Origin: Gammaproteobacteria bacterium | GTDB lineage: Bacteria > Pseudomonadota > Gammaproteobacteria > SZUA-229 | DNA: 64,000 bases | Assembly (NCBI GenBank): GCA_029882215.1 | Contig: JAOULC010000004.1 | Span: 61,701 to 125,700, forward strand | Direction of reading: 5' to 3' | Shown: positions 1 through 64,000 of the stretch, in pieces | How positions within the stretch are numbered: position 1 is the first letter of the stretch | How the letters are laid out: every line of letters begins with the position of its first letter | Position numbers and translations under genes: made by a program | The notes under the pieces: generated by a model | Seen by the model: the letters and a program-made list of their open reading frames with translations, nothing else | Told to the model about the DNA's origin: nothing | The model's database searches: none

Positions 1-1231
1 TATAGCGTTTACGCGCATCATCTGTACCAGCCGTGAGTTTGTTCATCAGCACCAGTAATGCGATATCAACATGATCACCATGCTCCTGCCATTTGTTGTC
101 AATTAATTCGAGACGCGCTTCATTGGCAAGGACACCGCCCGCCAGTAATAACATTAAACTTTCCGGGTCATATACGCCGTTGTCATCGCGCGTGATATTA
201 CCATGCATATTCAGGCCTTCACCACTGACCGAATAGGCGCTGCCATCAGCCAGCATAATACGTCGAATAGTCAGTTCATTAAACGTCAGTGTGCCGGTTT
301 TATCTGAGGCGATAAAAGTACAAGAACCTAATGACTCAACGGCAACAAGCTTGCGAATAATGACGCCGACAGCTGCCATTCTTTTCATGCCGATAGCTAG
401 AGCGATGGTGATAGCCACCGGCAAACCTTCAGGAATCGCAGAAACAGCCAGCGCAACACCTAGCAGAAAGACGGTTGAAAGATCATCACCACGGGCTGCG
501 GTAACGATAAATATTAATGTAATTAGAATGAGCATGGCCCAGCTAATACGTGTGGTGAAACCCTGAATGCGCAGAACCAAGGGAGGCCTGGTATCTGCAT
601 CACTGCTAACATCCTGTGCAATCTTGCCTATTTCAGTCTTGATTCCTGTTGCAATCACTTCACCATGTGCACGGCCTCGCAGCACAATAGTGCCTGCGTA
701 AGCAAGATCAAGTCTGTCACCGGCAGGCATATCATCATGCCCTGTAAATTGTGCATCTTTGTCGGTTGCAAGAGACTCGCCCGTCAGCATAGACTCATCC
801 ACTTCCAGCTCCATCGTCCTTAACAGTTTGATGTCGGCAGGAATTTTGTCGCCTGAAACCAGCAGTGCAATATCACCGGGAACAATGTCTGCAGCATTGA
901 TAATGCACTGCTCTCCATCACGGATAACCGTGGCCTGATGCGGGACCATTTTTTCCAGTCCGGATGCTGATTTTTGTGCAGCGTATTCCTGAAAAGTTCC
1001 GATAGCAGCATTTAGAAACAGCACGCAGAGTATAAAAATGCCGTTGAGATTTTGCCCAAGCAGTAATGAGAGCACAACTGCGGCTAACAGTACGTAAATA
1101 AACGGGCTTTTAAACTGACGTAAAAATATTAAAGATAAGTCTGCCCGCTCAGGCTCTGGCAGACAGTTTGGGCCAAATTTAAACAGGCGCTGTTTTGCCT
1201 GTGCATGACTTAATCCGGATGGTGTTATCAT
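1..1231 (-). CDS. P-type cation-transporting ATPase (P2-type, Ca2+/Mg2+-ATPase-like), N-terminal ~410 aa; 3' end outside window
   Basis: Minus-strand frame from ATG at 1231 is open to window edge; translation contains TGES actuator motif and DKTGTLT aspartyl-phosphate motif plus N-terminal TM helices. Confidence 0.85.
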   Translation of the reverse strand, partial: MITPSGLSHAQAKQRLFKFGPNCLPEPERADLSLIFLRQFKSPFIYVLLAAVVLSLLLGQNLNGIFILCVLFLNAAIGTFQEYAAQKSASGLEKMVPHQATVIRDGEQCIINAADIVPGDIALLVSGDKIPADIKLLRTMELEVDESMLTGESLATDKDAQFTGHDDMPAGDRLDLAYAGTIVLRGRAHGEVIATGIKTEIGKIAQDVSSDADTRPPLVLRIQGFTTRISWAMLILITLIFIVTAARGDDLSTVFLLGVALAVSAIPEGLPVAITIALAIGMKRMAAVGVIIRKLVAVESLGSCTFIASDKTGTLTFNELTIRRIMLADGSAYSVSGEGLNMHGNITRDDNGVYDPESLMLLLAGGVLANEARLELIDNKWQEHGDHVDIALLVLMNKLTAGTDDARKRY

Positions 1232-1316
1232 CGGCTGCTCGGTCAGTACGAGAAACTAAAACATATTGACTTCAATATACTACAGTCTGCCGGGATTACG
1301 CAGCGCTGAATGTTTT

Positions 1317-2864
1317 CTAGCCCTGCATCTGTGTTGCCAGCTGCATAATTTCCTGCCGGTGTGTTACTGGCTTAAGCGCCAATAACTGTTTCATTAAGTC
1401 TCTGGCTTTATTTGCAGCTTCAAGGTGATACCAAAGCAGTTCAATTTCAAGAAGCCTGCAATGAACAGCATCAAATTCACCGTTATAACGACTATTCGCA
1501 TTATTAATCAGGCAATATGCCAGCTCATACTTTTGTAGCTTTATGGCTGACTGAGTTAATAATATCAACTCACCCGCCTGAGCAAGTACAAAATCTTTAG
1601 AAACCAGCTGACACTTTTCAGCATAACTCACAGCTGCAGAAAAACGCTGCGTATTTAATAATAAATAAATAACCAGACGCCCCACACATAAAAATGCCCG
1701 GCTGGGTTGCCACTGACTCATACGGTCAAAAAGCTCTTCATAAATTTCCACACTTCCCTGTTTATACTCAAAATCATCAAGCAATAATACAACAGCATCA
1801 CTGTCTCTTTCGGTTTGCACATAAGTATAGAGCTTACTTAAATGTGCCTCGCATTCACGCTCCGCGTTTTTGCTCCTTATCCTGTCATCAAACTGTTGTT
1901 TACCGCCAATATAACTGGCATCGAAGGTGTTTATATTACGACTATAGCGCCTGTAATTTATTTCTTCTTTTAATTCATCTTTGATATCCTGTCGTCTTTC
2001 CTTAAACCATAGCTTACCCAGAAAGTACCCGGTTATGCCGCCACTGACATGGGCAATAAGATTTACTCCTCCATTATTGCCGTCATTCAAAAGATCCCAG
2101 CTGTCCCAGCCTATATACCATAGCGCCAGAATCCAGGCCGGTATATAAACAGTTTTCAGAAAAGTAAAAAACCAGACAAACACCCTGATTTTAGCCTCTG
2201 GCATAAGATAAGCAGCGAGCCCGATCATGCCGCTAACAACTCCCGACAGACCCAGCGTAGGAACAGGATGGGTTCCGATGCTGATCAGTGAATAAGTAAT
2301 ATGTGTGCTAAAGGCAATAAGCAGTAAAGCTTTAATAAATTTCCAGCTATTGCTGATTAAGATTTCAAGCGCCGGAGTAAAGGCAAAGAAAAACAGCAGA
2401 TTAAAAAAAATATGCCCTAAGTCACCATGCGCCAGTGACGAAGTTATCATTTTTAACGGGTTCCATGAATCAGGATAATACATGATCGACTTATTAAGGC
2501 CACTGATCAGATCTTCTGAAAAAATCAGATAATGCTTTTCAATAAACTTAACAGTCATTCCCGTTGATCCAGAGTATAAGAGATTATCGCTAATAAACTG
2601 CTGCAGGTCCCAGTCATCCCGCAGGTAAACATGGATATCAGTGAGGATTTCTACGCATTCACGGCGACCATTTAACGGGCTTTCATTTAATCCCGGACTG
2701 TTTGCTTCAGAAAGAGACTGACAATACAGAGTTGCTGCCTGTAAAATCGTGCTGTTATTTTGATATTGCAGAAAAAAAATAACACTGCAAATTATCATTA
2801 CCGCGTAGGTAACGACCGGCAGTTTATTTAGCTTGAGCTCAGTACTATAAGGAATAAAAAACAT
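1317..2864 (-). CDS. Rhomboid-family intramembrane serine protease with extra N-terminal and long C-terminal helical (TPR-like) domain
   Basis: 515-aa ORF; rhomboid catalytic signatures GLSGVVSGMIG (GxSG) and AHVSGGITGYFLG (His helix); multiple TM helices; GGAG RBS 6 nt upstream of ATG. Confidence 0.7.
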   Translation of the reverse strand: MFFIPYSTELKLNKLPVVTYAVMIICSVIFFLQYQNNSTILQAATLYCQSLSEANSPGLNESPLNGRRECVEILTDIHVYLRDDWDLQQFISDNLLYSGSTGMTVKFIEKHYLIFSEDLISGLNKSIMYYPDSWNPLKMITSSLAHGDLGHIFFNLLFFFAFTPALEILISNSWKFIKALLLIAFSTHITYSLISIGTHPVPTLGLSGVVSGMIGLAAYLMPEAKIRVFVWFFTFLKTVYIPAWILALWYIGWDSWDLLNDGNNGGVNLIAHVSGGITGYFLGKLWFKERRQDIKDELKEEINYRRYSRNINTFDASYIGGKQQFDDRIRSKNAERECEAHLSKLYTYVQTERDSDAVVLLLDDFEYKQGSVEIYEELFDRMSQWQPSRAFLCVGRLVIYLLLNTQRFSAAVSYAEKCQLVSKDFVLAQAGELILLTQSAIKLQKYELAYCLINNANSRYNGEFDAVHCRLLEIELLWYHLEAANKARDLMKQLLALKPVTHRQEIMQLATQMQG

Positions 2865-3289
2865 ATCGCTCCGTGCTATGTTTATTGTTGCTATTTATTG
2901 TTATTGTGGCTTTATCTTATTCCATATCTCCACAGTATAAAAGCCATACGGGTATTTTAAAAAGTAAGTTTTTATACATTGTCGTAGCTAATCAGAGAGC
3001 GATTATTTGAAAAGCATACAATAACCATTCAAATATGAGCAGTATAAATAAAAAAGATAACAAAAACAGAGGGAAAACTGTTCAAAAAAACTCGGATAAC
3101 AAGTACCTGAGTTATTTATCTGGCTACGAAAGAGCAAGTAGCCACTTTTAACCGCTAGTGATATATACATGCAGCCGATAATAATGGACAGACGCTGATA
3201 TTTTATTTTTTAATTAGTACTCAGGCACAATGACAAACAACTCATACATGTATTGGTTACAAAATCAGGCATCCCTGCCAGCAACATCA

Positions 3290-4126
3290 CTACCAGCCGA
3301 ACATCATATTATCGACTAATAAATTTTGTCCATCATACTCATTTTTAGAGGCAACTATGAATTTCTGTGTTTGTTTACTGAAACGATTCAGAAGGTTATG
3401 TGCCGCCTGACTGCCCTTTTCACTCAGTAAAAATTGTGTTATTTCAGCTTGTTTTTCTGCACTAATTCGCGCACTAATGGTAATCCCCTGATTAGTCAGC
3501 ACCTGACTCTTAGCAATGACTTTTAAGCTGCTTCGTGCCTGTTGTTCCATATTGTTTTTGAAAAAGCTCTCTCTGAAAACAGCGGCATCACATTTTCCTG
3601 CTTTAAATGCAGCATATACTTTATTAAAGCCGTCTTTAATGGCGATGAACTTTGGTTGCTGCACCTGATTAGGAAACATAGAATAAACAGACAATGTACC
3701 AAGGTGTGGTGATGGTAATACGCAGATTTTACGTGATATTAAATCTTCTTTTGTATTAATTATCGAGTTGTCATTTTTTGTCACCAGAACAAAAGCTAAA
3801 TCACCGGGCAATCTGACCAATGGATTTGCATCAGTCTTATTAAAACGCCATGCAACAAAGTGCGGACCATCAAATACGAAATCATATTTACCTGATTTCA
3901 AAAACTTCTTGTACATTGACCAGTTACCAGGATGCACATACTTTACCTCTGCACCCATAATCCTGCTCAGTTCTGCAGTGAGTGATCCATAAGTTTTTAT
4001 GCCGTCTTCAGCACTCTCTCTGGGTGGTGCCGTGAAGTAGTATTCTGCTGCTGCTGTATTAATGCTTAAAACAGTCAGCACTGCGCTGCAAAATAACGAT
4101 TTCAATAGTTTGTTTGATTTATTCAT
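3290..4126 (-). CDS. Periplasmic PhnD-like (phosphonate-binding-type, PBP2) substrate-binding protein, paralog A; no transporter partner genes
   Basis: 278 aa, N-terminal signal peptide ending AAAEYYF; sequence pattern matches phosphonate-bd/PhnD-like family (Y..L...L....G..V..V......F.K.G.YDFVF.GPHFV.WR, GKCDAAVF); ~60% identical to ORF 5150..5989. Confidence 0.7.
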   Translation of the reverse strand: MNKSNKLLKSLFCSAVLTVLSINTAAAEYYFTAPPRESAEDGIKTYGSLTAELSRIMGAEVKYVHPGNWSMYKKFLKSGKYDFVFDGPHFVAWRFNKTDANPLVRLPGDLAFVLVTKNDNSIINTKEDLISRKICVLPSPHLGTLSVYSMFPNQVQQPKFIAIKDGFNKVYAAFKAGKCDAAVFRESFFKNNMEQQARSSLKVIAKSQVLTNQGITISARISAEKQAEITQFLLSEKGSQAAHNLLNRFSKQTQKFIVASKNEYDGQNLLVDNMMFGW

Positions 4127-4157
4127 TTAATTTTACCGGGTGTCAGAAACAAAGCAG

Positions 4158-4185
4158 GCTCTAACTCATCCGATAAGTATGAACT
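4158..4185 (-). promoter_or_regulatory. Conserved 28-nt upstream box (identical copy at 6022..6049) ~30 nt 5' of the paralog A start, followed by ATATTACC-N4-GGTAATAT palindrome (4192..4211)
   Basis: Exact 28/28 identity GCTCTAACTCATCCGATAAGTATGAACT (plus strand) in both upstream regions although flanking non-coding DNA has diverged; adjacent 8-bp-arm perfect inverted repeat. Confidence 0.55.
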
Positions 4186-4559
4186 TACCTTATATTACCA
4201 TACGGTAATATTATAAATTACTTACATTAAATCAGGTCATCTGCTGTGTATAAAAGCTAATAGGCAAAAAACTTCAAATATCAGGCAAAACTGTCTGGTT
4301 AATTTTTAAAGCGGTTTATAACAGTGAATCAACTTATATAATCATGAAATTAAAAAATAATCTGCTTGATTAGACAATAGAGATAATAAGCATTATTTTA
4401 TACTCACGGATAGAGCATCTCATTAATATCATGGTTAAATTAATGCCATCATATATTGTAAATATTCACAACTCGGCTGTGTCATTAACGCTCTAACAAT
4501 AAAAAATGCTATAGTTTATTTTAATTTAGATACATAAAAGCAATCACTAAGGAGATTGT

Positions 4560-4982
4560 ATGGCGGCAGTAAAAGAAATGTCCTGGCTAGGTATAGGCAT
4601 CAGGTTTTTAATCGCCTGGATTATCGTTTTCTCAAGTTATAACCCCAGTGGTTACTCATTTGTCAGCTGGGTACTTAATACTGAATCCGGCAATATTGTC
4701 TTTAAAGTCTTTATTGGTGTTACGCTTATCATTGGCTGGGCCATATATATTCGCGCAACCAGACGGTCATTGGGGATGATTGGAATTGTACTGGCCTTTG
4801 CTTTCTTTGCCGCATTACTTTGGTTATTAATCGACCTGAACATAATACCTGCAAATACAGCGAGCGCAGTTACTTATATCGTACTTTTTATTATTGGCTG
4901 CTTGCTTGCAACCGGCATGTGCTGGTCTCATATTCGTCGTCGGATTAGCGGTCAACTGGATGTTGATGAGATTGAGAGTTAA
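4560..4982 (+). CDS. Small integral membrane protein (4 predicted TM helices), function unknown
   Basis: 140-aa ORF with strong AAGGAG Shine-Dalgarno 8 nt upstream; four hydrophobic segments; sits between the two PhnD-like paralogs on opposite strand. Confidence 0.65.
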   Translation: MAAVKEMSWLGIGIRFLIAWIIVFSSYNPSGYSFVSWVLNTESGNIVFKVFIGVTLIIGWAIYIRATRRSLGMIGIVLAFAFFAALLWLLIDLNIIPANTASAVTYIVLFIIGCLLATGMCWSHIRRRISGQLDVDEIES

Positions 4983-5149
4983 ACTTCAGTTTTGAATTGT
5001 GTGAGTTCAATACACCTAATTAAAATAGTGAGCTCACCTATTCTTCGTAAAGCCAAGCCCGTCGAATAAAAGCGGGCAACCTGTTGGCCGTGTTCCCGGG
5101 CTATACACAAAGCAACAACAGTGTCACTGCCAGCCGCTCTACAATTGTT

Positions 5150-5989
5150 TTACCAGCCGAAAATCATATTATCGACCAACAGGTTCTGACCATCATATTC
5201 ATTTTTACTGGTGTAAATAAACTTTTTATTTTTCTTACTAAAGCGTTTTAACAAATTATCAGCTGCTTCACTGCCTTCTTTGCTCACCAGAAACTCTGCA
5301 ATTTTTTTCTGTTTATCTGCACTAACACGCTTACTGATTGTTATGCCCTGATTAGTCATGGTCGGGCTCGTAGCGAGCACTTTTAAAGCTTCACGTGCAT
5401 TGTCGTCCATGTTGTGCTTATAAAAACTCTCTCTGAAAACAGCCGCATCGCACTTACCTGCTTTAAAGCTCGCATATACCTTTTTAAAGCCGCCACCGGC
5501 ACTGGCAACAAATTTTGGCTGCTGCACCTGATTGGGAAACATGGAATAAATAGCCAGCGTTCCCAGATGAGGTGATGGTATCACACAGATTTTACGGGAA
5601 ATTAAATCTTCTTTTGTTTTAATCATATTGTTGTCTTTGGCTGCAACCAGAACAAAAGAAATATCACCCGGAAGGCGGACCAAAGGATCAACATCGGTAT
5701 TATTAAATCGCCAGGATACAAAGTGCGGCCCATCAAAAACAAAGTCGTAGTCTCCCGATTTCACAAACTTTTTATAAGTTGGCCAGTTTTTTGGATGCAC
5801 ATACTTCACTTCTGAGCCCATTATTTGGCTTAGTTTAGCAACCAATGGGCCATAGGTTTCAAGCCCTTTTGCAGCACTTTCTCGTGGCGGTGCTGTGAAA
5901 AGGTATTCTGCTGTCGCAGAGCTGATGAATAACACTGAAATAAGTGCACTAGAAGATAGCAAATTAATGAATTTGTTAATTTTTACCAT
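5150..5989 (-). CDS. Periplasmic PhnD-like substrate-binding protein, paralog B
   Basis: 279 aa with signal peptide (ATAEYLF); colinear with and ~60% identical to 3290..4126; same family signatures. Confidence 0.7.
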   Translation of the reverse strand: MVKINKFINLLSSSALISVLFISSATAEYLFTAPPRESAAKGLETYGPLVAKLSQIMGSEVKYVHPKNWPTYKKFVKSGDYDFVFDGPHFVSWRFNNTDVDPLVRLPGDISFVLVAAKDNNMIKTKEDLISRKICVIPSPHLGTLAIYSMFPNQVQQPKFVASAGGGFKKVYASFKAGKCDAAVFRESFYKHNMDDNAREALKVLATSPTMTNQGITISKRVSADKQKKIAEFLVSKEGSEAADNLLKRFSKKNKKFIYTSKNEYDGQNLLVDNMIFGW

Positions 5990-6021
5990 AATTCTTACCG
6001 ATGAGAATAATTATAAAGACT

Positions 6022-6049
6022 GCTCTAACTCATCCGATAAGTATGAACT
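6022..6049 (-). promoter_or_regulatory. Second copy of conserved 28-nt upstream box, followed by ATATTA ... TAATAT inverted repeat (6050..6085) enclosing CTGCTTAAATTAGCAG hairpin
   Basis: Identical 28-mer to 4158..4185 at equivalent distance (~32 nt) from the paralog B start codon. Confidence 0.55.
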
Positions 6050-6360
6050 ATATTAACTACTGCTTAAATTAGCAGGCAATAATATCACCTTTAGTTAAAA
6101 AAAGAGTTCATTTGGTAGCGCATTTTCTACACTTCATCGCGTATTCGACCGAACTGTAATTAGTGAGTGACAAAATTTGATCGAACATCTTGTTTACTAT
6201 TTTAACTCTACTGGCGCCTGCTAGTGCAAGCTATAGCGGAGACCGAATAGCCTAAATATTATAAGGTTTTAATTATTAGTGCTGTTAAAAAATAGAGATG
6301 TGATAATTGATAAGCGGCTAAAAAACAAACAGGAATTATCATAATAAAACCCGGAGCATC

Positions 6361-7197
6361 TCACTTATTTTTATATTTTCTTTTTGAATTTTTTTTACTG
6401 ATCGGGGTTGTTTTAGATTTGAATACCCTTCTTGACTTGCTTTTTTTAGCTGCTGGTTTGTCGGTTGTTTTTTTGGAATTGACAAGTGATTTATCAATTT
6501 CAGCCATTTCGTCTCTGGTCAGGTTTCTCCACTCCCCTGTTTTCAGCTTACCTAAGTGTACATTCATTATTCGTACACGCTTTAGCTTTGTCACCTCATA
6601 ACCCAGATATTCACACATCCTCCGAATCTGACGGTTAAGGCCTTCTGTAAGGATTATTTTAAAGACAAAACGACTTTGAATAGTCACTTTACAGCGCTTA
6701 GTCACGGTATCCAGAACAGGCACCCCCTGAGACATGAGTTCAACAAAGCGCTCTGTTAGTGGTTTGTTAACCGTAACAATGTACTCTTTATCATGGTCAT
6801 TACCTGCACGCAGAATCTTGTTAACGATGTCACCGTCGCTGGTGAGAAAAATCAAACCCTCTGAGGGCTTATCCAGCCGGCCAACAGGAAAAATTCGTTC
6901 GCGGTGTCCGATAGCATCGATGATATTACCGGCAATATTACGCTCTGTTGTACAGGTAATACCGACAGGTTTGTTATAGGCAATATAAATACGGTCTGAT
7001 TTATTAACCGCACTGGGCTTTATGCGCTTGCCATCTGCGATGACAATATCTATATCTGAAACTTTACTGCCCAATTCTGGCAGCTTACCATTAATTGTCA
7101 CTCTCTTTTGCTCTATAAGCTTATCCGCCTCGCGACGAGAACAAAAACCAGAGTCACTAATAAATTTATTTAGACGAATGCCGCTATCTGTATTCAA
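6361..7197 (-). CDS. rluF: 23S rRNA pseudouridine synthase RluF (S4 domain + RsuA/RluB/RluF catalytic domain, Lys-rich C-tail)
   Basis: 278 aa; near-colinear match to E. coli RluF (SVRLNKYISESG.CSRREAD, PVGRLDKDSEGLIFLT, NRQIRRMCE); basic C-terminal tail. Confidence 0.9.
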   Translation of the reverse strand: MNTDSGIRLNKFISDSGFCSRREADKLIEQKRVTINGKLPELGSKVSDIDIVIADGKRIKPSAVNKSDRIYIAYNKPVGITCTTERNIAGNIIDAIGHRERIFPVGRLDKPSEGLIFLTSDGDIVNKILRAGNDHDKEYIVTVNKPLTERFVELMSQGVPVLDTVTKRCKVTIQSRFVFKIILTEGLNRQIRRMCEYLGYEVTKLKRVRIMNVHLGKLKTGEWRNLTRDEMAEIDKSLVNSKKTTDKPAAKKSKSRRVFKSKTTPISKKNSKRKYKNK

Positions 7198-7304
7198 AGT
7201 ATATTACGCACTATAAAAATACTAGGGTATCATAAAAAACGTTCGGTTTAGTACTCTATACTATTTATACAGCAGCAGAAGCCCTGACACAGAATAAAGT
7301 CTTT

Positions 7305-10178
7305 TTATATACCCAGTTTCTGACTGATGCTTGCTAATAATTCTTTTGCATTGATTGGTTTTGTAACATAATCATCAAAACCGGCCGCCAGCCCCCTGTC
7401 AATATCTTTCTGCATAGCATTTGCACTCAATGCAACGACAACAATATCGCGGGTTTCCTTATGCTGTTTTAAATGTCTAAGCACATCAAACCCGTTCATT
7501 CCGGGCAGATTAATATCAAGCAGTATCAGGTCTGGCCGGTGCTCGATTGCAAGCTCTAATCCTAAGAACGGCTCATGCGCACTCCACATATGAATAGAGG
7601 GCTGGTGTGACAATAATAATTGCACTAATCTCAAATTAGTCGGGTTATCTTCAATATAAAGGACGTTATATTTTTTTCCCGGATCAGAATCATTATCCAT
7701 CTTTGTATCTCCATTTGATAGCGGCAACATCGGATAATATTGTGCCGGTTTCGACTTAGCATGATCTTCTGATGAATCACCGGCAGGTAATATAAACCAG
7801 AAAGTACTGCCGATACCCGGCTGACTATCCACACCAATTTTACCTTGCATTAATTCAATGAGGTTTTTAGTAATAACTAGACCTATTCCGGTGCCTTCTA
7901 TTTCAGACTGTTCAGCACCTAAGCGATTAAAAGGTTTAAATAACTGTACCTGCTGTTCATTTGTTAAACCAGCACCGCTATCAATAATACTGACGCGAGT
8001 ATAATCACAATCAGTCGTATCATAAGTAATGACAATAGAACCGTTCTCACTATTATATTTGACCGCATTACTCAGGAGATTTAAAAGCACCTGCTTCACT
8101 CTGGTACGATCACCCTTGACGATACTTCGCTGACATAATAATTCACTAACCGCTATGGCCGTGTCATTACGTTTAATAAAAATTGTCAGACCATGTTTTT
8201 CAGCTAAAGGTGTAATTAATTTAAGTGCTTCTTCTATCAGCTCTTCAAGTGAGATAGGTTCGATTGATAACTCTATCCGGCCTGATTCTATTTTAGTAAG
8301 GTCAAGTATTTCATTAATCAGTGCTAAAAGATGCTCGCCGCCCTTTTGTATTTCGTTAACGTACTCAGTCTGTACAGAACTTAAATCATCGCCATTTAAT
8401 TCCAGTAACTGACTAAAACCTATAATCGCATTAAGCGGTGTACGCAGCTCATGACTCATGCTGGACAGAAACTGGGATTTGGCATGATTAGCATTTTCTG
8501 CCTCATCACGTGCATCCAGCAGTGCCTTTTTGGCTAACTCCCTGGAAGTAATGTCGCGCAAAACACCAACGTAACCTGACCGTACATCCCCCTGCATTGG
8601 TGTTACATTCAGTTCCATCGGAAAAGAACTGCCGTCTTTTCGGCATCCCTTAAGATCTCTTGTTCGATGGATAATCCGGGGTTCATTCAATGCTGAATTT
8701 TTAGTGTACTCTTCATGCTCATCTCTCTCATCCTGATGAAGCAAGATTGATACATTTTTGCCGATAACTTCTTCAGATGTATAATTAAATATCTTTTCAG
8801 CTGCCGGGTTAAAGCCATCGATAATGCCGTGATCATCGATGGTAACAATGGCATCTGCAATGGCTTTGAAAACGGTTCTCTGTTGTGCTTCACTTTGCTC
8901 AAGAGAGCGGGTTCTTTCTGCAACCTGTGCTTCTAAATTATCGTTTAGATCACGCAGGTTTTTTTGCGAACTGTCAACCTGCTGAATCATACTTTCAAAT
9001 GAGCGCGCCAGTACTCCCACTTCATCATTCAAATACAGCGGCAAACTTTCCAGTGAGCTTTTATTATGCGAGTAATCATCGACTGCTGACGTCATTTGTT
9101 TTATAGGACGGGTAACACGCACAGATACAAGTATTGCAATACCAGTGGCTATAAAAGCCAGAATAAGACCCCATATTGCCATATCGTTAAGTACAGCTGA
9201 CTGACTGGCAACAATATCACCAAAAGCCTGACTCATGGTCACCGAGATATATCGCTCGGGTCGTAAAGGATCGAACAGAATTTTTGAAAATACTATAGCG
9301 TAGTCACTTTTGCTTTCATCAGGTTTGAGTACATGGTGCATTTTTTTATTTTCTGGCAGAAACAGCTTAGCAAGACGGGGAATATCTTCCTGTATACGAT
9401 AACGTTTACCCAGATCAAAACCATAGGTTTTACTTTTATCAGGATGCAGTAAATAACCACCCTGATCGTTTGTTATATAAATATTTCGTCCGGTTTTCTC
9501 AATCTCATTATGAATCTTTTGTAACTCTTCACCAATTTCAGTAGTAATCAGAACAATTCCGGCTACAGCGCCCGTTCTGTTATCATATACTGGTGTCGAA
9601 GTCCGCATAACCTGACGGTGAGGCTGGCTAACTTTTCCATATTCGCGGTTAAGGTTTATTTCCGATAAATATACAGCACCACTTTCTAATTTCATTGCTT
9701 CAATAAAATAACGTCTTTTTTTCTTACTTTGTAATCGTTCATCACTCATTGCCGCTATTTTTTTAGTTTCAAAATTGCGCTCAACGACAATTAACTCCTG
9801 GCCATTTTTATCGATAAACCGAAGTGTAAGGTAGGATTTTTTACTATTTATTACCGTTGTAAAAATTGACTCCAGACGTAATTTCCACTGCGTAAATGTT
9901 GACTGACCTATCGCATCATAATTATTCGAACTTTTAGCCCGGATAATACCCTGAATCGGCGGTGTTTCAGATAAAATCAATACCTCTGCATACAGATCCT
10001 CAATTTTACTTTGTAGCCGGTTCCCGGTATTTTGAATCTCGGCTTCAATCGCGCTGAAGGTATTTTCTACTAATATATTAGAAATTTTAGTATAGAAAAG
10101 ACCGCCGATAACACTACTGGTCAGCAATACAACCAGCACTGTACTTAAGCTAAACTTATGAACAATCGATAACTTCAT
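7305..10178 (-). CDS. Hybrid sensor histidine kinase: TM - large periplasmic Cache-like domain - TM - HAMP - PAS - HisKA - HATPase_c - C-terminal REC
   Basis: 957 aa; H-box [15 protein letters not shown]-boxes GTGIGL, receiver with LILLDINLPGMNG; two TM segments flanking ~300-aa periplasmic region. Confidence 0.9.
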   Translation of the reverse strand: MKLSIVHKFSLSTVLVVLLTSSVIGGLFYTKISNILVENTFSAIEAEIQNTGNRLQSKIEDLYAEVLILSETPPIQGIIRAKSSNNYDAIGQSTFTQWKLRLESIFTTVINSKKSYLTLRFIDKNGQELIVVERNFETKKIAAMSDERLQSKKKRRYFIEAMKLESGAVYLSEINLNREYGKVSQPHRQVMRTSTPVYDNRTGAVAGIVLITTEIGEELQKIHNEIEKTGRNIYITNDQGGYLLHPDKSKTYGFDLGKRYRIQEDIPRLAKLFLPENKKMHHVLKPDESKSDYAIVFSKILFDPLRPERYISVTMSQAFGDIVASQSAVLNDMAIWGLILAFIATGIAILVSVRVTRPIKQMTSAVDDYSHNKSSLESLPLYLNDEVGVLARSFESMIQQVDSSQKNLRDLNDNLEAQVAERTRSLEQSEAQQRTVFKAIADAIVTIDDHGIIDGFNPAAEKIFNYTSEEVIGKNVSILLHQDERDEHEEYTKNSALNEPRIIHRTRDLKGCRKDGSSFPMELNVTPMQGDVRSGYVGVLRDITSRELAKKALLDARDEAENANHAKSQFLSSMSHELRTPLNAIIGFSQLLELNGDDLSSVQTEYVNEIQKGGEHLLALINEILDLTKIESGRIELSIEPISLEELIEEALKLITPLAEKHGLTIFIKRNDTAIAVSELLCQRSIVKGDRTRVKQVLLNLLSNAVKYNSENGSIVITYDTTDCDYTRVSIIDSGAGLTNEQQVQLFKPFNRLGAEQSEIEGTGIGLVITKNLIELMQGKIGVDSQPGIGSTFWFILPAGDSSEDHAKSKPAQYYPMLPLSNGDTKMDNDSDPGKKYNVLYIEDNPTNLRLVQLLLSHQPSIHMWSAHEPFLGLELAIEHRPDLILLDINLPGMNGFDVLRHLKQHKETRDIVVVALSANAMQKDIDRGLAAGFDDYVTKPINAKELLASISQKLGI

Positions 10179-10223
10179 AGGTTTTTGTCCGTTACCACTA
10201 CAGCCCGGCAGACCTGTTCAGAA

Positions 10224-11123
10224 TTATTCTGCATAAGCCTCCACTTTCAGTTTTTTCATTAGTGTATTGACAACACTATAGTTGTGCGCCGGCACCCAGC
10301 CAATGTATTTACCCGCTTTTGCAGCCAGGGTCTCAGGTTCCAGCGACAGGAGTATTTGCTGTATCTGCTGTTGCAGTTTTTGCGGAACGTTTCGCATTGC
10401 GGCAAAGCTCCACTCTGGGTACAGCTCTGTACTAAGAAAAAAAGGAAAGCTCTCTATATCTTTATTATTAAGAATACGAAAATATCTGAGATCAATTTCA
10501 CCGGTTGACTCCATATTTTCAAGCGTATCAGTTCGCACTACACCTACATCGGCTATACTATCCCTGACTGCCCGGACAACTTCCTGATGGGTTCTTGACT
10601 TACTAAACAATAATTTACGGGCGTCTTTGTACGGATCAAAATCATTTTTAAGCATCTCATACCACGCCATGCGCCAGCCACCAAATGCTGACTCTGATAC
10701 CGCCATCAGAACTTTGTCTTTAAAGTCTGATATTTTAATAATATTTTCATTACGCACATGGGTAAAGATCACCGATCCAAACTGATCCTGAGCTGTATTC
10801 GCGCGTTTATTGTTTAACGTAACCAATGCAGTTGCTCCGTATAATTGGTCTATTTCAACAAAAGATGACGGGTTAGTTAATACAAAATCAAACTCATGCT
10901 GACCTGCCAGTTTTGTTAATTCCTCCAGTTTTAATACAGGCATAAGGAAGAATCTATGCTCTGGGAATTGTGCATTCAGCACATTGACTGTTTGCTGCCA
11001 CTGTTGCTTGGCCTTTTCAATGCCATGATGTGCCCTGACAGCAATCCGGTATTCTTTAGCCAGCAAGCCCTGAGACAGAAATATGCACATCATTATCATA
11101 AGGGCTTTAATTGCTGGTCTCAT
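10224..11123 (-). CDS. Periplasmic PhnD-like substrate-binding protein, predicted co-sensor, co-transcribed upstream of hybrid kinase 7305..10178
   Basis: 299 aa with signal peptide; PhnD/phosphonate-bd family pattern (YRIAV..., SESAFGGW, DVGVVRTD); 45-nt gap to downstream kinase on same strand. Confidence 0.75.
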   Translation of the reverse strand: MRPAIKALMIMMCIFLSQGLLAKEYRIAVRAHHGIEKAKQQWQQTVNVLNAQFPEHRFFLMPVLKLEELTKLAGQHEFDFVLTNPSSFVEIDQLYGATALVTLNNKRANTAQDQFGSVIFTHVRNENIIKISDFKDKVLMAVSESAFGGWRMAWYEMLKNDFDPYKDARKLLFSKSRTHQEVVRAVRDSIADVGVVRTDTLENMESTGEIDLRYFRILNNKDIESFPFFLSTELYPEWSFAAMRNVPQKLQQQIQQILLSLEPETLAAKAGKYIGWVPAHNYSVVNTLMKKLKVEAYAE

Positions 11124-11369
11124 TACTGATCTCGGTGATTATTGCTTTAAAAGAGATGCCGTTAAATATAAATATTTACTAGTATTGATTCATAGTTTAG
11201 TACAAGTATCCGGTCTTTTCTGTCGTCGATATAAATATAGTAATATTATGATATACCTGTTCTTTAACTATCACTACTGTATAAGTAGCGCATAGCAGGC
11301 TCCTTAAGTTTTTGATTTATTTGACTAATTAAACGCTTCTGTGCAGGACTAATAAGAGCACTGCACGGC

Positions 11370-11843
11370 TTAAGGTGATTCATACCACTCAAGCATGCCT
11401 GATCCTGGCTTCAGGTCCTTCCATTGTTCAATATCAAAGCTGATACAACAAAGACCCGCTGTATTAAAAGTAAGCGTTTCACCCGTCAGGCTATTGGCTA
11501 ATTCAGACCAGGTAGGTTCATGACCTACCAGCATAACAACCTTGTCGTTTTCACTGAGGTGCTTGAATAATTCAAACAGCACGTTAACTGTGGTGTTATA
11601 AAGTGCATCTGTAACGGTACTGTCACACTCCCACTGCCCTGCCATCATTGCCAGATTCATGGTTTCAACAGCCCGGCTGGCTGATGAACAGACCACCAGA
11701 TCCGGGTGAATGTCTTTTTCATTAAGCAATTCGCCCATGAATTTTGCCTGCTGTATACCATGTTTGGTCAGGGTTCTTTCATGGTCACTGGGAGCATCCA
11801 TTCCGGACTTTGCATGACGAAAAATTAAAAGTGTGTGTGACAT
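11370..11843 (-). CDS. sixA: Phosphohistidine phosphatase SixA (histidine phosphatase superfamily)
   Basis: 157 aa; RHG motif (LIFRHAKS), catalytic His in LVGHEP; size and pattern typical of SixA. Confidence 0.8.
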   Translation of the reverse strand: MSHTLLIFRHAKSGMDAPSDHERTLTKHGIQQAKFMGELLNEKDIHPDLVVCSSASRAVETMNLAMMAGQWECDSTVTDALYNTTVNVLFELFKHLSENDKVVMLVGHEPTWSELANSLTGETLTFNTAGLCCISFDIEQWKDLKPGSGMLEWYESP

Positions 11844-12006
11844 ATACAGTTGCCTTGTTTTGTTCTTGAAATAAAATTACCAGTTTTAATTTACGTTTTA
11901 CTAGCTCACCTTCAGTCAGATATTCCTCGTCGTAACGGTTATTAGACTGGTTGTTAATAATACCGGCCTTCATCAGTTGATGCTGATTGATGACGCTATC
12001 TCGTTT

Positions 12007-12600
12007 TTAAAGTACCTGACAGGCTTCATCAAAAGTAAGTCGCGGCAGTCTGCCATACAGTTTGCTGTCATCGCCGTAACCAATCGCACAGATAAAATTA
12101 CACTTTACTTTTCCGTCAGGGAAAAATTCGTTATTTAATTTATCATAATCAAGTCCGGACATAGGACCGCAATCCAGCCCCAGACTTCTAACCGCCAGCA
12201 TAAAATACGCCGCCTGAAGCGAACTGTTTCTGAAAGCATTTTCTTCAATTTTCTTCTCATTACCAATGAACCATGAACGGGCATCATCATGCGGGAATAA
12301 CTGCGGCAGTTTTTCATAAAATTCCATATCCATGGCAATAATAGCAACCGCGGGTGCCGACATAGACTTTTCAACATTGCCTGCTGCTAGACAAGCCTTC
12401 AGCCGCAGTTTAGCTGCATCTGACTGTACAAACACGAATCTTGCAGGGCAGGAATTGGCGCTGGTCGGGCCCATTTTCATCAGCTCATATATTTGTTCTA
12501 TGATGCCGTCCGGCAAGGACTTATCCTGCCAGCCATTATGGCTTCTGGCCGATAAAAACAAGGTATCTAATGCTGTCTGATCTAATTTTTTAACCGTCAT
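12007..12600 (-). CDS. Nitroreductase-family protein, RutE/YdjA-like (putative malonic semialdehyde reductase)
   Basis: 197 aa; colinear similarity to E. coli RutE (ARTHNGW, MKWGPTSANCSPAR, FRNSS.QAAY, GPMSG, IGYGD.SKLY.RLPRL.FEEAC). Confidence 0.8.
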   Translation of the reverse strand: MTVKKLDQTALDTLFLSARSHNGWQDKSLPDGIIEQIYELMKMGPTSANSCPARFVFVQSDAAKLRLKACLAAGNVEKSMSAPAVAIIAMDMEFYEKLPQLFPHDDARSWFIGNEKKIEENAFRNSSLQAAYFMLAVRSLGLDCGPMSGLDYDKLNNEFFPDGKVKCNFICAIGYGDDSKLYGRLPRLTFDEACQVL

Positions 12601-12623
12601 TGTGTATTCTCTTTATATATTAA

Positions 12624-14447
12624 TTATTCTGTATGAAAACTATCATATATTAATTGTGCTAATGCCTTACTAATACCCGGTGTTTTAGCCAGATCTTCTA
12701 CACCCGCTTTGCTGACCGCCTGCAAGCCACCGAAGTGTTTTAGTATCGACTGACGCCTTTTAGCACCCATACCCGGTATCTGCTCCAGCTGCGATGTGGT
12801 TCTGGATTTTTGCCGCTTCGCACGGTGACCGGTGATTGCAAAGCGATGCGCTTCATCACGCACATGCAAAATTAAATTCAGAGCCATGGACTGCTGCCCG
12901 GGGTAAAGTTCCGTGCCATCGGTCATGACCAGCTTTTCAAGTCCGGCTTTTCTGCCCTCACCTTTGGCCACACCAATTAACAACACGTCTTCTATTTCCA
13001 GCTGATTCATTACTTCGATCGCCTGTGATAGCTGACCTTTACCACCGTCTATAAACAATATATCCGGTTTTTTGCCTTCGCTTTTTCGGATTTTTGCGTA
13101 ACGCCTTTTCAGTGCCTGTTTCATTGCCGCATAATCATCACCAGGCTCTATGCCTTCAATATTAAAACGACGATAATCGGTTTTTAACGGCCCTTCAGGT
13201 GTAAACACAACACAGGAAGCCACGGTGGCTTCGCCCATCGTATGGCTGATATCAAAACACTCTAATCTTGCGGGCATATGATCAAGGTGTAATAACGCCT
13301 GTAGTGCATCAAACCGTTTAATCATTCCTGCTGCGGAGTTAACCCGCGTGAGCAGCGCCTTTTGCGCATTCTGTCTGGCATTATCCAGCCAGTGCCTTCG
13401 GTCACTGCGCACCGAACTGGAAAGCATCACTTTCTTACCGCGTTTATCAGACAGCACCTCGGCAATGAGCTCATGGTCCGGCAGACTTTCACTTAGAATT
13501 ATTTCAGCCGGAATGTCGTTATTAAGATAATACTGCGGTAAAAAGGCATTTAATATATCAGCCTCCTGCATACTCTCAGGCAGCTTTGGAAAGAAACTTT
13601 TGGTACCAAGACTCTGACCATTTCTGATAAAAAATATTTCTACACAGGCGTGACCGGCATGTGTCGCACAGGCAATGACATCAATATCGCCGCCGGAGCC
13701 AGTCATGTACTGGCCTTCAATAACACTTTGTAAATAACTAATCTGATCTCTGAACTCAGCGGCTTTTTCAAACTGCAACAATGTAGCAGCCTGCTCCATC
13801 TGTGCGACCAGATCCTGAACCACTTTCTGGCTTTTACCTTCAAGAAACTGTGTGACATGTAAGATATCATTTGCATAATTATGCTGGCTAATGCTTTTAA
13901 CGCACGGTGCGGTACAGCGTTTAATTTGATATTGCAGACAGGGCCTGCTGCGATTTTTAAAATAGCTATCATCACACTGGCGAATGCGGAAGACTTTTTG
14001 TATCAGGTTCAGTGTTTCCCTGACGGCTCCGGCATTCGGATAAGGACCGAAATAGCGACCTTTTTTTCGTTTGGTGCCGCGGTGAAGCCTGAGCATCGGG
14101 TAATCGTCCTCCGTTGACAAAAACAAAAACGGATAACTTTTATCATCGCGTAAAAGAATGTTATATCGCGGCAGAAACTCTTTAATTAAATTACTTTCAA
14201 GAATTAATGCCTCACCTTCCGTATGTGTGATGGTTGTTTCAATGTTTATAATCTGTGAGACCAGCGACTGTGTTTTAGCACTTAAACCGGTATTTCTGAA
14301 ATAGCTGGACAGCCTTTTCTTGAGATCTTTCGCTTTACCAACGTATATTATCTCATTTTTTTCATTATACATCCGGTATACACCCGGCAATGAGCTGCAG
14401 TTTTTAAGATAATTTTTTGCATCGAAGGTTTGTGGTTTATCAGTCAT
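12624..14447 (-). CDS. uvrC: Excinuclease ABC subunit C (UvrC)
   Basis: 607 aa; N-terminal GIY-YIG (GVYRMY...IYVGKAKDLKKRLSSYF), UvrBC-interaction, RNaseH-like and C-terminal HhH regions; adjacent to uvrY as in enterobacteria. Confidence 0.95.
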   Translation of the reverse strand: MTDKPQTFDAKNYLKNCSSLPGVYRMYNEKNEIIYVGKAKDLKKRLSSYFRNTGLSAKTQSLVSQIINIETTITHTEGEALILESNLIKEFLPRYNILLRDDKSYPFLFLSTEDDYPMLRLHRGTKRKKGRYFGPYPNAGAVRETLNLIQKVFRIRQCDDSYFKNRSRPCLQYQIKRCTAPCVKSISQHNYANDILHVTQFLEGKSQKVVQDLVAQMEQAATLLQFEKAAEFRDQISYLQSVIEGQYMTGSGGDIDVIACATHAGHACVEIFFIRNGQSLGTKSFFPKLPESMQEADILNAFLPQYYLNNDIPAEIILSESLPDHELIAEVLSDKRGKKVMLSSSVRSDRRHWLDNARQNAQKALLTRVNSAAGMIKRFDALQALLHLDHMPARLECFDISHTMGEATVASCVVFTPEGPLKTDYRRFNIEGIEPGDDYAAMKQALKRRYAKIRKSEGKKPDILFIDGGKGQLSQAIEVMNQLEIEDVLLIGVAKGEGRKAGLEKLVMTDGTELYPGQQSMALNLILHVRDEAHRFAITGHRAKRQKSRTTSQLEQIPGMGAKRRQSILKHFGGLQAVSKAGVEDLAKTPGISKALAQLIYDSFHTE

Positions 14448-14613
14448 AACTAAGTTTTTCTAAACCGGATAATAGTGTGTCGATTGTTTTTACTGGCGCC
14501 GTTTAAAAAGCGCAGCACAGGAGAAGTAGTTAACTGAATTCAAACAGAGATGCCGATTTTAGCCCGGCATTTAACAGCCCAGTGACAGATCACTAGCCTG
14601 TAGAAAACATGCG

Positions 14614-15279
14614 TTAGTTGTTGATATGTTCTTCAATATCATCATCCAGAATACCGTGCTGGATAGCCAGCCTCATCATTTCAACATCGTTCGTTACTCC
14701 CAGCTTCTCATGCAGTCGTTTACGGTAGGTACTGACCGTCTTCGGGCTGAGGTTTAACTTATCTGAAATAGTCGATGTACGCTGGCCCTGACTGATCATC
14801 AGCAGTACCTGCAGCTCTCGCTGCGACAAGGTGTCAATCGGCGAGTCATTGCCCGGCAGCATGGATAAGGCCAGCTGCTGTGCAATACTGGGAGCGATGT
14901 ACTTCAGTCCTTTTGAAACTTTATGTATCGCATCCACCATCTCCTGTACTTCGCAGCCCTTGGTTAAATAACCAACAGCACCGGCTTCAAGTAATCGTTT
15001 AGGCAATGGCCCGTCACTATGGACAGTAATGATAATGATTTTAGTATTGGGGCAGATAGTCTGTAAACGATGAGTGGCTTCAAAGCCACCGATTCCGGGC
15101 ATGTTGATATCCATCAGGATGACATCAGGGGGATCTATCCGGCATTTTTCCAGACACTCTTCACCACTGCTAACATCAGAAACGACCTCGATACCCAGCT
15201 GATTTTGCAATAAGCTTTTGATGCCAAATCTAACCAGATCATGATCATCTACCAACATAACACGAATAGCCATCAACAC
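14614..15279 (-). CDS. uvrY: Response regulator UvrY/GacA (REC + LuxR-type HTH)
   Basis: 221 aa; MLVDDHDLVRFG receiver start, D54 region ILMDINMPG, C-terminal LuxR HTH; conserved uvrY-uvrC synteny. Confidence 0.9.
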   Translation of the reverse strand: MLMAIRVMLVDDHDLVRFGIKSLLQNQLGIEVVSDVSSGEECLEKCRIDPPDVILMDINMPGIGGFEATHRLQTICPNTKIIIITVHSDGPLPKRLLEAGAVGYLTKGCEVQEMVDAIHKVSKGLKYIAPSIAQQLALSMLPGNDSPIDTLSQRELQVLLMISQGQRTSTISDKLNLSPKTVSTYRKRLHEKLGVTNDVEMMRLAIQHGILDDDIEEHINN

Positions 15280-15363
15280 CTCTAATTATACTTTTAGTTA
15301 AAACTATCTATGTAAGTATTTCAAATATAAACCATTAAGCCTTAAAAAGACATCTCAGCCAGT

Positions 15364-15834
15364 CTACCAGTTCTTATATGGGTGTTTTATTAAATTCACA
15401 TTATAGTATCGCGGATCCTCACTGACTTCCTCAGCCAGCCACTCAGGTCGCTCAAAACTCTCGCTTTCACAGCTCAGCTCAATTTCGGCAACGATCAGGC
15501 CCTCGTTCTCTGCAAAGAACTCATCAATCTCCCAGACATGTTCCTCAACAGCAATACGGTGACGGGTTTTATGTACTTGTGGCTGCCGGCACAGTTTATC
15601 AAGCATCTCCAGCGCATCGCTTAACGGAATGTCATATTCATATTCCAGCCGTGTAATACCAATCGTTGCACTTTTAATATTAATATTGGCACGCTCACCT
15701 TCAACTCTGACTCGTACAGACGAGGTATCCAGCGGTGCCAGATAGCCCTGGCGAATAAGCGTTGATGATTGTACATATTCCCGCCAGTTGTTATTTTTTA
15801 ATAAAAACTTACGCTCAATTTCTAGCGCCACCAT
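15364..15834 (-). CDS. CYTH-domain protein (CyaB-like triphosphate tunnel metalloenzyme)
   Basis: 156 aa beginning EIERKFLL (ExExK motif) with downstream acidic strands typical of CYTH. Confidence 0.7.
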   Translation of the reverse strand: MVALEIERKFLLKNNNWREYVQSSTLIRQGYLAPLDTSSVRVRVEGERANINIKSATIGITRLEYEYDIPLSDALEMLDKLCRQPQVHKTRHRIAVEEHVWEIDEFFAENEGLIVAEIELSCESESFERPEWLAEEVSEDPRYYNVNLIKHPYKNW

Positions 15835-15921
15835 AACCCCCTACTAATTTACTTGCAGCAACCTACATAATATGTCAAAAGTAAGCTTTAATAACCCTTA
15901 TAATTAACCCTGAGCGCCACT

Positions 15922-17046
15922 ATGACGCAATACACCTGCGACTTTAACCTTAAAGACAATCTGATTCACCTCAACCATGCGGCAGTTGCTCCCTGGCCTG
16001 TACAAACCCAGCTGGCCGTGCAGGCATTTGCCGAAGAAAATGTCCGTCAAGGCTCCTTAAATTACCTGCAATGGCTTGAGCATGAAGCGAACTTAAGGCG
16101 ATTATTAAAAACGCTTATCAATGCTGATTCAACCGACGAAATTGCCCTGCTTAAAAGTACTTCAGAGGCACTATCCGTGGTCGCTTACGGACTCGACTGG
16201 CAAGCCGGTGATTCGGTGGTGATAGCCGCTGAAGAATTTCCTTCTAACCGTATTCTATGGCAGTCACTTGAGCAGTTTGGCGTTACGGTGAGGCAGGTGA
16301 GCTATCAGACAGATGATGATGCAGAGCAGCTTATGATTCATGCCTGTGATAAGACAACGCGTTTAATTTCAGTCAGTGCGGTGCAATATGCTTCTGGCAG
16401 ACGTACCGACCTGGAAAAAATCGGTCTTCATTGCGAACAAAATAATATTTTATTTTGTGTTGATGCGATTCAGCAACTCGGTGCATTAGACTTCGACGTG
16501 AATAAAGTGAAAGCTGATTTTGTAGCGGCAGACGGTCACAAATGGATGCTGGGCGCTGAAGGACTGGCATTGTTTTATTGCAGAAAAAAACACCTGACAA
16601 CACTAAAGCTGCATCAATACGGCTGGCACATGCTCGAAAATCCGCATGATTTTGATGCCACAGACTGCTCGCCTGCACAATCGGCACGGCGCTTTGAATG
16701 CGGCAGCCCGAACACGATGGGCATTATTGCACTCGAGCAAAGCCTGCTTCTGCTTGAGTCTGTTGGACTGGCAAACATCGAAAAAATTATTCTTGATAAT
16801 ACACGATTTTTAATTGAGCAATTTTCAAACAATCCAAACCTTGAAGTATTGAGTTCAACCGAACCGGCCAGATTATCAGCCATCGTAGTGGTCCGTCATA
16901 AACAAATGCCAAGCAGTGAATTATTTGATTACTTAAAACAACACCACGTCTTGTGTGCACCACGCGGTGGTGGCATTCGCTTTTCACCGCATTACTACAC
17001 GCCTCGCGACAAGCTTGAACAATTAGTTAAATTATTAGCTTTCTGA
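15922..17046 (+). CDS. Class V aminotransferase (PLP-dependent, cysteine desulfurase/epimerase-like)
   Basis: 374 aa; PLP lysine context DGHKWMLG, class-V fold pattern. Confidence 0.75.
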   Translation: MTQYTCDFNLKDNLIHLNHAAVAPWPVQTQLAVQAFAEENVRQGSLNYLQWLEHEANLRRLLKTLINADSTDEIALLKSTSEALSVVAYGLDWQAGDSVVIAAEEFPSNRILWQSLEQFGVTVRQVSYQTDDDAEQLMIHACDKTTRLISVSAVQYASGRRTDLEKIGLHCEQNNILFCVDAIQQLGALDFDVNKVKADFVAADGHKWMLGAEGLALFYCRKKHLTTLKLHQYGWHMLENPHDFDATDCSPAQSARRFECGSPNTMGIIALEQSLLLLESVGLANIEKIILDNTRFLIEQFSNNPNLEVLSSTEPARLSAIVVVRHKQMPSSELFDYLKQHHVLCAPRGGGIRFSPHYYTPRDKLEQLVKLLAF

Positions 17047-17084
17047 TGACGGATCGGTTTATGCACGGCATGGCTACACTCTTA

Positions 17085-19919
17085 TTAAAAAGCGCCGCCG
17101 ACTTTAAGGTAATAATATTCATCACCGGTTTCATCCAGTCCCTGTGCATAACCCAGACGGATTTGCGGTGTAAAATTATAAAAAAAATTAAGATCGATCA
17201 GCCACTCCACACCGACACTTTGCAACGGTTTTTTATCCTGACCATCAAACCAGCTAGCACCTGTTTCGGCAAACAGCCTGCCAGAGTGCTTCATAATACC
17301 TACAGGGGGTGCCATAATGCCTTTTTCAACATGCCGTAATGGAAAGCGCCACTCGATGGAAGCCAGCTGCAGATGATTACCCATTTGAGTATTATCAGCA
17401 TAGCCGCGCAATGCAAAGTGACGTTTATTAAATGTCGTGCGGGAATATTGGGGGTTAAGTAGTGTTACTGAATCCCAGTCACTCTCTAAGCCACCAATTG
17501 TGTAGGCTCGCATGTCAGGATCTGCACTGGCTGTTACGTATCTTAAGGCCAAGCTGTGGTGTGAACCAAGCCTGAAATATTCGCGCCAGTCGAGAGTGGT
17601 CGCTGTGCCTGAATAATCACTGCTGAATACATCACTACTCTCTGTTACCAGCAACACATCTCTGCCAGTTTCAGGGCTGTTACCTTTCATAAATGACTGT
17701 TTACTGTCATAAAAGATGCTGAACCCCAACAAATCATCACTTTGATCCAGAAAGCCGGTGACACCGCTGGCACGATAAACATCTGCTTCATGATTATCGA
17801 TCAGGCCCAAACTTAATCGCCAGCGACTTTTTAAGCTAGTGAACGGTAAAGAAAAACGTAATTGTGCCTGACGGTTGGTTCTGATGATATCTGTCAGCCC
17901 CGTTGAATGATTTGAGAAAAGGCTGTTTTCTCTGGCGACGACAAAGCCCAGCCAGTTATCATACTGATACAGTAAGGAGCCGGTCAGGTCAGACTGTTCA
18001 TAGCCGTAAGCCAGATTGAGCTGATAATAATGGTTGTCTAATGAATCATTTGAAGATGTTATAAAACCAATCTCACTGGCTTTATCCTGCAGCACCAGCC
18101 ATGGAAACCAGTATTTAGGGATAAGGTCCGGCCAGGGAGAATACTCCTTAAACGTGTATGTTAATGTGTCATCTGGCAAAGGCTCATTAAAACGAATGAG
18201 CCGCTTCACGGCTGGCTTTAACTGCGGTGGATGGCTTGCTTGCAGGTCCGTTGAATGAATCGTATAGCCGTCTCTTGCAAATAACTGATAATACAGGCGC
18301 TCATTATGCAGCACAGGAGAAAACGCACCGCTAACAACATTAGTCAGCGGCGTAAAAACAGCAGAATTAAATGGCTTAACATATATATTGTAAACACCGC
18401 TTATATCACTGCTAAATAAAACAGCAGACTGATCAGGCGTATATCGCGCCTGCATAAAATTGGCGTTATCTGCAACCAGCTGGCTCCAGTTTGATGATGT
18501 TAAGTCAAACTCATGGATTCCCCATTTTGTATTCAGCTCTTTTTTGCTAACCAGTAGCCTGCCTCTTTCATCAGACCAGTCGAGGCTACTGACAACATCA
18601 CCATATTGTCCGCTCCATAATGTTTTTATCAGTTGTGCATTTTGATCCAGTAAATCAATCTGCGGAACGGAAGCAACTGTCCTCGCTGCAAGCAAATGAC
18701 CGGTCTTTTTTACAACGGTAATGTTTTTATAGCGAGAGCACTTAGTCAGCTGCTCAAGCTGTTGTGTTACCAGACTGTAACGGTATAGATCATAGTAAAT
18801 ACTATATTCGTCGCAGAATTCCGGCTGTGAAATATAGATCAGATTATCTTCGCCAACACTAAAGTAACTGTCTCTGTTTAATTCAATTAATGCTGTCTTC
18901 TTTGTATTTTTCAGCAGCATTAATTGTGAAACAGTTTCATAGTTATCTTCGATATAAAGCATTGCTCCATCATCCATGAACTGGATAACCGATAATTGAT
19001 GCGGCTGATTAACAATAACAACATCCGGCTTGGATTTTACCGCTTCAAGTGCTGATATCTGTCCGCTAAAACGATGCGTAAGATAGAGTTTAAACTCGTC
19101 CCATAGCTGCGATATATCTTTGCCAAAAACACGTTTGCTGTTTGAGTTTATTGAAAATGGCACGATGTTATCACTGTAAAGCTGAATCATTTTATTAATG
19201 GATTCAATACCGTAGCGGTCTTTTAAAAACTGATAGAAAAAAACACCATACAGATAATGTCGCCCCAGTGGCTGACTATCAACCGGCAAGTTCACCGTCT
19301 CCACCGCCAGCAAGCCTTGCCTTATCTCTTCCCGCATCAGCATTTCAAAACCGCTGCTTTGTCCTCTGCCAATACCCTCATGGGTTTCATAATGCGTCGC
19401 CAGACCCTCAATAAGCCATTTTGGTTGCAGGATATTTGGAAACAGTAGAAGATAACGGCCAAACACTTTTCGCAGAGAAGACACCTTGCCGACAGATTTA
19501 TCCAGATGAAAAATATGTGTCAGCTCATGCTCAATCAATAATGTTAACCAGTCATCATAATCTTCAAGCTGGGCGGGTTTATCCGCCGGTGAAAGCTGCA
19601 ACACCATTCTGTTGAAGGGGTAAGGTGTAGCACTGCCATTTGCCCAATCCTGATCATCTGAAACAACAATGCTTATTTTATCTTTGGGTGTCCATGCCAG
19701 TTTTTGTTGCAGTTCAAGATAGAATTTTTCAGCAATAAATGCAGAGCGCTTTGCCTGAGCTCGGTATGCCTCAAGATAGTGAACATTAAAGTGTTCGCTA
19801 ACTAAGGTTTCCCAGTGAGCTGAAGGGTTCGCGGCTAATGCAGATGAGGTATTAAAAACAAAAAAGATTAATAGAAAACGCGTCATCCATAAGTACATAG
19901 TAATATTATATTTCCGCAA
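17085..19919 (-). CDS. Outer-membrane protein with N-terminal HExxH zinc-peptidase-like domain, central TolB-like beta-propeller, and C-terminal Omp85-type beta-barrel
   Basis: 944 aa; signal peptide (…SSALA); HELTH motif ~aa 130; PD40-like repeats (DWSDERGRLLV, YTPDQSAVLFSSDISGVYNIYV); C-terminal aromatic-terminal barrel signature …YYLKVGGAF. Confidence 0.6.
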   Translation of the reverse strand: MRKYNITMYLWMTRFLLIFFVFNTSSALAANPSAHWETLVSEHFNVHYLEAYRAQAKRSAFIAEKFYLELQQKLAWTPKDKISIVVSDDQDWANGSATPYPFNRMVLQLSPADKPAQLEDYDDWLTLLIEHELTHIFHLDKSVGKVSSLRKVFGRYLLLFPNILQPKWLIEGLATHYETHEGIGRGQSSGFEMLMREEIRQGLLAVETVNLPVDSQPLGRHYLYGVFFYQFLKDRYGIESINKMIQLYSDNIVPFSINSNSKRVFGKDISQLWDEFKLYLTHRFSGQISALEAVKSKPDVVIVNQPHQLSVIQFMDDGAMLYIEDNYETVSQLMLLKNTKKTALIELNRDSYFSVGEDNLIYISQPEFCDEYSIYYDLYRYSLVTQQLEQLTKCSRYKNITVVKKTGHLLAARTVASVPQIDLLDQNAQLIKTLWSGQYGDVVSSLDWSDERGRLLVSKKELNTKWGIHEFDLTSSNWSQLVADNANFMQARYTPDQSAVLFSSDISGVYNIYVKPFNSAVFTPLTNVVSGAFSPVLHNERLYYQLFARDGYTIHSTDLQASHPPQLKPAVKRLIRFNEPLPDDTLTYTFKEYSPWPDLIPKYWFPWLVLQDKASEIGFITSSNDSLDNHYYQLNLAYGYEQSDLTGSLLYQYDNWLGFVVARENSLFSNHSTGLTDIIRTNRQAQLRFSLPFTSLKSRWRLSLGLIDNHEADVYRASGVTGFLDQSDDLLGFSIFYDSKQSFMKGNSPETGRDVLLVTESSDVFSSDYSGTATTLDWREYFRLGSHHSLALRYVTASADPDMRAYTIGGLESDWDSVTLLNPQYSRTTFNKRHFALRGYADNTQMGNHLQLASIEWRFPLRHVEKGIMAPPVGIMKHSGRLFAETGASWFDGQDKKPLQSVGVEWLIDLNFFYNFTPQIRLGYAQGLDETGDEYYYLKVGGAF

Positions 19920-20087
19920 ACGTATACATGAAAGCCAGGTTTCTTATTATTAAAGTTTACTTGATCGGTGCTAAATAATCAGAAAAAGTTTAACAAATTC
20001 ATATTATTACAGCTAAACTTAAAGCAATGTTAGTGTTTCATATAAGGAACGGAATAACACTGACATTAGTCAAATAATGTATGGCCC

Positions 20088-21002
20088 ATGCTAAAGGATA
20101 TAGATTCATTGATAAACATTATCAATACACTTAAAAGCTACACATGGGATAAGCTGATACACAGTCTCACCCGGGATCGGGGTGAAGTAAATATTGGTTT
20201 ATCAAATTTTGATCGTCTGCGTTATGAAATCAGGCCCGGTGATGTATTGCTGGTTGAGGGCCGCACGCGTATTAGTAGCATCATTAAAACCGTCACCCAG
20301 TGTTGCTGGACCCATTCTGCTATTTATGTTGGCCGGCTGCATGATATAGAAAACCCTGCCATACGGGCACATATCAAACGCTTTTATAATGGCGACCCTG
20401 AAGAACAATTAATTATTGAGGCGATGATTGGTGAAGGCACCTTAGTTGATAACTTACGTAAATATCGGGGTGAAAACTTACGTATATGCCGGCCCAAAGG
20501 TATCACACATCAGGATGCTCAAAAGGTCATTAATTACGCCATCAAACGTCTGGGCAGCGATTATGATGTGCGCCAGATACTCGACTTATTACGCTTTTTA
20601 TTTCCCTACTCAATACTCCCCAGACGCTGGCGCTCCAGTTTATTTCAGCACCATGCAGGAGCCACCACCAAAACGGTTTGTTCGACAATGATGGCCGAAG
20701 CATTTGCCTCCGTTCACTTCCCTATTCTGCCGGTTTTGCAATATGATGAAGACCATAACCTTAAATTATATCGCCGCAATACCAAACTGATCACGCCGAG
20801 TGACTTTGACTATTCTCCCTACTTTGATGTTATTAAATACCCGATTTTCGACTTTGATGAACTGTCTGTCTACAAACAACTGCCTTGGAACAGTGAGGGC
20901 GTCATGTACAATGATGCTGATAAAATACAGGTGATTGATGGCTCAGGCAACGCTAATATTTTAAAAGCAATTCGTTCAGATATAACAGGCACAACTAATT
21001 GA
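20088..21002 (+). CDS. YiiX/YaeF-like permuted papain-fold (C92) enzyme
   Basis: 304 aa; His-before-Cys arrangement (CCWTHSAIYVG ... KTVCSTMMAEAF) typical of permuted NlpC/P60-like amidases. Confidence 0.5.
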   Translation: MLKDIDSLINIINTLKSYTWDKLIHSLTRDRGEVNIGLSNFDRLRYEIRPGDVLLVEGRTRISSIIKTVTQCCWTHSAIYVGRLHDIENPAIRAHIKRFYNGDPEEQLIIEAMIGEGTLVDNLRKYRGENLRICRPKGITHQDAQKVINYAIKRLGSDYDVRQILDLLRFLFPYSILPRRWRSSLFQHHAGATTKTVCSTMMAEAFASVHFPILPVLQYDEDHNLKLYRRNTKLITPSDFDYSPYFDVIKYPIFDFDELSVYKQLPWNSEGVMYNDADKIQVIDGSGNANILKAIRSDITGTTN

Positions 21003-21012
21003 GGATGTATAA

Positions 21013-23472
21013 ATGTTAAGCTGGTTAGTCATATTTTCACTGGTCATCGGGATTTCTGCATACTTCAGACTGTCGCTCGTTATCTGGAGCACACTGCTGG
21101 GAATCACACTATTTGTGTTTAGTTTTACAGCTCTGGCATCAATCGCGACGATTCTGATTCTGTGGACTCTTTATCTTATTATTGTCGTGCCATTAAATGT
21201 AAACACTTTCAGAATAAATAACATCAGCCAGCCGGTCAAAGAACTAATGGCCAAAGCACTGCCACCCGTCTCGCAGACCGAACAGGAAGCTCTCGATGCC
21301 GGCAGTGTCTGGTGGGAAGGTGAAATTTTCAGCGGCGTACCTGATTTCTCAAAACTCAATGATTTACCAAAGCCTAAATTAACAACTGAGGAAATTGACT
21401 TTCTTGAAGGCCCGGTCAATACACTGTGCACCATGATCGATGACTGGGAGATCACTCAAAACCAGTCTGACTTACCGCAGGAAATCTGGCAGTATATTAA
21501 AGACAATAAATTCATGGCCATGATTATCCCTAAAAAATACGGTGGTCTTGAGTTTTCAGCACTCGCACACTCTGAAGTTGTGATGAAAATTTCCAGCCGC
21601 AGTATTACAGCCGCGGTAACCGTTATGGTGCCAAACTCACTGGGGCCCGGAAAACTTTTATTACACTACGGTACAGATGCACAAAAAGAGCAATACCTGT
21701 ATGGCCTTGCCGACGGCACAGAAATTCCCTGCTTTGGTTTAACCGGGCCGGATGCCGGCAGTGATGCCGGTTCAATGCCGGACACCGGCGTTGTATGTTA
21801 TGGCAGTTTTGACGGCAAGGATAAGGTATTAGGTATCCGGTTGAACTGGGAAAAACGTTATATAACACTTGGCCCGGTCGCCACCATTATAGGACTGGCT
21901 TTTAAACTGTATGACCCGGACAGCCTGCTGGGTGATAAAGAAAATATCGGTATAACACTGGCATTAATTCGACCTGATACGCCCGGAGTTGAAATTGGTC
22001 ACCGCCACTTTCCATTAAATCAGCCCTTTATGAATGGTCCGAATCGCGGTAAAAATGTTTTCATTCCGCTGGAATGGGTGATTGGTGGTGAGCAATATAT
22101 TGGTAAGGGCTGGAAAATGTTAATGGAGTGTCTGGCAGACGGTCGTGCCATCTCTTTACCTGCGCTTGCGACCGGTGCCGGTAAACTGTGCAGTCGCAAC
22201 ACAGGCGCTTACTCCAGAATAAGAAAGCAGTTCAAAACGCCCATCGGCTACTTTGAAGGCGTTGAAGAGTCGCTTGCTATTATTGCCGGCCAGACCTATG
22301 CAATGAATGCCGCAAGAGAGCTAACTTTAGTCGGGCTGGATATGGGTGAGACGCCTTCTGTGGTATCCGCTATTGTGAAATATCAGCTGACAGAAAGAAT
22401 GCGTCTGGTAATTAATCATGCAATGGATGTACACGGCGGCCATGGCATCTGTATGGGCCCGTCTAATTATCTGGGACGAGTTTATCAGGCCATACCGATC
22501 AGCATTACCGTTGAAGGTGCCAATATATTAACCCGTAGTCTGATTGTATTTGGTCAGGGCGCGTTAAGAAGTCACCCCTACCTGTTAAAAGAAGTCAATG
22601 CAGTCAACGAACCCGATACTGACAAATCCATTCATGATTTTGATCAGGCCTTATTCGGTCATATCGGCTTTGTTGCCAGCAATCTGTTTCGTGCATTCTG
22701 GCTGGGATTAACCAATGCCCGTTTCATGCTGACACCGGGCAGTTCAAACACGGCTTATTATTACCGTCAGCTAAACCGCCTCAGTGCCTGTTTTGCAGTA
22801 ATGACCGATATGTCGCTCGCTGTGCTGGGTGGCGGATTAAAACGCAAAGAAAAGATTTCCGGGCGACTGGCTGATGCACTATCAAACTTATACATTTTAT
22901 CAGCACTTATTAAACACTTTGAAAATGATGGTGAAATAGCCGAGGATAAGCCTCTGTTTGAATGGGCCGCACAGGATTGCTTATATAACACCCAGCGCGC
23001 TCTGGACGGTGTGCTGGCTAACTTCCCTGTTTCTGTCCTCGGTAAAATATTACGATTAGTTATATTTCCCCGTGGAAAAGTATACACTGGTGCAAGTGAC
23101 CTGCTTAGTCATAAAACAGCCCGTTTACTATTATCAGACACAGCCGCACGCAAGCGCCTGACACGTGGCATTCATATTAATAATAATGCCGATGACAGAA
23201 CCGGGCGTATTGAAACAGCCTTTGAGAAAGTACTCAAAGCAAGTGATGCAGAAAGAAAACTAAAAGATGCTATGCATGTCGGTGTTTTAAAAAAACAACC
23301 CATAGAAAGCTTACTGCAACAGGCAGTGACATTAAACATTCTCAACGAAGCAGAAGTTTTACTGATTGATGAAGCCTACACCGCAACGAGAAATGCCATA
23401 ATGGTGGACGAGTTTTCATTTGATAAAGAAAATCATTTATGGAAATGGGAGAGTTTTAATGAGCAAAGATAA
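21013..23472 (+). CDS. fadE: Acyl-CoA dehydrogenase FadE
   Basis: 819 aa; colinear with E. coli FadE incl. N-terminal TM region, KEAIDAG..WWEG, PCFALTGPDAGSDAG, GANILTRS; GAGGA RBS. Confidence 0.95.
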   Translation: MLSWLVIFSLVIGISAYFRLSLVIWSTLLGITLFVFSFTALASIATILILWTLYLIIVVPLNVNTFRINNISQPVKELMAKALPPVSQTEQEALDAGSVWWEGEIFSGVPDFSKLNDLPKPKLTTEEIDFLEGPVNTLCTMIDDWEITQNQSDLPQEIWQYIKDNKFMAMIIPKKYGGLEFSALAHSEVVMKISSRSITAAVTVMVPNSLGPGKLLLHYGTDAQKEQYLYGLADGTEIPCFGLTGPDAGSDAGSMPDTGVVCYGSFDGKDKVLGIRLNWEKRYITLGPVATIIGLAFKLYDPDSLLGDKENIGITLALIRPDTPGVEIGHRHFPLNQPFMNGPNRGKNVFIPLEWVIGGEQYIGKGWKMLMECLADGRAISLPALATGAGKLCSRNTGAYSRIRKQFKTPIGYFEGVEESLAIIAGQTYAMNAARELTLVGLDMGETPSVVSAIVKYQLTERMRLVINHAMDVHGGHGICMGPSNYLGRVYQAIPISITVEGANILTRSLIVFGQGALRSHPYLLKEVNAVNEPDTDKSIHDFDQALFGHIGFVASNLFRAFWLGLTNARFMLTPGSSNTAYYYRQLNRLSACFAVMTDMSLAVLGGGLKRKEKISGRLADALSNLYILSALIKHFENDGEIAEDKPLFEWAAQDCLYNTQRALDGVLANFPVSVLGKILRLVIFPRGKVYTGASDLLSHKTARLLLSDTAARKRLTRGIHINNNADDRTGRIETAFEKVLKASDAERKLKDAMHVGVLKKQPIESLLQQAVTLNILNEAEVLLIDEAYTATRNAIMVDEFSFDKENHLWKWESFNEQR

Positions 23473-24751
23473 GACTGTTTATATCGTCGACGGCAGCCGT
23501 ACTCCCTACCTGAAAGCCAGGGGTAAACCGGGGAATTTTACCGCAGGTGATTTAGCCGTAGCTGCCGGAAAACCATTGCTAATGCGTCATCACTTTGCGC
23601 TTGAAGCCATTAGTGAAGTTATTTTAGGTTGCGTTATGCCGGGCGCAGATGAAGCCAATATTGGACGTGTCGCGGCATTGAAACTGGGCATTCCCGAATC
23701 TGTACCTGCCTGGACAGTGCAAAGAAACTGCGCATCCGGTATGCAGGCAGTAGACTGTGCATTCAGGAACATCCGCTCCGGCCTGTCTGACATAGTGCTG
23801 GCAGGTGGTGTCGAATCAATGAGCCATGCGCCGGTCTTGTATAACGATATGATGGTGAACTGGTTAAGCCATTTTATGATGAGCAAAACCGTCGCTCAAA
23901 AGCTCAAGACCATTACCCGGCTCCGGCCCTCACATTTCAAACCCGTTATCGCACTCATTAAAGGCCTGAGTGATCCGATTGTTGGTTTATCCATGGGACA
24001 AACAGCCGAGAACATTGCACAACGTTTTAATATCTCACGACAACAAATGGATGAATTTGCTGTTCAAAGTCACCAACGACTCGCTTTTGCAATTGATAAT
24101 CATCATCTGGATGAAGTGGAAACCATCTATGACAATCACGGTCACTTCTATGACCAGGATGATGGCCTGAGAAGAGATTCAAACGAGAAGGCACTGGCAA
24201 ACTTACGCCCGGTATTTGATAAAAAATTTGGCCTGGTAACTGCCGGTAACAGCGCTCAAATTACAGACGGTGCCTGCTGGATTTTGTTAGCCAGTGCCCA
24301 GGCCGTTAAAAAACATAAACTCCCCGTGCTGGCAAAGATCAGCGACAGTGAATGGGCCGGGCTTGATCCTGCCGTCATGGGAATGGGGCCTGCCCACGCC
24401 ATGGCACCGTTATTACAGCGTAATCAGCTGACTGTTAACGATGTTGATTACTGGGAAATAAATGAAGCATTTGCCGCTCAGGTACTCGGTTGCCGTGCCG
24501 CCTGGATGGATGAAGATTACTGTAAGCATCAGCTAGGTCTTGATTCAAGCCTCGGTGAAATCCCGGCAGACAAACTCAATGTTGACGGCGGTGGTGTCAG
24601 TCTCGGCCACCCGGTTGGCTCAAGCGGTGCACGTATCATATTACATTTAGCAAAAACACTTGAACGAAACAATGCTGCTAAAGGCATTGCCAGCCTTTGT
24701 ATCGGCGGTGGTCAAGGTGGTGCCATGCTCATTGAAAGGGAAGCAAACTAA
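23459..24751 (+). CDS. fadI: 3-ketoacyl-CoA thiolase FadI
   Basis: Thiolase motifs (NCASGMQAV, GHPVGSSGARI, CIGGGQGGAMLIE) and FadI-specific insertion; start placed at MSKDKTVYIVDG (ORF track gives upstream ATG 23420 overlapping fadE by 53 nt). Confidence 0.9.
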   Translation: MSKDKTVYIVDGSRTPYLKARGKPGNFTAGDLAVAAGKPLLMRHHFALEAISEVILGCVMPGADEANIGRVAALKLGIPESVPAWTVQRNCASGMQAVDCAFRNIRSGLSDIVLAGGVESMSHAPVLYNDMMVNWLSHFMMSKTVAQKLKTITRLRPSHFKPVIALIKGLSDPIVGLSMGQTAENIAQRFNISRQQMDEFAVQSHQRLAFAIDNHHLDEVETIYDNHGHFYDQDDGLRRDSNEKALANLRPVFDKKFGLVTAGNSAQITDGACWILLASAQAVKKHKLPVLAKISDSEWAGLDPAVMGMGPAHAMAPLLQRNQLTVNDVDYWEINEAFAAQVLGCRAAWMDEDYCKHQLGLDSSLGEIPADKLNVDGGGVSLGHPVGSSGARIILHLAKTLERNNAAKGIASLCIGGGQGGAMLIEREAN

Positions 24752-26763
24752 TGCAATACAATCACTGGTCAGTTCATACAGATGAAGAAAATATCTGCTG
24801 GTTGTTATTCGATCATAAAAAGGCATCAACCAATATCTTATCAACAGAAGCCCTGACTGAACTGAATGATATTCTTGATCATATTACTGATAACTGCAAA
24901 GCCATCATCTTTAAATCTTTAAAGAAAAACGGTTTTATTGCCGGTGCAAATATTAAAGAGTTTGTCGGCAGAGATTATGACGCGGCACTGGCTTTAATCA
25001 AGCTCGGCCACGAAGTAATGAATAAAATTGCAGCCATGAAATGCAATACCATCAGCCTAATTCATGGTTTTAGCATGGGCGGCGGAACAGAACTGGCATT
25101 AGCCTGTAAGTACATTATCTGTTCTGATGATGCCTCTACAAAACTGGCGCTACCTGAAGTAAAGCTAGGCATTCACCCGGGCTTTGGAGGCAGTTACCGC
25201 TGTATTAAGCGAATCGGACCGCTGGCTGCATTTGATATGATGCTAACCGGCAGAGCTATAAATACCCGGACTGCTAAAAAAACAGGTCTGGTTGATGAAG
25301 TCACCGCCCACCGACAACTGGAGCGGGCAGCTATTGCCTATGCCAGTAAAAAATATGTACAGCCAAAACCATCATTATTAAATCAGCTTCTTAATAACGC
25401 TTTAATACGCGGGTTTATTGCCAGCAGAATCCGTAAAAAAGTGGCGCACAAAGCGCCAAAAAAACACTATCCGGCTCCTTACAAACTGATCAGTCTGTGG
25501 CAACAATACTATGATTCGCCACAAAAAATGCTGACCATGGAAGCTCAATCTGTTGCTGAACTCGTCGCAGATAAAACTGCTCAAAATCTGGTCAGGGTAT
25601 ATTTTCTACAGGAGCAGTTAAAATCCGCCGCTGATAAAAAACTGTTCAAACCATCACATGTACACGTTATCGGTGGAGGTATTATGGGTGGTGATATTGC
25701 AGCATGGTGCGCACTAAAAGGTTTTCAGGTCAGTGTCCAGGATCAGGACCCTGCCATTCTTGCCAAAACCATCCAGCGTGCATACGGTTTATTTAAAAAA
25801 CGTCTGAAGTCAGAGCGTTTAACCCGTAACGCTATGGACAGATTAACCGCTGATCATAAGGGTTACGGGGTCGAACATGCCGATATTATTATCGAAGCCA
25901 TTTTTGAAAATTCAGATATCAAAAAAGAGCTTTATCAGCGCATTGAACCCCGCATGAAAAAGGATGCGATTCTGGTCACCAACACATCCAGCATTCCACT
26001 AGAAACGCTTTCTACCTGCCTTAAAAAACCAGGCAGACTGGTCGGTCTGCATTTCTTTAACCCGGTGGCTCTGATGCCACTGGTTGAGATTGTTCACGGT
26101 GAACAAAGTGATAAAAAAACATTAGCAAAAGTGTCTGCCTTTGCCTTACATATTGATAAACTACCTCTGGCTGTTAAAAGCAGCCCGGGTTTTTTGGTCA
26201 ACAGAATACTCATGCCTTATTTACTTGAAGCCGTTGTCATGTATGCAGAAGGTATTCCAGCTGAAGCCATTGACAAAGCGGCTTTAGATTTTGGTATGCC
26301 AATGGGGCCGATTGAACTGGCCGACACAGTGGGCCTGGATGTTTGTTTATCGGTTGCTCAAAACCTTTCTCAACGTTATGCCACAGCGGTACCGGCTCAG
26401 CTAGAACACATGGTGAAAACAGGCCACCTTGGTAAAAAGAACGGTAAAGGCTTCTATCCTTATAAAAATGGCAAGCCACAAAAAGATAAAACAGCCAGCT
26501 ACAAAAGCTGTGAGAATTTACAACAGCGCCTTATACTAATGCTGCTTAATGAAGCGACAGCCTGTTTACGAGATCAGGTTGTTGAAAATGCAGAGCTGCT
26601 CGATGCAGGTGTCATTTTTGGTACCGGTTTTGCTCCCTTTAGGGGCGGCCCCATTCAGTACATTCATGATACGGGGAAACAAGAACTGCAACACAGTATG
26701 GATAATTTACAGACTGTGTTTGGCGAACGATTTACCCAGGATAATGGCTGGAATCTTGTTTAA
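24751..26763 (+). CDS. fadJ: Fatty-acid oxidation complex alpha subunit FadJ (enoyl-CoA hydratase + 3-hydroxyacyl-CoA dehydrogenase)
   Basis: 670 aa; N-terminal crotonase fold, central NAD-binding GGGIMGGDIA, C-terminal 3HCDH domains; ATGA overlap with fadI. Confidence 0.9.
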   Translation: MQYNHWSVHTDEENICWLLFDHKKASTNILSTEALTELNDILDHITDNCKAIIFKSLKKNGFIAGANIKEFVGRDYDAALALIKLGHEVMNKIAAMKCNTISLIHGFSMGGGTELALACKYIICSDDASTKLALPEVKLGIHPGFGGSYRCIKRIGPLAAFDMMLTGRAINTRTAKKTGLVDEVTAHRQLERAAIAYASKKYVQPKPSLLNQLLNNALIRGFIASRIRKKVAHKAPKKHYPAPYKLISLWQQYYDSPQKMLTMEAQSVAELVADKTAQNLVRVYFLQEQLKSAADKKLFKPSHVHVIGGGIMGGDIAAWCALKGFQVSVQDQDPAILAKTIQRAYGLFKKRLKSERLTRNAMDRLTADHKGYGVEHADIIIEAIFENSDIKKELYQRIEPRMKKDAILVTNTSSIPLETLSTCLKKPGRLVGLHFFNPVALMPLVEIVHGEQSDKKTLAKVSAFALHIDKLPLAVKSSPGFLVNRILMPYLLEAVVMYAEGIPAEAIDKAALDFGMPMGPIELADTVGLDVCLSVAQNLSQRYATAVPAQLEHMVKTGHLGKKNGKGFYPYKNGKPQKDKTASYKSCENLQQRLILMLLNEATACLRDQVVENAELLDAGVIFGTGFAPFRGGPIQYIHDTGKQELQHSMDNLQTVFGERFTQDNGWNLV

Positions 26764-26796
26764 CTACATTCAAATCAATAAAAGAGCTTAAAGTAA

Positions 26797-27318
26797 ATGC
26801 CAAAAACAAGCCCCAACTACCACTATTATATTTACGGCAGTATCGTCACTATCGGTATCATTACCTGTTTGGCGACAATTTATACATCAGCCGAAAAAAT
26901 ACAGCACTTTGAACATAATACCAGCCGTATACATCGCTTGATTAGTCTATCAGAGGTTGAACTTGATACGCTTGATAACGAAGCCAATATCATAGAAAAC
27001 ACGCTAAAAAGTATTCAGGAACAAATAGAATCAAATCAAGAAGTCGATAAAAATGTCAAACTGGAGTTTTTTACCCTAAAGAAAAACATTGATGACCTGA
27101 GAACGGATATTGCTGAAAAACAAAAACTATTGATTTCGTTAAATCTGCTTAAAACCGATACACTCAGTCAGGTAAAAACTTTATTCTGGATAAACAGCTT
27201 CCTGTTAGTGTTCGGCACGCTGATGGTACTGGGTGGCTTATCGGCTCTTATCTTTAAACTCGAAATATTTCAGGACCGCAGAACTAAGAAAAGACTGAAA
27301 CAGCAACAGCCAAAGTAA
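26797..27318 (+). CDS. Hypothetical membrane protein: N-terminal TM, central coiled coil, C-terminal TM, basic tail
   Basis: 173-aa ORF 34 nt after fadJ; heptad-like EVELDTLDNEANIIENTLKSIQEQIESNQE region between two hydrophobic segments; weak RBS. Confidence 0.45.
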   Translation: MPKTSPNYHYYIYGSIVTIGIITCLATIYTSAEKIQHFEHNTSRIHRLISLSEVELDTLDNEANIIENTLKSIQEQIESNQEVDKNVKLEFFTLKKNIDDLRTDIAEKQKLLISLNLLKTDTLSQVKTLFWINSFLLVFGTLMVLGGLSALIFKLEIFQDRRTKKRLKQQQPK

Positions 27319-27423
27319 GCGATTAGCCTTGCTTAAAATCTGTCAAATTAAGATTTTTTAAAGATTCCTGGCCTCAATTTCGCTATAATCTGGCCCTATT
27401 TTGTATATATCAGCGGAATTAGC

Positions 27424-28893
27424 ATGAATTTTATTGAAACTCGCGGTAATGATGGTCAGCGTCCAGTTAAAGTTAGCTTTTCAGAAGCTATTCTGAATCC
27501 CATCTCATCTTATGGTGGCATCTACTCTCCAGAATCTATCCCCGAGTTAGGTACTGACTTTCTCAATAAACATATTAATTCAAGCTATAAAGTACTCGCC
27601 AAAGATATACTTACAGCTTTCGATATCGATATTGACGGCTCTGTGATTGATGAAGCACTCACCCTTTATGATAAGTTTGATGATAGCGACAACCCTGTTC
27701 CAGTGGTAAAAGTTAAAGATGATCTGTATGTTAGTGAACTATATCACGGCCCTACCCGCGCTTTTAAAGACATGGCACTGCAACCGTTTGGACTGGTGCT
27801 TTCGTCTCTTGCACAAAAAAGAAATGAAAATTACCTGATTCTGGCCGCCACTTCAGGTGATACAGGGCCTGCCGCATTAGAAACTTTTAAAAACCGTGCC
27901 AATGTAAAAGTAGTCTGCATGTACCCGGACGGTGGTACCTCTGATGTACAGCGCCTGCAAATGGTCACCGAAGATGCCGAAAATTTAAAAGTTCTGGGTG
28001 TCAATGGAGATTTTGATGACACACAAAATGCTCTGAAACGACTGCTGGGTTCGGCCGAGTTCAAACAGCGGCTAAAAGATAAAAATATCAACCTGTCAGC
28101 TGCCAACTCTGTAAACTTCGGGCGTATTATATTTCAGGTCATATATCACGTTCATTCCTACCTAGAACTGGTCAGACAAAAAGCCATTAAAATGGGTGAA
28201 AAAGTCTACCTGAATGTTCCCAGTGGTAACTTTGGTAATGCATTAGGCGGCTATTACGCCATGACAATGTGCCTTCCTGTTGAAAAGATTTTAATTGCCT
28301 CAAACAATAATAATATTTTAACGCAGCTGATTAATGAAGGCCGCTACGACCTGAGAGATATGGCGGTCACGCCGACGACTTCGCCAGCGATGGATATTCT
28401 AAAATCATCTAATATCGAAAGAGTATTATTTGATATGTTTGGTGCAGAGCGTACAAAAGAACTGATGCAACAGCTGGATACTGAACATCACTACCAGTTA
28501 ACAGCGGCAGAACTGGCGACCTTGCAAAATGTTTTTTCAGCTGATTTCTGTAATGATGACGAAGGTAAGCAGTATATTAAGGACTCTTTCGACAGCGGTT
28601 ATTTAATGGATCCGCATACCGCTACCTGCTTTAAAGCTTATGACACTTGTCGCGACAAGCCGCTAAAAACCATCGTCTACTCAACTGCTGAATGGACCAA
28701 GTTCTCTCCAGTTATTGCCAATGCATTAACCGGCGAAGTTGATGCTAAAGATCAAGATGCTTTAAAAGCCATTGCCACTAATGCGCGCATTGAAATACCG
28801 GCCATGATTAACGGCTTATTTGACAAAGAGATAACGCAGCAAACTATTATTGAGAAGAACCAGATCGAACAGGAAATTCTGAACTTCATCTGA
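27424..28893 (+). CDS. thrC: Threonine synthase (long form)
   Basis: 489 aa; PLP lysine FKDMALQPFG, threonine-synthase N-terminal domain; convergent with hom. Confidence 0.85.
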   Translation: MNFIETRGNDGQRPVKVSFSEAILNPISSYGGIYSPESIPELGTDFLNKHINSSYKVLAKDILTAFDIDIDGSVIDEALTLYDKFDDSDNPVPVVKVKDDLYVSELYHGPTRAFKDMALQPFGLVLSSLAQKRNENYLILAATSGDTGPAALETFKNRANVKVVCMYPDGGTSDVQRLQMVTEDAENLKVLGVNGDFDDTQNALKRLLGSAEFKQRLKDKNINLSAANSVNFGRIIFQVIYHVHSYLELVRQKAIKMGEKVYLNVPSGNFGNALGGYYAMTMCLPVEKILIASNNNNILTQLINEGRYDLRDMAVTPTTSPAMDILKSSNIERVLFDMFGAERTKELMQQLDTEHHYQLTAAELATLQNVFSADFCNDDEGKQYIKDSFDSGYLMDPHTATCFKAYDTCRDKPLKTIVYSTAEWTKFSPVIANALTGEVDAKDQDALKAIATNARIEIPAMINGLFDKEITQQTIIEKNQIEQEILNFI

Positions 28894-28904
28894 GGCTTTT
28901 AAAG

Positions 28905-28938
28905 CATCAAAAAAAATCCCGCCAGGCGGGATTTTTTT
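28905..28938. terminator. Bidirectional rho-independent terminator between convergent thrC and hom
   Basis: AAAAAA-TCCCGCC-A-GGCGGGA-TTTTTTT: GC stem flanked by A-run and T-run. Confidence 0.8.
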
Positions 28939-28961
28939 ATCTGATTTTTGAGAGATAAAAA

Positions 28962-30272
28962 TTATCCAAGATGCTCAACACGAATTCGTGTAACAGACTC
29001 AGAAATATTAGCCGCTTCAACTTTCGCCAGAGCCGCATTCATTCTTTTTTCCTGAACTTTTTGCGTCAACAAAATCAGTGATACTTTAGAGCCTTCAGTT
29101 TGGGGCTCTTTTTGAATAACAGCCTCAATACTGATTCCCTGCTCTGCAAAAATTCTCGCCACTTCTGCCAGTACCCCGGGGCGATCTTCAACATGCAGTC
29201 GCAGGTAATATGCTGTTTCAAAATCATCAGAAGTCAGCACATTAATATCAGCTTCCTGACCTGTCTGATAACCCAATGCGGCGACTTTATTTTCAACAGA
29301 AGATTCAAAAGTACGCGCGACATCAGCGATATCAGCCACAACCGCAGATGCAGTGGGTTCTGCACCAGCGCCGGCACCGTAATATAAAGTAGGACCGACA
29401 GCATCACCGTGAACAAGCACCGCGTTCATAACACCATCAACATTGGCGATCAAACGTTTGGCAGGTATTAACGTCGGATGAACACGCATCTCGATGCCCT
29501 TATCAGTGCGACGGGCAACGCCAAGATGCTTAATACGATAGCCTAACTCTTCAGCATAAGTAACATCTTCTGTTGTGACTTTACTGATACCCTCTGTAAA
29601 AGTTTTCTCGAACTGCAGCGGAATACCAAAAGCAATGGATGCAAGAATCGTCAGTTTGTGCGCTGCATCAATGCCTTCAACATCAAAAGTAGGATCAACT
29701 TCAGCATAACCTAACGCCTGTGCTTCTTTTAAGACATCATCAAAATCACGGCCTTTATCGCGCATTTCGGTAAGAATAAAGTTACCCGTACCGTTAATAA
29801 TACCTGCCAGCCACTCTATTTTATTACCCGCCAGACCTTCGCGCATGGCTTTGATAATAGGGATACCACCGGCCACAGCAGCTTCATAACAAACAGAAAC
29901 ACCTTTTTCATTAGCTGCCGCAAAAATTTCTTCACCATGCATTGCAATCAGTGCCTTATTGGCAGTCACTACATGCTTGCCATTTTCGATGGCTTTAAGT
30001 ACCAGCTCACGGGCCGGTGAATAGCCACCAATCAGTTCAACGACCACATCCACATCCGGGTCATTCACAACATCCCACGCATCTTCGCTTAACTTAACTG
30101 TCGTTTCAGCAGGAAAAATCGTCTGTTCGTTGATTTCACGAGCTGCAGCGCGAACAATCTCAATTGAACGTCCGACTCGACGTGTAATATCTTCTGCATT
30201 TCGCATCAAAACAGTTGCTGTGCCACCACCTACTGTGCCCAGCCCCATCAGGCCAACTCGTACTGATTTCAA
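28962..30272 (-). CDS. hom: Homoserine dehydrogenase with C-terminal ACT domain
   Basis: 436 aa; NAD-binding GLMGLGTVGGG, catalytic domain, ACT domain at C-terminus. Confidence 0.9.
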   Translation of the reverse strand: MKSVRVGLMGLGTVGGGTATVLMRNAEDITRRVGRSIEIVRAAAREINEQTIFPAETTVKLSEDAWDVVNDPDVDVVVELIGGYSPARELVLKAIENGKHVVTANKALIAMHGEEIFAAANEKGVSVCYEAAVAGGIPIIKAMREGLAGNKIEWLAGIINGTGNFILTEMRDKGRDFDDVLKEAQALGYAEVDPTFDVEGIDAAHKLTILASIAFGIPLQFEKTFTEGISKVTTEDVTYAEELGYRIKHLGVARRTDKGIEMRVHPTLIPAKRLIANVDGVMNAVLVHGDAVGPTLYYGAGAGAEPTASAVVADIADVARTFESSVENKVAALGYQTGQEADINVLTSDDFETAYYLRLHVEDRPGVLAEVARIFAEQGISIEAVIQKEPQTEGSKVSLILLTQKVQEKRMNAALAKVEAANISESVTRIRVEHLG

Positions 30273-30376
30273 AAAAATTCTCCTGTTGTTATTCTAAGAA
30301 ATCTGTCCATTGATAAAAACTGGACAGATATATGTTCAATGATTTGACAAAAGTACCAGGCTTTCTCTGTCACCGA

Positions 30377-31639
30377 TTACTCAGTGGTTAGCGTACCGTC
30401 TTTTTTAAACATCGCTTTCAAACCCCGTACTGCCTGACGGGTACGGTGCTCATTTTCGATCAAACTGAAACGCACATGATCATCGCCATATTCACCAAAA
30501 CCAATACCCGGTGAAACAGCCACGCCGGCCTCCAGTAATAACTTTTTGGCAAACTCTAATGAGCCCATTTCGCGATACGCTTGTGGGATTTTAGCCCAGA
30601 CAAACATGGTCGCTTTTGGTTTAGTCACTTCCCAGCCGATATTGTTTAAGCCATCACACAAAACATCACGACGGTCCTGATACATCATGCGGATTTCTTC
30701 CACACAGTCCTGCGGCCCTTCTAATGCGGCGATAGCGGCAATCTGAATCGGCGTAAACATACCATAATCCAGGTATGATTTGATTCTGGCCAGTGCTGAA
30801 ACCAGTGTTTCATTTCCCACCATAAAACCCACACGCCAGCCCGGCATGCTATAGGTTTTGGACAGCGAGTAAAACTCCACCGCCACCTCTTTAGCGCCTT
30901 CAACCTCAAGAATAGACACCGGCTTGTTATCATCAAACATGATTTCAGCATAGGCAATATCCTGAACCACCCAGATTTCGTGCTCACGGGCGATAGCAAC
31001 CACTTTTTTATAAAACTCTATATCAACAATTTCACTGGTAGGATTACCCGGGAAGTTTAATACCAACATTTTTGGCTTAGGCCATGAGTTTTTGATGGCA
31101 TTTTCAAGTTCCGAGAAAAAATCAACATCTTCTCTTAACGGCACGTGTCGAATATCTGCACCTGCAATTACAAAGCCATAAGGATGGATCGGATAGGCCG
31201 GATTGGGAACCAGCACGGCATCACCGGGACCAACGGTTGCCATGGCCAGGTGTGCAAGGCCTTCTTTGGAACCAATCGTGACAATGGCTTCTTTTTCCGG
31301 GTCCAGATCAACATTAAAGCGTCGCTTGTAATAATTACAAATCGCCTGACGTAAACGGGGTATACCACGTGACACTGAATAACGGTGTGTATCACCCCGT
31401 TGTGTGGCCTCGATTAGCTTATCAACAATGTGTTGAGGTGTCGGCTGATCAGGATTTCCCATACCAAAATCAATAATATCCTCACCCCGGGCTCGCGCAG
31501 ATGCCTTTAATTCATTAACGATATTAAAAACATAAGGAGGTAGTCGTTTTATTCGGGGAAATTCGTTTATCACGTAGGAAGCTCTATTATTAAGGTGTTT
31601 AAAAATGGCAAAGTTACTGGCGAAATGACGCAGTGTCAA
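30377..31639 (-). CDS. PLP-dependent aminotransferase class I (AlaC-like)
   Basis: 420 aa; [10 protein letters not shown]...[14 protein letters not shown]-terminus as in AlaC; SxSKxxxMxGxRxG PLP-Lys region; true start may be downstream of annotated ATG. Confidence 0.8.
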
Positions 31640-31814
31640 TCCTAGAACAAGAATATTATCTAATTCTTATCATTATCTTCATTCAGGCTGCAAATTGTAC
31701 TGTTTTGCTGACTAAAACACACTGGATTTATCAAATTTGTCACCATAAAATGGCCAATTAAAGTTAACTTTAAGGGTAGAACAAGATGAACAATCACCTG
31801 GGTATCCATCAATC

Positions 31815-32198
31815 ATGAATTTTAGCCAGGACACTGATGAATCAGGCACTCAAATTCACTCCTATACTGATGATTATTTCGTCATTAATCAGTCAAAATA
31901 CGATAATCATAGTCAGATACATCATAGTGGCTTTGTTCAGCCCTGGCTCCCTGGCAAGATCAGTCAGCTGAGCTTAGATGATTTCAAGGCATTACTATCC
32001 TTTAAACCTGATGTGATTATTTTGGGTACAGGTAATAAACTCAAGTTCCCAAATAATGAATTAAGGCGGGAGTTGAGCCGGTTGAATATCGGTCTGGAAG
32101 TCATGGACACAGGTGCAGCATGCCGTACCTACAACATACTTTTATCTGAAGGCAGAAATGTTGCAGCAGCGATACTGCTGCTAAAAACTGAAGTATAG
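31815..32198 (+). CDS. Mth938-like/DUF498 domain protein
   Basis: 127 aa; pattern DVIILGTGNKLKFP...GLEVMDTGAACRTYNIL typical of this family. Confidence 0.55.
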   Translation: MNFSQDTDESGTQIHSYTDDYFVINQSKYDNHSQIHHSGFVQPWLPGKISQLSLDDFKALLSFKPDVIILGTGNKLKFPNNELRRELSRLNIGLEVMDTGAACRTYNILLSEGRNVAAAILLLKTEV

Positions 32199-32220
32199 GG
32201 CCACGCTTTATTTCTAAACA

Positions 32221-32250
32221 AAAAAATGGGGCTTACGCCCCATTCCCCGT
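32221..32250 (-). terminator. Rho-independent terminator of rpoS
   Basis: Minus-strand AATGGGGCGTAAGCCCCATTTTTTT immediately after rpoS stop. Confidence 0.8.
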
Positions 32251-32286
32251 CACCAAGTCTGCCGATAAAATGGCAAATTTATATTG

Positions 32287-33303
32287 TTAATCCTGTAACA
32301 ATAGTTCTTCTGAAAATCCCTGACTTTCAAGGATTTTACGCATACGTTTTAAAGCATCCATCTGAATCTGGCGCACACGTTCACGTGTCACACCCAGTTC
32401 TTTACCGACGTTTTCAAGGGTTTGTCGTTCAAAACCACCAAGGCCAAAACGACGCACAATGACTTCCCGCTGTTTAACATCTAATTGATCAAGCCACATC
32501 GCTAAATTTGCAAAAACATCTTCATCCTGCAACAACAACGATGGCTCAGGATTGTTATCGTCTGCAATAACTTCTAATAACGGCCGGTCATTTTCTTTAC
32601 CAACAGGAATATCCACAGAACCAACCCGGTCACGCAGCCCCAGCATCTTTTCAACAACGGCCGCAGGCTTATCACAATGTGCCGCAATTTCATCAATGCT
32701 TGGCTCGTGATCTAAGGACTGCTGTAAATGACGCGAAGCACGCAAATAGACATTCATTTCTTTAATAACATGAATAGGCAAACGAATAGTACGGGTTTGA
32801 TTCATTAATGCCCGTTCGATTGTCTGTCGAATCCACCATGTAGCATAAGTCGAAAAGCGAAAGCCTCTTTCAGGATCAAATTTTTCAACAGCGCGTATCA
32901 AACCCAAATTGCCTTCTTCAATAAGATCTAGTAAAGCAAGACCGCGATTCATATAACGCCGGGAAATTTTAACCACCAAACGTAAGTTACACTCAATCAT
33001 TTTAGCTCTGGAAATTTTATCGCCCTTAAGTGCTTTACGCGAGTAATGGACTTCCTCTTCGGCAGTTAGTAAAGGTGATCGTTCGATTTCCTTGAGGTAT
33101 ATTCTGGTTGCATCGAGTTCAGCTCGAGACTCTGTGACTTTAACAGCATCTTTTTTGATATCTTCAACTTTTTCATCATCATCGTCTTGAACCATGATCA
33201 TGTCGAGAGGAAGAGTGACATCATCCAATGCTGGTGTCACAAGAACAGTATCGTCCTGTTCAATATCTAACTTTTTAGCAGCAACTGTCATATTCATATC
33301 CAT
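32287..33303 (-). CDS. rpoS: RNA polymerase sigma factor RpoS (sigma-38)
   Basis: 338 aa; near-identical regions 2-4 to E. coli RpoS ([42 protein letters not shown]); downstream of nlpD. Confidence 0.95.
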
Positions 33304-33454
33304 TTCCCTTACTATTTACCGGCTTTATACAAGCTCAGACTTGTTGATTTACTGTCTTTAAAAATCGAAAACAGTTATTCAATCTGAAAATAAATACTCC
33401 ACTGATAAGCGATATGAGAAGACTCAAATATACTTATGCAAGCAGGTAATTAAC

Positions 33455-34348
33455 TTAGGGTAAATATAACAAGGGATTAACGGGTTTACCGTCTTTTCGG
33501 ATCTCGAAGTGTAAAAGGTTTGTTACATTTGCGTTTTTCCCGATAATTGCTATCGTTTGGTCCTTATTTACGCGCGTTCCTTCTTTTACAAGCAGCTTTT
33601 TATTATAAGCATAGGCGCTTAAGAAAAGTTCATTATGCTTGATGATGATCAGTTTTCCATAACTGATGAGTCCGGATCCACTGTAGACAACCACGCCACT
33701 ATTTGCGGCACGAACTTGCTCACCCGGTCTTCCTTTAATATCAATTCCCTTACGGTCATGATTATTGCTGGCAAAGGTACTGACAACCTTTCCTTTGACA
33801 GGCCAGGACCATTTTGCAGTATCACTCGATGATTTATTTTTTTTATAGCTCTCTTTGTTAGCAGTTTGTGAAATAACAGAAGTATTAGATTTTTTTTGGT
33901 TATATATCGGTACAGATTTAACAGTTCTAGTGGTCTGTTTGCTCGCCGGTACTGGCTGTGATTTATCAAGCGGTGGTGGCGGAATTGTTAATGCCTGAGA
34001 ATAATCCAGACTGTGGACTGGTTGTTCTTCTTGTGTTTGCTCTGGTTCAGATAAAAGAGCTTGGCTATTACCACCAAATAAATATTCTTTGTCCTCTGGT
34101 TCAATAACAGGCTGCCTCATCATCAGCCGCTGGCCGGGTGAAATCAGATAAGGGTCAGTAATCTTATTCCATTTAGCAATATCCCTGAAATCCAGCTCAT
34201 ATCGCCAGGCGATTGAATATAAAGTATCACCGTTTTGTACCGTATATTTCGAAGCATCCCAGGATGAACCACTATCCGGAAACCTCACCGGGTTACAAGC
34301 GGTCAGAAAAAAACTTAAGAGCAGATATATGAGAAAGTGTTCTTTCAT
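33455..34348 (-). CDS. nlpD: Lipoprotein NlpD (LysM + M23 peptidase domain)
   Basis: 297 aa; lipobox LTAC, LysM (YTVQNGDTLYSIAWRY), C-terminal M23 fold; conserved pcm-nlpD-rpoS context. Confidence 0.9.
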   Translation of the reverse strand: MKEHFLIYLLLSFFLTACNPVRFPDSGSSWDASKYTVQNGDTLYSIAWRYELDFRDIAKWNKITDPYLISPGQRLMMRQPVIEPEDKEYLFGGNSQALLSEPEQTQEEQPVHSLDYSQALTIPPPPLDKSQPVPASKQTTRTVKSVPIYNQKKSNTSVISQTANKESYKKNKSSSDTAKWSWPVKGKVVSTFASNNHDRKGIDIKGRPGEQVRAANSGVVVYSGSGLISYGKLIIIKHNELFLSAYAYNKKLLVKEGTRVNKDQTIAIIGKNANVTNLLHFEIRKDGKPVNPLLYLP

Positions 34349-34351
34349 TAG

Positions 34352-34927
34352 TTACTTTTTAATAAAAAAATAAATGATAAGCACAACAACGATCATTAAC
34401 CAGCCAATCCATTCAATATACTTCTTAATGGTCGGCTCCATCTTTGGCCCTGCCCAGGCCATTAATAAAGCAACCATAAAGAAGTGCGCACTGCGCCCAA
34501 GTAATGCGGCCAGAATAAATGGCAGCAGCGCCATGTTTAACGCACCGGCTGAGAGTGTAAATAGTTTAAAGGGTATAGGTGAAAAACCGGCGATGATAAC
34601 AGCCCAAAAACCCCATTCAGTAAACCAGGCAACAGCGGTATGATACTTATCAATATAGCCCACAGTCACCAGCAAGGGCTCAACCATGTCCATAGCAAAT
34701 GCGCCTATAAAATACCCCAGCACACCACCCCCTACAGATGTCAGGGTAGCAATAATAGCCAGTCGAACCGCCCGATCAGGTTTAGCCATTGCCATGGGTG
34801 CCAGCATCATTGCGGTTGGCACAGGGAAAAAGATCGACTCAATAAAGCTGACAAATGCCAGGTATCGCTCTGCATGCCTGTGGGCTGCCCACTGCATCGT
34901 TGTATTGTAGAGGCCTTGAAAAATCAT
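34352..34927 (-). CDS. YqaA-like (DedA-superfamily) inner membrane protein
   Basis: 191 aa polytopic membrane protein with ESIFFPVP motif region resembling YqaA. Confidence 0.6.
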   Translation of the reverse strand: MIFQGLYNTTMQWAAHRHAERYLAFVSFIESIFFPVPTAMMLAPMAMAKPDRAVRLAIIATLTSVGGGVLGYFIGAFAMDMVEPLLVTVGYIDKYHTAVAWFTEWGFWAVIIAGFSPIPFKLFTLSAGALNMALLPFILAALLGRSAHFFMVALLMAWAGPKMEPTIKKYIEWIGWLMIVVVLIIYFFIKK

Positions 34928-35605
34928 TTATCGCTTAGCTCCGTCTAACATCGGTACAAAGAAAACATCTTCATGTTTATTACGAATAAACTCATCACCT
35001 TGTCTTTTAATAATAAGTAAACTTTGGTTACTTTCCTGCGAACCCACCGGTATCACCAGAACACCACCGTCAGCTAACTGCGCCAGCAACGCGGCAGGCA
35101 CCTCAGCAGGTGCGGCAGTGACGATGATCGCGGGGTACTGTGCATATTCTTCCCAGCCCCAGCTACCGTCGGTATGTTTTAGACTAATATTATTATAATC
35201 TAACTGACTAAAGCGAACTCTGGCCTGATCGGTCAATGCCGCTACCCGCTCAACTGAATAAACCTGTTTGACTAAATGCGATAAAACAGCGGCCTGATAA
35301 CCTGAGCCTGTACCGACCTCAAGTACTTTATCCGGAATCCCTGCAGACAGTAATAGCTCGGTCATTCTGGCAACAATATAAGGCTGGGAAATCGTAACAC
35401 CATGACCGATAGGTAAAGATGAATCCTCATAGGCCCGGTGTGATAGCGCCTCATCTAAAAACAGGTGGCGTGGTGTCGTACGCATCACTTCCAGCACCGT
35501 TTCGTTGCTGATTCCCTTTTCTTTTAGCCGTTCGATTAAACGGTTACGGGTGCGCTGCGAGGTCATACCTATGCCTTCGACGGCCGCCTTCGAGGTTTTT
35601 AACAT
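34928..35605 (-). CDS. pcm: Protein-L-isoaspartate O-methyltransferase
   Basis: SAM-MTase motifs ([13 protein letters not shown]), [19 protein letters not shown] as in E. coli Pcm; start may be internal Met (MTSQRT). Confidence 0.9.
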
Positions 35606-36348
35606 AGCTCAAGCCAGCTGGCTAAATCTTGCATACTGTCATAACGAGTCAAGTCAATTTGTAACGGTGTCACCGAAATATAACCTGAACGAACCGCATT
35701 AAAATCGGTGCCTTCGCCCGCATCCTGTTCAGGCCCCGGCGGCCCCACCCAATAAATATCAATACCACGGGGATCTTTATCAACAATGACATCTTCTGCT
35801 TTATGTCGGTTACCTAAGCGTGTGGCCTTAAAGCCTTTTATTTCATCCCAGGGTAAATCAGGAACATTCACATTAAGAATAGTATCGTGGTTCAAAGGGT
35901 TCTTTTGTAATGATTCGACCAGTTTAACCACCGCGATACCGGCAGACTCAAAATATTGCGGATTAAAAGCTCCCATTGAAACAGCAATCGCCGGTAATCC
36001 CAGAAAGCGCCCTTCGGTGGCAGCAGCCACCGTGCCGGAATAAAGCACATCATCACCCATATTTGGGCCGTCATTAATTCCCGAGATAACCATATCCGGT
36101 TGTTTATCTCTTAGCAGGCCGGTAATCGCCAGATGCACACAGTCGCTGGGGGTGCCATCAACAGATTTAAAGCCATTCGGGTTATTGGTAACACGCAAAG
36201 GCCGAGTTAATGTCAGAGAATGACTGGAGGCGCTACGGTTTCGATCGGGTGCGACAACCACTACATCTGCCACTTTTTCAAGTGCATGCGCCAGAGCATG
36301 GATTCCCGGCGCTAAATAACCATCATCGTTACTGATTAAAATTTGCAC
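35599..36348 (-). CDS. surE: 5'/3'-nucleotidase SurE (start assigned to GTG; ORF-track ATG at 36453 would overlap divergent smrB)
   Basis: Conserved SurE N-terminus [11 protein letters not shown] begins at GTG 36348 giving ~250 aa typical length; longer ORF adds 35 non-conserved residues. Confidence 0.75.
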
Positions 36349-36433
36349 AATATTATTATTCGACCTGCTAAAAACTCTATAGTAATGTATTGAGGTCTTA
36401 ACATCACCCATATTTTTATTATTAGCGGCCCAA

Positions 36434-36970
36434 ATGACAACAAAAAAAACCAAAGATAATAATGACTTGCAGCTCTTTCATGAGGAAATGCAGGATGTAA
36501 GACCACTGATCAATGATCGCGTCACACACGCGCCCAAAAAAAAGCCTTTAAATAAGCGGCCATCTGCCGAATCTGCCCAGGCCGTTAGCGAAAATATATT
36601 CTCAACCAGCAACGTCACCGACTGTGACGTCATCCTAAGATTTGAACGCCCGGGCTTACAAAAGCCGTTATTAAAAACATTCCGGCAGGGCAAAATGCCC
36701 ATAGAAGCCTCGCTTGATTTACATGGCTACACCAGTGAGCAGGCACGCACGGCAATGATAGAATTTATGCGCTTAGTCCAGAGAGAACAATTAAGAGTTG
36801 TCTGCATTGTGCATGGAAAAGGTTTTGGCTCGAACAGTAAGCAGCCGGTTATTAAGCCTCTGATCAACAAGTGGCTACAAGAATTGAATGAAGTGCTCGC
36901 GTTTAGTTCAGCCCAGCCCAAAGATGGCGGCACAGGTGCCGTTTATGTCTTACTCAGAAAAGACAAGTAA
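36434..36970 (+). CDS. smrB: Smr-domain ribosome rescue endonuclease SmrB-like
   Basis: 178 aa; C-terminal Smr domain ([11 protein letters not shown]...VVCIVHGKG). Confidence 0.75.
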
Positions 36971-37110
36971 CTTTCAGCAGGCAGTGACCGCCATGCAGAC
37001 ACATTTAATCTGTCGCTAACTCAGCGCGTTTTCCACATGACAAACATGATAATATGACCTTTAACTATTGATAGACTGTCAGCATTATTATTTCATCACG
37101 AGTAGCCATT

Positions 37111-37578
37111 ATGATTAGCCCAGGTCAAACAGCACCCTCCTTCAGCATCGCCGATCAAGACGGCCAGCTTGTGTCATTATCTGATTTCCGCAATAAAAAA
37201 AATGTCGTACTTTATTTTTACCCTAAAGATGATACCTCCGGCTGCACCCTGGAAGCCAGCCAGTTCACCGCATTAAAAGAGCAGTTCGATAAAGCAGACA
37301 CGGTGATTCTTGGTGTTAGTAAAGACGATCAAAGCAGCCACTGCAATTTTATAAAAAAGTTTGATCTTAACGTGTCGCTGTTAGCCGATACCGAAGGCAC
37401 GCTTTGTGAAAGCTATGATGTATGGCAGGAAAAAGGCACAGCAGAGGCACCAAAAATGGGCATCGTCCGCTCAACATTCATTATTGATAAATCAGGCATC
37501 ATCCGGTCAGCCCTTTATAAGGTCAGTGCAGATGGCCATGCTCAGGAAATTCTTGATTTTATAAATAAGACTCTATAG
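37111..37578 (+). CDS. bcp: Thiol peroxidase Bcp (peroxiredoxin Q)
   Basis: 155 aa; peroxidatic Cys in YFYPKDDTSGCTLEA. Confidence 0.9.
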   Translation: MISPGQTAPSFSIADQDGQLVSLSDFRNKKNVVLYFYPKDDTSGCTLEASQFTALKEQFDKADTVILGVSKDDQSSHCNFIKKFDLNVSLLADTEGTLCESYDVWQEKGTAEAPKMGIVRSTFIIDKSGIIRSALYKVSADGHAQEILDFINKTL

Positions 37579-37620
37579 AACGATTTCGTCATGCTATGTT
37601 AATTAAAACAGGTTAATAAC

Positions 37621-38748
37621 ATGGAATTATCCACTTGTGACAGCCTGACAAAAATCCCCGCTGACTCATGGAATGAATTAGCGGGAGATACTAATCCATT
37701 TATACAGCACGATTTTCTGCTAGCCTTAGAACAACACAGCTGCCTGCACCCGTACGGCTGGCACCCGATGTTTCTTTTAATAAAAGAAGGTGAGAAACTG
37801 CTCGGCGCTGCCCCGGCTTATATTAAAACCAACTCCTATGGTGAATTTGTTTTCGACTGGTCATGGGCAGATGCATACCAGCAGGCCGGCAAACCGTATT
37901 ATCCGAAAATGGTGATTGCTATACCTTTCACTCCGGCAAACACTGCTAAATTTTTAGTACACCCGGATGCCGACACTCAGCTAATCATCGGTAAACTCAC
38001 AGAGTTTAGCCTGTACGTAGCAAAGGAATATAAACTATCCAGTATTCATAATCTGTTTATTTCAGAAGACATTACTAAGCAGCAAACACAGTCTGGTTTT
38101 TTCCAGCGAATTGATTGTCAGTTTCACTGGAAAAATAATCACTACACTGACTTCGATCATTTCCTCTCAGCATTAAAGCCTAAAAAGCGTAAGAACATCA
38201 GACAGGAAAGAAGAAAAGTAATGAATTCTTCTATCAAAATACAGCGCATAAATGGCACTGATCTTACTGACGATCAGTGGCTAAAACTCTATGATTTTTA
38301 CCGTATTACGTTTATGAAAAAATCAGGCTCCCCTACCCTGACACTCGAATTCTTCAAGGCCATCAAACATAAAATACTGGCCATCATTGCGGCCACTAGT
38401 GATGAAATGGTGGCCGGTGCCATTTGTATTATCGGCAAAGAAACATTGTATGGCCGGCACTGGGGCTGTTTTGAAGATTATGATGGCCTGCATTTTGAAG
38501 CCTGCTACTATCAGGGTATTGAATACTGTATCGAACACAAACTATCGGGCTTTGAACCCGGTGCTCAGGGTGAGCATAAAATATCACGTGGTTTTTTACC
38601 GACCATCACATGGTCAAGCCACTGGGTTGCCGATGAACAATTCCGCCAAATCATAACTACTCATTGTGCACGTGAAAGACAATACATGCAGCAACACTAT
38701 CAGGAATTATTAGAAAAAACACCGTACAGTATTGTTAATCAAGCCTAA
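37621..38748 (+). CDS. GNAT-family N-acetyltransferase (FemAB-like/DUF482 type)
   Basis: 375 aa with N-terminal WNEL...NPFIQHDFL.ALE.S pattern typical of this family. Confidence 0.5.
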   Translation: MELSTCDSLTKIPADSWNELAGDTNPFIQHDFLLALEQHSCLHPYGWHPMFLLIKEGEKLLGAAPAYIKTNSYGEFVFDWSWADAYQQAGKPYYPKMVIAIPFTPANTAKFLVHPDADTQLIIGKLTEFSLYVAKEYKLSSIHNLFISEDITKQQTQSGFFQRIDCQFHWKNNHYTDFDHFLSALKPKKRKNIRQERRKVMNSSIKIQRINGTDLTDDQWLKLYDFYRITFMKKSGSPTLTLEFFKAIKHKILAIIAATSDEMVAGAICIIGKETLYGRHWGCFEDYDGLHFEACYYQGIEYCIEHKLSGFEPGAQGEHKISRGFLPTITWSSHWVADEQFRQIITTHCARERQYMQQHYQELLEKTPYSIVNQA

Positions 38749-38847
38749 AACGTTAACATAGGTTCTGTACCAAAAATAAAGGAAGACATTTTTTTTCATT
38801 AACAGCTAAGATAACGCTCAGCATATTTTGCTAAAGGATTTAACACT

Positions 38848-39350
38848 ATGGCTACTAAACTTCCCAGCTGGTTCAGATACAGTTTATCCGTTTTATTACT
38901 ACTGGCTGCCAGCAATTACTGTTTAGCATATAAAGATGTCATACCCCGTTACGCACTGATCATCGGTAATGCCGACTATCAATTCTCGCCATTAAAAAAC
39001 CCGCTCAATGATGCCAACGATATCGCAGGCACTTTAAAATTACTGAGGTATCAGGTGACTCTGGGCTTTGATCAGAAACCGGAGCAATTAAGAAACACAG
39101 TAGATAGCTTTTACAGTAGAATCAAAGAGAATAAAGCGGTCAGTTTGTTTATTATGCCGGTCATGCCATTCAGGCTGATAACGTGAACTATTTAATACCG
39201 GTTAACGCTGGCATCAGTAGTTTTGATCTGTTAAGAACACGTGCATTTTCTACCAATCAATTACTGCAGTCACTCAAAAAATCAGCCAGCAAACAAAACA
39301 TCATTATTCTCGACGTCTGCAGAAACGGCACCTATACGTCATATTTCTAA
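38848..39350 (+). pseudogene. Secreted caspase-like (peptidase C14) gene disrupted by -1 frameshift at a T-run (~39148..39151) and C-terminally decayed
   Basis: Signal peptide + YALIIGNADY... in frame 1 to 39186; frame 2 continues VYYAGHAIQ...ILDVCRN (catalytic His/Cys dyad) to stop at 39350; further frame-switching caspase-like debris to ~39430. Confidence 0.65.
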
Positions 39351-39977
39351 ATCAGAAACAGCAGAAGCCTTATTTAAGAAAATACGCAGAGATGTACTGG
39401 CCGCCACAAATAACCGGCAAACACCGTGAGAACATTCCTCACTGATCGAAACCTTTTACGTTACCCCCCGGCAAATGAAGAAACCCCGGATGTCATCAGC
39501 TTTTAGAAGATACTGATAACACCGAGCAGCAACATCGTTGAACGTTCACTGATATTTTTAAACTCAATTTGTCCGTAACCATATTGTTTAACGACTGAAC
39601 GTAAAGTGATTGAGTGCACACTGTATTAGTAATTAATAATATTATGTTTTATAAATAAATTAGAGTAAATAAAATTGTGCCTTTTTTAAAGCACTGCTAA
39701 GGCCAGCGCTATCTCTATGTAATTACTTGAAAAACATGTGCAATATCAATGAGAGAAAATATATTTTTTTTATAAAAGTATTCTATACTCTTGATAACCT
39801 AGGAAATCTATCAAGAATTATGCTGATTTTTTCTAGGACAGAGAATAATTACAGAAAAAAGAAACGGCGTGATCTTAATTTTTCAGATATTTACAACAGT
39901 CCTAATCTTTATTCAAAAATTATCGATGATTTATATAGTGTATTTGATCACATTAGATTTAAGTACAAGGAGCAGAT

Positions 39978-40940
39978 ATGAGCAGCAAGCATTGTGATTC
40001 TTCGGTGAGACTCAACCTAAGCATGACTTTTTCGATTTTATTTTTTCTTATGGTTCTTGTGTCTATAACGGCATGTGATCAATCCTCGCAGTCGCAGTCC
40101 TCACAAACTCCTCAGTATGGTGACAGTTCGACTCTGGATAGCAAACCTGTCTATCGTTTCGCCATTCACCCACTGCATAATCCTCGTAAGTTAACAGAGG
40201 TCTATCAACCGCTCATTAACCAGCTTAACGCGAAAATTCCCAGCGTGCACTTCCAGGTTGAAGCATCTCGTGATTACCAGGCTTATGAAATGAAATTTCG
40301 CGCCCGTGAAGCGGAATTTTTATTACCTAACCCGTGGCAAACGCTTGAGGCCATAAAAGTAGGCTATTCCGTCATTGCCATGGCCGGTAACGCCGAAGAT
40401 TTTAAAGGCATTTTCGTTGTACGCAATGATAGTGGTATCAAAGTACCGACTGACCTAAAAGGTAAAAAGGTGAGTTGTCCTTCTCCCACCGCACTGGCAG
40501 CCTGTATTATGCCACATCAATATTTACACAATCATGGCGTGAACGTGCAAGCCGATATCGAAAAGTTGTATGTTGGTTCTCAGGAGTCATCCATAATGAA
40601 TACTGCTTTGGGCAGTGTTGCCGCTGGTGCAACCTGGCCACCTCCATGGCGTGCCTTTCAAAAAGACCACCCGGAAGATGCCGCCAAGCTTAAGGTGATA
40701 TGGGAAACACCGCATCTGCTCAATAACTCGGTAATGGTGCGTAAAGATGTACCTGCAAATATACGCGATCAGGTTAAACAGATACTCCACGATTTACATA
40801 AAACCCCTGCAGGTCAGGAGCTTCTAAACGGAATGGAAACAGCACGTTTTCATCCGGCGGATGACGGAACCTATGACAAGGTTCGTCAGTTCGTTGCACG
40901 TTTTGAAAAAGAAGTTCGACCAGTAGAGGTTAAAAAATAA
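39978..40940 (+). CDS. PhnD-like periplasmic lipoprotein (substrate-binding, predicted ligand-sensing partner of downstream kinase)
   Basis: 320 aa; lipobox ITAC; strong PhnD-family pattern (YRFAIHP, SCPSPTALAACIMP, LKVIWETP); stop overlaps kinase start (ATAATGG). Confidence 0.8.
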   Translation: MSSKHCDSSVRLNLSMTFSILFFLMVLVSITACDQSSQSQSSQTPQYGDSSTLDSKPVYRFAIHPLHNPRKLTEVYQPLINQLNAKIPSVHFQVEASRDYQAYEMKFRAREAEFLLPNPWQTLEAIKVGYSVIAMAGNAEDFKGIFVVRNDSGIKVPTDLKGKKVSCPSPTALAACIMPHQYLHNHGVNVQADIEKLYVGSQESSIMNTALGSVAAGATWPPPWRAFQKDHPEDAAKLKVIWETPHLLNNSVMVRKDVPANIRDQVKQILHDLHKTPAGQELLNGMETARFHPADDGTYDKVRQFVARFEKEVRPVEVKK

Positions 40941-43900
40941 TGGGAAAAGCGTTAACGTATTTTTTTTCTGGAAACCTGCGTCGTCGATTGTTGTTTAGTG
41001 TAGCCGCAATACACGCTGTGATGATGAGTGTTTTTATCTGGGATCTGACAGAGCGCCAGCAGGATATGATCCTCAGCCAGCAGACCCGGTTAGCGACGGC
41101 CCTGGCGCAAAGTGTTGCAACTTCTACCGCTATTTGGTTGCAGGCACGCGACGTTGCCGGACTACAGGAAATTATAGAATCCCAAAAACGATATCCAGAA
41201 TTGAGTTTTGGTATGGTCGTTACGGCTGATGGCGAAATTCTCGCGCATACGGATCAATCACTTCGAGGTCGTTACTTAACTGACCTGCCTGCAAGGCCAG
41301 AGCAACATCTCTTTCGTCAGGATGAGAGCCTGGTCGATGTCGCTACGCCTGCACTGGTTGCAGGACAACATGTCGGATGGGTGCGCATTGGTGTCGGCAA
41401 AGGCGTCACCCATAGCGAATTAGCCGCGCTCACGCGTGACGGCGTGTTCTATACCTTGTTTGCGATACTGGTTGGTTCGTTACTGGCCGCTTTACTGGCC
41501 CGACAAATGACACGTCGACTCAATATTATTCAGTCGACAGCAGACGCTGTGCAGGCCGGGGAGTCAGGGAGGCGCGCGAATGTAGCCGGTGATGACGAGG
41601 CAGCTATTCTTGCTCGCCAATTTAATCGCATGCTGGATACGCTGGAAGAACGCGAGCAAGAGCTGGAACAACATCGAAGCCATCTTGAGGAAACAGTCGC
41701 TGAACGTACCACAGACCTGGCAAGTAAAAATAAACTGTTCGAATCCATCAGTAGGATGCAGGCACAATTTATTCGTGAGCAGGACCCGCAGGAATTGTTC
41801 AGTTGCATCGTACAGGAGTTTGCCGCACTGACTGATAGTGAAATGGGCTTTGTCGGTGATATTCATCGCCACGAGGATGGATATAACTACCTGAAAGATT
41901 ATTCCTTCTTTAACGTACCTCAGGATGAAGCGTCGCAGCATTTTTATGAAAAACACAAAGCCACCGGCTTTATGTTCCGGCAGGATCAGCACCCCAACTT
42001 GTTTAACCAGGTCATTACGGATCGCACAGTGATTATTGCCAATGCGCCGGCGCGCGGCTCACACTCTACCGGTCTTCCTGATGGTCATCCGCCGTTACAA
42101 AATTTCCTTGGTATCCCCGTCTTTTATGGCGAACGCCTTGTGGGTGAGATCGGCCTGGCCAATCGAACAGGTGGCTACAACCGGGCTGTGGTTGATATGC
42201 TCAAACCGGTAATTGATGCCTGTGGTCGTATCATCGTCGCTCGTTGGGATCAATCGGCACGTGAGGAAGCTGAAGCGGCAGCCATCGAAGCACAGAAAAC
42301 GGCCGAGTCGGCAAATGAAGCGAAGAGCATGTTCCTGGCGAATATGAGCCATGAATTACGTACCCCACTTAATGCCATTCTTGGCATGTTGTATTTAGCG
42401 CTACGCAATGATTTGCCGGATGCGCTACGTAACCAGTTAAGTAAGGCGCGGTCATCTGCACACTCCTTATTAAGTATCATCAATGACATTCTTGATCTCT
42501 CCAAGATTGAAGCTGGCAAGCTTGAGATCGAAAAAATCGAGTTTGGTCTTGATGGTGTGTTGGAGCGCGTGACGGATATTGTCGCGGGGCAGGCGGCGGA
42601 CAAAAATATCGAGTTCCTGATTCGCTATGATAACGAGATACCGTGCACCCTGGTTGGTGACCCACTTCGACTGGGGCAGGTGTTAATCAATCTTTGTGGT
42701 AATGCGGTAAAGTTCACCGAAGTAGGCCAGGTAGAATTATCCTTTCATGCAGATGAAGTTACCGATACTACGCTCACCGCACGCATTTGTGTCATGGATA
42801 GTGGTCTTGGAATGTCCACTGATTTACAAGCACAGCTATTTGAAAAATTTGTTCAGGCAGATCAAAGTAGTACTCGTCGCTTCGGTGGCACCGGACTCGG
42901 ACTGGCAATTTCCAGGATGCTGGTGGAGATGATGGGCGGTCGTATCTGGGTTGAACATTCTGAACCCGGATCGGGAACCACGTTCTGTCTGTCCCTGCCG
43001 CTGGGTATTGCCTCTCAAGCACGGCGGAGTCATCGTGAAGATGTAGTAAAACGAGTCGGACACATGCTCAAGGGTAAGCGTGTACTGGTGGTGGACGATA
43101 ATGAAGTGTCGCTCGAAATATTAGCGGAAATGATGCGTGATTTTCAGTTTGAAGTTGATGTTGAGCCTAGCGGCGCAGCAGCACTGGCTAGAGTAGAAAT
43201 CGCTGGAGATGGTTATTATGATGTGGTGTTGACCGACTGGTCCATGCCGGGTATGAATGGCGATGAGGTCGTTCGCAAACTGCGCCGAAATGCAACGATG
43301 ACCTCGCTTCCCAAATTCATTATCGTTACCGCTTACGGGCGCGAAGACGTGCTCGAGGATGCTGAACGAGCTGGTGCGGACGGTTTTCTGGTTAAGCCCG
43401 TTTCACCTTCGGCACTGCTCGATACGACACTTGAGGTGTTGGGTCGTGAACGATTATGGGACACCACGTCAGAACCTGTTAGTTTACGAAAAACCAGTAA
43501 AGGATATAACTTTTCAGGGATGCGTTTACTGCTAGTAGAAGATAATGAAATCAACCGCGAGTTTGCAGGCATATTGTTACGCAGCGAGGATATTGAAGTC
43601 GATGAGGCAATCAATGGCCTTGAAGCCATCAGCCGTGTACAGGAAAAGACATATGATGGTGTACTGATGGACGTGCAGATGCCGGTAATGGATGGTTTAG
43701 AAGCGACACGCCAGATTCGTGCACTGGCTAACAACCCCGGACAAGAATACTTTGCCAGTTTACCTATTATCGCCATGACAGCACTCGCCATGGAGAAAGA
43801 TATCGAGAGAACCCGTGATGCAGGAATGAATGATCATGTCACTAAGCCTGTTGAGCCAGAGCAGTTAATGGCGACTCTTGCCAAATGGGTTAAACACAAA

Positions 43901-44545
43901 GAACAGAAAAGAAGTATTTCACAGACTTTTGAGCCACCAGAGGATATGAAAGCGCTAATTAATCTCGATGTAAAAGGTGGTATTCATCGCATTGGCGGTA
44001 ATGCTAATGCCTATCGGAAACAATTGAAACGCTTCAGCAAAAACTATGCTGATTGCACCACGGAATTGCAACGTTTTATTGATAAAGAAGGCACGCAGCA
44101 GGCCGAGGGTTACTGCCATGCACTTAAAGGTGTTACCGGTAATATTGGGGCAAAAAAGCTTCATGAAAAAGTAACAGAGCTTGATGATTTACTCAAACAG
44201 AATCAGATTCCAGAGAAGACAGCCTTAAATGAAATGGAGGTTTTACTACAAGCTGTACTCAGTGATATTGAAAGTTTATTAGAAACCTCAGATACCTCAA
44301 TGTCAGTCGACTGTGAGCCTCTGAAGGCGATAGAATTACATAACCTTCTGCAGAAATTACTAAATGCTCTGGAAACCGATCTGGGAGCTGTCGAAACATT
44401 AGTTATTAAGCTTCAGCACGGCCTGACTGACAGCGACCAAAAGGCCGCAATAGAAGCAATAGCGCGTCAGATTGACTGCTTTGACACAGATACCGCTATT
44501 GATTTAATTAACCAATTTCAGTCTGAATTAAACATTACAAATTAA
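40940..44545 (+). CDS. Hybrid sensor histidine kinase: TM - small periplasmic domain - TM - HAMP - GAF - HisKA - HATPase_c - REC - REC - Hpt
   Basis: 1201 aa; [16 protein letters not shown]-box; [18 protein letters not shown]; two receiver domains ([13 protein letters not shown]; [12 protein letters not shown]); C-terminal Hpt ([12 protein letters not shown]). Confidence 0.9.
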
Positions 44546-44553
44546 GGTTTTTT

Positions 44554-47406
44554 ATGTCCGAGTTTACTCAGTATAGGCCCAATGTTCTTATTGTTGACGA
44601 TGTGCCGGAAAATCTACATACGTTGATGAATGTGTTGCGCGATAAATATGTCATCACGGCAGCCACTAGTGGTACGAAGGCGTTGGAAATCGCACGACGC
44701 GTACCACATCCGGACTTAATTCTGCTGGATATAAAAATGCCTGATATGGATGGATATACTGTACTGGATCATCTAAGGAGTGATCCATCTACATCCGAAA
44801 TCCCGGTTGTATTTATCACTTCAATGGGCGACAACGACGACATCGGGCGCGGGCTACGATTGGGTGTTGTCGATTATATCGTTAAACCGGTGGACCCTGA
44901 AATGTTACTTCTCAGGGTGCGCACCCAGCTTGAATTACAGAGTGCACAGAAACAGCCTAGCTCACGCGGCCTGTTCAAAAATTTTGATTCTGGTGAAAAG
45001 CCTACATTATTACTTGTCGATGATGTACCTGAAAACTTGCATGAATTAGTAGAGGCCTTAAAAGCTGATTACCAGATTCGGGTGGCTTCCAATGGTGCTA
45101 AAGCGCTGGAACTGGTTCAAGGAAATACACCACCGGATTTAATATTACTCGATGTAGTTATGCCTGGTATGGATGGTTATGAAGTATGTCGTCGTGTTAA
45201 AGAAACGCCGATGGGATATTCCATTCCGATTATCTTTGTAACGGTAGCCGATGAAGTTGAACAAAAAGTAAGTGGATTTCGTATAGGAGCTGCTGATTAC
45301 ATTACAAAGCCCTACGATATCGATGAAGTTCGTGCGCGTGTTCGAACTCATCTTGAACTGGCCCGACTGCGTTTTTTTCTGGAGAGTCTGGTTGCACAAC
45401 GCACGGAGCAGTTGCGTAGTAGCGAAGAAAAGTACCGTACTATTGCAGAGTTCACTTATGACTGGGAATACTGGATTTCCCCAACGGGTAAACTACGCCA
45501 TGTCTCACCTTCCTGTGAGCGGGTCACTGGCTATAAAGCACAGGAATTCATCGAAGATAATGACCTGATGTTAAAAATTGTACATCCAGATGATCAAAGC
45601 ACTATGCAAACATGTTTTAGCAAAATAGAACCGGGTAATGTGCTAGCTACAGGGGTCGAGTTCCGTGTCATCACTAAATCCAAAGAGCTCCGCTGGTTAG
45701 AAAATAGATCTCAGCCTGTCGACAATGCAGAAGGTGCTTTTTTGGGACTTCGTGGCAGTGTTCGTGATATTACAGAACGCAAGCTCTCAGAAATTGCGCT
45801 GCGTGAAAGCGAGAATCGTTTGCATGACATCACAGAAAATGTCGACGCCTATATTTTCCTCAAAGATCTCGACGGTAAATACCAGTTTGCGAATCGGGCA
45901 CTGCGTGATTTGTGGGGCGCCGAATCATCTGAGATCATCGGTTATGGAGACGAAAAGTTTTTCGACTCAGATACTGTTGCTCAGATACAGCAAGTCGATC
46001 AAGATGTATTAGAACAAGGTGTAACCTTACGTTTTGAAGAGACAAACCGCTTTTCCAAAAATGGAAAAGAAGCTACATTTCTTACTACGAAGATGCCTCT
46101 ACGACACGAAGATGGCAGTATCTACGCGCTATGCGGCCTTGCTACTGATATCTCCGAGCGTAAGCGCCTGGAAGAAGAGCTGGAAGAGCGTGTCAAACAG
46201 CGCACGGCTGAGCTTCAACAGGCTAATGCCGATCTTAGCAGAGCACGCGATGCTGCTGAAGCGGCGACACAAGCAAAAAGTGCATTCCTGGCCAATATGA
46301 GTCATGAAATTCGTACGCCTCTTACTGCAATTACTGGCACAGCCTATTTAATTCGTCGTTCTGGTGTTAACCCGAGGCAGGAGGAGCAACTGGATGTGAT
46401 TGACAGTGCCAGTCAGCATCTGTTGGAGACAATCAATTCTGTCCTGGATATTTCAAAGATTGAAGCAGGTAAACTGGAAATTGACAAGAAACAGGTCGAT
46501 ATTGAAATCATTATAAACAATGTAGTATCTATTCTTTCAGCGTCGGCTGATAAAAAAGGACTTAAGTTATATGTTGAGCCTGTTCCAGAAAATCTACAGC
46601 TCATTGGTGATGTAACCAGACTACAGCAGGCGTTGATGAATTTTGTAAGTAATGCCGTGAAGTTCACGGCATCAGGTACTGTCACTGTGCGTACCATTCT
46701 CGAGAAGGATGCAGAATCTGATGTATTATTGTGCTTTGAGGTTGAAGATACAGGAATCGGTATAGCTGCTGATGTTGCTGAGCGTTTGTTCAATTCTTTC
46801 GAGCAGGCGGATAACTCCATGACTCGTAAATTTGGTGGAACAGGTCTTGGTCTTGCAATAACAAGAAAGCTTGCTAAATTAATGGGGGGGGATGCGGGTG
46901 TTATTAGTACACTTGATGTAGGCAGCACATTCTGGTTTACAGCTAAGCTCAAAAAAGGAGAGTTCATTGTTGATGATTCGGATAATGAAAAGATTAAATC
47001 TGCTGATGTGATTCTGGAACGTGATTATCGCGGTGTTCGTATTTTATTAGCAGACGATGAACCCATGAATCGTTCGCTTATACAGGACATTTTGTCCGGG
47101 AGTGAGCCCGTTTTTGATATGGCAGAAAACGGTGCTATTGCAATTGAACTGGTGCGAAATAATCAATATGATCTGATTTTTATGGACATGCAGATGCCGG
47201 AAATTAATGGATTAGAAGCAACTGAGATCATTCGCTCGCTGCCAAACGGTGCTAATACACCTATCATTGCGTTGACCGGAAACGCTTTTTCAGAAGACAG
47301 ATCACGTTGTTATGATGCCGGTATGAATGATTTTCTTACCAAACCGTTTAATATTCCTCAGTTGTTTGAAATAACATTAAAATGGCTATTAACTTCAGGA
47401 AAGTGA
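44554..47406 (+). CDS. Hybrid histidine kinase/response regulator: REC - REC - PAS - PAS - HisKA - HATPase_c - REC
   Basis: 950 aa; two N-terminal receivers ([13 protein letters not shown]; [13 protein letters not shown]), PAS repeats, H-box [33 protein letters not shown]-terminal receiver ([13 protein letters not shown]). Confidence 0.9.
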
Positions 47407-47649
47407 TAGCGAATCGAAACACATTATTAAGAAGATGCGTTAAAAGAAAGTTTAAATAACTAAATAGAGATTTATTTTATTTGTGTTTAAGATTGCATTT
47501 TTCTCAATACAATCTCACATTATATAATATCTTTTAATGTGAGAGATTGAGTAGTCTTTGATTCTACTTCTACGTATTAAATTTTAATAATATTTTTGGT
47601 AATTCCCTGTATGAAGTTACCGTTTTAAGTGACACTCTAAATTAGAGTT

Positions 47650-47990
47650 TTCGCCTTTTTTGTGGACAGCCAGATACTCACAAGAAGCCGGGGCATTCAG
47701 CGAGTCATGCGGGGTTTCTTCTTTGTATTCTCTGATCCGGTTTTCGTTAGCTCTCTGACTTCATTCAGGATTTTAAATACATAACTGTTCGGAATATCAT
47801 CACAGTATGTTCGGTTAAAGCGCTGAGCAAAAATCAAACAGGACACACTGAACCTCCCCCCCCGGTTTAACGGACACTTTTAATCAGAGACTAAAGTCTC
47901 TGTGTTAGGGCACATTTTTTGGGTGACGTTTCTTATGTGAGTAAGAAAGGTCACTCGCTGTTGCCCGGCTACCGATGTCTTTGACATAGG
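47650..47990 (-). mobile_element. Possible degraded transposase/IS remnant (two short ORF fragments) in AT-rich spacer
   Basis: Minus-strand fragments MSKTSVAGQQRVTFLTHIRNVTQKMCPNTETLVSD* and ...NRIREYKEETPHDSLNAPASCEYLAV...; the latter resembles the conserved C-terminal end of DDE (rve) transposases (…Y.YNEERPHS.LGY.TP.EY); no intact IRs seen. Confidence 0.3.
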
Positions 47991-48111
47991 ATTCTCCCAA
48001 AAAATCTACTGAGATAAAACTAAAGATATCAGGACATTAAATATTACTTCATTCACCTTGTTTTTGTAGATCCCCCGTAACAACAAAATCACTCTATAAT
48101 TGTCACTTAAC

Positions 48112-50079
48112 CTAACTCAAGCGCTGCTGATCCGTCAGCCAGTAAAAATGATACGGTGGTATCACCAGCTGATCTTTAAATAATGCCGGTTTATCACCGG
48201 ACACCAGGTCACTGATATGGCCGTGTGATAACACCGCTTTTATATAAGGATTATTCAGATCAAGGTATTGCGGGTTTGCATCAAAGTTAACCACCACTAA
48301 TACCCCGCCTGCCGAACGGGTCAGGTTAAAGCGCGAATAAACAAACAGGTGTGGGTTATCCACGTGGATTAATTCACGGTTGTTAAAATCTGCAAACGCA
48401 GGTATGCCCTTTCGTACCGCGATCATTTTTTTAATGGCATTAAATATATGGTGTTGCGTCGTGCCGGACTGATGCCTGAGCTCTGCTTTATCCCAGTCGA
48501 AATCCGGGCGGTGAGCCCAGCGGGTATCATGAGCTTTGTTTTCATCATTTAGAAAGTTACAATCGTTTAGCGTTCCCAGTTCATCTCCGTAATACAGCAA
48601 GGGGATTCCGCCGAATGACAGGATCAGACTGTGCAGCAACAGTATATGCTGCATAGCATTATTTATTCGGTCTGGGTTTTCTGATTCCAGCGCTGTTTCC
48701 AGACCAACCAGAGATGCCAGCGAGCCTGAAATGCGTGCATCACCGGTTTTAAGATTATGGCCAAAAGGAAAACCTCTGGCATCCGAGTCACTGAAATTAC
48801 CGGTGTAGTAGTCGATGAGAAATTTGCGGTGATTGACCGGTTCATAGTTCACTGCGCGAATATCGGTATCATCAAAACCCAGTCCAATATCATCGTGGCA
48901 GCGCACATAGTTTAACCAGGTTGCCCGCTCCAGTTTATCCGGCAGACTTCTCAGCCCCTGATAAAGTAGTCTGGCATTTTTGGTGGCCACAGCATCCCAC
49001 AGCAGAGCCATTAAGGTGGCATTGTAGGCTATTTCACATTCCTTAGCATTGATCGCGTCTTCACCAAAATATTTAATGATTTCCACCGGTGCCACAATGG
49101 CTTCTGCAATAAACAGCACACCCGGTGCTGTAACCTGACAGCAGTCTTTCATTAACTGTAATATCAGGTGAGCTTCACGTTCATTCTGGCAGGCACTGCC
49201 GATTTTTTTCCATAAGAACGCCACGGCATCCAGGCGGATAATATCTGCGCCCTGATTAGCCCAGAACAAAATAATGTCGAGCATTTCAATGAATACGGCC
49301 GGATTACTGTAATTAAGATCCCACTGGTAATCATTAAATACCGTCATCACCCATTTATTCATTTCTGCATCCCAGGTGAAATTACCGGGAGCTGTTTCCG
49401 GGAATATTTCCGGCATGGTCTCTTCAAACATGTCGGGGATTTCACGATTATCAAACAGGTAGTAATAATCCTGGTATTTTTTTTCACCAAGGCGCGCACG
49501 CTTTGCCCAGTCATGCTCATTGGATGTGTGGTTAACCACAACATCCATGGTCAGTAAAATATCACGCTTCTTCAGTGACTCACTCAGTTCGTGTAAATCA
49601 TCATTCGTGCCGATGCGCTCATCTACCCGGCGGAAATCACTGATTGCATAGCCACCGTCACTTTTACCTTCAGGGCACTGAAGTATGGGCATGATATGAA
49701 TCATATTCACACCCAGCTCCTGAAAATAAGAAAGCCTTTCGTTAAGCCCTGATAAGTTATTTGCAAAACCGTCTGTATATAAGGCCATGCCTACCCATTT
49801 CTGGCTGAGAAACCAGTTATGGTCTTTTTCACGCTCTATGTCCTTTGTTTTAAGTTTTTTAGAGCGCTCCATATACTGCTTGGCCATGGTTTCAACCAGG
49901 CGCAGGGCTTGTTCTTCAAAATCATCACGATCGCCATATAACAGATGAAACAAAGAATAAATGGCGTAGAAGTTTGCACCGAGACGGGTATAAAAATGCC
50001 GTAATTCATGTTTCTTTATTTCCGGCTTTAACTTGATCAGTATTTCATTAAGTAAAGAATGTGAGACCTGTTCGTACAT
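48112..50079 (-). CDS. ams: Amylosucrase (GH13 sucrose glucosyltransferase)
   Basis: 655 aa; colinear with Neisseria amylosucrase (PYFQELG, CPEGKSDGGYA, NHTSNEHDWA, WDLNYSNP, IRLDAVAFLWK, GDELGTLND). Confidence 0.85.
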   Translation of the reverse strand: MYEQVSHSLLNEILIKLKPEIKKHELRHFYTRLGANFYAIYSLFHLLYGDRDDFEEQALRLVETMAKQYMERSKKLKTKDIEREKDHNWFLSQKWVGMALYTDGFANNLSGLNERLSYFQELGVNMIHIMPILQCPEGKSDGGYAISDFRRVDERIGTNDDLHELSESLKKRDILLTMDVVVNHTSNEHDWAKRARLGEKKYQDYYYLFDNREIPDMFEETMPEIFPETAPGNFTWDAEMNKWVMTVFNDYQWDLNYSNPAVFIEMLDIILFWANQGADIIRLDAVAFLWKKIGSACQNEREAHLILQLMKDCCQVTAPGVLFIAEAIVAPVEIIKYFGEDAINAKECEIAYNATLMALLWDAVATKNARLLYQGLRSLPDKLERATWLNYVRCHDDIGLGFDDTDIRAVNYEPVNHRKFLIDYYTGNFSDSDARGFPFGHNLKTGDARISGSLASLVGLETALESENPDRINNAMQHILLLHSLILSFGGIPLLYYGDELGTLNDCNFLNDENKAHDTRWAHRPDFDWDKAELRHQSGTTQHHIFNAIKKMIAVRKGIPAFADFNNRELIHVDNPHLFVYSRFNLTRSAGGVLVVVNFDANPQYLDLNNPYIKAVLSHGHISDLVSGDKPALFKDQLVIPPYHFYWLTDQQRLS

Positions 50080-50146
50080 TGTAATTTACATCGTAATTAT
50101 ATTGGTGCTTGCAGACAGATTAAATAAACTGACTCACCACCAACTA

Positions 50147-51028
50147 TTACAAGCTCCAGTTTTCAATAAAAGGGGTGTAAAAATTTTTATCCAGTGTAGT
50201 TGCTCCATGCAACCCGACCACAGCACTGGCGAATTGCTGAGCCCGTTTTATTGTATCGTTTAATGACCAGTCGTTATGCAAGCCTAATAATAGTACGCTG
50301 CTAAATGCATCACCGGCGCCAACGGTATCAATAACATTAATCGTTTTTTCCGGCTGAACCGATAGCAGATCATTTTCACTGATAACAACTGCACCGGCAG
50401 AACCTTTTGTTACGATTATCAAATTAAGGGCATACTGTGATAATAAAAAGCGCGCTCTGGATTCGCTGTCTTTTTCATCGGGAACCAGCTGCAACAGTTC
50501 TTCATCATTTATTTTTAACCAGTTCGCCCCCTTTATAACAGCGTTTATCAGCGACAAGTTCCACCATGGCGGGCGCAGATTAACATCAACAAAAACAGAC
50601 TCGGAACACCTGTTTTTTACCTCAGCAAGGCAGTTTGCCGAAACCGCTTTTCTCAATGCCAGCGAGCCATGATACAACATACTGTAATCATCAATCTCCA
50701 GTAGCTGACGTGAATTAATAAAATCCCAGGCACTGTTTTCAATAATATTGTAAGCAGGATTACCCTGATCAAAATTAACCGTCACCACCCCGGTTGGATG
50801 AACGGTATCAACCTGCAAGCCATCCGTATCCATACCCCAGTTGAGCATGGCTGATTGTATCTCAGCCCCCATTGCATCATCTCCAATGCGCGAGATCAGT
50901 AATGGGTTTAAGCCAAATGCCTGAGTGTGCCAGGCAACATTAAACGGGGCGCCGCCTAATACACGTGAATCATCAGGAAAACAGTCAAATAAAACCTCAC
51001 CAAAGATAACCAGCCGTGAATCACTCAT
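50147..51028 (-). CDS. Fructokinase (PfkB-family carbohydrate kinase)
   Basis: 293 aa; N-terminal GG motif, C-terminal DTVGAGDAF anion-hole motif; 4-nt overlap with upstream spp. Confidence 0.85.
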   Translation of the reverse strand: MSDSRLVIFGEVLFDCFPDDSRVLGGAPFNVAWHTQAFGLNPLLISRIGDDAMGAEIQSAMLNWGMDTDGLQVDTVHPTGVVTVNFDQGNPAYNIIENSAWDFINSRQLLEIDDYSMLYHGSLALRKAVSANCLAEVKNRCSESVFVDVNLRPPWWNLSLINAVIKGANWLKINDEELLQLVPDEKDSESRARFLLSQYALNLIIVTKGSAGAVVISENDLLSVQPEKTINVIDTVGAGDAFSSVLLLGLHNDWSLNDTIKRAQQFASAVVGLHGATTLDKNFYTPFIENWSL

Positions 51029-51909
51029 GCAGCACCCTGTAACCAGTCTTTAAAATGTGGCAGATAGTGAATAACACCTTCCACTATACCGGCGCTGTAA
51101 TTTCCATTCATATCCATGAAGTTTCCCTGTGCAAGATACAGCTGCCCTTGCAGATTATTTGCCTGTGCTGCCTTTAATACTTGCTGACGAACTTCAGTGT
51201 CAGCATTAGCAACCAGCACCGACTGTACAGGGCTGCTCAGCACGCAGACATCATTACCACTGTCACCGGCGAACACAGTTTCTGTGTATTCGTAATCAAG
51301 TTTTTTCATTAAATATTCAATCGCCTGACGTTTACCCGCACTGGCCGGCAGAATATCGAGCAGCCCGGTGTTAATTAACTCATCAATACTCCAGATAATA
51401 TTAGCTGCAATACCCTGTTGCTGCAGGCGCAGATTTATTTTTTTTATAACTGACTGATGATCTGTATTTAATGCCACGTAGTAACTGAACTTATGAATAT
51501 TTTGTTTACTGGCCTCCTGAAGCTTTATCTCACTAATATCAAGTAGACTGTCGTGTAGTTCAGCTGCAGTTTGCTGCTGCCAGTCGTCACTTATCTTTTT
51601 CTCCCAGTCTGTCATTGACTGCCAGCCAGTACTGTTAAGCTGATAGATTGATGAACCCACATCCGCAATCACAAAATCTGCCTGTGGCAGGTCATACTCC
51701 TCTATCGCCTGCTCGACCAGTTGCCGATGGCGTCCTGTCACATAGGCCAGTATGATATCGGGATGTGCCGTCAGTTTTTTAAAATATTCTCTGGCATGAT
51801 CCGATTCTGGCTGAGGCCCGTTAGGTATTAATGTGCGGTCAAGGTCTGTACACAGTAATAAACGCGTCGCTTTTGTTGCTTCATTATTTTCGGCTAACGG
51901 TTTATTCAT
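51025..51909 (-). CDS. spp: Sucrose-phosphate phosphatase (HAD-IIB)
   Basis: HAD motif I LLCTDLDRTLI, motif IV GDSGNDV; start assigned to MNKPLAEN (ORF-track ATG 51939 would overlap sps by 37 nt). Confidence 0.75.
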   Translation of the reverse strand: MNKPLAENNEATKATRLLLCTDLDRTLIPNGPQPESDHAREYFKKLTAHPDIILAYVTGRHRQLVEQAIEEYDLPQADFVIADVGSSIYQLNSTGWQSMTDWEKKISDDWQQQTAAELHDSLLDISEIKLQEASKQNIHKFSYYVALNTDHQSVIKKINLRLQQQGIAANIIWSIDELINTGLLDILPASAGKRQAIEYLMKKLDYEYTETVFAGDSGNDVCVLSSPVQSVLVANADTEVRQQVLKAAQANNLQGQLYLAQGNFMDMNGNYSAGIVEGVIHYLPHFKDWLQGAA

Positions 51910-54076
51910 CGGGCACCCGGCAGCTGTCAAAAAAATCATAATGCTCTATGGCTTCGAGGATGCCGGCAGCGTAAGGATATTTAGAATAAAAAACACTATC
52001 GAGTTCGAGTAACTCAGTCAGTTCTTCGTTATGACGGTTAGCCACTATCACGGCCAGTGTATTGCCTCTGATCATGTCTTCGTCCGCCCCCGAACCACCT
52101 GCAACCAGAATATGATCGAGCGGAATATCCCATTGCTCGGCATACCAGCGTAACGCCAGACCTTTTGATGCCCTGACCGGAACAATATCCAGAAACTGTC
52201 CGAAAGAAAGCACACTGTTCACCGTTTGCTCGTGACGCAGTAAAAGCTTTCTGATCTCATCTATAGAGGGCGCTTTTTCAGCGTCATAGTAGTAACTTAT
52301 TTTATAGCGACTTTGTTCGCTTTTATGTTGCAGACTAAGTCCCGGCATATCTTTCAAAAGCGCACGTACTTTACTAGGTCGCCATAAATAATCGATATGA
52401 TCATCCCAGGCAGTATCCCGGGTCAGATTTTGTCCGTAATAAATTTCAGTCCCCAGACTGGTAACCAGTGCATCGGGTAACGGAATTTTATTGGCTTTGA
52501 TCAGTTTTAAGGCGGAGTCCAGACGTCGTCCGGTTGCGATACCAAAACTACTGCAGCGCGCATTATCTTTTATTATCTGACTAAAGGCCGGTATATCAGC
52601 AGGCTCACCCAGTAAACTCTGATCCAGATCAGAAAAAATAGCACGATTGCGGTAAAGCCGGGAGCGACGCTGCAGCTTCATACGCACAACCGCTTCTGTT
52701 TTATCAATCACCGGTTTGATTACTTTCAGATAACTTTCAGCATGGCCCTTCCATGAATAATAATTATTCACGCCCTGAATACCACTGCCGGCCATTTTTT
52801 CCCACTGCTTTTTATCACTCAATGCAAGTAGCAGCTGCTGAATAATTTGTTGATGATCTAAGGGATCGATCAGATATCCATTTTTACAATTGGAGATGAT
52901 ATCAACAGGACCGCCATCTTCAGTTGCAATGATTGGTAAGCCACAGGCAGCCGCTTCTATTAAAGTCAGGCCAAACGGTTCAGTCAGCGCCGGATTAATA
53001 AACACGCCGCCTGATAATGCTGCCAGCCGGTAAATCACCGAAATATCAGTGGCTAAATGGTGCTTTGGGTATGCGACTTTACCATAAAGATCATACTGAT
53101 CAATGCTTAGCAGCAGGCTGGTCAGCACTTCCTGTGCGCCCGCTTCGAGGTCACGAATATCATCACGGTTACCGGCAATAATCACCAGATTAGCAAGCTG
53201 TTGTAAATCCTCAGACTGACCATAGGCTTCTATCAGCGTGACGATATTTTTTCTCTGATCCGGTCGTGAAATTGCCAGTATCATAGGCTTGTCAGGATTA
53301 ATCAGAAAGCGGTCAATTTGACGGGATATTTCACTTTGTTTTTCAGATCTGTCCGGCGGATGAAACTGTGTCAGGTCTGTACCCGGTGGCACCACGCGCA
53401 TTTTATTTGGCTGATAGAAATCATATAATTCGTATTGCTCTTCAATCTCCTGATTGGTGCTGGTTACTATTCTGTCAGCAACACCCAGTGTAACTTCTTC
53501 TGCTTCTATCCTGCGTGACATACAGTAACGTTTTTCTATCTCGGCACTTTTTACTCCGCTTGCAAGTAATCTTTGTCGCTTACTGCGACCCAGTGAATGA
53601 CCGGTATGTACCAGCGGCACGCTTAACTGATGAGATAAAAGTGTGCCGACATAGCCTGCATCGGCATAATGACTGTGAATAACATCCGGCGTCAGATCAT
53701 GCTGATGTAAATAAGCTAAAAGATTATCTGAGAAAATATCAAGGTGATCCCAAAGCTGTTCTTTGGGTAAGTAAAGCTGATCTGCACAGTCAATTCGTAC
53801 AATACTGACTTTATCACTCAGCTTTTCAGTATGCCGGGCATAATCAGAACTGACTGTTTTATCGACCAGACGACGTGTTACCAGATCGACCCGTGCAACC
53901 TCTGGCTGCTCACCAAGCGCACGAGCCAGTTCAATAACATACTTGGTCTGACCACCTGTGTCAGCATCGCAACCCAGTTCCAGATCATGACCACGGATAA
54001 GACCATGAATACTGATAAGCAGAAAATGAAGACCGTCTTGTTTTTTCCGGTTATTTTTTTTTATGACTAATGACAC
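51902..54076 (-). CDS. sps: Sucrose-phosphate synthase (GT4 glycosyltransferase + C-terminal SPP-like HAD domain)
   Basis: 724 aa; N-terminal GT-B with HGLIRGHDLELGCDADTGGQTKYV typical of SPS, E..GLP..AT..GGP motif, C-terminal HAD-like domain. Confidence 0.85.
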   Translation of the reverse strand: MSLVIKKNNRKKQDGLHFLLISIHGLIRGHDLELGCDADTGGQTKYVIELARALGEQPEVARVDLVTRRLVDKTVSSDYARHTEKLSDKVSIVRIDCADQLYLPKEQLWDHLDIFSDNLLAYLHQHDLTPDVIHSHYADAGYVGTLLSHQLSVPLVHTGHSLGRSKRQRLLASGVKSAEIEKRYCMSRRIEAEEVTLGVADRIVTSTNQEIEEQYELYDFYQPNKMRVVPPGTDLTQFHPPDRSEKQSEISRQIDRFLINPDKPMILAISRPDQRKNIVTLIEAYGQSEDLQQLANLVIIAGNRDDIRDLEAGAQEVLTSLLLSIDQYDLYGKVAYPKHHLATDISVIYRLAALSGGVFINPALTEPFGLTLIEAAACGLPIIATEDGGPVDIISNCKNGYLIDPLDHQQIIQQLLLALSDKKQWEKMAGSGIQGVNNYYSWKGHAESYLKVIKPVIDKTEAVVRMKLQRRSRLYRNRAIFSDLDQSLLGEPADIPAFSQIIKDNARCSSFGIATGRRLDSALKLIKANKIPLPDALVTSLGTEIYYGQNLTRDTAWDDHIDYLWRPSKVRALLKDMPGLSLQHKSEQSRYKISYYYDAEKAPSIDEIRKLLLRHEQTVNSVLSFGQFLDIVPVRASKGLALRWYAEQWDIPLDHILVAGGSGADEDMIRGNTLAVIVANRHNEELTELLELDSVFYSKYPYAAGILEAIEHYDFFDSCRVPDE

Positions 54077-54130
54077 TACTCAATAATCCCTTGTAAGAAA
54101 AACAATAAATCAGGCAATCGGTACAAATTA

Positions 54131-54162
54131 TTAAAAAAAGCTCTGATATCTTCGACTCAGAG
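54131..54162 (-). terminator. Rho-independent terminator of glgP (stem includes stop codon)
   Basis: Minus strand CTCTGA-GTCGAAGATA-TCAGAG followed by CTTTTTTT. Confidence 0.7.
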
Positions 54163-56625
54163 TTTCCAGATCTCCTCATTGTATTCATGCATGGTTCTGT
54201 CTGTTGAAAAATGCCCGCTGCAGGCCGTATTGTTGATGCTCATTTTTAACCACCCTGTCTCGTCACGATAAGCCTGTGAAACTTTTTCCTGCGCGTCAAT
54301 ATAACTTCTGAAATCAGCCAGGGTTAACCACGGGTCGTTTTTATTTTTTAATGAGAAGATAATATCATCAAAAATTCCTGACTCAAATGAGTTGAAATGA
54401 CCACACTCTAACAGATGCATGACCCGTTTTAAATCTTCATCGTTACTAATGTATTTATCAGGCTCGTAATTTTGTTTTAAATGACTCACTTCATCCGCCT
54501 TTAAACCAAACAAAAAGAAATTATCTTCACCGACGGCTTCCAGTATTTCTATATTGGCACCGTCATAAGTACCAACGGTGACTGCACCGTTCATCATGAA
54601 CTTCATATTACCGGTGCCGGATGCTTCTTTACCTGCCGTTGATATTTGTTCAGACAGATCGGTTCCGGGGCAGATAATTTCCATCTTAGACACCCCATAA
54701 TTCGGGATAAATGCCAGTTTTAACTGATCGCCCACTTCAGGATCATTATTAATGACTTCAGCGACATTATTTATCAGTTTGATTATTGATTTGGCTATGC
54801 GGTAACCGGGAGCCGCTTTTCCGCCAATAAGTACACATCGATTGGTCCAGTTTTTTCTATCACCATTTTTAATTCTGGCATATAGGTGAATAACGTGTAA
54901 CACGTTCAATAACTGGCGTTTATACTCATGTATTCTTTTAACCTGTACATCAAAAAGCGAAGTGGTATTAAAATCAACTCCACATTCATCTTTAATTAAG
55001 TCAGCCAGCCTGCGTTTATTTTCCTGTTTTACCCGCTGCCAGTTTTGTCTGAACTCAATATCTTCACTATATTTACCCAGCTGACTGATCTGTGCCAGAT
55101 CACCTATCCAGTCATCGCCTATTTTCTCTGAGATCAGACTGCTCATCAGCGGATTGGAATGTGCTATCCATCGACGGGGAGTTACCCCGTTAGTTTTGTT
55201 ATTAAATTTCTCAGGCCATAGCTCATAAAAATCCTTAAATAAACCTTCTGTGAGTAACTGTGAATGCAATGCCGCAACGCCGTTAACTGAAAAGCTGCCA
55301 ACTATGGCAAGATAGGCCATGCGAACTGATTTAACATCACCCTCTTCAATAATTGACATTCTAATTTGCTTATCCGTATCACCCGGCCAGCGGGTCGACA
55401 CCTCGGAGAGGAATCTGGCATTTATTTCATAAATAATTTGCAACAATCTTGGTAAGAGTTTTTCAAATAAATGCACCGGCCATTTTTCCAGTGCTTCAGG
55501 CAGCAATGTGTGATTGGTATAGGCCATGGTCTGACTGGTGATTTCCCACGCCTGCTCCCATGACATATATTTTGTATCTATTAACAGCCGCATTAACTCT
55601 GCAACCGCAATGGTAGGATGCGTATCGTTCATCTGAAAAACATTTTGTTGTGAAAACTCACTGAAGTCATTACCGTGCTCGGTGCTCCACATGCGAAGCA
55701 CATCCTGCAGACTGGCTGATGCCAGAAAGTATTGTTGTTTAAGGCGTAATTCCTTGCCGTTTTCACTGGCATCATTCGGATACAGAACCATGCTGATATG
55801 TTCTGCATTATTTTTAGCTTCTACTGCCTCCGAGTAACTGCCGGCATTAAAGTCATCAAGACTAAATACATTGGTCGGGCTGGCACTCCATAAGCGCAGT
55901 GTATTAACTGTTTTGTTTTTATAACCGGATATAGGAACATCATACGGTATTGCCAGAATATCAGCTGTACCAATCCAGACAACATGCGGCTTACGGTTAT
56001 GATTGGTCACTGTTTCAACACGGCCGCCAAATTTTATAACCTGGGTGAACTCGGCCCGCTCAAGCTCCCATGGATTTCCGTCTCTTAACCAGTGATCAGG
56101 TTCTTCTACCTGAAATCCGTTTGTTATTTTTTGCCTAAACATGCCATATTCATAGCGAATCCCATAACCTATAACGGGTAGTTTAAGACTGGCACAGCTG
56201 TCCATAAAACAGGCCGCCAGTCTGCCAAGACCGCCATTACCAAGTCCTGCATCATGTTCTTCTGTAATAATTTCTTCAAGCTTGAGAGCGAACTTATTCA
56301 TCGCATCTTTAACTTCTGAATTAATGTCGAGATTAAGAATATGGTTACCCAGTGATCGACCTATTAAAAATTCCAGTGACATGTAATAGGCTTTACGAAC
56401 ACCTTTTTGTTCGTAAAGCTCCCAGGTATTACGCCAGTCCGACATAATATGGTCACGCAAGGTTAATGAAAGCGCCTCATATAAATAATAAGGTACACAA
56501 TCAACAAAGCGCCCCAGATGCAGAGTAAGGTATCGCTCAAAATCCTTGGCTATGGATTCGCTGTCTTTTGGCAATACATCCATTTTCGGAATTTTTGTCT
56601 CGCACAGTGGTTTTTTATTCGACAT
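54157..56625 (-). CDS. glgP: Glycogen/maltodextrin phosphorylase
   Basis: 822 aa; PLP site EASGTGNMKFMMNGA. Confidence 0.95.
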   Translation of the reverse strand: MSNKKPLCETKIPKMDVLPKDSESIAKDFERYLTLHLGRFVDCVPYYLYEALSLTLRDHIMSDWRNTWELYEQKGVRKAYYMSLEFLIGRSLGNHILNLDINSEVKDAMNKFALKLEEIITEEHDAGLGNGGLGRLAACFMDSCASLKLPVIGYGIRYEYGMFRQKITNGFQVEEPDHWLRDGNPWELERAEFTQVIKFGGRVETVTNHNRKPHVVWIGTADILAIPYDVPISGYKNKTVNTLRLWSASPTNVFSLDDFNAGSYSEAVEAKNNAEHISMVLYPNDASENGKELRLKQQYFLASASLQDVLRMWSTEHGNDFSEFSQQNVFQMNDTHPTIAVAELMRLLIDTKYMSWEQAWEITSQTMAYTNHTLLPEALEKWPVHLFEKLLPRLLQIIYEINARFLSEVSTRWPGDTDKQIRMSIIEEGDVKSVRMAYLAIVGSFSVNGVAALHSQLLTEGLFKDFYELWPEKFNNKTNGVTPRRWIAHSNPLMSSLISEKIGDDWIGDLAQISQLGKYSEDIEFRQNWQRVKQENKRRLADLIKDECGVDFNTTSLFDVQVKRIHEYKRQLLNVLHVIHLYARIKNGDRKNWTNRCVLIGGKAAPGYRIAKSIIKLINNVAEVINNDPEVGDQLKLAFIPNYGVSKMEIICPGTDLSEQISTAGKEASGTGNMKFMMNGAVTVGTYDGANIEILEAVGEDNFFLFGLKADEVSHLKQNYEPDKYISNDEDLKRVMHLLECGHFNSFESGIFDDIIFSLKNKNDPWLTLADFRSYIDAQEKVSQAYRDETGWLKMSINNTACSGHFSTDRTMHEYNEEIWKL

Positions 56626-56629
56626 ATGA

Positions 56630-58120
56630 TTACCTCTGGTATAAGACCATTAATTTTAAAATTTTTTCAGTAACATCCGGCTTAAGTTGCTGCCAGTCAA
56701 AGCGCCAGCTCCAGTTACCACCGATGGTGCCCGGTGTATTCATGCGGGCGGATGAATCCAGCATTAATAAATCCTGCATCGGTAATATACAAAGATAAGA
56801 TACCGATGACATGGCCTGCCGTATGAGTGACCAGACATCCTGCTCTGCTGTCTCGTTTTGTACATTAAGATATTCGTTAAAATATTTTTTATTATAATTT
56901 TCTGTATTTCTGACCCAGCCAAGTGTTGTATCGTTATCATGGGTACCGGTATAAACAAGATCGTTTGCGCATTGCTGATGAGGCAGGTGAGGATTTTTAT
57001 TATTGCCGTCAAATGCAAACTGTAAAACTTTCATACCAGGCAGATTAAATGATTTTTTTAGCTCTATCACATCATCGGTGATCACACCTAAATCTTCTGC
57101 CACCAGCGGTAAGTGATCGAAAGTGCTGAATAAAGCTGTTAATAATTCTTTGCCTGGTACATTTATCCAGCTGCCATTCATGGCTGTTTCGTCTTCACAA
57201 GGTATTTGCCAGCAGGCCTGTAAGCCGCGAAAATGATCAATACGAATCATATCAAACAGCTCTAACTGAGTTTTAAAGCACGCTTTCCACCAGCTAAAGT
57301 CTGTTGACTGCATATAATCCCAGTTGTATAAAGGATTTCCCCAGCGCTGGCCAGTAGCTGAAAAAGCATCAGGGGGAACACCGGCAACAAATTCCATATT
57401 GCCATCATCATCCATTAAAAAATTTTCTCTCTGTGCCCAGACTTCAGCACTGTCTCTGGCAACAAATATCGGTATATCGCCGAATAACTCTATCTCATGT
57501 TGCTTAGCATACTCACGAAGTTCACGCCATTGAGTAAAAAATACAAATTGCTCAAAGATAATTTGCTGTATATCCGCTTTAAGTTTTTTTTCTGCATTAG
57601 CCAGTGTTTTAGTATCGCGGTGCCGCTCCTTTGCAGGCCAGTCATACCAGGGTTTGTTCTGGTATTGTTTTTTTAAAGCCATAAACAATGCATAATCATC
57701 CAGCCAGTGTTTATGATCTTGGCAGAAGCCGCCTAGTTTACGTTTCCATTCGGTATTTTCTGACTGGTAAAAATTTTCAGCCGCACTCTGCAAACAGGCT
57801 AACCGGTAGCTTTCATCCTGCTCTGAAATATTAATGTTTTTTCTTTCCAGCCAGTGCCGGTCTTGCAGCCAGTCAAGGCTGATCAGTAGAGGGTTACCGG
57901 CATGTGATGACAGGCACTGGTAGGGCGATTTGTCATCATGTGTAGGACCCAGCGGCAGCATTTGCCAGACTTTAAATCCACTAGATTGCAAAAATTCAAT
58001 ATAGCGATAAGCCTGATGACCAATATCGCCGCTGCTTAATTTTCCCGGCAGCGATGTCGGATGCAAAAGCACTCCGGCTTTTCGTTTTTTACTGACAATG
58101 CTGGCCGCATTATTACTCAT
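56630..58120 (-). CDS. malQ: 4-alpha-glucanotransferase (amylomaltase, GH77)
   Basis: 496 aa; GVLLHPTSLPG N-terminus and GH77 catalytic regions. Confidence 0.9.
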   Translation of the reverse strand: MSNNAASIVSKKRKAGVLLHPTSLPGKLSSGDIGHQAYRYIEFLQSSGFKVWQMLPLGPTHDDKSPYQCLSSHAGNPLLISLDWLQDRHWLERKNINISEQDESYRLACLQSAAENFYQSENTEWKRKLGGFCQDHKHWLDDYALFMALKKQYQNKPWYDWPAKERHRDTKTLANAEKKLKADIQQIIFEQFVFFTQWRELREYAKQHEIELFGDIPIFVARDSAEVWAQRENFLMDDDGNMEFVAGVPPDAFSATGQRWGNPLYNWDYMQSTDFSWWKACFKTQLELFDMIRIDHFRGLQACWQIPCEDETAMNGSWINVPGKELLTALFSTFDHLPLVAEDLGVITDDVIELKKSFNLPGMKVLQFAFDGNNKNPHLPHQQCANDLVYTGTHDNDTTLGWVRNTENYNKKYFNEYLNVQNETAEQDVWSLIRQAMSSVSYLCILPMQDLLMLDSSARMNTPGTIGGNWSWRFDWQQLKPDVTEKILKLMVLYQR

Positions 58121-59826
58121 CAGTGATGCTGCCCGGGTAACATGGTTCCGCCCATGGCTGGCTCACCTGAACCAAATGAGAATGCTTTGGTAATATATTC
58201 CGGCGTTTCGACTTTTAATATCTGGTACAGATTACTCAAGTGCATACGAAACTGCTCATCAAAAGCCGCAACCGATTCGGCAGAGTTATACTCGCCGAAC
58301 CACCAGAACCAGTCTGAACTTTCACAGGTAGCCAGCTGCATTTCTGCGGCCTTCAGCACATCGGCTGACAAGTGACCCTGTGTTAGTGCCTTGTCATAAA
58401 CTTTTTTTGCATCGACCAGCATATCCCAGGCACGATTTTTATCTTTTTCACCGATCCAGGTTGAAAACGTACCGTAAACCCAGCTTCCAGCCACAACTTC
58501 ACTGAGTGATTGTTTATTGCTTTGCATTTTCAGATAGTCACTGAAAGTGGTGAGTTTTATACCGTCATGCTGTGCAAGTTTTTCGTACAAGGCACTGATA
58601 AAGTGATAGCCATTTTGCGGGTAGTATTCCCAGGCATTTTCCCCGTCCAGGATGATGGATATAATGGCATCAGGTTTATCACGGCAACTGTCTGCAATTG
58701 TTTCAATATTATGTAACAGGTTAGCAACCGCATCGTCTGCATGCCAGTCAGAGTATTTAAATCCTATCAAATCGGATAAACCATCATCCCTGAAAAAACA
58801 GGCCGTGGCTGTATCACGATACTGATAGGCCTGATGTATACAGTTGCCAGCTGAAATTTCCGACTTATTAAGAGAGTTTTGTAACACACTTCCGCCACTG
58901 GCGATCCATTTAATACCCATTTCAGATATCAGTTCAATGGTTTCTGCACTGATGCTGCCTTCAGATGGCCAGCAGCCTGCTGGCATCACATCAAAGTAAT
59001 GTTTAAAAACTTCGATACCTTTTTGCATATGCCAGTGACTTCTTTCACTGCCACCCGGGTACTGATTTGCCAGTGGCAGTTCAACACCCGGCATGGCCTG
59101 TGCAGCAGAACTGATATCAAGCAGCAGCGGTACAATCGGGTGTGCATAAGGCGTCATCGACAGTTCTATGCGACCGGCGTGTGCCAGTTGTTTGTAACGG
59201 TCGATTATTCCGCTGATCAGTTCATTAATAACCTGTACTAATATATGCCGGTCATGCACCGTAAAGTGACGGCCTTTTTTCATTAAATTTTTAATGCGTG
59301 AATCGTTAAGGCGAACCGTTTCAGCCATCCAGGCCAGGTGATACCAGACCAGTATGTCGGTAAAAAACTGCTCTGAGTAATAGTTTATTATTTCCGGCTT
59401 TTCGACGGCTTCTTCTGCCATATCAGTGAGCATACTGAAAATCGAAAAACGATCAATTAAGCGCTCTTTATTGGCTCGCAAGCAGGCCTTTATAATGTGC
59501 TGTCGCTTTTCATGGTCCAGCGATAACACAGGATCAGCGAGTGCGGCTAACAGAGGGTCCCTTAATGCTTTACCGTGATTGTGATAATCATTGAGTTGTT
59601 GTGCGTAATCATCAATTTGCTCAAGCAATACCGGCGCAAAGTTAATCACTGCACGTGCATCCGCATTGTTTTCCAGGTGCGCGGCCATATCCACATAGTC
59701 TTTTATGGTATGCAGGTAGGTCCATGGCAGATGATATTCGCCGTTGCGCAAATCACGATATTCCGGCTGATGCATATGCCAATAGAGCACGACATTTATT
59801 GCTGGCTTATGCGCTTCACCTGACAT
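58120..59826 (-). CDS. Glycoside hydrolase family 57 protein (alpha-glucan amylase/branching-type)
   Basis: 568 aa; GH57 signature [10 protein letters not shown] near N-terminus; embedded in glycogen gene cluster. Confidence 0.75.
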
Positions 59827-61099
59827 AATGCACCTCCTGCCCCAGCATTTCCGGTGTAACTAAAACCACACCGTTTGGCGATATATAAAACCTTTTTGCA
59901 TCTTCTTCGGCATCATGGCCGATAACGGTGCCGTCAGGAATATCACAGCCTTTATCAATAACCGCATGAAAAATTTTACAGTTTTTACCAATGATCACGT
60001 CCGGTAAAATCACCGACGAATCCACTTTCGAATAATTATCGACAGTGACATTAGAAAAAAGCAGTGAATGACGAACCAGTGCACCTGAAATAATGCAACC
60101 ACCCGATACCATCGAGTCGACCGCCATGCCTCTTCTGTCACCGTCATCGAAAATAAATTTGGCCGGTGGCAGCTGTTCCTGATGGGTCCATATTGGCCAC
60201 TCATCATCGTATAAATTAAGTTCCGGTGTTATACCAATCAGCTCAAGGTTTGCCTCCCAGAAAGCATCTACCGTACCCACGTCTCGCCAGTAGGCTTGTA
60301 TATTGCTATTGGCCGTCGTAAAGGGATAGGCATGGACATGATAATTTTTTATTGCATAGGGAATCACATCCTTGCCAAAATCATGACTGGAATTTAGCGA
60401 ATCGGCATCACGTATTAACAGCTCAAATAACAAGTCGGTATTAAAGATATAGATTCCCATTGAGCACAGGGCATGATCCGTGCTGCCACTCATCGCTTGC
60501 GGCTGGCTTGGTTTTTCAACAAAACTGCGTATTCGATTATTGTCATCGACCTCCATCACGCCAAATGCCGAGGCTTTTTCCAGCGGAACTTCAATACAGC
60601 CCACCGAAACGTCAGCATTCGATTCAGCATGCTTTGCCAGCATCGGCCCATAATCCATTTTATAGATGTGATCGCCTGCCAGAATCAGCACATAATCGGG
60701 TGAATGTGAACGTATAATATCGAGGTTCTGATAAATAGAATCTGCCGTGCCGGTATACCAGGACGACTCAATCCGTTGCTGAGCCGGCAATAACTCTACA
60801 AACTCACCAAACTCACTGCGCAAATGTCCCCAGCTCTTTGCCACATGCAGCATCAATGAGTGAGATTTGTATTGTGTGAGCACACCAATTCGACGAATAC
60901 CCGAATTGATACAGTTTGATAAAGGAAAATCGATAATACGAAACTTACCGCCAAAAGGCACGGCTGGCTTGGCTCGCCACTTAGTTAACTGCTTAAGTCG
61001 TTCGCCACGACCACCGGCCATAATTAATGCCAGCGTATTTCGCGTCAGGTTACTGACAAAGCGTGCTGATTTTTCTGTCTTCATCCGTGTCATACTCAT
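59816..61099 (-). CDS. glgC: Glucose-1-phosphate adenylyltransferase
   Basis: 427 aa; [29 protein letters not shown] motifs; left-handed beta-helix C-terminus. Confidence 0.95.
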
Positions 61100-61463
61100 T
61101 TTTATCGTGCTGTTAACAATCCAGTAAAAAGTATGCGCTTTACTTTAAAGGAGTACTATTACAATAAAGCTGTTGCAATAAGTAAGCCATGATAAAAATA
61201 GTTGTTTTCTGTCCGGAAACCGCTAAAGAACACCAGCGATGCTATTAATTTGTGCAGAAAATGCTATTTAAAGAATCCACATGCCTTAATTGAGTGCATA
61301 CTATTCCCTGCCAAAATATATACCCGGCCCTGTTAAATAGCTATAGCATATAACCATATGCTTTCTTTGATAAGATCAACTCTGTGCACAATACTTGCTT
61401 AGATTTAATGAACGATATACTTTATAAGTCCCAATAAAAATATACCATGGGTGTAACTGCACG

Positions 61464-63674
61464 ATGACGCTAAAAGAAACACAGGCAAAGGACAGTTTCA
61501 TCTCGATTCCGGCCAGCATTAAGAATGAACTGAATAAAATCGGTCAGGCCATACATCATGCACCTTTTTCTGTATTGGGCAACCAGACGGCCTATGCTGA
61601 TGACTTTATCATTTTCTATTCCCCGTACACTCGTCTGCTAACACTGACTGAAAAGCACCTGCCAACACAGCGCATTGAAGACAGTGATTTTTTTATCTGT
61701 AGCGAGCTTCAGGACATTGGTCAGCATCCTTTAATCAACCGCACAGACACTGATAATAATACCTCCTCGCTCCACGACCCTTACAGTTTTACACCTCAGC
61801 TCAGTGACTATGATTTGAATTTATTTTCAGCCGGTAAACACCTGCATGTATATAATATTCTGGGTGCACACTCTAAAGTTATCGACAATATTGCCGGGGT
61901 CTTATTTGCTGTCTGGGCTCCTAATGCATCACGCGTCAGTGTTATTGGCGAATTTAATCACTGGGATGGCCGTCTTCACCCGATGCGTTCACGCGGTGTC
62001 AGTGGTGTCTGGGAATTATTTATTCCCGCCATACAAAATGAAACATTATATAAGTTTGAAATAAAAAACCGCGACAGTGGCAATATTTTTGCAAAATCTG
62101 ATCCTTATGCCCGGCAACTGGAGTTTCGCCCGCGCACCGCTTCCGTTGTCAAAAACACCCTTGCTTTTCAATGGCAGGATAAACACTGGATGAATGCCAG
62201 AGAAAAATATGACTGGCTGCACCAGCCCTTATCCATTTATGAGTGTCATCTGGGTTCATGGCAGCGCGACGAGCACGGTAATTTCCTGAATTACCGGGAG
62301 CTGGCTCACCGACTGGTTGATTATATAAAAGAAACAGGCTTTACTCATATCGAACTGTTACCGGTCACAGAGCACCCGCTGGACGCCTCATGGGGCTATC
62401 AGACCACCGGCTACTTTGCCCCCACAAGGCGTTTTGGTATGGCCGATGATTTTCGCTACTTTGTTGATTATTGCCATCAGCATGACATCGGAGTATTGCT
62501 GGACTGGGTACCCGCACACTTTCCTAAAGACCCGCACGGGCTTGCCTGTTTTGATGGCACCACACTGTATGAACATGAAGACCCGCGGCGCGGTGAACAC
62601 CGTGACTGGGGAACATTAATCTATAATTATGGCCGACAGGAAGTCAAAAATTTCCTGATTTCAAGTGCTGTATTCTGGTTAGAGGAATACCATATTGATG
62701 GCTTGCGCGTTGATGCCGTGGCATCGATGTTATATCTGGATTATTCACGCGAAGATCATGACTGGATTCCTAACCAGCACGGTGGCAATGAAAACTTTGA
62801 AGCCATTGAGTTTATGCGTGAGTTAAACACAGTCACCCATGCCAGATTTCCCGGCACGATGATCATGGCGGAGGAGTCAACCGCATGGCCACAAGTGACC
62901 CGCCCTGCCGATATTGGCGGTCTTGGTTACAGCATGAAATGGAACATGGGCTGGATGCACGACAGCCTGAACTACATGGCTAATGATCCGGTACACCGTC
63001 ACTATCACCATCATCAGTTAACCTTTGGCTTATTGTATTTATTCAGTGAAAATTTTATTTTGCCTTTTTCGCACGATGAAGTGGTACACGGAAAAAGTTC
63101 ACTATTGCATAAAATGCCGGGCGATGAATGGCAGCGCTTTGCAAACCTGCGTTTATTGTATACCTATATGTTCACTTATCCGGGCAAGAAGCTGCTGTTT
63201 ATGGGCTGCGAATTTGCTCAGGGTGATGAATGGGACCATGATAAAGCACTCGACTGGTATGTCTTACAATACCCGCTTCATGCCGGCATTAAAAAACTGA
63301 CGACTGATCTTAACCAGCTGTATAAACAATACCTGCCATTACACCAATATGATTTCGATGCCAAAGGATTTGACTGGATAGACTGCAACGACACCGACCA
63401 GTCTGTACTTTCCTATATCAGAAGGAGTGACGACGATAGCATCATCATTGTGCTTAACTTCACTCCGGTGATCCGTGACAATTACCGCATTGGTGCCCCC
63501 GAAAATGGTGACTATGAAATCATATTCAACTCAGATTCCGAGTACTATAGTGGCAGTAATGCCGGCAGCCACTCGAAAATTTCAAGTGAAGCGGTTGCGT
63601 GGATGAATCAACCTGCATCATTAACACTCAGCCTGCCTCCGCTGGCAGGACTGATACTAAAGAAAAAACCATGA
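61464..63674 (+). CDS. glgB: 1,4-alpha-glucan branching enzyme
   Basis: 736 aa; GH13 branching enzyme regions ([24 protein letters not shown]-set N-domain). Confidence 0.95.
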
Positions 63675-64000
63675 ACATTTTGTATATCAGTAGTGAAGCA
63701 TTCCCGCTCATTAAAACCGGTGGCTTAGGTGATGTTGCCGGCAGTTTACCAAACGCATTATTAAAAAAGCTGCATGATGTACGGCTATTATTACCGGCCT
63801 ACCCCGAAGTACTTAACAAAATCACAAAAAACAAAGTGATTGCCACAACCGCCTATTATGGTCTGCCGGCGAGTATTATTGAAACCCGCTTACCCGGTAG
63901 CAAACTCATTGTCTGGCTGCTGGATTGCCCCGCTGTTTTTAATCGTCCCGGCGGCCCCTATACCGACCATCACGGTAATGCATGGGATGATAACGCGCTG
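63671..64000 (+). CDS. glgA: Glycogen synthase, N-terminal 110 aa (truncated by window end)
   Basis: ATGA overlap with glgB; [28 protein letters not shown]-terminus with KTGGL motif. Confidence 0.9.

Follow-up and report, generated by a model that had tools for sequence, protein, structure and literature searches.

A probably resident three-gene operon encodes a PhnD-fold lipoprotein and two hybrid histidine kinases in an uncultured gammaproteobacterium

Three genes on the plus strand of the 64,000-nucleotide stretch of DNA that we analyzed (the window) probably form a resident signalling operon of an uncultured gammaproteobacterium. The analysis shows their anatomy, their intact phosphorylation sites, the conservation of the gene pair and of the trio, the altered binding pocket of the first product and an ordinary base composition. 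The open reading frames encode a PhnD-fold lipoprotein (SBP; 39978..40940, 320 aa), a membrane hybrid histidine kinase with an Hpt domain (K1; 40940..44545, 1201 aa) and a soluble REC-REC-PAS-PAS-HK-REC hybrid kinase (K2; 44554..47406, 950 aa). On balance, we favour the explanation that SBP would dock on the sCache_3_2 domain of K1 and that the Hpt of K1 would feed K2; within it, we infer the docking, the transfer between the kinases, the class of the ligand and the output. The tight packing of the three genes in the original prediction was borne out at both junctions: the last A of the SBP stop codon (TAA, 40938-40940) is the first base of the K1 ATG (AATAATGGG), giving a 1-nt overlap, and the K1 stop codon TAA is followed by the 8 nt GGTTTTTT and then by the K2 ATG. 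All domains described below lie on the same strand.

SBP matches the PF12974 (Phosphonate-bd) model along its full length (model positions 1-242 of 242, aa 61-299; E = 4.6e-50, 170.7 bits, with the cut-off at 27) and has a lipobox, I-T-A-C33, whose Cys (Cys33, nt 40074-40076) was invariant in 25 of 25 homologues. With its AF2 model (pLDDT 84.2), the top Foldseek matches were ArrX, PhnD, PtxB, AioX and XAC2383, and the target-normalised TM scores of 0.72-0.87 against ArrX, PhnD and PtxB indicate a bilobed PhnD-like fold. The PhnD/PtxB/HtxB group has a conserved STS-H ligand-binding motif and a capping Tyr, and the ligand residues of Pm_PhnD are S126, T127, S128, H158 and D205, with Y206 as the cap (PMC5700983). 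In the alignment, S126/T127/S128/H158/D205/Y206 of 5LQ5 correspond to A172/L173/A174/Q202/N249/N250 of SBP. Each of these six SBP residues is the same in 74-75 of 75 homologue genomes, and the sole ligand-pocket residue of Pm_PhnD to be retained is Y46, as Y100. Assignment of SBP to the PhnD/PtxB/HtxB type of transport protein was rejected on these grounds, as STS-H is replaced by an invariant A-L-A...Q and the capping Tyr is also gone. The replacement suggests that the ligand is probably neither phosphonate nor phosphite. SBP may belong to a large branch of the PhnD superfamily: at least 189 clusters (50% identity) match at E <= 1e-30, and in the core members STS-H has given way to an invariant T-A-L-A-A / S-Q-E-S / N-N pocket.

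At least 576 species-level genomes gave a match, and we surveyed the gene neighbourhoods of the closest 80, with loci chosen by SBP similarity. A gene encoding a TM-sCache_3_2-TM-HAMP protein lay directly downstream of SBP in 75 of the 80 loci, across several phyla, and two of the five loci without this pairing were contig ends. The aligned regions of the two genes were separated by a median of 18 nt, in most loci the stop and start codons overlapped by 1 or 4 nt, and the sensor modules were 40-59% identical over 250 aa. The part of K1 that is found next to SBP in other genomes is the TM-sCache_3_2-TM input part, while the outputs differ: all 61 complete partners had sCache_3_2, and HisKA plus HATPase was found in 46, REC in 36, GGDEF in 11, EAL in 5 and Hpt in 5. 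The distance matrices of SBP (mean pairwise identity 65% in 75 genomes from several phyla) and of the sensor module were correlated (r = 0.63; Mantel, 0 of 2000 permutations), and the kinase core correlated with either of them at only 0.46-0.50. SBP and its TM-sCache_3_2-TM-HAMP sensor form a conserved two-gene input cassette with variable output. Among the carriers are oxidisers of sulfur, iron and methane, relatives of Geobacter, Desulfobulbales, and MAGs placed in Nitrospirae and Kiritimatiellales; the genes that recur nearby encode single REC proteins, REC-HD-GYP proteins, GGDEF-EAL proteins and NarL-type regulators.

The pairing, the translational coupling, the correlated divergence and the lack of transporter genes uphold the predicted role of the lipoprotein as the ligand-binding partner of K1. 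SBP is most likely a pure ligand receptor that would dock on the periplasmic sCache_3_2 domain of K1, with no transporter partner. It could instead be a transport protein for a phosphorus or sulfur oxyanion, with its ABC importer encoded elsewhere and its place beside a kinase gene reflecting co-regulation or a PstS/PhoR-like coupling, in which case the K1 Cache domain would bind its ligand directly, in the manner of CitA and DcuS. This fits the NCBI name of the protein (phosphate/phosphite/phosphonate ABC transporter substrate-binding protein), its membership of PF12974 and its TIGR01098 score of 100.7 bits, near the cut-off of 112; moreover, K1 could sense by itself, because the sCache_3_2 domains of CitA and DcuS, which are direct carboxylate sensors, bind their ligands directly (PMC4822843). 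However, SBP falls under the cut-offs of all NCBIfam transporter models (77 against 261 for TIGR03431 PhnD), and STS-H is gone from every member of the family. In addition, permease and ATPase genes are absent within +/-10 kb of the trio and do not recur among the neighbours in the 80 loci, the SBP stop overlaps the sensor start in most of them, and SBP co-varies with the sensor module. We consider a transport function very improbable.

The input module of K1 (40985..41512) consists of two transmembrane segments recognized by hydropathy (TM1, aa 16-36; TM2, aa 167-191) and, between them, sCache_3_2 (aa 40-164; 8.4e-12, 45.8 bits against a cut-off of 28.4), so that the periplasmic loop of ~130 aa that had been predicted is present and is a named Cache domain. 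A search for solved structures close to this domain found none (best E = 0.15). The module is followed by HAMP (aa 185-237; 41492..41650; Pfam) and by GAF_2 (aa 281-432; 41780..42235; 1.5e-12), a lineage-specific insertion that occurs in 3 of 61 relatives. The kinase core (42320..43006) comprises HisKA (aa 461-526, His471) and HATPase_c (aa 573-689), and downstream of it lie a divergent, extra receiver (receiver 1; aa 713-834, Asp766; 43076..43441), a receiver of the class found in the hybrid kinases of related loci (receiver 2; aa 861-984, Asp911; 43520..43891) and the Hpt (aa 1031-1106; 44030..44257). Nearly all of the domains originally predicted for the operon were confirmed with Pfam, except that the Hpt, at 22.2 bits, scores below the Pfam cut-off of 24.6; it nonetheless keeps the canonical motif, H1060-A-L-K-G, and can be aligned with LuxU over the phospho-His region (E = 0.15). 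H471, D766, D911 and H1060 are all present, making the HK-REC-Hpt residues complete, with an Hpt that is weak by score, and the phospho-acceptor residues are intact throughout K1 and K2. Neither kinase comes near the NCBIfam cut-offs of BarA, TorS, ArcB, LuxQ, RcsC or EvgS; the top match of K1 is BarA (433 bits, and 479 for K2, against a cut-off of 890).

In K2, which has no transmembrane segment by hydropathy, two tandem N-terminal receivers (aa 9-129, Asp59, and aa 150-270, Asp200; 44578..45363) precede PAS_3 (aa 316-399) and PAS_4 (aa 428-538; together 45499..46167), a kinase core with HisKA (His584) and HATPase_c (46273..46953) and a C-terminal receiver (aa 830-939, Asp878; 47041..47370), with which the protein ends, lacking an Hpt of its own. 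The first two receivers were 41-53% identical to the N-terminal receivers of REC-HD-GYP proteins and REC-first kinases near other cassettes, whereas receiver 2 of K1 and the last receiver of K2 were closest to receivers located behind the kinase core in the hybrid kinases of related loci. By these sequence likenesses, the tandem receivers of K2 are of the terminal-regulator type, which would fit a transfer from the Hpt to K2, and K2 probably receives from K1. This lends plausibility to the multi-tier relay of the original prediction, in which the His-Asp-His relay of K1 feeds K2, with the transfer itself staying a putative step. The wiring may be lineage-specific, because a K2-type protein with N-terminal receivers was nearby in only 11 related loci and an Hpt was present in only 5 of the 61 partners.

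In the favoured explanation, occupancy of the binding site would act through TM2, HAMP and GAF on the kinase core of K1, from which phosphate would pass from His471 to Asp911 and then to His1060 of the Hpt. The Hpt may then phosphorylate Asp59 and/or Asp200 of K2, whose PAS-gated kinase (His584 to Asp878) would add a second layer of decision. The terminal effector is presumably encoded elsewhere; in relatives it would mostly be a c-di-GMP enzyme (REC-HD-GYP, REC-GGDEF or GGDEF-EAL) or a NarL-type regulator. In other bacteria, the cassette has histidine kinases, diguanylate cyclases and phosphodiesterases as its outputs. In agreement with the original prediction, the block contains no DNA-binding regulator.

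A second arrangement, to which we assign a rather low probability, is that the kinases act in parallel, K1 responding to periplasmic signals (SBP/Cache, plus GAF) and K2 to cytoplasmic ones (PAS), and that the one Hpt of K1 is where both converge, with the N-terminal receivers of K2 serving as inputs from another kinase or as phosphate sinks. Since K2 has a receiver (Asp878) as its last domain and lacks an Hpt, it needs a foreign one, and that of K1 is the only Hpt in the operon. Moreover, several partner sensors precede REC-first kinases (L007, L010) although so few of the partners have an Hpt. Convergence of this kind is known from LuxN, LuxQ and CqsS, which converge on LuxU, and from the GacS/RetS/LadS network. 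On the other hand, the tandem receivers of K2 resemble the N-terminal receivers of effector proteins and not those that follow a kinase core, and the tandem is kept together with a K1 that bears an Hpt in each of the three lineages that carry the trio. The parallel and the cascade arrangements are compatible and not mutually exclusive.

The trio was found in two related uncultured gammaproteobacterial lineages with its gene order and overlaps unchanged, with identities of 86% (SBP), 88% (K1) and 85% (K2) in L083 and of 64%, 61% and 64%, respectively, in L085. The trio thus stays together, as the proposed synteny check asked, and is co-inherited within differing neighbourhoods. The housekeeping UvrC showed identities to the relatives of 82-92% and then 67%; the divergence of the trio is comparable, which suggests that it has long resided in the lineage.

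The block had been described as markedly GC-rich, and horizontal acquisition had been proposed. The 1-kb bins at 41-44 kb do have a GC content of 0.48-0.51, compared to a window mean of 0.43, but the excess is limited to the first ~3 kb of K1 and arises because of the first codon positions (GC1 = 0.605). When compared to the 40 other ORFs of the window, the z scores for GC and GC3 were +0.8 and -0.1 for SBP, +1.9 and +0.9 for K1, and +0.1 and -1.1 for K2, and the chi-square deviation in codon usage ranked the three genes 19th, 40th and 32nd, respectively, of 41. Neither GC3 nor codon usage sets any of the three genes apart from the rest of the window.

An import of the trio on a mobile element, with a donor of higher GC content, would accord with several features of the flanks. 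The predicted upstream pseudogene is real, consisting of two fragments of a frameshifted caspase-domain gene (Peptidase_C14, Pfam; 38848..39430, plus strand) that cover model positions 2-67 and 74-133 in different frames, and AT-rich spacers (GC 0.355 and 0.38) flank the trio. The downstream transposase-like fragments could be substantiated only as a weak candidate for a decayed integrase-core remnant (rve_3; 47697..47846, minus strand; E = 0.01, 16 bits), for which NCBIfam gave nothing; both flanking elements lie outside the system. In the sister lineage L083, the nucleotide homology (86.7%) is confined to 40062-47385, with different flanks and an intact rve transposase 0.7 kb downstream, and the SBP family crosses phyla (Nitrospirae/Victivallales 78%, Zeta-/Gammaproteobacteria 81%). 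However, besides the ordinary GC3 and codon usage and the divergence that parallels UvrC, there is no tRNA in the 64-kb window, no intact integrase beside the trio and no significant terminal repeat, a single 19-nt inverted match being within chance after multiple testing. Furthermore, in L085 the trio occupies a third context in which mobile genes are absent, and, beyond the lineages that carry the trio, the most similar SBP is only ~67% identical. The differing flanks in L083 and L085 are accounted for equally well by rearrangement in an IS-rich genome as by acquisition. The reading of the trio as a recent, GC-rich import is not supported, and we regard delivery by a mobile element as improbable.

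The pair of SBP and sensor occurs widely and belongs to a known type, with XAC2383-XAC2382 and AioX-AioS as its closest precedents, so that the "unusual" partner of the original prediction is not unusual. In Xanthomonas citri, XAC2383 is reportedly a ligand sensor that modulates XAC2382 and prefers phosphate-containing anions, and homologous pairs are said to occur in many phyla with varied cytoplasmic outputs. Both systems have a PF12974 binding protein co-transcribed with a TM-Cache-TM membrane protein (here with the 1-nt overlap), and XAC2383 (structures 5UB3-5UB7) matches the SBP model with a Foldseek E of 3.5e-17 and a TM of 0.74. The kinship in sequence is remote (profile E = 8e-5, 15% identity) and no nearer than that to PhnD. 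Unlike XAC2383, SBP is a lipoprotein of a subfamily without the STS-H motif, and the output is HisKA-HATPase-REC-REC-Hpt plus K2, not a diguanylate cyclase. In TorT-TorS and LuxP-LuxQ, a periplasmic binding protein likewise controls a membrane hybrid kinase with a His-Asp-His relay, TorS having its own Hpt, but the families of the binding proteins and sensor domains are unrelated to those seen here, and K1 remains far below the NCBIfam cut-offs of TorS (405 against 676.5) and LuxQ (343 against 1200). K1 shares the TM-periplasmic domain-TM-HAMP-HK-REC-Hpt layout of BarA/GacS-type kinases but, with the BarA score given above, is not an orthologue of BarA, and it has an extra GAF, an extra receiver and a dedicated binding protein. 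The cassette of relatives adjoins REC-HD-GYP proteins, as RpfC lies beside RpfG.

In the arsenic-sensing modules AioX-AioS-AioR, ArxXSR and ArrXSR (PMC5908839), a PhnD-family binding protein serves in sensing alone and adjoins a sensor kinase with a ligand-binding domain that is listed as sCache-like (PMC8050422, Table 1). Among structures, ArrX matches the SBP model best (6x8w, E = 1e-21, TM 0.82), although the profile match to ArrX reaches only 1e-9 and AioX fails at 1e-3. Their kinase architecture is unlike that of K1, and membership of these systems was rejected, as the locus has neither a response regulator beside the trio nor any arsenic-metabolism or Mo-enzyme genes. In TtrS/ThsS, the PF12974 module is the periplasmic input of the histidine kinase itself (PMC5408782), being fused to the kinase in place of a Cache domain, whereas here a separate lipoprotein accompanies a Cache domain; SBP matches the TtrS model weakly, at 35 bits.

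For the window, these findings serve mostly as a correction: the operon has an ordinary composition and is probably not a fresh acquisition. More tentatively, and with the odds against it, the SBP branch and its dedicated sCache_3_2 partner might be a phylum-spanning receptor for a signal other than phosphate or phosphonate, serving mostly c-di-GMP and here driving a cascade in which one kinase activates another (H-D-H, D/D, H-D). Few receptors made of a binding protein and a sensor have been characterised. The present one is abundant, with at least 576 species-level genomes, and unusually conserved. SBP is annotated everywhere as a component of a phosphonate transporter, which its pocket residues and gene context contradict. 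The identity of the ligand would correct this widespread mis-annotation and would expose the environmental cue by which many bacteria of redox gradients set their c-di-GMP or phosphorelay outputs.

The three genes were recovered on the forward strand exactly where the original prediction had placed them, and encode in turn the PhnD-like binding lipoprotein (SBP; 39978-40940, 320 aa), the membrane hybrid kinase K1 (40940-44545, 1201 aa) and the soluble hybrid kinase K2 (44554-47406, 950 aa). Both junctions also read as claimed: in the ATAATGG overlap, the last base of the SBP TAA stop codon is the first base of the K1 ATG, while K1 and K2 are separated by an 8-nt spacer, GGTTTTTT. Pfam supported nearly all of the predicted domains. 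SBP matched the Phosphonate-bd family (PF12974, 4.6e-50), K1 contains sCache_3_2 (aa 40-164), HAMP, GAF_2, HisKA, HATPase_c, two receivers (REC) and an Hpt domain, and K2 consists of REC, REC, PAS_3, PAS_4, HisKA, HATPase_c and REC, with no membrane segment found by hydropathy. The K1 Hpt domain was sub-threshold, scoring 22.2 bits against the Pfam threshold of 24.6; its H1060-A-L-K-G motif is present and aligns on the phospho-His region of LuxU, and the alignments of the BarA and LetS NCBIfam models to K1 run through this domain. The 130-aa periplasmic loop that had been proposed can be refined to a recognised sCache_3_2 domain, a single Cache of the CitA/DcuS type (PMC4822843), flanked by hydrophobic segments (16-36 and 167-191). 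All phospho-acceptors are intact in K1 (H471, D766, D911 and H1060) and in K2 (D59, D200, H584 and D878). The ~95 residues that follow the K1 Hpt domain (aa 1107-1201; 44258-44545) matched no family, and this tail has the same length in the orthologue at locus L083 of another genome, which is also 1201 aa long.

The trio had been described as a horizontally acquired island with markedly higher GC, and the 1-kb bins at 41-44 kb do reach 0.48-0.51, compared with 0.43 for the window. However, when each gene was compared with the 40 other ORFs, GC3 and codon usage proved ordinary: the z scores for GC and GC3 were +0.8 and -0.1 for SBP, +1.9 and +0.9 for K1, and +0.1 and -1.1 for K2. The GC excess of K1 was confined to first codon positions (GC1 = 0.605), and thus reflects amino-acid composition, while in synonymous-codon deviation (chi-square) SBP, K1 and K2 ranked 19th, 40th and 32nd of 41 genes. 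A compositional island was therefore rejected, since the trio is not separable by per-gene GC, GC3 or codon chi-square. Mobile-element boundaries around the trio were likewise rejected: there is no tRNA in the 64-kb window, and the search for direct or inverted repeats gave no significant terminal repeat, and nothing beyond one 19-nt inverted match with 2 mismatches (39474-39492 on the + strand and 47706-47724 on the - strand). This match brackets the trio without extension, both copies encode K-K-P-R-M, and it is within chance, as a region of 9.5 kb offers ~4.5e7 possible pairs of arms.

Immediately before the left copy are the C-terminal residues of the upstream pseudogene, which is real: it is a caspase-domain (Peptidase_C14) gene (38848-39430, + strand) split into at least two frames, and it retains legible catalytic-type motifs (YYAGHA and LDVCRN). 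Transposase-like fragments had been proposed on the downstream side; one of these found weak support from Pfam (rve_3 at E = 0.01), the NCBIfam scan returned nothing, and with this sole support they were not retained. The counts from a promoter and terminator scan equalled the shuffled expectation. Just upstream is the conserved housekeeping cluster surE-pcm-(VTT-domain gene)-nlpD-rpoS (32287-36453, - strand), which places the trio among core genes; the downstream block (48112-58120, - strand) encodes an alpha-amylase-family enzyme, a PfkB-family kinase and, beyond these, more large ORFs.

In two further lineages of uncultured Gammaproteobacteria, represented by loci L083 (SBP 86%, K1 88% and K2 85% identity) and L085 (64%, 61% and 64%), clear orthologues of K1 and K2 were found 3′ of that of SBP. 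At L083, nucleotide homology (86.7%) is limited to 40062-47385 and the flanks are unrelated to those of the window, with MASE11 upstream and an intact rve transposase downstream. L085 provides a third genomic context, without mobile genes; its K1 has one PAS domain more than that of the window, and its K2 again begins with tandem receivers and has three receiver stretches by Pfam. The relatives of UvrC (12624-14447, - strand) are 82-92% identical (~20 related MAGs), with the next step at 67%, and these steps resemble those of the trio. This similarity and the ordinary codon usage indicate long residence and local rearrangement of the trio over recent import. An 88% UvrC lies in the same assembly as L083 at a different coverage (4.9x vs 18x), and is only a possible member of the same genome.

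No output regulator is encoded inside the block, as had been predicted. A UvrY/SirA/GacA-family response regulator (14614-15279, - strand; 270.7 bits, cut-off 280) adjoins uvrC in the classic uvrY-uvrC arrangement, ~25 kb from the trio. The window holds no BarA/GacS-type kinase for this regulator, which is a candidate orphan with no link found to K1. K1 was rejected as the BarA/GacS orthologue serving this regulator (433 against a cut-off of 890). The window also encodes a large hybrid histidine kinase of 957 aa (7305-10178, - strand), which combines a PAS region and kinase core with a receiver at its C-terminus and matched no named equivalog.

Homologues of SBP number ~3,900 in the protein collection, with a flat identity of 56-69%, and are encoded in at least 576 species-representative genomes; they range over Gamma-, Beta-, Zeta- and Deltaproteobacteria and MAGs assigned to Nitrospirae, Kiritimatiellales and Victivallales. 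Cultured carriers of an orthologue include Methylomonas sp. LL1, Azonexus hydrophilus and Trichlorobacter thiogenes. At 75 of the 80 best loci, the same-strand gene directly downstream carries a K1-like input module (the first ~250 residues, TM-sCache_3_2-TM-HAMP; 40-59% identical), and in most of these 75 the predicted SBP stop and partner start overlap by 1 or 4 nt. The exceptions are two contig ends and three Geobacter loci. In these Geobacter MAGs (L042, L050 and L053; SBP at ~10001-10930) no sCache sensor lies behind the SBP orthologue, which closes an operon otherwise made up of PAS-kinase, single REC and REC-HATPase genes, so that one binding protein is wired differently there. At another locus (L054, 10001-10891), the longest ORF matching SBP is 1588 aa and also has PAS, kinase core and REC; it represents a hybrid kinase-SBP fusion or else an artefact of read-through during ORF calling.

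The output of the partner genes is variable. Among the 61 complete ones in the best 80 loci, HisKA+HATPase was found in 46, 36 of these with a receiver, GGDEF in 11 and EAL in 5, while Hpt was present in 5 and GAF_2 in 3. The divergence of SBP correlated with that of the sensor module (r = 0.63; 0/2000 permutations), whereas kinase-core divergence correlated more weakly with either (0.46-0.50). Given the constant sensor module and the stronger SBP-sensor correlation, what is conserved is a two-gene input cassette to which various transmitters have become attached. A wider search with the sensor module of K1 gave at least 13 matches, mostly truncated. The cassette has clearly moved between phyla at deeper levels, with MAG binning errors on short contigs as a caveat; SBP identities are 81% between Zeta- and Gammaproteobacteria and 78% between Nitrospirae and Victivallales.

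No ABC permease or ATPase was found near the trio in the window, and none was recurrent in the 80 loci. When 958 ORFs neighbouring SBP at 84 loci were clustered, only signalling families and an ABC-F protein emerged, the recurrent neighbours being single receivers, REC-HD-GYP, REC-PAS-GGDEF, GGDEF-EAL and NarL-type regulators; inference of the ligand by gene context was abandoned, there being no metabolic or transport partner among these ORFs. In a single genome, Methylomonas sp. LL1 (L086; CP064653, 1-20924), the cassette lies within a large signalling cluster directly 3′ of nif-associated genes (NifB-like, NifQ, ferredoxins and a flavoprotein). Its members are REC-HD-GYP, SBP, the sCache kinase, a PocR-PAS kinase, a Tll0287-like kinase, REC, a REC-first kinase, and a Peripla_BP_6 protein with a dCache kinase.

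The closest architectural precedent for SBP-K1 is XAC2383-XAC2382 of Xanthomonas citri, in which a PF12974 binding protein is reportedly paired with a membrane diguanylate cyclase that has a Cache domain; the study of this pair is said to have already noted homologous pairs with other outputs. The phenotypes of xac2382 and xac2383 are reportedly opposite or epistatic. Structures 5UB3-5UB7 are among the SBP fold matches. AioX-AioS and ArrX-ArrS are histidine-kinase analogues of the pair (PMC5908839), and the AioS domain is listed as sCache-like (PMC8050422). TorT-TorS and LuxP-LuxQ share its logic but are built from unrelated parts, and in TtrS and ThsS a PhnD-like domain is fused into the kinase (PMC5408782). 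The SBP-sensor pairing is real, although it belongs to a kind already known. K1 and K2 scored far under every NCBIfam equivalog cut-off, and are therefore orthologues of no named kinase.

The AF2 model of SBP (pLDDT 84) adopts the PhnD fold, and its best structural matches were ArrX, PhnD, PtxB, AioX and XAC2383. The sequence profile of SBP matched the PhnD, PtxB, HtxB and ArrX structures at only 2e-17 to 1e-8. In Pm_PhnD (5LQ5), phosphite is bound by Y46, S126, T127, S128, H158 and D205, with Y206 as cap and STS-H as the oxyanion motif (PMC5700983). The profile alignment places Y100, A172, L173, A174, Q202, N249 and N250 of SBP at these seven positions, so that only the first Tyr of the ligand set is kept; all seven SBP residues are conserved without change in 74-75 of the 75 genomes. 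Judging by this pocket, the ligand is probably neither phosphonate nor phosphite. An exhaustive search gave 189 clusters (50% identity) at E <= 1e-30, in most of which x-A-L-A-x replaces S-T-S, a signature that fades gradually with distance. The lipobox Cys33 is invariant among homologues and is mostly followed by D, E, Q or N, as would be consistent with a lipoprotein retained at the inner membrane.

The best non-orthologous matches of K2 REC1 and REC2 (41-53%) were only N-terminal receivers of effector proteins near other cassettes, namely REC-HD-GYP proteins (L026 and L086) and REC-first kinases (L007, L010, L032, L041, L057 and L003). K1 REC2 and K2 REC3 are closest to receivers behind the kinase core in hybrid kinases of related loci, and K1 REC1 is a divergent extra receiver. 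These similarities fit a path in which SBP would dock on the K1 Cache domain and phosphate would pass from H471 through D911 to H1060, and from there to D59/D200 of K2, modulating its kinase and then reaching D878; the final output is equally putative. A kinase-to-kinase relay from K1 to K2 is thus plausible. Since a K2-type receiver protein was present at only 11 related loci and Hpt in only 5 of the 61 sensors, the cascade would be a lineage-specific elaboration. The remaining interest of the trio lies in the ligand of a very widespread, mis-annotated SBP branch and in the plausible K1-K2 relay.

Follow-up and report, generated by a model that had tools for sequence, protein, structure and literature searches.

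A predicted sucrose synthesis and recycling cluster of known type beside the glycogen genes of an uncultured gammaproteobacterium

Gene Content of the Locus

The window analyzed here, a 64,000-nt stretch of a metagenome contig from an uncultured gammaproteobacterium, carries four intact and adjacent genes on its minus strand in the order sps-spp-fruK-ams, just as the first-pass annotation had placed them. An independent gene call for the source contig gave the same four products, of 724, 294, 293, and 655 aa. Directly upstream and on the same strand lie glgC, a GH57 gene, malQ, and glgP, with glgB and glgA divergent beyond them, an arrangement that bears out the earlier proposal of a link to the glycogen genes. 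The features are as follows, with the best family-model scores given for the glycogen genes.

48112..50079, minus strand: ams, GH13 amylosucrase-type sucrose:alpha-1,4-glucan glucosyltransferase, 655 aa
50080..50146, minus strand: fruK-ams spacer, 67 nt
50147..51028, minus strand: fruK, PfkB-family sugar kinase at the fructokinase position, 293 aa
51025..51909, minus strand: spp, stand-alone sucrose-6-phosphate phosphatase (HAD-IIB, S6PP family), 294 aa
51902..54076, minus strand: sps, two-domain sucrose-phosphate synthase, 724 aa, GTG start (54076)
54133..54162, minus strand: weak hairpin with U7 that overlaps the stop codon of glgP; may act as a leaky terminator or attenuator ahead of sps
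56625..54157, minus strand: glgP, phosphorylase (TIGR02093, 1195 bits)
58120..56630, minus strand: malQ (NF011080, 640 bits)
59826..58120, minus strand: GH57 (PF03065, 173 bits)
61099..59816, minus strand: glgC (NF001947, 682 bits)
61464..63674, plus strand, divergent: glgB (NF003811, 1016 bits)
From 63671 past the window end (64000), plus strand: 5' part of glgA, joined to glgB by an ATGA overlap (N-terminus 99.5 bits to NF001899)

The four genes had been described as joined by overlaps of 4–8 nt. This holds at sps/spp, where the junction reads ATGAATAA and the overlap with the spp ATG at 51909 is 8 nt, and at spp/fruK, where the overlap is 4 nt (ATGA), but not at fruK/ams, where there is a 67-nt gap. 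The fold of that spacer (−13.3 kcal/mol, z −1.27) is not significant, its length in relatives is variable (median 41 nt, range 2–367), and no obvious Shine-Dalgarno sequence precedes the ams ATG within the 67-nt leader. The GTG is the sole possible start for sps because a TGA lies two codons upstream. A longer spp start at 51939, giving 304 aa and a 38-nt overlap, was dropped in favor of 51909, which is the start in the source-contig gene call and matches the N-terminus in the closest relative (locus L002). A candidate conserved 35-codon ORF located 3' of ams was ruled out, as it is not kept in relatives. Blastn of the glgP-sps, fruK-ams, and ams-downstream intergenic sequences against 80 related loci gave zero matches, Rfam gave nothing at the gathering threshold over the whole window (one chance-level match, E = 3.8, came from 47380-48150), and a tRNA search found none.

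Although glgA runs past the window end, its full-length orthologue in L002 scores 602 bits to NF001899. With glgB and glgA divergent upstream, classical glycogen synthesis would therefore be present too. The idea that the amylosucrase stands in for a missing glycogen synthase was ruled out by this glgA, which starts at 63671 right after glgB.

Predicted Enzymes of the Cluster

Sucrose-phosphate synthase (SPS) and not some other GT4 enzyme was the identity earlier given to the 724-aa product, and this point, on which the annotation had staked itself in advance, stands. The protein passes both NCBIfam models for the domains of SPS, with 680 bits against the glycosyltransferase model TIGR02472 (cut-off 576) and 291 bits against the SPP-like model TIGR02471 (cut-off 210). 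Its best solved match is the SPS of Halothermothrix orenii (2R60, 239 bits), while other solved GT4 enzymes score lower, with sucrose synthase at 162 and 139 bits and MshA-type enzymes at about 85. The translation shows GGQ, GHSLG, and E-X7-E (EPFGLTLIE) motifs. The architecture is that of a GT4 glucosyltransferase domain followed by a C-terminal SPP-like HAD domain, and from 724 aa the monomer mass is estimated at roughly 80 kDa. From family membership we infer the conversion of NDP-glucose and fructose-6-phosphate to sucrose-6-phosphate as the SPS reaction.

The product of spp scores 181.9 bits against PF05116 (S6PP) and 127.4 bits against TIGR01485, the plant and cyanobacterial SPP equivalog, below its cut-off of 183.65. 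When aligned to the Synechocystis SPP 1S2O it keeps DLDRT, TGR, K, and GDSGND, that is, HAD motifs I-IV. Since it falls in a proteobacterial branch of the S6PP family, its specificity is predicted from context. FruK scores 145 bits against PF00294, and its best NCBIfam match is fructokinase NF006957, at 113 bits and far under the cut-off of 450. Its best solved relatives bear the name fructokinase (2QHP, 111 bits; 5EY7, 75 bits), and its GGAP, NDEE, and DTVGAGD motifs follow the PfkB pattern. Moreover, its position between spp and ams is that of the characterized FrkA of Synechococcus PCC 7002, an order kept in 46 loci. With both FruK and Spp below the NCBIfam equivalog cut-offs, their putative specificities rest on family, motifs, and conserved position.

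The 655-aa GH13 protein had been called an amylosucrase, with grouping among sucrose phosphorylases or trehalose synthases set out as the contrary outcome, and the comparison upheld the name. Seven solved amylosucrase sequences score 500–540 bits, as against about 420 bits for the Xanthomonas sucrose hydrolases (SUH), about 188 for TreS, and only 60 for the sucrose phosphorylase model TIGR03852. Full-length GH13 alignment with the Neisseria polysaccharea and Deinococcus amylosucrases (PDB 1G5A, 3UCQ, 4AYS; also 7ESH) shows that the nucleophile, the acid/base, the transition-state Asp, the Asp-Arg pair that closes the pocket, and the arginines of the acceptor site are shared. In fact, the equivalents of D144, H187, D286, E328, H392, D393, R415, R446, and R509 of the N. 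polysaccharea enzyme (NpAS) are all kept, including the D144-R509 salt bridge that closes subsite −1. Of course, there are differences from NpAS, as the identity is only 40% over 627 aligned positions and R226 is replaced by Pro, a change also seen in the Deinococcus enzymes. To our knowledge, the Neisseria amylosucrase is not encoded in an sps-spp-fruK context.

Could this protein instead be a hydrolase like the SUH enzymes of Xanthomonas, with the cluster splitting sucrose to glucose and fructose without forming glucan? We take Ams to belong to GH13 subfamily 4, which also holds non-polymerizing sucrose hydrolases, and the SUH enzymes, at about 420 bits, are closely related to it and give good matches; amylosucrases themselves are known from the literature to carry out some sucrose hydrolysis. 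Every solved true amylosucrase nonetheless beats SUH by 80–120 bits, the equivalents of NpAS R415, R446, and D144-R509 are present, and the B'-domain segment aligns without a large gap. Likewise, the enzymes from similar clusters in Methylomicrobium alcaliphilum and Methylobacillus flagellatus, and from the same four-gene operon in Synechococcus PCC 7002, showed typical amylosucrase activity, and the window cluster holds no glucokinase gene. A hydrolase thus seems very unlikely, and amylosucrase is the preferred prediction on the basis of bit scores and conserved acceptor-site arginines.

A less settled matter is whether the C-terminal domain of SPS has phosphatase activity of its own, which would make the enzyme a bifunctional SPS/SPP and the stand-alone Spp redundant. 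The domain retains DLDQS, ATGR, the SKG lysine, and an acidic DEDM cluster, and these motifs are near-invariant in more than 60 diverged orthologues and are therefore under selection. In addition, spp is missing between sps and fruK in eight related loci, a two-domain 84-kDa SPS/SPP has been reported for M. flagellatus, and bifunctional two-domain SPSs have been reported for cyanobacteria. On the other side, Asp186 of the Synechocystis SPP (GDSGND) is Gly in the window SPS and in every relative (GGSGAD), and in HAD enzymes an acidic residue at the equivalent position normally binds Mg2+. The literature also describes the phosphohydrolase domain of the two-domain Synechocystis SPS as non-functional, and most loci keep a canonical stand-alone spp. 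A possible correlation between the state of the domain and the presence of a neighboring spp was sought and none was found, the motifs being alike in loci with and without the gene. An active C-terminal domain is thus a tentative proposal that we are inclined to doubt.

Transcription of the Cluster

The cluster had been described as an operon beginning after a clean terminator at the end of glgP. A hairpin followed by U7 does exist there (CUCUGA-loop-UCAGAG, C, U7; AT-rich), but it is not clean, with a weak fold of −7.4 to −8.3 kcal/mol that is no better than that of shuffled sequence (z = −0.87; 34 of 200 shuffles equal or better). A terminator scanner made no call on it, probably because the 6-bp-stem reading has a 10-nt loop where the limit is 8. 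A scan for perfect 6-bp stems followed by T6 found eight sites in the window, where shuffles gave 0.6 ± 1.2, which is an enrichment. The eight include two GC-rich terminators, one after an rpoS-like sigma-factor gene and the other a bidirectional pair at 28909-28938 that makes up two of the sites; the hairpin at the end of glgP resembles the four intragenic sites more than it does these two terminators. The stretch downstream of ams gave no terminator-like call.

A sigma-70-type consensus scan called no promoter in the 55 nt that separate the U-tract from the start of sps, and the nearest promoter-like match, at 54207..54178, lies inside glgP and upstream of the hairpin. A sigma-54-like TGGCAC-N5-TTGC noticed by eye near the sps start was rejected for its wrong spacing. 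The idea of an operon with a terminator boundary of its own stands as to the order of the four genes, but the boundary is weak and is followed by no promoter-like site. Co-transcription of sps-spp-fruK-ams is probable, judged from the DNA, because two of the junctions overlap.

Conceivably, the four genes form the downstream half of one eight-gene transcription unit, glgC-GH57-malQ-glgP-sps-spp-fruK-ams, with the hairpin doing no more than adjusting relative expression as a leaky attenuator. The eight genes all point the same way, the junctions from glgC to glgP lie between an overlap of 11 nt and a gap of 4 nt, and glgP and sps are only 80 nt apart. The weakness of the hairpin and its absence from the scanner calls fit this arrangement, as does the lack of a sigma-70-like site before sps. 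A hairpin and U7 set exactly at the stop codon do, however, have the look of a terminator, and such sites are enriched in the window; the promoter scan, for its part, took in sigma-70-type sequences alone. Moreover, in L002, the closest relative whose flank can be read, the sps gene follows a 1.2-kb divergent intergenic region adjoining glgB, so the cassette there must have its own promoter. On balance, we lean a little against the eight-gene unit, while giving it real weight. The fuller proposal, in which the leaky hairpin of such a unit tunes what share of the glycogen-mobilizing transcript runs on into the sucrose loop and the SPS HAD domain is also active (invariant GGSGxDEDM, without the canonical first Asp), is improbable. 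Were the unit real, glycogen breakdown and sucrose synthesis would be coupled transcriptionally, so that glycogen could be turned rapidly into sucrose after an osmotic upshift.

A Probable Sucrose Loop and Its Possible Physiological Role

We consider it likely, with a probability of about 0.85, that the four genes specify a known type of loop for making and recycling sucrose, which can be drained into glycogen. The grounds are gene integrity, family assignments, catalytic residues, gene order, and literature precedent; what we infer beyond these are the substrates and products of the enzymes here, co-transcription, and a salt trigger. SPS would join NDP-glucose and fructose-6-phosphate into sucrose-6-phosphate, and Spp, possibly along with the SPP-like C-terminal domain of SPS, would remove the phosphate to yield sucrose. 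Amylosucrase would then transfer the glucosyl part of sucrose to an alpha-1,4-glucan primer, freeing fructose, which the PfkB kinase would return to fructose-6-phosphate, closing the loop. The earlier claim that the set can make sucrose and route it back to alpha-glucan and fructose-6-phosphate is supported by family, residue, and gene-order evidence alike. Because the loop both synthesizes and recycles, net sucrose could accumulate, for example as a compatible solute, and could later be drained into the glycogen pool and not lost. That pool would be built, remodeled, and mobilized by the products of glgC, GH57, malQ, glgP, glgB, and glgA, and transcription of the glgC-to-glgP block may also run on into the four genes, past the weak hairpin and U7.

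The first-pass annotation went further and took the cluster to mark the organism as osmoadaptive, which is an over-reach. The same cassette occurs in Methylobacter and Thiothrix and a similar cluster is reported in M. flagellatus, all of which we regard as non-halophiles. The search it had suggested for ectoine or other osmolyte genes found none, betaine genes included, among the ORFs scanned in the 64,000-nt window. Osmoadaptation of this organism is plausible. A different emphasis would make the cassette mainly a carbon-storage shunt, in which sucrose buffers and feeds glycogen and ATP is saved on recycling, with osmoprotection not its purpose; the presence of the genes would therefore say little about salt tolerance. 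The occurrence in Methylobacter and Thiothrix genomes favors this, together with the M. flagellatus cluster reported in PMC6949346, and the review PMC11046441 stresses ATP saving and a glycogen-buffer role. The embedding of the cassette in a complete glycogen locus and the result of the osmolyte gene search agree with it as well. Speaking against it, sucrose is an established salt-response solute in the cyanobacterial literature and reportedly also in M. alcaliphilum, in work credited to But and colleagues in 2015. Many of the relatives are, going by record names, presumably marine, living in sediments or as symbionts of clams, which likewise counts against a mainly storage role. The two roles are, of course, not mutually exclusive, and we hold a predominantly storage function to be possible while favoring it less than its contrary.

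Distribution and Comparison with Known Systems

A colinear sps-spp-fruK-ams cluster was found in 46 of the 66 related species genomes with at least 4.3 kb of upstream flank. The genera and groups that carry the cassette include Thiodiazotropha, Thiothrix, Sedimenticola, Thiocapsa, Methylobacter, Mariprofundus, and Desulfocapsa/Desulforhopalus, and in these relatives it is often near glgB/glgA or glgP too. Identity in Ams reaches 88–89% in the nearest genomes. In two syntenic Methylobacter loci (L066 and L073), identity to the window is 71% for Ams, about 60% for SPS, and about 50% for Spp and FruK.

The import of all this beyond annotation is small, and no new mechanism is involved. Still, a complete sucrose loop joined to a full glycogen gene set can now be assigned to an uncultured, sediment-type gammaproteobacterial lineage. 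The cassette is common, with its order conserved, in marine sulfur-oxidizing symbionts, Zetaproteobacteria, and Desulfobulbales, a distribution of use to studies of how sediment chemolithotrophs store carbon and protect themselves against osmotic stress.

The same four-gene logic had been said to be known from other bacteria, and this is correct, as it is documented for Synechococcus PCC 7002 and reported for M. alcaliphilum. The cluster of Methylomicrobium (Methylotuvimicrobium) alcaliphilum 20Z is likewise gammaproteobacterial and has the same enzyme set, with a FruK that is fructose-specific. Its amylosucrase and its fructokinase were characterized by But and colleagues, in 2015 and 2012, respectively. 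The likeness here is one of enzyme set, the identity figures above coming from the Methylobacter loci, and the window organism differs in being an uncultured gammaproteobacterium with no evidence for methanotrophy. Similar clusters are reported both for strain 20Z of M. alcaliphilum and for M. flagellatus KT, and the amylosucrases of the two showed typical activity when expressed (PMC6949346), the M. alcaliphilum fructokinase is listed as characterized (PMC4412284, table 2), and a Sps/Spp/Ams/FruK pathway has been drawn for that organism (PMC8062543).

With respect to SPS, the architecture of GT4 plus C-terminal HAD domain is shared with the bifunctional SPS/SPP of M. flagellatus KT (But et al. 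2013) and with the Synechocystis two-domain SPS. The HAD domain is active in the former and inactive in the latter, and in the window protein it may be either: most HAD motifs are kept, glycine replaces the first Asp of motif IV, and the locus has an spp gene of its own.

The closest likeness by function and order is to Synechococcus PCC 7002, where spsA-sppA-frkA-amsA is described as one transcriptional unit (Perez-Cenci and Salerno 2014, cited in PMC11046441, section 3.3, and PMC9971976, section 2.2.2) whose amylosucrase showed typical activity (PMC9971976, PMC6949346). Both the four functions and their order are alike, and both clusters link sucrose synthesis, amylosucrase, and fructokinase. 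They differ in that the host here is a gammaproteobacterium and not a cyanobacterium, and in that the cassette lies directly downstream of glgC-GH57-malQ-glgP. Known before from methanotrophs and a cyanobacterium, the gene set is now seen in dozens more genomes, and the finding is correct but ordinary.

The sucrose cassette and its gene junctions

The first-pass annotation had described four co-directional sucrose genes, and these do occur as intact minus-strand ORFs spanning 48112-54076:

54076..51902, minus strand: sps, sucrose-phosphate synthase (SPS), 724 aa, GTG start
51939 or 51909..51025, minus strand: spp, sucrose-6-phosphate phosphatase (Spp), 304 or 294 aa
51028..50147, minus strand: fruK, fructokinase-position PfkB kinase (FruK), 293 aa
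50079..48112, minus strand: ams, GH13 amylosucrase-type enzyme (Ams), 655 aa

A TGA two codons upstream leaves the GTG at 54076 as the sole possible sps start. Products of 724, 294, 293 and 655 aa also appear in separate gene calls on the 170-kb ENA metagenome contig to which the window belongs (ERZ27296342 k141_1846399). The overlaps of 4-8 nt originally proposed hold for sps/spp (8 nt, ATGAATAA) and spp/fruK (4 nt, ATGA), but fruK and ams are separated by a 67-nt spacer, in which no clear ribosome-binding site before ams was found. GC content is 0.43-0.45 over the four genes, the same as in the flanks.

Identities of the four enzymes

The 724-aa protein passes both bacterial SPS domain models (TIGR02472, 680 bits against a cut-off of 576; TIGR02471, 291 against 210). 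It groups with SPS rather than with other GT4 enzymes: among solved proteins it matches the Halothermothrix orenii SPS best (2R60, 239 bits), versus 162 and 139 bits for sucrose synthases and ~85 for MshA-type GT4 enzymes. When aligned to Synechocystis SPP, its C-terminal domain retains DLDQS, ATGR and the lysine of SKG but carries GGSGADEDM in place of GDSGND. More than 60 SPS orthologues carry this variant essentially unchanged, which argues that the domain is under selection.

Ams is likewise of the amylosucrase type, scoring 500-540 bits against all solved amylosucrases (7ESH, 3UCQ, 9ISA, 4AYS, 1G5A), ~420 against Xanthomonas sucrose hydrolases, ~188 against trehalose synthases and 60 against the sucrose phosphorylase model. 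Over 627 aligned positions it shares 40% identity with the Neisseria polysaccharea enzyme, and it keeps the equivalents of D144, H187, D286, E328, H392, D393, R415, R446 and R509; at the R226 equivalent it has Pro, a feature shared with the Deinococcus enzymes.

The phosphatase assignment was borne out at the family level, since Spp is an S6PP-family HAD phosphatase (PF05116, 182 bits) whose four HAD motifs all align with those of Synechocystis SPP; it scores below the plant/cyanobacterial equivalog cut-off (127 versus 184 bits). FruK is a PfkB kinase (145 bits) with GG, NxxE and DTVGAGD motifs, and its nearest solved relatives carry the fructokinase name. The more specific label of fructokinase is less secure, as the protein lies far under the NCBIfam fructokinase cut-off (113 versus 450 bits), and we infer its fructose specificity from conserved gene position.

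The glycogen neighborhood and the glgP-sps boundary

The cassette is indeed embedded in a glycogen locus:

56625..54157, minus strand: glgP, directly upstream of sps and co-directional
58120..56630, minus strand: malQ, upstream of glgP
59826..58120, minus strand: GH57 gene, upstream of malQ
61099..59816, minus strand: glgC, upstream of the GH57 gene
61464..63674, plus strand: glgB, divergent from glgC
63671 to window end, plus strand: glgA, after glgB
54162..54133, minus strand: hairpin CUCUGAGUCGAAGAUAUCAGAG, then C, then U7, overlapping the glgP stop codon

Adjacent genes in the glgC-GH57-malQ-glgP block overlap by as much as 11 nt or lie up to 4 nt apart, and glgB and glgA are translationally coupled via an ATGA overlap (63671-63674). 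A role for Ams as a GlgA replacement was ruled out, as glgA starts at 63671. With glgC, glgB, glgA and the other genes all present, the locus encodes a complete classical glycogen pathway, and Ams is an extra entry to the glucan pool.

The hairpin between glgP and sps had been read as a clean intrinsic terminator, a description that did not stand. Its folding energy is -7.4 (centroid) to -8.3 kcal/mol (z = -0.87), 34 of 200 shuffles fold equally well or better, and a consensus terminator scanner made no call on it. A window-wide scan requiring a perfect stem of 6 bp, a loop no longer than 10 nt and six or more consecutive T gave 8 sites versus 0.6 ± 1.2 in dinucleotide shuffles, and the class is therefore real. 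Its convincing members are strong and GC-rich with short loops: 32242-32220, after the rpoS-like sigma-factor gene of a surE-pcm-(VTT-domain gene)-nlpD-like-rpoS-like cluster (32287-36453), and 28909-28938, where two of the eight matches form a bidirectional pair between convergent threonine-synthase-like and homoserine dehydrogenase genes. The glgP-sps hairpin is AT-rich with a long or bulged loop, like the four intragenic matches. A consensus scan found no σ70-like promoter in the 55 nt from the U-tract to the sps start; the closest promoter-like sequence (54207..54178) falls within glgP, upstream of the hairpin. Given a weak, AT-rich hairpin with no promoter following it, a terminator boundary separating the cassette is possible rather than established, and a leaky terminator inside a longer transcription unit would fit the data equally well.

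On the 3' side of ams, a 700-bp AT-rich non-coding stretch precedes a convergent hybrid histidine kinase. About 100 nt past the ams stop lies a multi-branch structure of ~95 nt (47900-48012, minus strand; -30.2 kcal/mol, z -3.2, 0 of 200 shuffles as good), in which the closing stem (GAUUUUUUGGG/CCCAAAAAAU) sequesters both a GGGAGA ribosome-binding site and the beginning of a 35-codon ORF (47985..47878). The structure has no Rfam match and occurs once in the window, and no conservation of its DNA or of the peptide was seen across the 80 related loci. Elsewhere in the window are four PhnD-like periplasmic binding-protein genes (3290-4126, 5150-5989, 10224-11123, 39978-40940). Two directly adjoin large hybrid histidine kinases (7305-10178, 40940-44545), the latter followed by a second hybrid kinase/response regulator (44554-47406), an arrangement that suggests binding-protein-dependent sensor kinases. 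A 944-aa ORF with a TTG start (17085-19919, minus strand) has no Pfam domain at E ≤ 1e-5.

Distribution among related loci

A genome scan with Ams as the query returned 80 species-level loci (L numbers below). The closest are from uncultured Gammaproteobacteria (Ams 88-89%, SPS up to 83%, Spp up to 65% and FruK up to 67% identity). Where at least 4.3 kb of upstream sequence was present, sps-spp-fruK-ams was colinear in 46 of 66 loci; sps and spp seem to overlap in nearly all 46, with alignment positions extrapolated to the first residue, while the spacer before ams varies (median 41 nt). No conservation of the cassette's intergenic sequences was found among the related loci.

Carriers include Thiodiazotropha and Solemya symbionts, Sedimenticola, Thiothrix, Thiocapsa, Methylobacter, Mariprofundus and several Desulfobulbales, all with Ams identities of ~70-73%. 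This level holds across three classes/phyla and is about that seen between distant Gammaproteobacteria, and the order of genes is mostly kept across these classes where the flank suffices (Desulfobulbales L016, L019, L026, L028, L035, L036; Mariprofundus L059, L062), which together suggests that the cassette has moved horizontally.

In eight loci, spp was undetected beside sps (L001, L017, L027, L044, L052, L055, L057, L079), among them the locus of the closest relative (L001) and those of two genomes of Thiodiazotropha taylori. In seven of these sps is followed directly by fruK, while L057 also lacks a fruK match; all eight have the same SPS C-terminal motifs, including the GGSGADEDM variant, as the loci with spp. 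On this comparative evidence, Spp may be dispensable or encoded elsewhere.

Glycogen genes recur nearby in several arrangements. In L002, the same glgB-glgA pair (1129-4814) is directly divergent from sps without the intervening glgC-GH57-malQ-glgP; glgP lies 2-4 kb upstream of the cassette in L031, L032, L042 and L079, and downstream and convergent in L060. The link is therefore recurrent, not fixed.

Possible osmoadaptation and comparison with known systems

The cassette had also been said to mark the organism as osmoadaptive. We infer osmoadaptation at most, because the cassette also occurs in Methylobacter and Thiothrix, and a similar cluster in M. flagellatus, all of which we take to be non-halophiles, and because a scan of ORFs found no other osmolyte genes in the window.

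The core of the finding is correct, and ordinary, since the four-gene logic is, as proposed, known from other bacteria. For Synechococcus PCC 7002, two reports describe the four-gene operon as one transcriptional unit (PMC11046441, PMC9971976). Sucrose is proposed to be a salt-responsive solute, and recycling it by moving the glucosyl unit onto glycogen spares ATP and reduces osmotic pressure (PMC11046441). Similar clusters have been noted in M. alcaliphilum 20Z and M. flagellatus KT, and the amylosucrases of both had typical activity (PMC6949346); the M. alcaliphilum fructokinase has been characterized (PMC4412284), and the Sps/Spp/Ams/FruK pathway has been drawn for that organism (PMC8062543). 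The two-domain SPS of M. flagellatus, with the same type of C-terminal domain as the SPS described here, is reported to be bifunctional, whereas the C-terminal domain of the two-domain Synechocystis SPS is reported to be non-functional. The locus fits the known four-gene pattern, its sole addition being the tight physical fusion to glgC-GH57-malQ-glgP.
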